Assembly (NCBI GenBank): GCA_965367815.1
Contig: CBDUKN010000026.1
Coordinates: forward strand, 1 to 33,362
Source of the DNA: an uncultured Thermoprotei archaeon
GTDB lineage: Archaea; Thermoproteota; Thermoprotei; Thermofilales; B15-G2
DNA length: 33,362 nt
Direction of reading: 5' to 3'
In this document: one piece after another, positions 1 through 33,362 of the stretch
How the letters are laid out: each line of letters begins with the position of its first letter
How positions within the stretch are numbered: position 1 is the stretch's first letter
The notes under the pieces: generated by a model
The model's database searches: none
Seen by the model: only the letters and a program-made list of their open reading frames with translations
Told to the model about the DNA's origin: nothing
Program-made: the position numbers and the translations under genes

Positions 1-1
1 T

Positions 2-71
2 AATGATACGGCGACCACCGAGATCTACACCGTCTAATTCGTCGGCAGCGTCAGATGTGTATAAGAGACAG
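2..71 (+). other. Illumina sequencing adapter (P5 + i5 index + Nextera read-1/mosaic end); artefact
   Basis: Exact AATGATACGGCGACCACCGAGATCTACAC (2-30), 8-nt index CGTCTAAT (31-38), TCGTCGGCAGCGTCAGATGTGTATAAGAGACAG (39-71). Confidence 0.99.
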
Positions 72-162
72 TAGCTGGGTTATAGGCGTTGTTTTGAGAA
101 AATATTGCCGCTAACTACGTACCGTAATGGTATTTGACGAATACAGCTAGCCAACTTATTGT

Positions 163-266
163 AGTACTGGTTGGTACTAGTTAGTACCTGTGAAGGGATT
201 AGGTACTAGTTAGTACTAATTAGTACTGAGAGAAGTTTTAAGTACTAGTTGGTACTAATTGGTACT
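163..266. repeat. Three 26-bp quasi-palindromic units with 39-bp period, each holding three GTAC cores 10 bp apart
   Basis: GTAC at 164/174/184, 203/213/223, 242/252/262; units 163-188, 202-227, 241-266 (consensus RGTACTRGTTRGTACTARTTRGTACY). Confidence 0.92.
230..243 (+). promoter_or_regulatory. Putative BRE/TATA promoter of the RHH gene, between repeat units 2 and 3
   Basis: GAGAAGTTTTAAGT, roughly 25-30 nt upstream of GTG at 267, which fits a leaderless archaeal transcript. Confidence 0.5.
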
Positions 267-548
267 GTGAAATCGGGTGGTAAGCGTAGGTATAGGCAAG
301 TTAAGTTTTATCTTGATGAAAGTGAGTATGATAGACTCAAGAGTTTAGCTGATGAGCTTGGTGAGAGTCCTGCTTCTCTTGCTAAGAAAATTGTGCTTGA
401 GTACTTGGGGTTGAGTGAATCTGCTAGTTTGCTGAAAAGAGTGTGTGATTTGGAAGAAAAGTATGAGAGATTAGTTAGAGAGCTTGGGCGTGTGGAGAGG
501 GAGGTAGCTTATCTCATGAGGGTCGTTAAGTCTAAGAGAGGGAGCTAG
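267..548 (+). CDS. Ribbon-helix-helix (CopG-like) DNA-binding protein with C-terminal coiled coil
   Basis: RQVKFYLDESEYDRLKSLADELGESPASLAKKIVLEYL has the RHH beta-alpha-alpha pattern, followed by heptads (LLKRVCDLEEKYERLVRELGRVEREV). Start placed at GTG 267 rather than TTG 249, which lies inside the repeat. Confidence 0.75.
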   Translation: MKSGGKRRYRQVKFYLDESEYDRLKSLADELGESPASLAKKIVLEYLGLSESASLLKRVCDLEEKYERLVRELGRVEREVAYLMRVVKSKRGS

Positions 549-2111
549 TTGAAGTTAGGTGAAGTAAAGTCGATTTTAGCTCCTTTTAATCCCTGGTGGA
601 GTAATCCTCACTGGAGCCGTAGTGACCCTCTTCTTAGTGCAGCGAGAAGATCTATTTTACGTAAGCCTCCGAGACTCTTTTACCACATTAGTAAGAGACT
701 GCCCATGTACGGGTACTATGGAATAGTGACAATAAGGGGGCCGAGGCGAGTAGGCAAAACGACTTTAATTAAAATGGTTATAGAAGAGCTTATTTCGAGG
801 AACCGTATAGATCCTAAGAAAATATTCTATGTTCCACTAGACTATAAGAAGCTTAGAAAAATCGATTTATTTGAATTAATTGAAGCAATTGCAAGATTTT
901 CTGGAGAAAAGTATGTTTTCATAGACGAGGCATCTATGTACAAAGAGTGGGCTCTTGTTCTGAAAAATGTTGTTGATGCAGGGCTCGTAGAACAAGGGCG
1001 GCTCAAAACAGTGGTCACAGGAAGCCACTCTATGGATTTAGCTGATGCGGCAAGCAAGCTACGGGGAAGACAAGGTCGTTTAGCGTCTAAATTCAATCTC
1101 GGAGGAAACTTAGTGCACACGCCTCTCCGCTTCATAGAAGTTCTTGAAGCACTTAAACCAAACATAGACGACTACTTGAGGAAACATAATCTCAGAAAAC
1201 CCAGCGAAAGATTCAGTATACTTCTCGAGCTAAAGAAAGGCAATATACCTAGACAACTCGAAGAATTCTACAGCGAGTTCATGGCACTACTAGAAGAATC
1301 TTTTAACAGCTACTTACTGCACGGAGGATTCCCCAAGGCTATAGACCAGTATCATAGAGAAGAAGTAATAGACTCTACTTTCTACCACGATTTCGGTAAC
1401 CTCATAATATCGGATAGTGAGAACGCAGGATTAAGCCCCGAGAACACTAGACGTGTAATAGAGTTTCTTACAGAACCCTCTAGATTATCATCTACTATAG
1501 GTCTTGAGAAAAGAGAGAATATAGGGAAACTTGTTGTCAGAGTAGATCAAGAAGGTTTTCCTCAAGCTAAATTCCGGCTCGGAGAATACCTCGAGTACCT
1601 TGAGACTACGCGAATATTCTTTTTCCCTTATCGCGAAGATAAGTCCAAAAAATGTACACCTAACTATAGAGCAGACCGCAAAATATATGTACTAGACCCA
1701 TTCGCCTACTTTGCGCTCAGAAGCCACGTAGAGAACGAAGCAGATCCTCTAGGCTTCTCCATAAATCTTCTTAAAGACGAAGGCTTTAAGGGAAGACTTG
1801 TAGAAAGCATTGTAGCAGCGCACCTGATAATGGCTCAACAGTTCTTCGAGCACGTTCCTTCAGTAGACTACCACAAAGTACTATTTTACTTCAGAAAAGA
1901 CAGTGAAACTGACTACATTATTTGTATGCAGCGGCAAGGAATAAAATACAGGTTTGTCGTGGAGTCAAAGTATCGAAGAAGAATTCCAGGAGTATCAGAC
2001 GCTAATATAGTATTAACTAAAGACAAGCTTGAAGAAAAAGCAATAGAAGGAGAAAAGAAAGTAAAGAAACAAGTACATATTCCAGTAGAGCTTTTCTTAG
2101 TATTATTTTAA
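549..2111 (+). CDS. AAA+ ATPase, AAA_14/DUF4143 (COG1373-like) family
   Basis: N-terminal NPWW, Walker A GPRRVGKTT, Walker B VFIDE, TGS sensor, YLLHGGFP, KIYVLDP, C-terminal ETDY...VESKY; abuts the RHH stop codon. Confidence 0.88.
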   Translation: MKLGEVKSILAPFNPWWSNPHWSRSDPLLSAARRSILRKPPRLFYHISKRLPMYGYYGIVTIRGPRRVGKTTLIKMVIEELISRNRIDPKKIFYVPLDYKKLRKIDLFELIEAIARFSGEKYVFIDEASMYKEWALVLKNVVDAGLVEQGRLKTVVTGSHSMDLADAASKLRGRQGRLASKFNLGGNLVHTPLRFIEVLEALKPNIDDYLRKHNLRKPSERFSILLELKKGNIPRQLEEFYSEFMALLEESFNSYLLHGGFPKAIDQYHREEVIDSTFYHDFGNLIISDSENAGLSPENTRRVIEFLTEPSRLSSTIGLEKRENIGKLVVRVDQEGFPQAKFRLGEYLEYLETTRIFFFPYREDKSKKCTPNYRADRKIYVLDPFAYFALRSHVENEADPLGFSINLLKDEGFKGRLVESIVAAHLIMAQQFFEHVPSVDYHKVLFYFRKDSETDYIICMQRQGIKYRFVVESKYRRRIPGVSDANIVLTKDKLEEKAIEGEKKVKKQVHIPVELFLVLF

Positions 2112-2179
2112 TATTTGCTTAACTACAAAAAAGTTGAATAAAGTACTTCCACATGTGTAAGTCTGGCAACTAATAGTTG

Positions 2180-2591
2180 ATGAGTGTACTTGGGTTCATT
2201 AATTGAGGAATTGTCGCAAGGTATCATCAGAAGCTTGATTCTTTGTGATTGTTAATTACTCGTTCTTTATTCCTCGAGAAATGTCTGGTAAGAAGGTAAG
2301 TGATTGGACAGACATAGATATACTAACATATAATGGAGAAGAACTACACATAGTTCAATGTAAACCATTCTTAGACAGAAGTAAGCCAAAAAAGAAGCAG
2401 AAAAGATACTCCAGTGGTTCAATATAACAGAAAGCTACATCAAGAACGACCCTTAAATAAAAACTATTGTTAGTCAACATAAACATAAAATAGTTAAAAG
2501 AATAGTATTACAGACACCGTAGCCCAAAAGAGCCATAAAAGTACTAAAAGAAAATAAAATATAAATAATAACTTTAAAAGAATTCTATTAG
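2180..2591 (+). pseudogene. Degraded PD-(D/E)xK (Mrr/restriction endonuclease-like) nuclease
   Basis: ORF 2245-2427 has TDIDIL...IVQCK. Adjacent frames give IVARYHQKL upstream and KEAEKILQWFNITESYIKNDP*IKTIV...TP*PKRAIKVLKENKI* downstream, i.e. frameshifts and internal stops. Confidence 0.65.
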
Positions 2592-2632
2592 GTACAATAT
2601 TAGTTATTTCATAGCTTAAGTCATTAAGTGGA

Positions 2633-3823
2633 CTATATTATTTCAATTTTAATGTTAGTAATGCAAGCAGAAGACTGCCTAAGACATAGACTATGAATAT
2701 AGTGACTAGGATTATAACTCCACAAAGATGCTCCAATAATAGGCGTAATTATCATTAAGAAGCCCATTAAGCTACTCATTCCACCATAAAAAGATCCAAG
2801 AATATTACGAGGACATTTCTTACCAATATAAGACGAATATGAAATATAGTATAGTGGAGACAAAATTTCATTTAATGCAAAAATAAGTAAACCTAATAAA
2901 GGATTTAATGTACCTATAAATAAAAATATTGTCATTAAAAATACACCCACAGTGAAGCATGTCAAAAATACTTTCTTTTCCCCTATTTTATCTACAATAA
3001 ACCCTACTGGAATCTGTAAAAATATTTCAGATAACTCTATAGCAGAATACAACATACCAATAAATACTATATCAATACCTAAAACATTAGCAAAATAATA
3101 TGCTTTAAACGGATTAACAACAAGATTAATAAAAGAATATAGAATAACAATTAAAACAAATATTTTCATACTTATAAATGCTTTATAAAAGAAGAAAATA
3201 TTCTTTCTAAAAAGAGAAGCTATTTGTTTAAATACATTTATACGGCTGTCTTCCTTTTTAGATAGTGTTTCAGTTAAAGCTGTTCTTAAAAAAGCACATA
3301 TTATCAGCAGACTTAACATTATTATTACCACTATTTTAAGTCCATAAAGTTTCAGAATTAATGGGAAAAGAATCGAAGATACTGTAAGCGAAACTGATAT
3401 AGTAAGCCTGGAAATAGACACAATTTTACCTAATAATTCTTTTTTGTTGACTGATTTTATTAGTAGGGAAAACATGGCCGGGCTTTCAATTCCAAGAAGT
3501 CTTACACCAATAGATGCTAGTAAAAGTGTACTCCAGTTCAAAGGAAAACATAAAGGAGATATTAGCACTAGACTTACCAAAGGAATAATTATCGAAATTT
3601 TCTTAGCTTCTACAGTATCTGCTATTAATCCAGAGGCAAACATTAATGCATCAACTATTCTTGAAATAGAGTAGATTATAGCAATGCCTGCTGCACCATA
3701 ATGCTCCATAATTAGTAAACAAAGATACCAGTCAAGAAAGCCTATTATAAGAAATACAAAAAACCTAGATAAATATATTACTATGATATTGCTTAGTATA
3801 AATTTACTGTTATTAGTAGACAT
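2633..3823 (-). CDS. MFS transporter, probably frameshifted in the last TM helix
   Basis: Many hydrophobic helices; motif-A-like GLIADTVEAKK and GFIVDKIGEKK. After WSYNP (~2706) another frame reads VTIFIVYVLGSLLLALLTLKLK*, the expected final helix. Confidence 0.85.
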   Translation of the reverse strand: MSTNNSKFILSNIIVIYLSRFFVFLIIGFLDWYLCLLIMEHYGAAGIAIIYSISRIVDALMFASGLIADTVEAKKISIIIPLVSLVLISPLCFPLNWSTLLLASIGVRLLGIESPAMFSLLIKSVNKKELLGKIVSISRLTISVSLTVSSILFPLILKLYGLKIVVIIMLSLLIICAFLRTALTETLSKKEDSRINVFKQIASLFRKNIFFFYKAFISMKIFVLIVILYSFINLVVNPFKAYYFANVLGIDIVFIGMLYSAIELSEIFLQIPVGFIVDKIGEKKVFLTCFTVGVFLMTIFLFIGTLNPLLGLLIFALNEILSPLYYISYSSYIGKKCPRNILGSFYGGMSSLMGFLMIITPIIGASLWSYNPSHYIHSLCLRQSSACITNIKIEII

Positions 3824-4050
3824 TTATGAGTCCAAGGTCTTTAAGTTTTAGTAATGTGGCATTAAGGTCTTCTATTTCTTCTTTACTTAAATGAAGTTCT
3901 GATATTATTTCATCTAAAGTAAGTCCTTTTTTAATTAATTTTAGTACATGCATTAGATCCTTGGAAATCATCACGAAAAAAATTCTTTTTCTTATGGTAA
4001 AGTATTAGAGAATCTTTTTTAAGTAGATAACTATGTTCGTCATGTATAGG
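3813..4050 (-). pseudogene. Small winged-helix, PqqD/RRE-like domain, frameshifted
   Basis: Unlisted ORF 3974-3813 (VMISKDLMHVLKLIKKGLTLDEIISELHLSKEEIEDLNATLLKLKDLGLINVY*) overlaps the MFS start. Removing one base from the A7 run at 3976-3982 joins it to upstream SYLLKKDSLILYHKKKNFF. Confidence 0.5.
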
Positions 4051-4051
4051 T

Positions 4052-4396
4052 TCAGTTGCTTTTTTCGAGTTTACTATGTGGAGTAACTATTTCATTCCAA
4101 TATTTTAATGCACGTCCTTGAGAAATGATTATGTCTGGTGAAAGTTCTACATCAAGGTCTAATAGTACTTTTAAGTGTTTTCTTACAGTAGCTTCTTCTA
4201 AACATAGTACTTCTATGCAACCACTTGCCGACCTAAGGCAGCCTGATGTAATTTTTTCAAACGTGGTTTTATCAGCTCCATTCGGACCTATTAGCGCCAA
4301 TATTCTAGCACATGAAATAAAAGACACTCTATTTAGTGCTACAACCTTACCGTACTTTTTACATAATTCTACGGCTTCTATGAAAATTCTCTGCAT
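4052..4396 (-). pseudogene. Truncated ABC ATP-binding protein
   Basis: IEAVELCKKYGKVVALNRVSF...ALIGPNGADKTT (Walker A G->D); no signature motif or Walker B; only 114 aa. Confidence 0.75.
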
Positions 4397-4554
4397 GAAA
4401 ACAACCCCTTTATACTAGTATATCTTGAATTACTGTCAATATATTCTTACCTTTTATAGCCAATAATGTTGTCGAGATAAAGCTACAAGAAATCTCTCTT
4501 TTAGGCATAACGCTATAGCTAGTTCATTACTCATTTACTTCCTTATTAGCAGAA

Positions 4555-4656
4555 GTGTATGTAATTTTGAAGAAGTTTAAAGAAGCTCGTAAAACAACTT
4601 ATAGCGAAGCTATTAGAGCCATGTTAAAGAGAATAGAGTTCATAAGCTTATATTGA
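4555..4656 (+). pseudogene. Possible remnant of a VapB-type/RHH antitoxin
   Basis: (E)VYVILKKFKEARKTTYSEAIRAMLKRIE resembles the EVYxxLxxxK...SxSxxIxxL pattern; the N-terminal strand is missing. Confidence 0.25.
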
Positions 4657-4820
4657 AAGAAAATCTCTTTAAAACAGATCTACTTCATTCTCTCGTTAAA
4701 GCAAAAGCTTTATTTGTGTCAAAACTAAGGGTAGTGAATTATTTTACTGCTGTAACATAGGCATTAGAGGAAAAGCTATTTTATATCTATTTTATCTTTT
4801 ACAATAACGGAGAGCGTGTA

Positions 4821-5870
4821 ATGGAATCAATAGTTGTCGAAAATATTTCTAAATATTTTTGGGCTAGAGTTACAACTAGCGAAAGTAAGCCTAGTTGGTT
4901 TAAAAGACTTATTTTCGGGAATTCTCTTGCTAAGGAAGTAAGAGTAGCTAGAATTACTGCACTTAAGTCTGTTAGCTTTACTGTAGGTAAGGGAGAAATT
5001 TTCGGTATACTGGGTCCTAATGGATCGGGTAAAACTACTTTACTTAAAATACTTGCGACAGCCTTACTGCCAGATGAAGGTGATGCCTATATATGTGGCT
5101 ATAGTGTTGTTAAAGAGGCTTCTAAAGTAAGAAAACTTATTTCGACGAATTTCTCGCTTATAGTGAATTCTTTTTGGACTGCTCGGCAGGCTTTAGAGTA
5201 CTGGTGTACACTAAACGATGTCGATTCGGCAGAAGCTGTGCATAAAGTAAACGAAGTATTGGATGAAGTAGGTTTGTCTGAGAGAGCTGATGAAATTGTG
5301 GCAAGGTATTCTATGGGTATGCAAAGTAGGCTTTTCCTGGCTTCAAGTCTTATGCTAGATAGGGAGGTGTATTTGTTAGATGAGCCATTACTCGGGATAG
5401 ATCCTATTGCAGCTAAAGAGCTTAGAGAAACTATTAAGAGAAAAGCGAGAGAAGGTAAAACAGTAGTCTTGGCTACAAATTTAATTAGAGACGTAGAAGA
5501 GCTTTGTGATAAAGTCTGTGTGCTTTATAGAAGTAGGGTAGTAGCCTTAGAGTCTCCTGAAGTACTTAAGAAGACTATAGGAGCCTATGAATGTGTCTAC
5601 GTCACTCTATCTAGTCTAGATTCTAGTGTATTGCTGAAATTAACGGATTTTAATGAGGTATTAGATTTAAGTATAGTAAGGCAAGATAATTTACTTGAAA
5701 CAAAAATAATTACCAATGATACTATTAAAGTATTATATTTATTATTAGATTTAGTTAAATTAAATAAAGGAAAAATAATTAGTATTAAGATTGCAGAACC
5801 TATTTTGGAAGATGCTTTGATAGAGCTATTAAAGAAGAGGTGTGAGTATGAAAATCGAGAGACTGCTTAA
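4821..5870 (+). CDS. ABC exporter ATP-binding subunit (DrrA/ABC-2 type)
   Basis: GPNGSGKTT, YSMGMQ signature, YLLDEP; GGAG upstream. Confidence 0.93.
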   Translation: MESIVVENISKYFWARVTTSESKPSWFKRLIFGNSLAKEVRVARITALKSVSFTVGKGEIFGILGPNGSGKTTLLKILATALLPDEGDAYICGYSVVKEASKVRKLISTNFSLIVNSFWTARQALEYWCTLNDVDSAEAVHKVNEVLDEVGLSERADEIVARYSMGMQSRLFLASSLMLDREVYLLDEPLLGIDPIAAKELRETIKRKAREGKTVVLATNLIRDVEELCDKVCVLYRSRVVALESPEVLKKTIGAYECVYVTLSSLDSSVLLKLTDFNEVLDLSIVRQDNLLETKIITNDTIKVLYLLLDLVKLNKGKIISIKIAEPILEDALIELLKKRCEYENRETA

Positions 5871-6699
5871 GAAAATAGCTATTATGGTTCTAAGTGATAT
5901 TAGAGTTGTTTTCATATATCAGTATGACATATTGTTTCAGGTTCTAAATATTATAATAGGGATTGCTAGCTATTATTTTATATTCAAGTATTTTGTAGTT
6001 CAAAGTACAGCTAGTATTTATGGTCAGGATCCCTTATCGTTTATTATTTTGGGTATGGCTACTAATTCTCTGCTTATAACTGCTATGCACAGTTTTTATG
6101 CTGCCGTAAATAATGCTTATTATAGAAGAACTCTTGAGAAAATTCTCACTACGCCGACTAGCCCCTACGTGCTATTTATAGGCTCTGTTATTAGCAGTTT
6201 TCTACCCTCTATAGTTACTGCTGTCACGTATTTAGCAGCAGGTGTAGTATTTTTTGGAGCAAATTACGGTAGTTTAAGTAACGCTGGAATAGCGCTAAGT
6301 ATTCCTGCTCTAGGTGTACTATGTACTCTTGGCGTAGGAGTATTTGTAGCAGGAATGTTCTGTATATCGCCTATGTTTAGACAATTATCTAACTTCGTAA
6401 TGACCCTGGTGAATTTATTTGCGACCACTTTTACTGGAGCACTATTTCCGGTAGAAATATTACCTTGGTGGATTAAAATACTGTCTTATCTTTTCCCACA
6501 GACGTATACAATAGAACTTGTTAGACTAAGTCTCGTTTACGGCCTTAATGCAGTAAACCTCACTGAATTAACTAAGCTTATTTTAAGTGGTTTATTTTTC
6601 TCAATAATAGGAGTTATATTATTAAAGAAAGGCCTAAATAATATTAGAAAAGAAGGCTTCGTATTACCGGAAAAAGGAATAACATTAATTCTTTCATAA
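5848..6699 (+). CDS. ABC-2 type permease
   Basis: About 6 TM helices; TLEKILTTP and GALFPVEILPWWIKILSYLFPQTY motifs; overlaps the ATPase stop. Confidence 0.92.
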   Translation: MKIERLLKKIAIMVLSDIRVVFIYQYDILFQVLNIIIGIASYYFIFKYFVVQSTASIYGQDPLSFIILGMATNSLLITAMHSFYAAVNNAYYRRTLEKILTTPTSPYVLFIGSVISSFLPSIVTAVTYLAAGVVFFGANYGSLSNAGIALSIPALGVLCTLGVGVFVAGMFCISPMFRQLSNFVMTLVNLFATTFTGALFPVEILPWWIKILSYLFPQTYTIELVRLSLVYGLNAVNLTELTKLILSGLFFSIIGVILLKKGLNNIRKEGFVLPEKGITLILS

Positions 6700-6741
6700 A
6701 ACAACATAATTATAATATTTAATATAAATGATCTAGCCCAT

Positions 6742-6960
6742 ATGCTTTGCTCTGTTAAATTAAAGCTCGCTGGAATAGACCCAGTTACACTAAACATTTT
6801 CCTCTACAACGCCTACAGTATTAGAGGAGACTACACAGTACCGAAAGTACTAGTAAAAGGAGATATAGTCAAGAAAATAGAGTATGTTACAGATGCAGAA
6901 CAAAAGAAAATATTCAGTAAGCTCACAGCTCTAGCCAAAACCGCAGGCTCATTAAATTAA
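6742..6960 (+). CDS. Hypothetical 72-aa ORF, probably the 3' fragment of a longer gene
   Basis: Protein-like composition, and an A/C-rich DNA patch distinct from the AT-rich flanks; no recognised motif. Confidence 0.3.
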   Translation: MLCSVKLKLAGIDPVTLNIFLYNAYSIRGDYTVPKVLVKGDIVKKIEYVTDAEQKKIFSKLTALAKTAGSLN

Positions 6961-8228
6961 AACATAAATAAGTATAGTGCTAGTAAAATTAAAAGAATGT
7001 TTTCACTGAGACTAAGAATTCTGGCTATTCTTTGACGTTTCATCTTTAGTATAAATATTTTCTTTGATAAAATAGAGCACACAAGCAATATAAAAATCAA
7101 AGGCAGTACGAAAATTAGATTATATAGTAATAGTAAAGATAAAACTACTGTGAAAGAGCCTTTTCTCATATAATATAAGGCTACTAGATAAGGCCCCGCA
7201 CTACAAGGAAGAAGGAGCAAACTAACAATTACTCCAAACATAAAAGCTAAAGAAACACTTACCGTATGTTTAATGTCCTCGCGCAGTCTTTTCTTAATAA
7301 ATTTAGGTAATATACTGACATTATTCTCCTTTATTCCTTTTATTAAAGAATATATCCCCATAAATAATGTTAAAGACGCAATAATATACTTTATAGATAA
7401 ACTAAACATATTAATAATTTTTCACTAGATTTAATCCAATAAGCAAATACATAATATAAATAGCCGATATGAAGGATATCCCTGAAAAACCATGTTTCTC
7501 TTTCCAGCTGCGTGAAAAACTATAAGTAAGAGAGCCGTAAAGATAGAGAAAGTACAAGGATTAATTGAATCTATAAAAGCACATAAAAGTATTACAAATA
7601 GTGGTATCTCAGCTTTTTCCTGCTCTTTAAAATATTGTTTTGCAACAAGGGAGGGATCTTTAAATAGTTTTTCTAGTACTACTATTTGCTTCGAATTATT
7701 ATATTCGATTATATTATTACCATAAATTATGATTACACCACTTTTATTTTGATATACTCTGAATATGTACCTCAAATATTCTATACTGTAGTCCCCTACT
7801 ATAATAAATTTAAGTTTATCTTCTATAAATACTCCAGTTAAAGGTATCAATTTAGTAGAAGCATATGGAAGAATTATTTCGTATATTGTATGATACGCTT
7901 CAAGATTAGTTTTGTTTACAGAAATATCATAAAATACGACAGATGAATTAGCCTGAAGGCTAGATATCTTCTTTTTAAAATCAACACATGCTGGGCAATT
8001 AGTTGCGCCATAAATATAGATCTTAGGTCCAGGACTAGATATACACTCATTCAAAAATAATATACTAAATATTGCGAGTAAAGGCAGAGAAATCATAAAT
8101 TTATTTGCAGATACATTAAATGTTGTTCTATGACATTCTTTACCGGAAAATAAGACCCTATATTCGTGTCCTATTGTCATCAAATATTGTGTTAAGAGTG
8201 AGTATATATACTTTGCTTTATTATTCAC
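6957..8228 (-). pseudogene. Thioredoxin/glutaredoxin-fold + CcdA/DsbD-type transmembrane redox protein, split in two ORFs
   Basis: IYIYGATNCPAC and cis-Pro loop IPLT in the N-terminal domain; DSINPC (ORF 7431-8228) and LPCSAGPY (ORF 6957-7409). Both ORFs are in the same frame. Compensating single-base indels in the runs at 7485-7489 and 7418-7422 restore TM segment SGISFISAIYIMYLLIGLNLVK. Confidence 0.82.
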
Positions 8229-8241
8229 ATTCTCCTTGGGA

Positions 8242-8262
8242 GAAAAAAATTATATATTTTTG
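8242..8262. promoter_or_regulatory. Putative bidirectional TATA element
   Basis: GAAAAAAATTATATATTTTTG, centred about 26 nt from both divergent GTG starts (8228 minus, 8280 plus). Confidence 0.55.
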
Positions 8263-8279
8263 CAGAAATAAAGTAGAAC

Positions 8280-8741
8280 GTGACTGGAAAGAAAAATAAT
8301 GATGTAAAAATAGTGAGCGCGGCACTACTATTGTTCTTAGTAATGATATTAGCGACTCTACTGAATTATTCTACTTATAAATCACAACCAGTCATGCAGT
8401 CCTCAAGTATAGCAAGAAGTCCATGCTATCCTTGTCTCTCAAAACTATCGCCAACTATAAGACCTGAATCATACAATGTTACAGGATGCCATAATTGTAT
8501 AGGAAAATATACGCCTTGCCCACCTGGATACTATAAATGTTACTGGTGTGCAGAATACGATAAAGTAAAACTAGCAGAGTGTGCCTTAGTGTGCGGTTTC
8601 TGTATTCACGCATGCCTAGAGTGCGCTGGAGGCAACCTCGCTGCATGCGGAGAATGCATTTATTGTCTATCTAGAGAATGTCCTTGGTGTCTTAATGAAG
8701 CATGCAAGAGAGTTGACTGGTCTTGCTGTGAGCCACCTTAG
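8280..8741 (+). CDS. Secreted/membrane-anchored cysteine-rich protein (20 Cys); candidate halocin C8-like archaeocin precursor
   Basis: Basic N-terminus plus hydrophobic h-region (IVSAALLLFLVMILATLL), then 20 Cys in the last ~105 aa including CALVCGFCIHACLECAGGNLAACGECIYC. Confidence 0.7.
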   Translation: MTGKKNNDVKIVSAALLLFLVMILATLLNYSTYKSQPVMQSSSIARSPCYPCLSKLSPTIRPESYNVTGCHNCIGKYTPCPPGYYKCYWCAEYDKVKLAECALVCGFCIHACLECAGGNLAACGECIYCLSRECPWCLNEACKRVDWSCCEPP

Positions 8742-8766
8742 TAAAACTGATATCAGGGTGATAGTA

Positions 8767-9012
8767 TTGAAAGACAACAAGATTAGACCTTTAATACCAC
8801 TTATAGTAGGATTATTTTTTACCATACATTCTGTATTACTTAGAAGAGATTTAATAAGGATATTTAACTGGTCCTTTCTTTCAATACTAGCGTTATTAAA
8901 TGTTCTATTCGTATATAATGTATTTAGAAACGAAAAAGCGTATAAAATATTAAAAGTATTACTATACATTTCGATTATATGGATCGTCATATGCGTGATT
9001 TTTATAGAATAA
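8767..9012 (+). CDS. Small 3-TM membrane protein; candidate immunity protein
   Basis: GGTGAT Shine-Dalgarno before TTG 8767 (in frame with ORF 8695-9012); three hydrophobic helices with basic loops; directly follows the Cys-rich gene. Confidence 0.6.
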   Translation: MKDNKIRPLIPLIVGLFFTIHSVLLRRDLIRIFNWSFLSILALLNVLFVYNVFRNEKAYKILKVLLYISIIWIVICVIFIE

Positions 9013-9039
9013 GTTTTTAAAGAGAATAATAGAACTAAA

Positions 9040-9460
9040 TAAAGGTATTTTTTATCTTAGTGTTATTTTAAACTATTACTTACAGCAATCTTAGCATAAT
9101 GTTTAATAATGTCTTATTTTAGTTTTATATTTCTCAATTATATGTGCTACTTTGTCACATTTTATGGCTTTGAAAGCTTTTTTAATACTAATATTTCTTC
9201 TTTAACTATTCTCTTTGATCTAAAATCTTCAGTAGACCATAAAAACACTTTAATGCAGATATTCGGGTTTAAATAATTTAATAATTAGCTTTAATTTGTT
9301 GAGCCGTAGATCCAGCTTTCAAAATAATATATTTCGATTGTTTTTTGGTTATTAAAACGTAGAATTATTCTTTCTATTCCTCTTGAATCACTGCTTGTGT
9401 TTGCACTAATATACATATAGTACATACCAGCAGAATAATAGGTAAATATTTTTTCTCATA
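9040..9460 (-). pseudogene. Heavily degraded gene with a signal-peptide-like start
   Basis: GGAG-aat-ATG at 9459, then MRK(frameshift)YLPIILLVCTICILVQTQAVIQEE*; further broken coding-like fragments downstream. Confidence 0.3.
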
Positions 9461-10354
9461 TTCTCCCTTTAATCCTGTTATCAGAAAGGAAATGTAAGCT
9501 TTTCACAATAATGAAGACTGTTCAGCTTCTGAGTGTTTACTTTTCTCTTTGATGTAAGAATAACATGAGAGAAACAATTCTTATAACTCTAGCTTGGATG
9601 TTTTCTTCTCAAGGACTACGATTATAAAGTTGTTTTAAACTTTGTGAAACTTTAAGCCAAGAAACTTAAGTTGGCAACATCCCCATAATATTGAATAAAC
9701 AAATAAAGAAACAATATTATGTTTCTGCAGCTAAAACTGTTAGAGAGGCGTAGAGTTTTTAGTTCTTCGTCTCTCAATAAGTTCTAATGCGTCTTGCCTT
9801 TTTATTCTTTTTATTATTTTCTTAAATATGTTTTGCTTTACTGTAGTCTTCTTCTTTAAGTTTTCTTAAAGCCTCTTCCTCTGTATACTCCGTTGGTCTC
9901 TTACGACCTTTCTTAATAAGTCGAGAAGAATTTTGCATCTTCTCTACTTCTAGCAGAAAACTTAATTATTCTCACATCTGTATATGAAATGTGTTTCTTG
10001 AAGCCATTCTACTCTAGCTTCTTTTAACGTCATCTACAACTATGAGACTTCTTTTGCTCTATGTTTGGGCATTAAGGCTACTGAAAACTTTACTGGTATT
10101 CTAGTGCTCTGAGTTTTGATGATGCTTGATTATACTAAGACTTAGCCTTCGGCTGTAGTTTTTCCATAAATTGCTCTTTCTGAAAGATAATACGTTTTTG
10201 ATGACTGTACTTTACGTCTACTTTAGCCCGCGAATCTAGGTCTTGAGCAATATTCCCTAAATGATATTCTACTTTAACTCTGTAACTATAGTGGCAAAAG
10301 GAGGTTAGGCTAATATTTCTTGTGGGAATGGTTTTGGGTGGAGGGGTGGGTTGT

Positions 10355-12329
10355 ATGAGGCGTAGGTGGGTGTTTGTTTTGCTTGTTGCTTATTATGTTC
10401 CGTTGTTGTTCTTCTTGTTTCTTGTTGTGGCGTGGATTCTCTTGTCTCGTAATATACTGATATTTATTGCGAGGCTTTTGTTAGCGGGTGTTCCGCTTGT
10501 TTTTGTTGCAGTTAAGTTTCCTTGGGTGTTTACTGCTGAGTTTATTGCGAGTGATCCTGAGCCTAATGGTGTGCTTCAGCACGGTATTTTTCCGTGTAAG
10601 GTTCTCTGTTACCAGGTTTTGACGAAGTATGGTCCTTTTAATCCTTCTCCGCTGCTGCCTTTAGTTAGGCGCCTTTATATCGTGAAAAGAGAGGGCAATG
10701 TCTATGTCTTGGTTGAGCTACATGGATTCTTTAGTGTGTTGTTTAGGGAGAAGGAGAGGAAGGTTAAGAGTATTCTTGAGACAGTTTTTAGCTCGTGTAG
10801 GGTTGTTGAGTGCTGTGTAGGGACTCTTCGAGATAAGTTTAGGGAAGCGAAGCTTTTTCCCGGGGACTATGCTAAGAGAATGTTTTACTTCTACAGGATT
10901 CCTGATCTCTCGGACTGTGTCGTAGTCGCATCTAGGGATGGTATAGGGGTGTGCTATTTAGTGAAGGATTTTTCCCGAGGCATATGTTTAATCTTAAGCT
11001 GAAGTACGAGTTCAGTGAAGTACTTTTCGGCGCTTTGCTCGAGAAAGTTTTTGAGGGTAGTTATCCGAGCCAGACGCCTGATTCTGCTGGCAGTGGAGGA
11101 GGAACGGTTATTGGTAATAGGATGATAGGAGACGTTGTTGCAGACGAGCATATTTTCTTTAAGCCTGGGGGCCATGTTTTAATGGTTGGTAAGACTGGTT
11201 CGGGTAAGACTACTTTGCTCGCAAATCTCGTTGACTGCTATAAGAAAATGGGGTTTAATGTTGTTGTACTCGATAGTTTTGGTGAACTAGCTAGCTTGGG
11301 TAGAGAAGTTGTCGCCGGGGTAGATTTCTTTGTTAATCCGTTTGACTTCATGGAGCCTGAAGAAGTATCAGACGTAATTGAGAAGGCTAGTGTCCTTTTT
11401 CTCGGAGAGCGGGGAGTGTTTTCCTACATGGTTAGAGACGTTATTGTGAAGGCGCTCAATAGGATTGAGGGGAGTGTTTCTCTGGGAAGGCTTATCGACG
11501 AGCTGGAGAAGATGAGGAGTAGTGAGACTAGAGAAGATGTTAAGAGTGGCTGTGACGCGGCGATAAGAAGGCTGAGGCTTTTCTATCACCCTGTTTTCGA
11601 GAAGACTTCTTGCCCAGAGATGAGGGGAGTTTTTGTTATTAATTTGAGTGAAATGAATTCTTCTGCTCGCTTCTTTTTCTCACATATATTGATGGAGCTT
11701 CTTTACCGTACATGGGATCCATGGGAGCCACTGGTGCTGGCGATCGATGAATTAATGCCTGTGGAGTATGTTCGCGAAGACCGTGTGCCCAGCATAGTTG
11801 AAGAAATTGCTAAGTGTGCGCGTAAACTGAACATTGTTTTTGTTCTAGGAAACCAGGAGTACAGAACACTGCCGTTAGCTGCGAGAAATATGCCTGAGCA
11901 CCTCTTCGTATTCCGAGTAATAGATGTTAAGGAACTAGAGTACTTGTCGAAGCTTATTTCAGGCATTACGGGAAGAAACTACCAAGACGTGTACAGAGAG
12001 CTGAGTATGCTTCGTGAAGGAGAATGCTACTACATAACTAAGAACTATGCGACGAAGGTAAAGATAAAGTACTATCCGCTGGCGTGGGTTAGAAGGATGA
12101 CTGTAGTAGATGACTTGAAGCAGTGGCCCGTGAGCACAGGGTTAGTGTTGAGAGGCTTAGGCGTGTACTGGCTCTGGTTTCTAGAGAAGATTTTCTCGAA
12201 GCCTTAAGGAGAAAAGACTACAGGTGGCTAGCTAGGTATAATTTGGCTCATGTGTCTAGAGGAAAGTTGAGTAGACTTGGCGAAGCTCTCGCAGCCTACT
12301 ACTCTGTAGACCTCTCTCAAGTAAGTTAA
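10355..12329 (+). pseudogene. Membrane-anchored HerA/VirB4/DUF87-like ATPase split into three ORFs (10322-11002, 10951-12207, 12123-12329)
   Basis: Two N-terminal TM helices; HVLMVGKTGSGKTT, VVVLD, LAIDE, GNQ, EGECY motifs. One added base near 10940 and one near 12118 give one frame (SRDGYRGVLFSEG; DDLEAVAREH). Confidence 0.72.
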
Positions 12330-12472
12330 GTACATGGGGGATCTTTTATAAAGAGCCGAAGGCTACTACATGAGCTTCTTATACTTGCTTGAGTTTTACA
12401 AGGAGTTACCTCTTTAAAGAAGCATTAGCTTAAGAACTAATGTCTATTTTTCTCGTCTTTCTTGAATATCAT

Positions 12473-13258
12473 CTAGAGTACTAGTCCTTTTTTGTAGATT
12501 TCATTGTAACCTATTTTGAATACTGTTAGACCTAGTAGAAACATGATTAGCGAGGCTATAGTGAAGGCTATGAAATCCGGATCTGTAATGGTCATTGCAG
12601 AAAACAGTATTTTTCGCCAAGCTATATACGTCCATGTGTATGGGTAGAGGAATGCTATTTGCTGTAGGGGTACGGGGAGAGCTGTTACGGGGAATAGTTC
12701 TCCTGAGAATAATAGGTGTACTGCTTGTCTCGCGAAGAGAATAGGTGTTTTCTTTTTGGTGATGTATGTTAGGCCGCTTTCGAATAAGTTGTAGCCGATG
12801 TTTATTAATATACATAAGGCAATGAACGCGAAGAGAGACTCGGGCCTCATATTTAGGCTTTGTGTTGAAGCCAGTATTACTGCGTATAGAGCAATTTCTA
12901 TCCCGGTGAACCATATGTAGGCTGATATCCACTCCTGTAAAAGTATCAGTGCTGGAGATACTGGTCTTGAGTACAGGTAGTAGAAGTCTCTTACAGTGAG
13001 CGGGAAGTAGAGCCTAAAGGGGTTTACTATTCGTGTTAAAAGAATTCCTGAGAGCAGGAATCCTAGTGGAGAGTCTGTGCCGTATCTAACGATTCCTCTC
13101 TGATATATTATCGAGTATCCTATGAAGTAGTATGTGGCGACGCTGAGAAGTAGTGAAGCTATGTTCGCCGCGAAGTTGGCTTTATACGCGGTGCGGGCTT
13201 TCCATCCCCCTATGAAGCAGTAGTACCAGATTGCTCTAAGCACGGTCTTCACTTTCAT
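12473..13258 (-). CDS. ABC-2 type permease
   Basis: Six TM-like segments; SGELFPVTALPVPLQQIAFLYPYTW; paralogue of 14239-15021. Confidence 0.88.
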   Translation of the reverse strand: MKVKTVLRAIWYYCFIGGWKARTAYKANFAANIASLLLSVATYYFIGYSIIYQRGIVRYGTDSPLGFLLSGILLTRIVNPFRLYFPLTVRDFYYLYSRPVSPALILLQEWISAYIWFTGIEIALYAVILASTQSLNMRPESLFAFIALCILINIGYNLFESGLTYITKKKTPILFARQAVHLLFSGELFPVTALPVPLQQIAFLYPYTWTYIAWRKILFSAMTITDPDFIAFTIASLIMFLLGLTVFKIGYNEIYKKGLVL

Positions 13259-14228
13259 TTTCTTCACCTTTTAGCAGTATTCTGAAAATATCGCTCAATG
13301 AAAGCTGTTCATAGGATAGTAGAAGAACTTTCAGTCCAGTAGACTTAGCTAGTTCTACTATAGTTGATGGCTCGACACAGCCTTTAATCGACTTCGCTAC
13401 AACAAGCGTCCCTTCTTCAACGTCTTTAACTTGCATAATTTCTGCAACTCCGTCGATTTTCTCTAGTAATTTCGCGAACTCTCGAGATTTTGGAGACACT
13501 TTTACTGCTATTTTCTCGTATCTCGTCAACTCCTTTAGTTCATGTGGGCTTCCTGAAGCGACTATTCTGCCTTTGTTTAAGAAAATTATTTTATCGCAGA
13601 GGTACTCTGCTTCCTCCATATTCTGAGTAGTCAGCAGTATGGTTTTACCGTCGTGTGCTAGCTCCTTCAATATATTCCATATCTCCATGCAGGAAATAGG
13701 GTCTAAGTGTACTGTAGGTTCATCGAGCACTAGTATAGGTAGTTCGTACATCAGGGTCTCGGCTATCATAAGTTTTCTCTTCATTCCTGTTGAGAAGCGT
13801 GAAGGCCACTCATTTCTCCACTCCCACAACCCTACTTTCTTCAAAGCTTCTTCTGCTTTCTTCTTTAAATCGCCTTCAATACAGCGTATTGCTCCTATTG
13901 CTTCAAGGTACTTGAGAGCTGGCAGTCGGATAAAGGCGCTCCACAGTCGCATGTGTTCTGCTAAGTAGAGAGCTATGTACTTTTCACAAGCTTTTCTCTT
14001 GAGCTCCCTGATGTCTTCTCCCATAATATATGCTGTACCCTTAGTGGGTTCTAGGAGCCCGCTTAAAATCAGGCAGAGAGTTGTCTTACCGGCGCCGTTT
14101 GGTCCTAGTATGCCGACAACTTCGCCTTTACTGACACTAAAGCTTATGTCTCTAAGCGCGACAATATTCTTCTCTCTACCGGTGTAGATTTTCCACAAGT
14201 GGTCTACAACGATAGCCTTGTTCTGCAC
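13236..14228 (-). CDS. ABC exporter ATP-binding subunit (DrrA-like)
   Basis: GPNGAGKTT, FSTGMKR, LVLDEPT, TTQNMEEAE. Confidence 0.94.
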   Translation of the reverse strand: MQNKAIVVDHLWKIYTGREKNIVALRDISFSVSKGEVVGILGPNGAGKTTLCLILSGLLEPTKGTAYIMGEDIRELKRKACEKYIALYLAEHMRLWSAFIRLPALKYLEAIGAIRCIEGDLKKKAEEALKKVGLWEWRNEWPSRFSTGMKRKLMIAETLMYELPILVLDEPTVHLDPISCMEIWNILKELAHDGKTILLTTQNMEEAEYLCDKIIFLNKGRIVASGSPHELKELTRYEKIAVKVSPKSREFAKLLEKIDGVAEIMQVKDVEEGTLVVAKSIKGCVEPSTIVELAKSTGLKVLLLSYEQLSLSDIFRILLKGEENESEDRA

Positions 14229-14238
14229 GGTCTCAACC

Positions 14239-15021
14239 TTACAGCACTAATCCTTCTCGGTAAATCTTGTTGACACCTACTCTAAAGACCGCCAAGCCTG
14301 AAAGAAACATTACCAGCGACGCGGCAGAAAAGACGAGAAACTCTGGGTCTGTGACAGGCATTCCGGCGAAAAGCACTTTGCGCCAAACTAGATAAGCCCA
14401 CGTAGGAGGATAAAATGACAGTATTTGCTGAGCTGTCTCCGGTAGTATTGTTATAGGAAAAGCTCTTCCTGAGAATTCTTCTAAAACTTCGAAAGCAAAT
14501 AGTACTGGGCGCTCTTTTTTGAAAACAAATGTTGCGCCTAATTCCATAAAATGTTGACCAAAACAAAGCAGTGTGCTCAGTGCGAGGAAAACAAGAAGAG
14601 CCTCTAGTCTAATGTTCAGCCTCTGTGTAGCAATGATAAGTAGAGCACACGGTATAATTCTGAAAGGAATTATATGAGTCGTATTAAATACAAACCACTC
14701 TCGGAAAACCTGTAGGTGCGGAGAAACAGGTCTTGAGAAAACATGGTAAAAAGTCTGCATATGGAGGCTAAATGCCCACCTAAAGCCCATGAATTCCGCG
14801 AGAAGTATTCCGGATAAAATAAAGCCTAAAGGTGACTCTGTACCGTAGCTTTGAATACCTTTCTGGTAGACTATTGAGTAGCCCCAGAAGTAGTATACTA
14901 CAATGCTTATGACGCAGCGCGCGGCTAAGCTCACGAACTCTGACTTGTATGCCTTAAGATTGTACCAGTAGTTGATAAAAGACGCAAACCACAGCATTCT
15001 AAGAACTTCTCTCAATCCCAC
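14239..15021 (-). CDS. ABC-2 type permease
   Basis: TM helices; SGRAFPITILP...FYPPTW; paralogue of 12473-13258. Confidence 0.88.
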   Translation of the reverse strand: MGLREVLRMLWFASFINYWYNLKAYKSEFVSLAARCVISIVVYYFWGYSIVYQKGIQSYGTESPLGFILSGILLAEFMGFRWAFSLHMQTFYHVFSRPVSPHLQVFREWFVFNTTHIIPFRIIPCALLIIATQRLNIRLEALLVFLALSTLLCFGQHFMELGATFVFKKERPVLFAFEVLEEFSGRAFPITILPETAQQILSFYPPTWAYLVWRKVLFAGMPVTDPEFLVFSAASLVMFLSGLAVFRVGVNKIYREGLVL

Positions 15022-15980
15022 TTCCCACCACCTTTCAGTAAAATCCTGAAAACTTCGCTTAAAGAAGGTCTTTCATAAGACATTGAGAGGATTTTAACAT
15101 TAAACTGACTCGCCAAATCTATTAAGGTCGCAGGCTCTACAGTATTTTTCTGAGCCTCAAGAATCAGTGTCGTATCTTCGGATCTCACTCTCAGTACTCC
15201 GTCTAGCTTTTCGAGAGCCTTCTTAAACTCAGGTTTTAGAGGACTTACTTTAAGCGAGATTTCCTCATACTTAGAGACCAGCGTCTTGAAGTATTCGGGG
15301 GACCCAGATGCAATAATGCTTCCTTTATGAAGAAATATTATTCTGTCGCAGAGGTACTCTGCTTCCTCCATATTCTGAGTAGTCAGCAGTACTGTTCTTC
15401 CCTCCTCACTAGCTATCGCCTTAATAGCTTTCCAGACTTCTATACATGACGCGGGATCTAAATGCACTGTAGGCTCGTCGAGTATAAGTATAGGGAAATC
15501 ATACATCAGCATTGCCGCGAGCAGCAGCCTTCTCTTCATTCCTGTTGAGAAGCGTGAAGGCCACTCATTTCTCCACTCCCACAACCCTACTTTCTTTAAT
15601 GCAGTCTCCGCCTTTTTCTTCAAGTCGCCTTTAATACAGTCAATAGCACCGACCATTACTAAGTACTTGAGGGCAGGAATGCGAGGATTAAGGCTCCACT
15701 GAGTATACTCCGATAGATAGAGAGCTATGTACTTTTCACATGCTTTCCTTCTAAGTTTTCTAATATCTTCTCCCATAATATACGCTGTACCTTTAGTAGG
15801 CTCTAGAAGACCACTTAAGATTAAGCAGAGAGTAGTTTTACCAGCACCATTAGGGCCCAGTATACCGACTATTTCGCCTTCATTAACACTAAAGCTAACG
15901 CCCTTTAAAGCAGTAATTTTCCTTCCTCTGCCAGAGTACTCTTTAACTAATTCGCTTACTACAATAGGCTGAACTGTCAT
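15012..15980 (-). CDS. ABC exporter ATP-binding subunit (DrrA-like)
   Basis: GPNGAGKTT, FSTGMKR, LILDEPT, TTQNMEEAE; paralogue of 13236-14228. Confidence 0.94.
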   Translation of the reverse strand: MTVQPIVVSELVKEYSGRGRKITALKGVSFSVNEGEIVGILGPNGAGKTTLCLILSGLLEPTKGTAYIMGEDIRKLRRKACEKYIALYLSEYTQWSLNPRIPALKYLVMVGAIDCIKGDLKKKAETALKKVGLWEWRNEWPSRFSTGMKRRLLLAAMLMYDFPILILDEPTVHLDPASCIEVWKAIKAIASEEGRTVLLTTQNMEEAEYLCDRIIFLHKGSIIASGSPEYFKTLVSKYEEISLKVSPLKPEFKKALEKLDGVLRVRSEDTTLILEAQKNTVEPATLIDLASQFNVKILSMSYERPSLSEVFRILLKGGGKWD

Positions 15981-16112
15981 CCCTCTATTTCTAACATAAT
16001 GATATTTCTTAAAAACATTTCCCTGAATCGAATATACCTTATAGAGCTACTGTATTCTTCTCACTTTTACAGGTACAGCTCAACTACTTATCGTGAAGTA
16101 TTGTTACCGAGT

Positions 16113-17521
16113 TTACTTGAATTGAAGGGAGTATAGTTTACAGTCTTTCATTTTAAAATGCAGGCGTATAGGCATGTTAGCGAATTTCGATAAGTCTGTT
16201 TTTCCTTGCCAGGAGACTGTTTTTTCGATGTAGTTTCCGTTGATTACGTCGCAGTCTTTTGTAGTGTAGCCTGGAATTGGTTTTCCGTCGGGGTCGAGTA
16301 GCCCTATTCTGAGGAAGCCTCCTGCGCTTGTCTCGACGTTTATTACTAGTTTTTCTCCGGTGAATATGAGTGGTCGTGTTATGGCTTCTCCTCCGGTGTA
16401 CTCTGCGTCGAGTGAAGTGAAGCCGTCGAGTCTTAGTATGGCTCTGCTGATGACTCCCTTGTACTTGTCTCTTTTCACGTCGTAGTTTCCGTGCGTGAAA
16501 TTGTATCCTGTGTAGTAGAGCCATATCTCGTCTTCGTGTATTATCATGCCGTAGCTCATGTAGAGGCAGCCGCCGTTCCAGCCGCCAGTTTTGCCTAGGG
16601 GAATAAATGGTCTTCTGTCGTGTCTAGTCCAGTGTACGCCGTCGCGGCTTACCGCGAACTGTATGTCCATTGGACCGTCGTTGTCGGGGTGCGTAGATCC
16701 CATTTTTTCGGCGACTTCTCTCCTGTAGTGGTAGTAAGCTGAAGGGAACATTAGGTAGACGTCTTCAGCTAAGGGATATTTGACGGCTGAGGAGTTGTAG
16801 AAGTCCATTGCATCGAAGAGATCTTTATCGAGGTGCTCTAAGTCCTCTTCGTCGTAGGAAAAACAACTTGGGCTTCGCCCCATTCTTTTAGATCATCGAA
16901 TTCACAGCGCCCTACTTTGCGGAGAGGAGCCCATACTCTGACATAGGCTACATACCTGCCTATCCTATTGTCGTAAAAGCATATGTTGTTAGTGTCGCTT
17001 AGCCTAAAGGATGGTTTATTGCTCAAGGGCTCCCACGATACACCGTCACTAGAAACAAAGACCCATGTGCCCGGCTCTCCGCCGGGCGGCTTATAGGTGC
17101 AGATCATTTTGTAGCGCTCGCTTCGAGGACACTTGGGATTAGTGTCTATGAAAACACAGCCAGGTTCAAATACTTCGGTTTTCTCCGGAGGGAAAACAAT
17201 ATTCGTTTCTTTAATTTTATTAAAGGATACGGCGCCTAGATTCTTTTTCTCCCATCGCACGCCGTCTTTTGATTCAGCGTAGCAGAGCCACCTGCTTCCG
17301 TCGCTGGCAATCGCGTCGTACCACATTTTATAGATTCCGTTGTCTTCCCAGACGCTGTTATACGGGCCTATTCTATGGCTTTCCCAAGGCTTCTCTGCAA
17401 CTAAACATTTTTCGCCAGTTAGTTTCTGTCTGTTTACAGCAATGTATACTCCTCTACACCGTTCTAAGAGCAAGTAATCTATAAACAGGTGTTTTTTACA
17501 GCCGAGATAAACTGTCTCCAC
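16113..17521 (-). pseudogene. Five-bladed beta-propeller glycoside hydrolase-like protein (GH32/43-like fold), split by one frameshift
   Basis: HLFID N-terminus; Asp-box repeats YAESKDGVRW, SSDGVSW, SRDGVHW; C-terminal LRLDGFTSL...beta-sandwich. One extra base in the A5 run at 16859-16863 gives EAQVVFSYDEED and joins ORFs 16838-17521 and 16113-16883. Confidence 0.72.
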
Positions 17522-17962
17522 AAATGGGATGGTTTCTTAGCAGATAAATAGTCTTTGTAGAGAATAGCCGCATGCTATGAAATCAAAGTCTTCGGCGAGA
17601 CAGGAGGTTTGTGTTTTGCGGGACTCATCAATATTTCGATAAATATGTATATGTCTTCTCGAATAGTTATTTGAAGTGAGAACGAGACTAAGCTTTATTT
17701 TCCCGATAATAGGCTTGATTTTATGTATAATCGTCATAGGGTCTAGTCTCTACTTAGTAGCGAGAAATCCTGTAAAATAAAGAGCGTGGCGGGAGACTTG
17801 GTTCTCGCTATAGTGTTTATAGTTTTCTTCAGCTATCTCCTTTATTTGCAGTTGTCTAGGAGGCAGTAGCTTAAAGCAGCTACCTGACATGAAGTTACGT
17901 CAGTTTAATGAACGCGATTTTTAGAGGAAGCTTTATTAGTTTGTTTTGTATCGGGGGTACAT

Positions 17963-18139
17963 ATGGCGTATGTGGCGAAGACATTAATGATAGGGAGGTG
18001 TAGGCGCTGCGGTAAGAAAGTTTACAAGGGTGACGACTACTTGTTCTGCGAGAACTGTAAGCTTATCTTATGCATTGAGTGCAATAAGGAGGCTAGAGGT
18101 ATTTGTCCTGCTTGTCAGAGTGAGCTTAAGCTAATGTAG
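17963..18139 (+). CDS. Small 8-Cys zinc-finger protein (58 aa), not in the ORF track
   Basis: MAYVAKTLMIGRCRRCGKKVYKGDDYLFCENCKLILCIECNKEARGICPACQSELKLM*; four CxxC pairs; its stop abuts the next ATG. Confidence 0.8.
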   Translation: MAYVAKTLMIGRCRRCGKKVYKGDDYLFCENCKLILCIECNKEARGICPACQSELKLM

Positions 18140-18667
18140 ATGCGCGATGTAGTAGAGCACTACGACGCGATCTCTAGTGTCTACGACGAACTTTATGGAG
18201 AAGAACAGAGGAGGAAGTACGAGCTTTTGTATCGTTTCCTAGGACGAGGTCTTCTTCTAGACGCTGGGTGTGGCACGGGGCTTCTGTGGGAGTTCTTGCG
18301 CAGCAAGGAAGTTTGCTGCAGATACATAGGCATAGACGTGTCTACTAGAATGATTCGTGTCGCCAGAAATAGGCGGCAGAGAGGATGTTTTCTAGTGGGA
18401 TGTGTTGAGTACATGCCTTTTAGGTCTAATGTCTTCGACTATGTGGTTGCAGTAACTCTGATTCAGAATCTGCTGGATATAGGGGCTTTTATTAGAGAAG
18501 CTGTCAGGGTTCTGAAGAAAGGAGGAGTTCTTCTAGTAACTGTTCTACTTAAGAAAAGAAGCCTTGTAGACAATGTTCTGGAAGCGGCTTCCCGTAATGG
18601 ACTTAAGTTGAAGCGCCGCGTCTGGGAGCCGTACTCGGCCGACGAGGTTCTAGTATTCGTTAAATAG
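18140..18667 (+). CDS. Class I SAM-dependent methyltransferase
   Basis: LLDAGCGTG motif I, GIDVS, MPFRSNVFD, RVLKKGG. Confidence 0.9.
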   Translation: MRDVVEHYDAISSVYDELYGEEQRRKYELLYRFLGRGLLLDAGCGTGLLWEFLRSKEVCCRYIGIDVSTRMIRVARNRRQRGCFLVGCVEYMPFRSNVFDYVVAVTLIQNLLDIGAFIREAVRVLKKGGVLLVTVLLKKRSLVDNVLEAASRNGLKLKRRVWEPYSADEVLVFVK

Positions 18668-18691
18668 TTAAACTACAGTAAAATACACTAA

Positions 18692-19462
18692 ATGATGGAG
18701 GAAGAGCCTGAAGTTGTTGTTTTTAAGCATGGAGAAGACTTCGTAGATTTTCTTAAATCTACGATAGCTAGAGAGATGACTATAGTTGTTCTTGGGCTGT
18801 GTAGTGTGAATTACAGGGGGCGTGCTCAGTCTAAGCTAGGTGAAGGTATTCATGTAGTACTAGTGAAGTCTGATGGCGCTGTCCTTGTTCACGGGCCCGA
18901 GGGATACGAACCAATAAACTACCAGCCTAAGACTACTAGTCTGTCGGTGTTTAGGAACGGAGAAAAAGTAGTGTTGAGAGCTGTTAGAAGTCGACCTTAT
19001 GAAGAGCTTAAAATAGTTTTTACGAAGATTTATAGTGCTGTCGCCTTTAAGACGCACTTTAAACCCGAGTTCATTATGTACGGTAAAGAAGAAGACTTGA
19101 GAAGAGCTGTCATCAGAAATCCTGCTTTAATCGAGGAAGGACTCAAGGTTGTTGAAATAGAGAGAAAAGTGAGGCCGGGATTCATTGACTTGCTTTGTGT
19201 CGACAAAGAGGGAAGGCTTGTTGTGATAGAGTTTAAGCGAGAAGAAGCAAGTATTAGTGCCGTTAGGCAGCTCTATGAGTATGTTAAGGCACTGAGCAAT
19301 GAATTGGGGCGGCCTGTCAGAGGCATATTGGCGTCGCCCAGAATTTCTAAAGATGCCAAGTCTCTTTTAGCTACTTTAGGTCTTGAGTATAAGCGGCTTG
19401 ATTTACGGAAGTGTATGAAATATATGGCTGAGACAGGATTGGAGAAGTTTATTAAGCAGTAA
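18692..19462 (+). CDS. nucS: Mismatch-specific endonuclease NucS/EndoMS
   Basis: CSVNYRGRA, KSDGAVLVH, PINYQP, EEDL, GFIDLL...VIEFKR, QLYEY. Confidence 0.95.
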   Translation: MMEEEPEVVVFKHGEDFVDFLKSTIAREMTIVVLGLCSVNYRGRAQSKLGEGIHVVLVKSDGAVLVHGPEGYEPINYQPKTTSLSVFRNGEKVVLRAVRSRPYEELKIVFTKIYSAVAFKTHFKPEFIMYGKEEDLRRAVIRNPALIEEGLKVVEIERKVRPGFIDLLCVDKEGRLVVIEFKREEASISAVRQLYEYVKALSNELGRPVRGILASPRISKDAKSLLATLGLEYKRLDLRKCMKYMAETGLEKFIKQ

Positions 19463-19476
19463 GGTAAAGATACTAC

Positions 19477-20121
19477 ATGACGCGCCTTCAAGTGGCTTTG
19501 GATCTCACTTCTCTCGAGGAGGCTATACGTGTAGCTCGTCTTTCGGCTGAAGCAGGTGTCCATATTTTAGAAGCAGGGACTCCTCTGATTAAATCGGAGG
19601 GTATTCGTGCTGTAAAGAAGTTGAAAGAGCTGTTTCCGGATAAAATTGTGTGTGCTGACATGAAGACTATGGATGCTGGACGGCTTGAAGCAGAGCTAGC
19701 TGTGAACGCTGGCGCCGATATAGTAACTGTGATGGCTCTTGCCGCCGACGAAACAATAGAGGAAGTTTGCGACGCTGCACATAGTGCTGGAGCAAAAGTT
19801 ATGGTCGATTTAATGAATGCATCAGATATACTAGGGAGAGCAGAGCAGATACGTAGACTTGGAGCAGACTACTTATGTCTACATGTTGGAGTAGATGTAC
19901 AGAAGAAGAGGAGGATTACTGCAGAGGACTTGGCTAAAGAAGTAAAATCTCTAGTAGACTCTGGGTTTAAAGTAGCTGTAGCAGGAGGTATTAACAAGGA
20001 GACCGCTAGAATATACTCTGAGCTGAACGTGGAGATAGTTATTGTGGGTAAAGCCATAGTAGCTTCTCCTGATCCCGCGAAGGCTACTAGAGAAATACTT
20101 GAGGCACTGCTCCACCGTTAA
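19477..20121 (+). CDS. hps: 3-hexulose-6-phosphate synthase (OMPDC/HUMPS family)
   Basis: LQVALD, EAGTPLIKSEG, ADMKTMDAG, HVGVDVQ, VAGGI. Confidence 0.88.
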   Translation: MTRLQVALDLTSLEEAIRVARLSAEAGVHILEAGTPLIKSEGIRAVKKLKELFPDKIVCADMKTMDAGRLEAELAVNAGADIVTVMALAADETIEEVCDAAHSAGAKVMVDLMNASDILGRAEQIRRLGADYLCLHVGVDVQKKRRITAEDLAKEVKSLVDSGFKVAVAGGINKETARIYSELNVEIVIVGKAIVASPDPAKATREILEALLHR

Positions 20122-20230
20122 CGGCTACACAGGTTACTGTTTTCTGCTGCATTTATCGAGTTAGAGTAGGGTATATAAGCTTGGGTATGTATTGTAGTGG
20201 AGATACTTACTCTGCCCACGGGAAGTGTAT

Positions 20231-22567
20231 ATGAAGAAAAGTGACTTGAAGAAGATTATTACTAGCATTATTCAAGGCAAGAAGCTCAAACACAGGAGAA
20301 TGCTAGTGCTGAGTGGAGATAACGACGATAAAATTGTCGGCATATGTGCTAAGGTAGTAAAGGCGTATACAGATGTAGTTAAGAAATCGCCTAAGGTTCT
20401 TTACACATATCATGTTTTCTACGAGGACGGTATATATCGAAGAAACTTATTTAAAGACCATGTTGGCTCGCGCCTAGATGTAGACTATGTTCCTTACCAC
20501 GAAAGCCAGCAGGTTCTTGGAGCTACATACGATATAGCGGTACTAGACCTAATCAACGATCTTCGCCCAAATGACTTGGGTAGGCTAACAGGTATTGTCG
20601 CGGGCGGTGGTCTCCTCATACTGATGACTCCTCGCTTCGAGAAGTGGGATAAGATAGTTACTCGGTTTCAGGAAAACCTGCTTACTCCTCAGTATGGCGT
20701 CGATAAGCTCAGGCATATTTTTGTGCAGAGATTTATTCGCAAGCTTTTCGAGCACAAAGGTATAGCTATCTACGATGTCGATAAAGGCGAGTTTCTGAAA
20801 GAGCCATATATCTTATCTGAGCTGCCTGAGAGAAAGAAGCAGGAGCTTCTTTTTCCCGAAAAATCTCTTTTTCCATACAAGGTGTATTCTCTTGCACTTA
20901 CCCAAGACCAGGTTGAAGTACTCCGACTGCTTGAGCTTCTATACGAGAAGCCTAAGGGCAAGTTAGCTATAATTATTACTGCTGATAGAGGAAGAGGGAA
21001 GTCTTGTGCGCTTGGAATAGGCTTAGCTGCTTTAGCACATAAATTAAGGAGAAAAAAGGGAAGAGCTAGAATTCTAGTGACCGCTCCAAGTGAGACTAAT
21101 GTACAATCTCTCTTCGATTTAGCTCAAAAGACACTCGAGGTTCTTAAACACTCTGTGGAGGTAGAGAAGAAAGGAGGCTTTAAGGTTGCTTTAGAGGCTA
21201 AAGGCATAGACATAGAGTACTATAAGCCTCTCGACTGTATAGGCAGGTCAGCGGACATTATAGCGGTAGACGAGGCAGCAGGACTGCAAGTACCGATGCT
21301 TTACAGAATTCACAGAACTTTCAGTAGAGCAGTATTTTCATCAACTATTCACGGATATGAGGGAGCTGGAAGAGGATTCTCTGTAAGATTCTTGGGCGCA
21401 CTGAGAGAAGATCCTGAGACAACGATTTACGAGTATGAAATGCACGAACCAATAAGATACGCTGACAACGATCCTATTGAAATATGGTCTTTCGACACAC
21501 TTATGTTAGACGCTGAGCCCGCTAATTTAGACGAAAACGACTTAAAAGATATTGAAGAAGGCCGCGTTGTGTACTACAAACCCGATATAAGAGAATTCTT
21601 CCTTGAGCGCGAAGATGAAGCTAAACAGTTTATAGGAATATACATTATGGCGCATTACAGGAACAACTGCGATGACTTAGGAATGATAATGGATGCTCCT
21701 CATCACACTATAAGAGCGCTTAGAACTACTAGTGGCAAAATACTTACGGCTGTCGAGCTGGCTGAAGAAGGAAGTATTCCAGACCCTATGATTCCAGAGC
21801 TAATTAAAGGAGGGTGGATCGCCGGCAACATTATTCCCGATAGACTGCTCAAACACTACAAGCTCGTAGACTTCGCTAAAATGGTGGGCTGGCGCATTGT
21901 GCGTATAGCAACACATCCACAGGTCATGAGAAAAGGCCTTGGCTCAAAGGCTTTAGAAGAGATATGCAAAGAGGCTTTAGAGAGGAGCTACGACTGGGTA
22001 GGCGCGGGCTTTGGTGTAAACGAGCCCTTGCTGAGATTCTGGGTCAGGAACAACTTCATACCTGTACACATAAGCCCCGACAGAAACCCGGTAAGCGGAG
22101 AGTACACTGTAATAGTGATAAGACCTCTCTCAGAGAGAGCTAAAGCCCAAATAGACTTAGCTAACAGAGAATTCCGCTTAAAGCTCATCAACTCTCTATG
22201 TGAGCCTTACCACGACTTAGAGCCACGTATAGCCTTAATGCTACTTAAGAGCGGGAAAAAACCTGTCTTCGAAAATTATTCACCAAGACTAACTGGTATC
22301 CAAAAACACCGCATTAAAACATACGCCGAAGGCTATATGACTCTTGAAAACTGCATGGACTGTGCATTCGAAATAACAAAAACATACTTCTATAACTTCC
22401 CAGAAAACGTTCCGAAATTGACAGAAGACGAGGAACTAGTGTTAGTTACGCGTATTCTTCAGGCAAAAAGCTGGCGCCTTACATGTGAGGACTTAAAGAA
22501 GTCTCCTCCCTCAGTAATGACTAGTGTCAGAGACGCTGTACGTAAGCTTGTTGAGTACTATCTGTAG
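20231..22567 (+). CDS. tmcA: tRNA/RNA cytidine acetyltransferase TmcA/Nat10
   Basis: HRRMLVL, TADRGRGKS, VDEAA, STIHGYEGAGRGF, AHYRN, RIVRIATHP...GLGS. Confidence 0.96.
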   Translation: MKKSDLKKIITSIIQGKKLKHRRMLVLSGDNDDKIVGICAKVVKAYTDVVKKSPKVLYTYHVFYEDGIYRRNLFKDHVGSRLDVDYVPYHESQQVLGATYDIAVLDLINDLRPNDLGRLTGIVAGGGLLILMTPRFEKWDKIVTRFQENLLTPQYGVDKLRHIFVQRFIRKLFEHKGIAIYDVDKGEFLKEPYILSELPERKKQELLFPEKSLFPYKVYSLALTQDQVEVLRLLELLYEKPKGKLAIIITADRGRGKSCALGIGLAALAHKLRRKKGRARILVTAPSETNVQSLFDLAQKTLEVLKHSVEVEKKGGFKVALEAKGIDIEYYKPLDCIGRSADIIAVDEAAGLQVPMLYRIHRTFSRAVFSSTIHGYEGAGRGFSVRFLGALREDPETTIYEYEMHEPIRYADNDPIEIWSFDTLMLDAEPANLDENDLKDIEEGRVVYYKPDIREFFLEREDEAKQFIGIYIMAHYRNNCDDLGMIMDAPHHTIRALRTTSGKILTAVELAEEGSIPDPMIPELIKGGWIAGNIIPDRLLKHYKLVDFAKMVGWRIVRIATHPQVMRKGLGSKALEEICKEALERSYDWVGAGFGVNEPLLRFWVRNNFIPVHISPDRNPVSGEYTVIVIRPLSERAKAQIDLANREFRLKLINSLCEPYHDLEPRIALMLLKSGKKPVFENYSPRLTGIQKHRIKTYAEGYMTLENCMDCAFEITKTYFYNFPENVPKLTEDEELVLVTRILQAKSWRLTCEDLKKSPPSVMTSVRDAVRKLVEYYL

Positions 22568-22676
22568 CTTTCGTAAGAGAATTTCTGACAAGTTCTAAAG
22601 ATTCTTCGAGAAGCAGGTCTTCTAGCGCCTTTACAACAACTATCTCAGATTCGAAACTTCTCTTACGCCTCTTCAT
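22527..22676 (-). CDS. Possible 49-aa hypothetical protein downstream of srp19
   Basis: MKRRKRSFESEIVVVKALEDLLLEESLELVRNSLTK...; fills the gap but overlaps the tmcA 3' end by 41 nt. Confidence 0.25.
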   Translation of the reverse strand: MKRRKRSFESEIVVVKALEDLLLEESLELVRNSLTKATDSTQQAYVQRL

Positions 22677-22734
22677 CAGTAAGAAGTGAGCTTAACTTCC
22701 TCTTATTTTCTAGCTGAGAGTCCGCCGAAAGTAT

Positions 22735-23031
22735 TTACTTACTTTTCGACCTACTTTCTCTAATTTTAATACACAGTTTCTTGAGCAGCTCATATTTCTT
22801 GATACTATCCTTCTTTACTTTAACTCTACCCCCGCTGCTCCACCATGTCCGGGGATATTTTTTATCTAACTCTATTAAAGGCTCAATACCCATAGACTTA
22901 AGGGCTTTAGCTATTTCTTCTACTGTAGGCTTCTTGACGGCTAACGATAAAGGAACTTTTCTACCTTCGCTTCTACTTTTAGCTGAGTCTATGTACTCGG
23001 GCCATATGATAATATAGTCTTTTTCTTTCAA
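22735..23031 (-). CDS. srp19: Signal recognition particle protein SRP19
   Basis: IIWPEYIDSAKSRSEGRKVP, KKYPRTWW, GRV. Confidence 0.95.
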   Translation of the reverse strand: MKEKDYIIIWPEYIDSAKSRSEGRKVPLSLAVKKPTVEEIAKALKSMGIEPLIELDKKYPRTWWSSGGRVKVKKDSIKKYELLKKLCIKIRESRSKSK

Positions 23032-23040
23032 AATCTATCC

Positions 23041-23430
23041 CTATTCTTCGATTAAAACTGCATTAAGAACTCCGTCTTGGCCAGGTCTTGAGGTAACTAC
23101 GGCATTTCCTATTTCAGTGCTTATAAGACAGCCTTTAGTTATTATCTGCCTTCTGGCATACTGGCGGTTAGCGGGATTACTTACAACTCTTAAAACTCTG
23201 ACTTTCTGACACACTCCTTTGGAAGGTATAAAAACATTAGCATATGCGACCTTCTTTAGTCTAAGCTTAAAGTTACCTCCTCTTACCCTAATTTTCTTTA
23301 TCTCGTTCTTTTCACCGATAGTAGTTAATGTAGGCGGCCTGCCCATGCAGCATTTTCTCTTTACTTTACGGTGAGGCCTCTTAATTCCTCCTGTAGGCTT
23401 TCTTAAATCATTTCCTTGATAAATACCCAT
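23041..23430 (-). CDS. rps8e: 30S ribosomal protein S8e
   Basis: [35 protein letters not shown]. Confidence 0.98.
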
Positions 23431-23634
23431 GGCACCACCTCCGTTTGGGCGTATTCTCCTATATCTGACCCTTTAAATATTTTATGCGCTGCAGAAAGCT
23501 ACTTCAATATTACTGGAAGTAATACATATGTCCCACATATAGCTTCTACAGAATATACCAATAGTCGAAAAACACATCGACAGAAACTAATATTAGGGGC
23601 TTTTAGAAAATCTTATATATCTAGAGGGGGTCCG

Positions 23635-23889
23635 ATGAGGAAACTGGGCAAGGTTTTGAAAGTTTCGCTGGGCAAATACCTTTTAGTGAGAGCCGGTTTT
23701 GCCCCAAGAGAAGGAGCCCTCGTGTATGATAGGAGAATGAGGAAAATAGGCACAGTTTATGATGTAATAGGACCTGTAGCCCGTCCCTATGTAGTAGTTG
23801 TGCCTCAAATTCCTGATTTCGAGTCTTTGGTTTTTTCGGAAGTATATGTTAAGCCTCACGAGATGTTGAAGAGGAGGAGACGTAGGTGA
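23635..23889 (+). CDS. gar1: H/ACA RNP subunit Gar1/Naf1
   Basis: MRKLGKV...KIGTVYDVIGPVARPY; true start ATG 23635 after GAGGGGG (the track ORF from 23416 is over-extended); typical position before tfb. Confidence 0.88.
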   Translation: MRKLGKVLKVSLGKYLLVRAGFAPREGALVYDRRMRKIGTVYDVIGPVARPYVVVVPQIPDFESLVFSEVYVKPHEMLKRRRRR

Positions 23890-23893
23890 AATA

Positions 23894-24838
23894 ATGGTTG
23901 ATGGTGAAGAGGTCTGCTTGAATAGGGGAGAAGAAGAAATAGTCTGCCCGTATTGCGGGAGTAGGAAAATAGTTAGAGACTATGAAAGAGCTGAAATAAC
24001 TTGTGCCGTATGTGGAATGGTTATAGCAGACCACCTTATAGATCAGGGGCCCGAGTGGAGGGCCTTTAATGAAGAGCAGAGAGCTAAACGTGCGAGGACA
24101 GGTTCTCCGATTAGCATTCTTAAACCTGATAAAGGCCTTACAACAGATATTGACTGGAGGAATAAAGATAGTAGCGGAAGGTCTCTTGACTTAAATAGGC
24201 GTATTCAGGCTCTCCGCTTTAGATTATGGCAGCAGAGAATAAGAGCGAAAGATTCTCTTGAGAGAAACCTTCAGCAGGCTTTAAACGAGATAAAGAGATT
24301 GGGCTCTAACATGAATATCCCGCCGAGTGTCCAGGAGACAGCCGCAATAATCTATAGGAGAGCGCTTGAAAAAGGCTATATTAGAGGCCGCTCTATCGAC
24401 AGCATGGCTGCTGCATGCCTATATATAGCTGTGAGAATACACGGCCTGCCCAGAAGTCTAGATGAAATAGCATCAGAGTCTCGTGCAAATAAGAAGGAAA
24501 TAGGTAGAAGCTACAGACTGCTAGTGAAAACAGATATAGTTAAAGTACCTCCAATCACTATAGAGAACTATATCCCGACACTTATAAGAAAACTAAGACT
24601 TCCATCTGAGATAGGCCGTAAGGCGACTGAAATACTGAAAGTAGCTACTTCTGCTGGCCTCACTAGCGGAAAAGGACCTAAAGGCCTCGCCGCAGCCGCC
24701 GTATATTTAGCCAGCGTTATGCTTAACTGCAAGAAGACTCAGAGAGAAATAGCTCAAGCTGCCGGAGTGACTGAAGTAACTATAAGGAACAGGTTTAAGG
24801 AACTTATGGAGAAATTAGAATTTACTCTGAAAGTCTAA
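23894..24838 (+). CDS. tfb: Transcription initiation factor B
   Basis: Zn ribbon CPYC...CAVC, GPEWRAF B-reader, two cyclin repeats, GVTEVTIRNR. Confidence 0.98.
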   Translation: MVDGEEVCLNRGEEEIVCPYCGSRKIVRDYERAEITCAVCGMVIADHLIDQGPEWRAFNEEQRAKRARTGSPISILKPDKGLTTDIDWRNKDSSGRSLDLNRRIQALRFRLWQQRIRAKDSLERNLQQALNEIKRLGSNMNIPPSVQETAAIIYRRALEKGYIRGRSIDSMAAACLYIAVRIHGLPRSLDEIASESRANKKEIGRSYRLLVKTDIVKVPPITIENYIPTLIRKLRLPSEIGRKATEILKVATSAGLTSGKGPKGLAAAAVYLASVMLNCKKTQREIAQAAGVTEVTIRNRFKELMEKLEFTLKV

Positions 24839-24839
24839 T

Positions 24840-25235
24840 ATGAGCACAGATCTAGACCCCATTGAAAAAGAAATACTAGATTACCTAAACAGGTTAGGGG
24901 ATAAAGGCATAACTCAAGATGAGCTAGCACCAGCTCTCAAAATAGATAAGAGAACGTGCTCTCGAGCTTTACTTAAATTGGAGAAAAGAGGCTTAATTGA
25001 GAGGAAAAGGGTAACAGTTAAAGGAAAAAGAACTTTCATAGTTAAATCCGCTATGCTTGAGAAAAAGCTTTTAGAGCTTTACAATATTGTGAGAGACATC
25101 CCGTGTTTTCGATGCCCATATCTTTTCTCATGTGCAGAGGGAGGAGACCCGTCTCCTGAAAAATGTAGAATATTATCATCTTTTCTGAAGGGTGTTAAAA
25201 GTGAGTCAGCGAATCAGATCATTTATAGCTGTTGA
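24840..25235 (+). CDS. TFE-beta / archaeal Rpc34 homologue (wHTH + Fe-S cluster domain)
   Basis: GITQDEL...SRALLKLEKRGLIER winged helix; PCFRCPYLFSC...PSPEKC cysteine cluster; immediately after tfb. Confidence 0.8.
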   Translation: MSTDLDPIEKEILDYLNRLGDKGITQDELAPALKIDKRTCSRALLKLEKRGLIERKRVTVKGKRTFIVKSAMLEKKLLELYNIVRDIPCFRCPYLFSCAEGGDPSPEKCRILSSFLKGVKSESANQIIYSC

Positions 25236-25770
25236 CATAGACGACCCGATACTCGTAGACAAAATAACGCGAATACAGTCTTCAATAGCAGAGTCAGGTA
25301 CTCGACTAAAACTCGTTGGAAAAGAAAACTTTCATATAACGCTGAGATTTTTAGGAGAAATACCGCAGTCTTTAGTATATAGAGTAATCGACGCATTAAA
25401 GAAAATATCATTCAATAGTTTTTACATAGAGCTCAAGGGCGTTGGAGCATTTCCTTCAATTGCCCGGCCGAGAGTTGTATGGATTGGCGTAAACAAAGGC
25501 TTCGAGGAGCTAAAGAAAATACACGACGCAGTTGAAAAGGAGCTCTCAAGGATAGGTTTTCCTAAAGATAAAGAAGACTTCGTAGCCCATTTAACAATAG
25601 CTAGAGTTAAGGGAACATATAATTTAAGTAAACTTTCAGCTATACTGCGAAAACTTCAGGATATCGAAATCGGTGAGTTTAAAGTAACCTCCATTAGACT
25701 CAAGAAAAGTACATTAACGCCCAGAGGTCCTATATATTCGACTCTCTATGAACAACGAGCTTTACAGTAG
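25201..25770 (+). CDS. thpR: RNA 2',3'-cyclic phosphodiesterase (2'-5' RNA ligase, 2H family)
   Basis: RSFIAVD, HITLRFLGE and HLTIAR 2H motifs, STLTPRGPIY. Confidence 0.95.
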   Translation: MSQRIRSFIAVDIDDPILVDKITRIQSSIAESGTRLKLVGKENFHITLRFLGEIPQSLVYRVIDALKKISFNSFYIELKGVGAFPSIARPRVVWIGVNKGFEELKKIHDAVEKELSRIGFPKDKEDFVAHLTIARVKGTYNLSKLSAILRKLQDIEIGEFKVTSIRLKKSTLTPRGPIYSTLYEQRALQ

Positions 25771-27187
25771 TTTACTTGAATCTATTTTACTTGAAATAAA
25801 GCCGTCGAAAAGCGACTATGAGAGAGTAAGAGAAGTCTGCAGAAAATTTACTACAGCTATTGAGAAAAAACTTGCTGAAAAGGGAGTAAAGGACGCTGAG
25901 CCGCGTGTAGAGGGATCTATTGCAAAAGATACGTGGCTAAAAGACGATAAAGATATTGACATTTTTATTTTATTCCCTAAGACTTATGATAGAGAATTTG
26001 TAAAAAAAGTAGGCTATGAAGTAGCCAAAGAAGCTGCCTTAGAGGTCGCCGGCATGTATTCTGAAGAATATGCCGAGCACCCTTATGTTTCTACAAACTA
26101 CGAGGGCTTTAAGGTAGAGATAGTACCTGGCTACAAAATCTCTTTTGGAGAAAAAGTTTTGACAGCTGTTGATAGAACTCCACTGCACACAGCCTATGTT
26201 AACAGTAAACTGTCTCCTGTGCAAAAAGACCAAGTAAGACTTCTTAAAAAATTTCTTAAAGGAATAGGAGTATACGGTGCTGAAATAAAAGTTAGAGGAT
26301 TCTCAGGTTACTTAACTGAATTACTTATAGCTTATTATGGAGATTTTTTAAGCGTTCTTAAAGCTTCACAGACATGGAAGCCCTTTAAGACAGTAATAGA
26401 CGTAGAGAGTAAGTTAAGCAGTGAAGAAAAAGTAAAGGCAATTAAGAAATATAAAACTCCCTTAATAGTCATCGACCCTGTAGATCCTAATCGAAACGTT
26501 GCTTCAGCCTTATCAATAGATTCTTTTGCCGAGTTTAGATATGCTGCATACATGTTTTTGATTAAACCCTCTCGAAAATTCTTTTTCGGAGATGGTATCA
26601 ACGTCTCAGTAAGCGAGTTAGCTAACCTCATTGAATCTAGAGAAAGCAGCATTATAGGCGTAGAGACTGATTGTCCTCAAGTACCTGAAGATATTCTTTG
26701 GGGAGAACTATATAAGTCTCTCAAGAGAATAAAGAATCTCCTCTTAAGCTTTGATTTCAATGTTATTGGCCACAATGTATGGTGTAACGGCGAAAGAGTA
26801 GTTTTCGTTTTAGAGCTAGAAAGAGACACAATTACGTCAGTGAAAAAACATGAGGGCCCGCCTGTGGGCTCTGCAAACGAGATAGACTTTCTACTTAAAC
26901 ATTTGAATAATCCAAGAGACTTTTCTTTACCATTCTCTGAGAACGGCAAATGGTATGTTTATATGAGGAGAAAATACACTAGAGCTCATGATTTACTCAG
27001 AGATAGGTTACTTAATTGCGGTCTGAGTAAAGATGTTCGAGAAGCTATATCAAAGAATCTCCATATTTTAAACAAAACTGAGTTACTTGAGAGAGCTAAA
27101 AAGAACAGAGACTTTAGAATTTTTCTGTTTAAGTGGCTAACCAAGTACAGGCCATGGGTATATGATAGTAGAGGTGAGTGCAAATAA
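25748..27187 (+). CDS. cca: Archaeal class I CCA-adding enzyme
   Basis: EGSIAKDTWL...DIDIF, YAEHPY, AVDRTPLH, GFSGYLTELL, DPVDPNRN. Confidence 0.97.
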   Translation: MNNELYSSLLESILLEIKPSKSDYERVREVCRKFTTAIEKKLAEKGVKDAEPRVEGSIAKDTWLKDDKDIDIFILFPKTYDREFVKKVGYEVAKEAALEVAGMYSEEYAEHPYVSTNYEGFKVEIVPGYKISFGEKVLTAVDRTPLHTAYVNSKLSPVQKDQVRLLKKFLKGIGVYGAEIKVRGFSGYLTELLIAYYGDFLSVLKASQTWKPFKTVIDVESKLSSEEKVKAIKKYKTPLIVIDPVDPNRNVASALSIDSFAEFRYAAYMFLIKPSRKFFFGDGINVSVSELANLIESRESSIIGVETDCPQVPEDILWGELYKSLKRIKNLLLSFDFNVIGHNVWCNGERVVFVLELERDTITSVKKHEGPPVGSANEIDFLLKHLNNPRDFSLPFSENGKWYVYMRRKYTRAHDLLRDRLLNCGLSKDVREAISKNLHILNKTELLERAKKNRDFRIFLFKWLTKYRPWVYDSRGECK

Positions 27188-27923
27188 CATTGACCTCGAG
27201 GAAATAATTTGCTATCCTAAGCACCTCAGCTCTCCCTCTATATTCAGGCAAAGAATACGAGAGCTACTCAAATTGGGTGTACGTAAAGTTTTTCTTAGTG
27301 GAAGAACGCAGATAGGTAGATTTCGCGTGCTTGGCAAGGGCTGCACGTCTATAGTAGTTTTAGCTATATACAAAAACAGGCTACATACACTTAAGATAAG
27401 ACGCCTTGATGCAAATAGACCTAATATGGTGAAAGAAGCAGAGAACCTTAAACTCGTCAATGCTCTGAATATAGGACCAACTCTCATAAATTTTTCAGAA
27501 AACTATATTTTGCTCGAATTTATAAACGGACTTGAGATACTCCAATGGAGTAAGATATGTACATCACCCAATATTTTCAAGAAAGTTCTAAGTAGTCTTC
27601 TCAAGCAGTGTTTTATTCTAGATAGACATGGTATCTATCACGCCGAGCTATCTAATCTTAAAGACCACGTAATCATATGTTCTAAAACCAATCGTCCAGT
27701 AATAATAGACTTCGAGACGGTGAGCCTTAATTCTAAAAGAAAAACTCTTCCAGCAGTAGTACAAAACTTCGTGTTAAAAAACTGGTTTTTGAGGAGTAAA
27801 TACGAGGAAATGGTAGGCAGAGCTAATAAGAGCTTATTAATAGAGAAGCTTAGAGAGTACAAAAAAGACCCTTTGAGTACTTTCGCTGAATTGTATAGAC
27901 TCCTACTTCATCCAGATACCTAA
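27162..27923 (+). CDS. Archaeal RIO-like Ser/Thr protein kinase (COG2112-like)
   Basis: LGKGCTSIV, LKIRR, HAELS, IIDFE; typical position after cca. Confidence 0.85.
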   Translation: MIVEVSANNIDLEEIICYPKHLSSPSIFRQRIRELLKLGVRKVFLSGRTQIGRFRVLGKGCTSIVVLAIYKNRLHTLKIRRLDANRPNMVKEAENLKLVNALNIGPTLINFSENYILLEFINGLEILQWSKICTSPNIFKKVLSSLLKQCFILDRHGIYHAELSNLKDHVIICSKTNRPVIIDFETVSLNSKRKTLPAVVQNFVLKNWFLRSKYEEMVGRANKSLLIEKLREYKKDPLSTFAELYRLLLHPDT

Positions 27924-27996
27924 GCCAAACTCCCGCGCCTTTATTTGTTTAGCAAAAGGAATATATCTACCGGATAGTTGGTTGGAAAGGAAGATT

Positions 27997-28422
27997 ATGG
28001 TTAAGGTAGACGGCTATCAGATTCCAGACGACTACTATGTGTGGAAGAAAACTCATACTTGGGCGAAAATCGAGGGAGATCTCGTTAAAGTAGGTCTAAC
28101 AGACGTTGGAGCTAAAGCTGCGGGAAAAATCATACTCATTCGTATTCGCCCGAAAGGAACTAAAGTAGCTCAAGGCAAACCTATAGCTGTTGCCGAAAGC
28201 GCAAAATGGGTAGGCAAAATAGAGTCGCCTGTTTCAGGTGAAATAGTCGAAGTGAACGAAGAAGTAGCTAAAAACCCTGGTTTAATTTCAGAAGACCCTT
28301 ACGGAAAAGGATGGATTGTAGTCATTAAGCCAAGTAATCTTAAAGAAGACCTCAAAAAATTAATCAAGGGGTCGGAGGCAGCTGAATGGTATAAGGAAGA
28401 AATAGAAAGACTGCTGGGATGA
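27997..28422 (+). CDS. gcvH: GcvH-family lipoyl carrier protein (LbpA-like sequence features)
   Basis: HTWAK, VGLTD, lipoyl-lysine ESAKW, SPVSGEIVEVN, DPYGKGW. Confidence 0.85.
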   Translation: MVKVDGYQIPDDYYVWKKTHTWAKIEGDLVKVGLTDVGAKAAGKIILIRIRPKGTKVAQGKPIAVAESAKWVGKIESPVSGEIVEVNEEVAKNPGLISEDPYGKGWIVVIKPSNLKEDLKKLIKGSEAAEWYKEEIERLLG

Positions 28423-28425
28423 GCT

Positions 28426-28557
28426 ATGAGGATCCGGTACGTGTGCCTAGATTGTAAGAAAAAGAAGCGAGGAGGATACTTCAGCGTCAAGGAAGAGATT
28501 GCTGAAGTTAAGTGCCCTTACTGCGGAAGCAATAGAGTCAAGAAACTTGGACCCTAG
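28426..28557 (+). CDS. Small zinc-ribbon protein (43 aa), not in the ORF track
   Basis: MRIRYVCLDC...VKCPYCGSNRVKKLGP*; starts 3 nt after the gcvH stop. Confidence 0.75.
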   Translation: MRIRYVCLDCKKKKRGGYFSVKEEIAEVKCPYCGSNRVKKLGP

Positions 28558-28616
28558 CTAAAATTTAAATAACACTGTATTCTTTCTACCAAAGAGTCTC
28601 CAGTCAGGTGACTACA

Positions 28617-28919
28617 ATGGGGCGTACGAAAATAGTTGGTCCTGCAGGAAGATTTGGTGCAAGATACGGTGCTACGCTGAGAAAGAGAGTAGCATTAATT
28701 GAGATGAAAATGAGAAGCAAGCATAGATGCCCCTTCTGCTACTCTCTCGTTCGAATGAAGCGACTGAGCGTAGGTGTTTGGCAGTGCCCCAAGTGTGAAA
28801 AAATATTTGCTGGAGGAGCCTGGGTTCCGAGAACAATTTTGGGCAAAACACTAGCGCCTGAAGAAGAAAAGGCAACAAAGGGTAAAGTTATTAGAGCCTC
28901 GAAATCTTCTGAAGAGTAA
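28617..28919 (+). CDS. rpl37ae: 50S ribosomal protein L37Ae (eL43)
   Basis: GRTKIVGPAGRFGARYGATLRK, CPFC...WQCPKC, FAGGAW; AGGTGA Shine-Dalgarno before ATG 28617. Confidence 0.97.
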   Translation: MGRTKIVGPAGRFGARYGATLRKRVALIEMKMRSKHRCPFCYSLVRMKRLSVGVWQCPKCEKIFAGGAWVPRTILGKTLAPEEEKATKGKVIRASKSSEE

Positions 28920-29480
28920 ATGAGCATTCTTATTACTAGTAGTCGAAGACCTAATCCGAGACTTAGAACTTTTTGCAAAGACCTAGCTAAAGTTTTACCC
29001 GATGCTATTAAGGTAAATAGAGGAAAAATGAGCATAGAGGAAGTAGCTATAAAAGCTTATCAGCTGGAAATAGATCATGTAATTGTTGTAGGTAAAGGAC
29101 GAGGAGGAAATCCCGGCCGAATGATTTTTCTTAAAATTTATGAAGACAAATACGAAATACTTCCCCTGATTATAGGCATTGAGGGCGTAGTGCTTATTCG
29201 CGAAATTAAAAACGCTGATGTCCCCGAAAAAGTTGCAAGCACAATAATTGCGTCAAATACCGATCAATTACCGGATCTTCTTTCAGATGCTTTAGGCCTG
29301 TCTTCAATTGAAGTTGAAAGTATAGAAGACCTTCAGGGAACCGCTGACACTATTATGTGGATAGAAAAAGTCAAGCGAAAGTATATTATAAGGTTTTTCA
29401 ATGGTCAAAACTTGAGATTATCAGGGCCTATCATTAAGGTAAACAAGGTGGTACGTAAATGTCCAATTATACCGCCCTAA
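28920..29480 (+). CDS. Brix-domain (Imp4-like) ribosome biogenesis protein
   Basis: ILITSSRRPNPRLRTFCKDL, NRGKMS, GNPG. Confidence 0.88.
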   Translation: MSILITSSRRPNPRLRTFCKDLAKVLPDAIKVNRGKMSIEEVAIKAYQLEIDHVIVVGKGRGGNPGRMIFLKIYEDKYEILPLIIGIEGVVLIREIKNADVPEKVASTIIASNTDQLPDLLSDALGLSSIEVESIEDLQGTADTIMWIEKVKRKYIIRFFNGQNLRLSGPIIKVNKVVRKCPIIPP

Positions 29481-29746
29481 TATCTATATCAAGTCCTAGT
29501 AAGAAAATATCAGACGCACTGTTTAAAGCAATTTATCCAGATTCAGAAGAGCGCAAAATAACTCCTAAGGGATCAGTTAAAGTAAGTTTATCTGGTAATA
29601 CTATAGTAATAGAAGTTTTTGCTAAAGATTTAACTGGGCTAAGAGCCATTGTAAACAGCTACTTAAGAAATCTCATGGCAGCAAAAAGATGCATTGATAG
29701 GCTTAACACCTTAAAACATAGTACCGCTACGGGCGAAGATTTTTAA
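29459..29746 (+). CDS. pcc1: KEOPS complex subunit Pcc1
   Basis: AIYPD, AKDLTGLRAIVNSYLR; conserved position between Brix and pfdB. Confidence 0.88.
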   Translation: MSNYTALISISSPSKKISDALFKAIYPDSEERKITPKGSVKVSLSGNTIVIEVFAKDLTGLRAIVNSYLRNLMAAKRCIDRLNTLKHSTATGEDF

Positions 29747-29769
29747 GAAACTAGCAAATGAAATAGTGT

Positions 29770-30132
29770 ATGTCTGAGTCCCTTCCACCCGGCCTAGAGG
29801 CTCAAGTAGCTAGACTTCAGCAACTACAAGAAGAGCTTCAACGAATACTTTTGAGAAAAGAGCAGTGGAGAGTACTTATTTTTGAAATAGACAGAGCATT
29901 ATCAGAATTAGAGAAAATATCAGAAGATACTCCCGTATATAAGATAGTAGGCCCAGTTATGATAAAGTGGAACAAAGATAGTGCTATTAAAGAATTAAAA
30001 GACAAAAAAGAAGACGCCCAGCTGCATATTAAGACTCTCGAGCGCCAAGAAACACTTATTAGAAAGCAAATAGAAGACCTCAGAAAACGCATTTCAAGCC
30101 AGCTTTCTTCAGTACAGCAAAGACCTACATGA
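29770..30132 (+). CDS. pfdB: Prefoldin beta subunit
   Basis: LPP...coiled coil, ALSEL...VYKIVGPVMI hairpin, second coiled coil. Confidence 0.95.
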   Translation: MSESLPPGLEAQVARLQQLQEELQRILLRKEQWRVLIFEIDRALSELEKISEDTPVYKIVGPVMIKWNKDSAIKELKDKKEDAQLHIKTLERQETLIRKQIEDLRKRISSQLSSVQQRPT

Positions 30133-30395
30133 AAAGAATAGATAAAGAAAAAATATCAGAGAAAGTAGCTAACTTAATATACGAATTTATATTTTCTAAA
30201 GTAGAGAGAAAAGAAGATATATTAGACTTAATTGTCGAAGTGAAGTTTCTTGATGACCAAAATCTCGACGTAGATGTTTACCTCGAAGTAAACCCCTTCT
30301 CAGGAATAGACCCGAAAAAGCTTATCGAAGAAGCTATAGAGGAAAGTTTAAGGAAAGCCGAGAGTCTTCTAAAGGAGAGTAAAGATGAATCTTAA
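30129..30395 (+). CDS. DUF3194-like small acidic protein
   Basis: EFIFSKV...ILDLIVEV...LDVDVYLE...EEAIE; typical position after pfdB. Confidence 0.6.
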   Translation: MKRIDKEKISEKVANLIYEFIFSKVERKEDILDLIVEVKFLDDQNLDVDVYLEVNPFSGIDPKKLIEEAIEESLRKAESLLKESKDES

Positions 30396-31395
30396 AGAAT
30401 TGTTCGAAAAGAAAAAAGTATTAATTACTTGTCATAAAAACGCAGATATCGATGCAGCAGCTAGCTCAGCAGCCTTAGCATATGCTCTTAAGTCTATTGC
30501 ATCAAAACTTGTTTTAGTTTTCCCTGAAGGATTAAGCAAACTTTCTAAGAAGTACTATGAAGAACTAAAAATTGATTTAGAGTACCAAAAAGATATAGAG
30601 ACCCTCGATACTGATTTTGACTACTCTATTCTGCTTGACACGAACTCTATGCTTCAGTTGAGTGAAAATGTCAGAAATATTATCGAAAAAACTCCTTTAA
30701 TTATAATAGATCACCATATATGGAAAAAGAAATTTCCAGAAAATATTAAACTAAGCGTAATTAAAAGAAATCTCTTATCTACATCTGCTATTGTCTATAA
30801 TATTTTAAAAAGCAATAATATCAAGATACCGAGCAACATTCTTACATTTATTTTAGCCGGAATACTCTACGACACTAAAAGATTAGCTTTAGTGAATCCA
30901 CAAGTTCTAAGAATAGTCGCCGACATAATTGAGGAAGGAGCAGATTACGCTAAGGCACTTAAGTTAATGAAACACGAAATGGATGTTTCTGAAAGAATAG
31001 CTAGGTTGAAGGCCTCAATGAGATTAAAGGTCTATAGAGTGGGAGACTGGCTAATAGCTGTTACTCGAGTTGATGCCTTTGAAGCCTCTGTAGCAAGATT
31101 AATACTAGAAATGGGAGCACACGTAGTCTTCGTTGTAAGTCAGCCTAAAAAACCAAACATTAGAGTAATTGCGAGAAGCACTCCAGACTTCTACTTTAAG
31201 ACTAAAATAAGCCTAGGAGCAGACATTATGACAGAAATAGGCAAGACAATTAAAGGAGAAGGAGGAGGACATGATACTGCCGGAGGAGCTCAGGGTGCAG
31301 GAGATCCTGAGGAAGTAAAAATTCTATGTATTAAAACTCTTGTGAAAAAACTCCTAGGGAGAGAAGTAAGTCCAAATATAATAGAGCTTAAGTAG
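30385..31395 (+). CDS. DHH/DHHA1 phosphoesterase
   Basis: HKNADIDA, LLDT, IIDHH, GILYDT, GGGHDTAGG. Confidence 0.93.
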   Translation: MNLKELFEKKKVLITCHKNADIDAAASSAALAYALKSIASKLVLVFPEGLSKLSKKYYEELKIDLEYQKDIETLDTDFDYSILLDTNSMLQLSENVRNIIEKTPLIIIDHHIWKKKFPENIKLSVIKRNLLSTSAIVYNILKSNNIKIPSNILTFILAGILYDTKRLALVNPQVLRIVADIIEEGADYAKALKLMKHEMDVSERIARLKASMRLKVYRVGDWLIAVTRVDAFEASVARLILEMGAHVVFVVSQPKKPNIRVIARSTPDFYFKTKISLGADIMTEIGKTIKGEGGGHDTAGGAQGAGDPEEVKILCIKTLVKKLLGREVSPNIIELK

Positions 31396-31438
31396 AATAA
31401 GAGCGCTTAAATATTTCAGTGAAACATTAAAACCGGAT

Positions 31439-31792
31439 ATGGAAATAGACTATGAAAAATTCAAGAAGCTTTTCCCACATCTAGCAAAAGAAATTAGTGA
31501 AAAGAAAATGTGCATTTCTATCAATGGTGTGCGCTGGCACGAAAAAGAGGAAGATGAGTTAAGAAATCCTGGAGTAATATCATTTCTTCGTAGATGTCGC
31601 ACCGAAAAAGAAGCATTAGAAGTTATTGAGTGGATGGAGAAACGGGGAGAGATATCTAAAGAGTACGCAGAAGATCTTAGAAAACAGCTTAAAACAAGAG
31701 GCTTGCGCTCCTTCGGACCTTTCAAAGAGGACGGGTACTATTTTAAGAAATACTACTTTAAGAAGCAGACCCCCTTTCAGCTTGGGGACTAA
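31439..31792 (+). CDS. DUF2095 family protein
   Basis: FKKLFPHLAKE, FLRRCRTEKEALEVIEWMEKRGEI, GLRSFG..KEDGYY; the last codons run into the IS end. Confidence 0.8.
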   Translation: MEIDYEKFKKLFPHLAKEISEKKMCISINGVRWHEKEEDELRNPGVISFLRRCRTEKEALEVIEWMEKRGEISKEYAEDLRKQLKTRGLRSFGPFKEDGYYFKKYYFKKQTPFQLGD

Positions 31793-31896
31793 GTCCCCTC
31801 ATCGCCCTGGGGGTCAGGCGGGTTACCCCTCCGAGGATTATCCTCGGAGAGGGCTAGTCGTGGGGGCGTCTCCCTGTCGGGGTAAAGAAACTTAAT
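31768..31896 (-). ncRNA. Putative TnpB omega-RNA scaffold / IS right end
   Basis: GC-rich island directly 3' of tnpB; inverted repeats CTCCGAGGAT-T-ATCCTCGGAG (31829-31849) and GGGGACT-A-AGTCCCC (31784-31798); CUGA...CGAUGA motifs on the minus strand; boundaries approximate. Confidence 0.7.
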
Positions 31897-33306
31897 TTAG
31901 TTTTTAGGTATCCATTTCTGTTCCTTAACAAGGTATATGTATGTTTTGGGATTATTGAGGAGCCTTTTTAACTCTTTATCATTTAATTCGACACTACTAT
32001 TAAACTTCATTATGTTGTATGCTGCTACCAAATCAGCGTTAAATTGTCCACATTTCTCACACACTACTAGTCCCCTATAAGGACGCTGAATCCGCTGACC
32101 ACACACTGGACAAATACTAGAAGTCCCTTTCTCACCGACTTCAATCACTTGAATACCTTTAACCTCACAGTGTCTTCTCAAAGAATCAATAATTTGTCTC
32201 GGCGCAAAAAAGTTCCTTAAAAGCTCTCTAGTAGGCTTAGAAGTAATCTCTTTAACCAAGTCTTCTCTACTGACACAATAGCACACTGAATTCCCTATGT
32301 AGACAATCGAAATACCTTTAGAAGCAAAAAACTCTGCAATAAGCCGACACATACTATTTACTGCCTTTTTCCTCACTTCTTTTGCCTTCTTCCTAAACCT
32401 CCCTGTCTTCCTTAAAAATAACCGATATTTACTGAAACACTCTTTCTCCCTCTCCTTATCACCAGACTCAGCACACTTTACTGCCTCCCAGAAATACTGG
32501 TGAGCAATACGATTCCTACGCCTAGCCAATTTCTCGCACTTAAGCCAATAGCTACGCAGTGTACCACTCTTAAAAAGCACTGAAAAAGATTCTCCACTAT
32601 CGCTTACACCACACAAAGCAACAAGATTCCTAGCACCAATATCTACTCCCGCAATTCCCTTTCCCTTAAGCCTTGGAATCTTTAAAGAAACACTAAAAGC
32701 AAAATACCATCTATTGTTCTTTTGAAAAACTTCCGCCCTATTTTTACCAAGACATCTCTCTCCTAAGACTAGGTAATTATCTGTTAAACAGTGTTTTAGA
32801 AGCATCAACCTCTTATTAATATAGAACACTAATCCCTTCTCTAACTCTGGAACCCACTTAACTTTACCTCTAACCTCTAGTGAAAAACATTTCCTATTAA
32901 GCATCACTTCAACCTTCTCAACAACCCACTCACCACTTTCTCTCCTAGAGTATACACGGTACTGTTCATTACAAAGAATTATTGGAATTCTCTTAAATTG
33001 TGGAGGCTTAGCTTTATAGTCACTCTTTTTGAGCTCAATGTAAGCTTTCCATGCCTCAAGAACTTTTTTCGCAATTTCAATTGAAGTAGTACTAGGTGCT
33101 CCACTCTTTCTAAGAAACCTGTAGATTTCTATTAATTTCGGGAGTTTACGATTTTCCCTATAATACTGTTTTATGAATTTATTTGCAGTATCAAAGTATA
33201 CCCTAAATTCTCTCAAAAGACTCTTCAGTAACTTCTCTGTTTTCTCATCTACCTCTATCCTAAGAATATTAGATCGAATTACCTCAACAAACTCCTCCCG
33301 CCCCAT
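31897..33306 (-). CDS. tnpB: RNA-guided endonuclease TnpB (IS200/IS605-IS607 family), rearranged RuvC-II type
   Basis: RuvC-I GVDIG; IVYIGN at the canonical RuvC-II position; EVGEKGTSS; Zn finger CPVC...CEKC; RuvC-III NADLVAAYNI; GGGGGTG Shine-Dalgarno upstream. Confidence 0.92.
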   Translation of the reverse strand: MGREEFVEVIRSNILRIEVDEKTEKLLKSLLREFRVYFDTANKFIKQYYRENRKLPKLIEIYRFLRKSGAPSTTSIEIAKKVLEAWKAYIELKKSDYKAKPPQFKRIPIILCNEQYRVYSRRESGEWVVEKVEVMLNRKCFSLEVRGKVKWVPELEKGLVFYINKRLMLLKHCLTDNYLVLGERCLGKNRAEVFQKNNRWYFAFSVSLKIPRLKGKGIAGVDIGARNLVALCGVSDSGESFSVLFKSGTLRSYWLKCEKLARRRNRIAHQYFWEAVKCAESGDKEREKECFSKYRLFLRKTGRFRKKAKEVRKKAVNSMCRLIAEFFASKGISIVYIGNSVCYCVSREDLVKEITSKPTRELLRNFFAPRQIIDSLRRHCEVKGIQVIEVGEKGTSSICPVCGQRIQRPYRGLVVCEKCGQFNADLVAAYNIMKFNSSVELNDKELKRLLNNPKTYIYLVKEQKWIPKN

Positions 33307-33362
33307 AAGACACCCCCGTCGTTCACTTAGATAGCTGTGGGCCTGGGGTGGGGCTCACTGAG

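Follow-up and report, generated by a model that had tools for sequence, protein, structure and literature searches.

A candidate bacteriocin-like module with a cysteine-rich secreted protein, a small membrane protein and a degraded Trx-CcdA-like neighbour in an uncultured Thermoprotei archaeon

Genes and features of the locus

Within the 33,362-nucleotide stretch of DNA analysed here (the window), the plus-strand gene at 8280-8741 starts with GTG and encodes a protein of 153 amino acids, 20 of which are cysteines (positions 49, 52, 70, 73, 80, 87, 90, 101, 105, 108, 112, 115, 123, 126, 129, 134, 137, 142, 149 and 150). Its cysteine content of 13% compares with 5.8% in the runner-up among window frames of at least 80 amino acids. 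A first-pass annotation had described a 20-cysteine protein with a distinctive core motif and a secreted or anchored topology, and both descriptions agree with the sequence, in which a lysine-rich N-terminus precedes a hydrophobic stretch of 19 residues (9-27; Kyte-Doolittle 2.58). The signal or anchor covers approximately residues 1-34, a CxxC motif lies just after it at 49-52, and a disordered linker leads to the C-terminal cysteine domain; in the AF2 model of the full-length protein, a helix spans residues 4-34 and pLDDT is below 50 over residues 29-70. The N-terminus (MTGKKNNDVK) and the hydrophobic helix behind it contain no twin arginine, and no Tat signal is present.

Scans of proteins P0001, P0002 and P0007 against Pfam (E ≤ 10) and NCBIfam (E ≤ 1) returned no family, and the Pfam search included the DUF326-type HMM of copper-storage proteins or cysteine-lined helical bundles. 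The CxxCH haem-binding motif of c-type cytochromes, the usual clients of CcdA, is absent from the 153-amino acid sequence. The first-pass annotation had named cytoplasmic metal- or Fe-S-binding proteins and S-layer components as the homologues that would speak against its reading; those found all carry signal sequences and match no metal, Fe-S or S-layer family in the Pfam and NCBIfam scans.

The C-terminal domain (8475-8738, plus strand; residues 66-153) holds 18 cysteines and a CPPGY motif in 88 amino acids. Its AF2 model, built on alignment A2 (mean pLDDT 83.3, pTM 0.59), comprises strands 71-75 and 85-93, a helix 95-116, a turn, a helix 120-140 and a strand 142-151, with both helices at pLDDT 88-93, such that the predicted fold is a long alpha-hairpin closed by beta-strands. 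Five cysteine rungs are proposed across the hairpin (115-123, 112-126, 108-129, 105-134 and 101-137), with position sums of 237-239, and three rungs are invariant in A2. Elsewhere, facing columns change together across the three archaeal sequences of A2, with 105/134 reading C/C, C/C and I/S, 101/137 reading C/C, gap/A and C/C, and 97/141 reading K/A, C/C and C/C. Cysteine counts are even in all the archaeal proteins (20, 20 and 22) and in all the bacterial ones, where counting from the CPPG motif through to the C-terminus gives 16, 16 and 18. This concerted gain and loss of facing cysteines, seen in three sequences only and with an estimated chance of 1/27 to 1/6, together with the even counts suggests a disulfide ladder, in keeping with the helical hairpin with facing cysteines that was first proposed for this protein. 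The same concerted changes fit the layers of a metal-thiolate core equally well. A single-sequence ladder statistic was dropped as non-discriminating, being unremarkable in five of six proteins (63-118 of 500 random placements as good) and standing out only for P0001 (4 of 500).

With a pI of 4.3-5.6 (calculated for free cysteines), the domain is acidic, and it is non-amphipathic. Foldseek comparison of the full-length model with the PDB found nothing at E ≤ 0.001, a PDB sequence search with alignment A4 found nothing below E 0.2, and the ESM Atlas gave no usable match. A wide VIA-align structure search with the domain model returned generic helical hairpins only and no toxin fold, at a best Z of 6.6, which is below the meaningful level for helical models.

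Directly 3' of the cysteine-rich gene, 8767-9012 (plus strand, GTG start) encodes an 81-amino acid protein with three hydrophobic helices; an alternative form of 105 amino acids starts at ATG 8695 and overlaps the upstream gene. This linkage, part of the original proposal, is kept in all three archaeal sequence types (the window, L024 at 1391-1747 and L004 at 953-1303), the small multi-TM ORF starting anywhere from 19 nt inside the upstream gene to 25 nt past its stop. The window protein is only marginally similar to its L024 and L004 counterparts (E 0.11 and 0.26), pairwise comparisons of the small TM proteins, whether archaeal or from the Thermomicrobium roseum locus L038, showed no significant similarity, and used as queries they yielded no credible relative in any of 41 genomes of the order. 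We regard the 8767-9012 product as a candidate cognate immunity or partner protein.

Divergent from the cysteine-rich gene, a Trx-CcdA-like pseudogene occupies 6957-8228 on the minus strand. Its 5' piece (7431-8228, minus strand, listed as 265 amino acids) carries a signal or anchor, a thioredoxin-like domain with CPAC and the first membrane helix with DSINPC, comparison with homologues placing the probable true start at ATG 8096, and its 3' piece (6957-7409, minus strand, 150 amino acids) carries membrane helices including LLPCSAGPY. Three-frame translation places both pieces in one frame and the second membrane helix between them (7411-7557, minus strand) in another, in which alone it is readable. 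Relative to the intact 381-amino acid homologue in L012, the gene has two compensating frameshifts, at approximately 7490-7500 and 7395-7430; the decay noted in the first-pass annotation is supported, with the correction that its two pieces share a frame. The frameshift sites are identical in the metagenome contigs L022 and L023 (99.9% identical) and in runs X1 and X2, and this recurrence in independent assemblies makes assembly error unlikely. L022 and X1 carry an additional 1-base insertion at 7091, and the only paralogue in the genome is likewise a pseudogene.

Of 61 related genomes, 37 have relatives of the Trx-CcdA-like gene, which where intact encode 381-409 amino acids. Across the eight homologues of alignment A6, the CxxC (C40, C43), N181-P182-C183 and L298-P299-C300 are invariant, the latter two represented in the window by DSINPC and LLPCSAGPY; two conserved cysteines, each following a proline within a transmembrane helix, are the hallmark of CcdA/DsbD proteins. 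All profile matches were below cut-off: Glrx-like PF05768 on 7431-8228 (E 0.0091), DsbD_TM PF02683 in one of eight intact homologues (E 0.0019, 18 bits against a cut-off of 27.1), the NCBIfam DsbD model NF001419 on 6957-7409 (E 0.0017, 17 bits against 330) and SfLAP in two of eight homologues. The PF02683 and NF001419 matches fall in the right region. A profile of the redox family gave only weak glutaredoxin or thioredoxin matches in the PDB (E 0.04-0.8), and a PF02683 search of the genome returned nothing at E ≤ 0.01.

The divergent intergenic region (8097-8279) contains an A-rich stretch (8240-8249) followed by the TATA-like TTATATATTTTT (8250-8261), a putative promoter which, at approximately 26 nt before GTG 8280, lies where it would be expected for a leaderless crenarchaeal transcript. 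A/T run length differs between strains at 8243 and 8249-8250. Across three assemblies, 8280-8741 and 8767-9012 both remain intact and vary by a single substitution at 8882, the cysteine-rich gene being unchanged between the window, L022 and L023; contigs from four runs added strain variants only, and the strains, approximately 0.1% divergent, are too close for a selection test. Nearby lie ABC transporter genes (4821-6699), an ABC ATPase fragment (4052-4396) and a region (9.0-10.3 kb) without any ORF of at least 60 amino acids, and the window showed no protease gene. Neighbouring genes have 25-29% GC against 38.6% for the genome, and the low-GC island is missing at the corresponding place in the same-genus genome G001. 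The sequencing runs with the locus, among which no RNA run was listed, are labelled hydrothermal vent, a setting where one cannot assume that extracellular disulfides are stable.

Relatives in archaea and in Thermomicrobium roseum

Three archaeal sequence types of the cysteine-rich protein were found. Profile searches of 41 genomes of the order detected the family in two, and a class-wide search matched 3 of 120 genomes, two of them credibly; a match in G118 (E 0.007) lies antisense to a 111-amino acid ORF read as a real gene and was judged spurious. Metagenomes yielded four loci among 70 pattern matches, whilst none of 15 pattern matches in viral contigs was a relative and phage records gave no match. 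Exhaustive phmmer at E ≤ 0.001 returned five matches, namely the query itself, P0002 (the one credible relative) and P0003, P0004 and P0005, which are 525-2461 amino acids long and were each matched in 5-12 short stretches; P0005, the one inspected, was rejected as it has no cysteine. A word-indexed search with P0001 recovered only itself among 12 candidates. Among longer proteins, the A2 profile found P0007 only (1309 candidates) and the A4 profile found P0007, P0010 and P0011 (4477 candidates). The cysteine domain is 64% identical within the archaeal branch and the whole protein 49%, the N-terminal parts being less conserved, and the family profile gives one match only in the window genome, with no orphan cassettes. 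No description of such a family was found in the literature searched, as represented by its abstracts.

Co-occurrence with a redox gene, as anticipated in the first-pass annotation, recurs in two of the three archaeal types, the Trx-CcdA-like gene being divergent in the window and downstream on the same strand in L024. The two are distinct paralogues sharing 30% identity; that of L024 is 38% identical to the resident-type gene of L014, and the L024 pair lies between two genes that adjoin each other directly in L014. Independent arrangements have thus created or preserved the linkage. An analogous trio in genome G008 consists of a 381-amino acid Trx-CcdA protein, a 152-amino acid signal-peptide protein with 14 cysteines and a 237-amino acid multi-TM protein.

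The archaeal domain is probably homologous to the C-terminus of the T. roseum megaplasmid protein P0009, to judge from tblastn (E 2e-3, against 7.3 Gb), BLASTP (E 5e-6), an archaeal-only profile (E 8.7e-4) and hhalign of the archaeal domain against the Thermomicrobium group (93.3%, E 2.8e-7), with the link spanning approximately 65 cysteine-rich columns whose composition may inflate the scores. P0009 and P0011 are identical at 273 of 275 positions up to a QRCC junction and at 33 of 65 after it. Downstream in L038 lie three cysteine-rich C-terminal cassettes (5594-5890, 6451-6663 and 7022-7336), one of which begins exactly at the junction and lacks a start codon. Interspersed among them are small TM ORFs, five in all, and upstream come genes encoding an S8 peptidase, an MFS transporter and a regulator. 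In its constant N-terminal part, variable cysteine module, orphan cassettes and small TM genes, the gene arrangement appears to behave like a polymorphic toxin locus. Over residues 1-135, which comprise a CxxC domain and a Tat-like signal, P0009 shares 38% identity (E 1e-16) with the N-terminus of P0012, a Streptomyces protein the rest of which matches NF033852, 'bacteriocin fulvocin C-related' (E 4.2e-30). A DCC-type thiol-disulfide oxidoreductase assignment for the CxxC domain was dropped, there being no such Pfam match at E ≤ 10.

Comparison with known systems and competing readings

Halocin C8 has 10 cysteines, compared with 18-20 in the archaeal domain. According to bioRxiv 10.64898/2026.07.27.741052, the source for halocin C8, its precursor ProC8 and the model TIGR04449 (halocin_C8_dom), halocin C8 is likewise the cysteine-rich C-terminal domain of a secreted precursor. 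P0007 (280 amino acids) shares with ProC8 (283 amino acids) the layout of a signal, a middle part of approximately 140 amino acids and a cysteine-rich end. The window, too, has ABC transporter genes close by. However, halocin C8 is Tat-exported whereas the window protein has a Sec-type N-terminus, its immunity function resides in the N-terminal part of the precursor whereas here it would reside in a separate small membrane protein, and it is haloarchaeal whereas the window host is non-halophilic and Thermoproteales-like. Proteolysis frees the halocin C8 peptide from its precursor. The halocin C8-type domain suggested initially did not hold up, as the NCBIfam scan (E ≤ 1) was empty, a negative that assumes the presence of TIGR04449 in the release.

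Fulvocin C-related precursors (NF033852) have an N-terminal module in common with P0009, and both end in a cysteine-rich peptide, but these C-terminal modules are unrelated, and NF033852 matched none of P0009, P0010, P0011, P0007, P0001 and P0002 while recovering the positive control P0012. The archaeal proteins, in contrast, have no N-terminal CxxC domain, only a short CxxC/CxC motif after the signal peptide. PMC8708641 lists fulvocins among myxobacterial RiPPs, with Hirsch 1977 and Tsai & Hirsch 1981 among its references. The layout of L038 corresponds to the polymorphic toxins described in PMC8416519, and the Thermomicrobium branch displays all the positional hallmarks. In the archaeal branch, the pattern of a constant N-terminal part and a divergent C-terminal module is reversed, and members are single-copy without orphan cassettes. 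The module also differs from polymorphic toxins in being a putatively disulfide-rich domain of approximately 65-75 amino acids rather than an enzyme, and neither a dedicated secretion system nor an Rhs/YD-type delivery part was seen here.

Plant alpha-hairpinins, CHCH twin-Cx9C proteins and glycocin/sublancin-type bacteriocins consist of antiparallel helices stapled by two disulfides. The archaeal domain would likewise tie two antiparallel helices between facing cysteines, but with five proposed rungs in approximately 45 residues and further pairs in the flanking strands, and the searches gave no sequence or structure match. Similar to CcdA-ResA, DsbD-DsbC and ScsB-ScsC, the redox gene joins an extracytoplasmic CxxC thioredoxin-like domain to a Pro-Cys membrane domain, although the family is very divergent and a Trx-first fusion, and the window copy and its paralogue are pseudogenes. 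CcdA/DsbD-type proteins are reductant conduits that export reducing equivalents, not oxidases, and a genome search that covered VKOR among the oxidases found none. Since a CcdA-type protein delivers reducing power, the disulfide maturation originally ascribed to this gene narrows to isomerisation or proof-reading.

That 8280-8741 and 8767-9012 constitute a bacteriocin-like module, an archaeocin from a so far undescribed family, with membrane immunity, is in our judgement an evenly balanced proposition. The 153-amino acid precursor, with its lysine-rich N-terminus and hydrophobic helix lacking a twin arginine, would be exported unfolded via Sec, and the 88-amino acid domain would fold outside the cell, as predicted, into an alpha-hairpin and a small beta-sheet, locked by approximately nine putative disulfides of which five would form the inter-helix ladder. 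The resulting hyperstable domain, released or tethered, may act on neighbouring cells, as the context of its bacterial homologue suggests, and the three-helix membrane protein may, to judge from its position only, protect the producer. Electrons for shuffling or proof-reading the disulfides of so many cysteines would come from the adjacent Trx-CcdA-like oxidoreductase; as both Trx-CcdA copies are pseudogenes, the window copy would fold unaided or is itself decaying. New support for a toxin comes from the T. roseum homologue, which combines a toxin-like array with a fulvocin-related N-terminal module. Against this reading are the missing polymorphic pattern in the archaeal branch, the lack of demonstrable homology among the small TM proteins, the cysteine-rich composition of the columns that link the domain to T. 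roseum, the small number of sequences with concerted cysteine changes, the mostly unremarkable ladder statistic, the acidity of the domain (most pore-forming bacteriocins not being acidic), the reductant nature of CcdA-type conduits, the absence of a detected VKOR, the two broken Trx-CcdA copies and the vent setting.

A rival reading is a surface-exposed thiol protein whose cysteines would be kept reduced by the Trx-CcdA protein and would bind metal ions or sulfur species in metal- and sulfide-rich vent fluid, acting as a polysulfide carrier or as a sink of the metallothionein or copper-storage kind, with the membrane protein as anchor or partner. Reductant export fits reduced thiols better than disulfide making, VKOR was not detected, the cysteines occupy one face per helix with covarying facing positions, as expected of metal-thiolate layers, the domain is acidic, and the runs with the locus bear the vent label. 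We nevertheless consider this quite improbable, given that no metal-binding family (DUF326 type included) matched at E ≤ 10, CxxCH is absent, and the gene is intact though both Trx-CcdA copies are dead. Moreover, the distribution is very patchy, the bacterial cassette swapping with orphan modules is typical of conflict systems rather than metal homeostasis, and the bacterial homologue has its N-terminal module in common with a bacteriocin precursor family. That same carrier, common to P0009 and NF033852 precursors, also weighs against a non-lethal extracellular role, as do the pairing of each cassette with one small TM gene, as in cognate immunity, the S8 peptidase and MFS exporter adjoining the bacterial array, and the rarity of the family in the order (2 of 41 genomes). 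Under such a role, the hyperstable domain would serve as a surface, adhesion, self-recognition or signalling module with the membrane protein as its receptor or anchor, and the Thermomicrobium layout would stem from selection for diversity in recognition, not in killing. Although unlikely in our view, this would accord with an acidic, non-amphipathic domain, with structure searches that yielded generic helical hairpins and no toxin fold, and with the lack of an obvious signal-peptidase site, which may leave the window protein membrane-anchored. Variable C-terminal modules with membrane neighbours are also discussed for archaeal non-toxin recognition systems in PMC8416519.

Compatible with every one of these readings is the possibility, real but doubtful, that the window copy is a non-functional relic in a decaying low-GC island. 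The two Trx-CcdA frameshifts and a third in one strain, the ABC ATPase fragment, the ORF-poor 9.0-10.3 kb, the low GC of neighbouring genes and the absence of the island from G001 point that way, whereas the two intact ORFs, identical in three assemblies but for the 8882 substitution, and a TATA-like element at the expected distance point the other way. Returning to the bacteriocin-like module, we put forward tentatively a broader version in which cross-domain miniature polymorphic toxins would pair exchangeable five-rung disulfide-laddered alpha-hairpin cassettes with cognate genes for small membrane immunity proteins, the archaeal ones being repeatedly wired to the extracytoplasmic Trx-CcdA reductase of the cell for oxidative folding. 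This would give Thermoproteales-like hyperthermophiles their first family of protein archaeocins, one of common ancestry with a Thermomicrobium bacteriocin.

Implications for putative archaeal toxins and extracellular disulfides

To our knowledge, haloarchaea and Sulfolobales account for nearly all known protein antibiotics of archaea. The recurrent Trx-CcdA-like neighbours offer a handle on extracellular multi-disulfide folding in archaea without DsbA/DsbB or VKOR, and the culture-collection strain T. roseum DSM 5159, assuming that it can be grown and manipulated, would make the bacterial branch directly testable. If the bacteriocin-like reading is correct, the domain would represent a very compact and probably hyperstable scaffold, with approximately nine disulfides per 88 residues, and the archaeal family together with its fulvocin-module-fused T. 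roseum relative would provide a testable case of inter-domain weapon sharing. Ultimately, secreted disulfide-locked toxins in vent Thermoproteales-like archaea would widen the known range of archaeocins.

The cysteine-rich gene, its partner and their relatives

The host genome (2.45 Mb, 99.4% complete, 38.6% GC) encodes, on its 33,362-bp contig C26 (the window), a 153-aa protein (8280-8741, + strand, GTG start) with 20 cysteines, which at 13% of residues compares with 5.8% for the runner-up among window frames of at least 80 aa. Residues 9-27 of this protein (P0001) are strongly hydrophobic (Kyte-Doolittle 2.58) and follow a Lys-rich N-terminus; because no twin arginine was found in the N-terminus, export or anchoring would be of the Sec type. 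A CxxC at residues 49-52 and a linker lead to an 18-Cys domain starting at residue 66. Twenty-five nucleotides past the stop lies an 81-aa ORF with three hydrophobic segments (8767-9012, +). Both ORFs, together with a divergent gene resembling a thioredoxin-like CxxC domain joined to a CcdA/DsbD-like membrane domain (Trx-CcdA), were confirmed as proposed in the first-pass annotation, with correction of how the redox gene is frameshifted. Ahead of the Cys-rich gene, an A/T run in the putative BRE/TATA stretch (8243-8250) varies in length among strains and assemblies through single-base indels (at 8243 and at 8249-8250), which could alter expression of the gene or reflect homopolymer noise.

P0001 matched no Pfam family at E ≤ 10 and no NCBIfam family at E ≤ 1, the latter scan presumably including the halocin C8 model known from the literature; a halocin C8-type domain was thus not recovered. 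The fulvocin model likewise gave no match to P0001, while firing on a control protein. A word-indexed search returned only the query, and an exhaustive phmmer search of 1.84 billion representatives yielded one credible relative, P0002 (157 aa, E 3.8e-23). Three other phmmer hits (525-2461 aa) each aligned over several short stretches, and the one inspected was rejected as a relative. The family is rare: of 41 genomes sampled from the order, six-frame searches detected it in 2, and class-wide they matched 3 of 120 genomes, one of these being spurious. Of 9 pattern matches in a scan of genome contigs, one was a relative (record title 'uncultured Thermoproteales archaeon'), and of 70 in a metagenome scan, four were. 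The archaeal relatives reduce to three sequence types, namely the window type (the window and metagenome contigs L022 and L023), P0002 (locus L024) and P0007 (genome G006; loci L004/L021/L025), a 280-aa protein in which a ~140-aa insert separates the signal peptide from the Cys domain. Common to all three are a signal sequence, a short CxxC/CxC just behind it and a C-terminal domain with CPPGY/CPSGY.

Gene order is conserved, in that a small multi-helix membrane ORF (81, 118 and 116 aa) comes next in all three types, starting between 19 nt inside the Cys-rich gene and 25 nt past its stop. Similarity among these three ORFs is marginal (E 0.11 and 0.26, one loop motif in common), and no relatives of the small membrane proteins were found elsewhere in the order. 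A second pair in the same genome (L034, contig C3:77348-80578, locus positions 1468-2248) comprises genes for an 8-Cys protein of 140 aa with a signal peptide and, next to it downstream, a membrane protein of 104 aa; it may represent a further module of this broad type.

A cassette-bearing locus in Thermomicrobium roseum

When P0001 was searched by tblastn against 72,556 plasmid records, the single hit (E 2e-3) lay on the megaplasmid of Thermomicrobium roseum DSM 5159, a record that an archaeal-only profile also matches (E 8.7e-4). The encoded protein, P0009, is a hypothetical protein of 339 aa whose C-terminal module opens with CPPGY and closes with CC-x-E-x-PP, as in the archaeal proteins. 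From the profile match together with BLASTP (E 5e-6) and hhalign (93.3%, E 2.8e-7 over 63 columns), this module and the archaeal Cys domain are probably homologous, although the aligned stretch is rich in cysteine, which may inflate the scores.

In the P0009 locus (L038; NC_011961.1, 672041-682256), the upstream genes encode an S8 peptidase, an MFS transporter and an HTH regulator. The array headed by P0009 (locus coordinates 4212-8248) continues downstream with five small membrane ORFs, interleaved with three unannotated Cys-rich C-terminal cassettes. One cassette starts exactly at the conserved QRCC junction and has no initiation codon. Before this junction, P0011, a relative from a metagenome, matches P0009 at 273 of 275 positions; after it, at 33 of 65. 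An N-terminal part that stays constant while the C-terminal module is exchanged, together with orphan cassettes and a gene behind every module, is the layout that PMC8416519 describes for polymorphic toxin systems. The bacterial relatives show toxin-like behaviour at the population level, and L038 has the look of a polymorphic bacteriocin locus not described before, in a strain available by name from a culture collection.

Residues 1-135 of P0009 comprise a CxxC domain and a Tat-like signal (TIGR01409, E 0.017, below cut-off). At 38% identity (E 1e-16), this segment resembles the N-terminus of a protein encoded on a Streptomyces plasmid, and the rest of that protein matches NF033852 ('bacteriocin fulvocin C-related protein'). 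One carrier is thus joined to two Cys-rich C-termini that are unrelated to each other, of which one belongs to an established bacteriocin family. Fulvocins are listed among myxobacterial RiPPs in a section of PMC8708641, whose references include the original bacteriocin papers. With the CxxC module of P0009 and the adjacent small membrane ORFs, the domain is therefore accompanied by a thiol-redox module and a small membrane gene in bacteria too.

The redox gene and the low-GC island

The Trx-CcdA-like gene of the window is a pseudogene in two pieces (7431-8228 and 6957-7409, both - strand) that together resemble intact proteins of 381-409 aa. These are present in 37 of 61 related genomes; behind a signal/anchor they have a thioredoxin-like domain with CxxC, and their membrane domain spans several helices and carries two Pro-Cys motifs. 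The frameshift reported in the first-pass annotation is confirmed in corrected form: the pieces share one frame with stops between them, and the intervening helix is readable only in another frame, indicating two compensating frameshifts. The breaks are real, since the same sequence recurs in contigs from two sequencing runs and in two metagenome contigs (99.9% identity with the window); one strain's copy has a further insertion at 7091. The sole paralogue in this genome (C6:42400-43524, 42% identical) is also broken, into three pieces and at other places, and G001, a genome of the same genus that is 85% complete, gave no match to a Trx-CcdA-like gene. Loss of this extracytoplasmic redox pathway may be under way in the lineage. 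In family f5 of the order, the module lies inside far longer open frames (718-999 aa; L005-L009 and other loci), which suggests fusion to further domains.

A Trx-CcdA-like gene adjoins the Cys-rich/membrane pair divergently in the window and downstream on the same strand in L024; G006 is uninformative, its contigs reaching just 128 nt upstream and 311-455 nt downstream. The L024 redox gene is closer to the resident-type gene of genome G004 (38%, E 2e-41) than to the window gene (30%, E 1e-21), so the two linked redox genes do not form an orthologous pair dedicated to this module. On either side of the Cys-rich/membrane pair of L024 lie two genes that adjoin each other directly in G004, and the redox linkage was therefore made or kept in two different arrangements. 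Outside its own genome, the nearest relative of the window redox gene (E 1.3e-34) heads a trio in genome G008, in which a 381-aa Trx-CcdA is followed by a 152-aa signal-peptide protein (14 Cys) and a 237-aa multi-helix membrane protein. Similarity between the Cys proteins of the window and G008 trios was not detectable; the 140-aa protein of L034 is weakly similar to that of G008 (E 1.6e-4). Among nine Trx-CcdA loci examined (L012-L020), only L012 had a Cys-protein neighbour within 1.5 kb, and three adjoined a ~333-aa protein whose dinucleotide-binding N-terminus marks it as putatively thioredoxin-reductase-like, which would fit a housekeeping reductive pathway.

These genes lie in an island (~2.1-10.3 kb) with gene GC of 25-35%, whose contents include a truncated ABC ATPase gene (4052-4396, -); an MFS transporter is encoded on the same strand (2633-3823, -). 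Some 1.3 kb at 9013-10320 (GC ~28%) lack any ORF of at least 60 aa and are probably decayed coding sequence of the island. The island was not found at the corresponding place in G001, where a contig matches window 10306-12331 at 89% and the upstream gene is different. GC jumps from ~28% to 41-45% at the island edge, where genes for a 226-aa membrane protein and a 418-aa HerA/VirB4-like P-loop ATPase (10322-12207, +) show 89% DNA identity in G001. An ORF block at 12473-17521 (-), including two ABC ATPase genes (13236-14228, 15012-15980), is largely missing from G001, its edges alone matching, and forms a second variable segment beside the island. The right contig end encodes a 469-aa TnpB/Cas12f-like OrfB_IS605 protein (31897-33306, -). 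Upstream of the Cys-rich gene on the same strand, a DrrA/DrrB-type ABC-2 exporter pair (4821-6699, +) might serve the Cys-rich protein, by analogy with halocin C8 loci, which also carry ABC genes; L024, over its 2.5 kb, lacks the pair.

Predicted fold and possible function

AlphaFold2 modelled full-length P0001 poorly (pLDDT 58.8), and the domain alone, with a three-sequence alignment, at pLDDT 83.3 and pTM 0.59. The latter model has strands at 71-75 and 85-93, a helix at 95-116, a three-residue turn, a second helix at 120-140 and a strand at 142-151, predicting a long alpha-hairpin clasped by a small sheet; structure searches returned generic helical hairpins only. Cysteines 101, 105, 108, 112 and 115 of helix 1 face 123, 126, 129, 134 and 137 of helix 2 (position sums 237-239), the proposed rungs being 115-123, 112-126, 108-129, 105-134 and 101-137. 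Across the three archaeal sequences three rungs are invariant, and facing columns otherwise change in concert: 105/134 read C/C, C/C and I/S, 101/137 C/C, gap/A and C/C, and 97/141 K/A, C/C and C/C, a pattern resting on three sequences with a chance estimate of roughly 1 in 6 to 1 in 27. Cys counts are even in all three members (20, 20 and 22 overall; 18, 18 and 20 within the domain). Because facing columns change together and counts are even, the data support a coupling of cysteines in pairs from one helix to the other, for which disulfides are the simplest explanation, although metal-thiolate core layers would give the same co-variation. The ladder count on single sequences is unremarkable in five of six proteins.

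The reading we prefer, at about even odds, is that the pair comprises a secreted, disulfide-laddered bacteriocin-like protein and its cognate membrane immunity protein, with Trx-CcdA as an accessory. The Cys-rich precursor would be secreted, locked by the disulfide ladder and released to kill a target cell; the small membrane protein would confer immunity, and Trx-CcdA would aid disulfide shuffling. CcdA-type proteins transport reducing power; no VKOR was found in this genome, and DsbD_TM had no genome match at E ≤ 0.01. This direction of electron flow favours a different role, that of a surface protein which Trx-CcdA keeps reduced and which binds metal or sulfur, as do the acidic domain (pI 4.3-5.6) and the fact that the runs containing the locus carry a vent label. 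We nevertheless judge that role quite improbable, given the missing match to any metal family, the cassette behaviour of the bacterial relatives and the bacteriocin-type carrier on P0009. A non-lethal recognition or surface module is also unlikely. As both Trx-CcdA genes of the genome are broken, the Cys-rich gene is either independent of the reductase or a survivor in a decaying island; that the window copy is a relic, whatever the family's role, is a tentative possibility.

The bacteriocin-like reading resembles halocin C8 and fulvocin-type Cys-rich bacteriocins in proposed mode of action; since HMM scans placed the protein in neither family, the candidate is set apart from both. Compared with polymorphic toxins, the module would act as a miniature version. 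The candidate family is tiny, its case is entirely computational, and a 2019 survey of archaeal antimicrobial systems might already list it. If the reading is true, these genes would represent a new candidate family of weapons spanning both domains of life, one whose predicted fold is unusual and whose members are repeatedly linked to genes for extracytoplasmic thiol-redox proteins.
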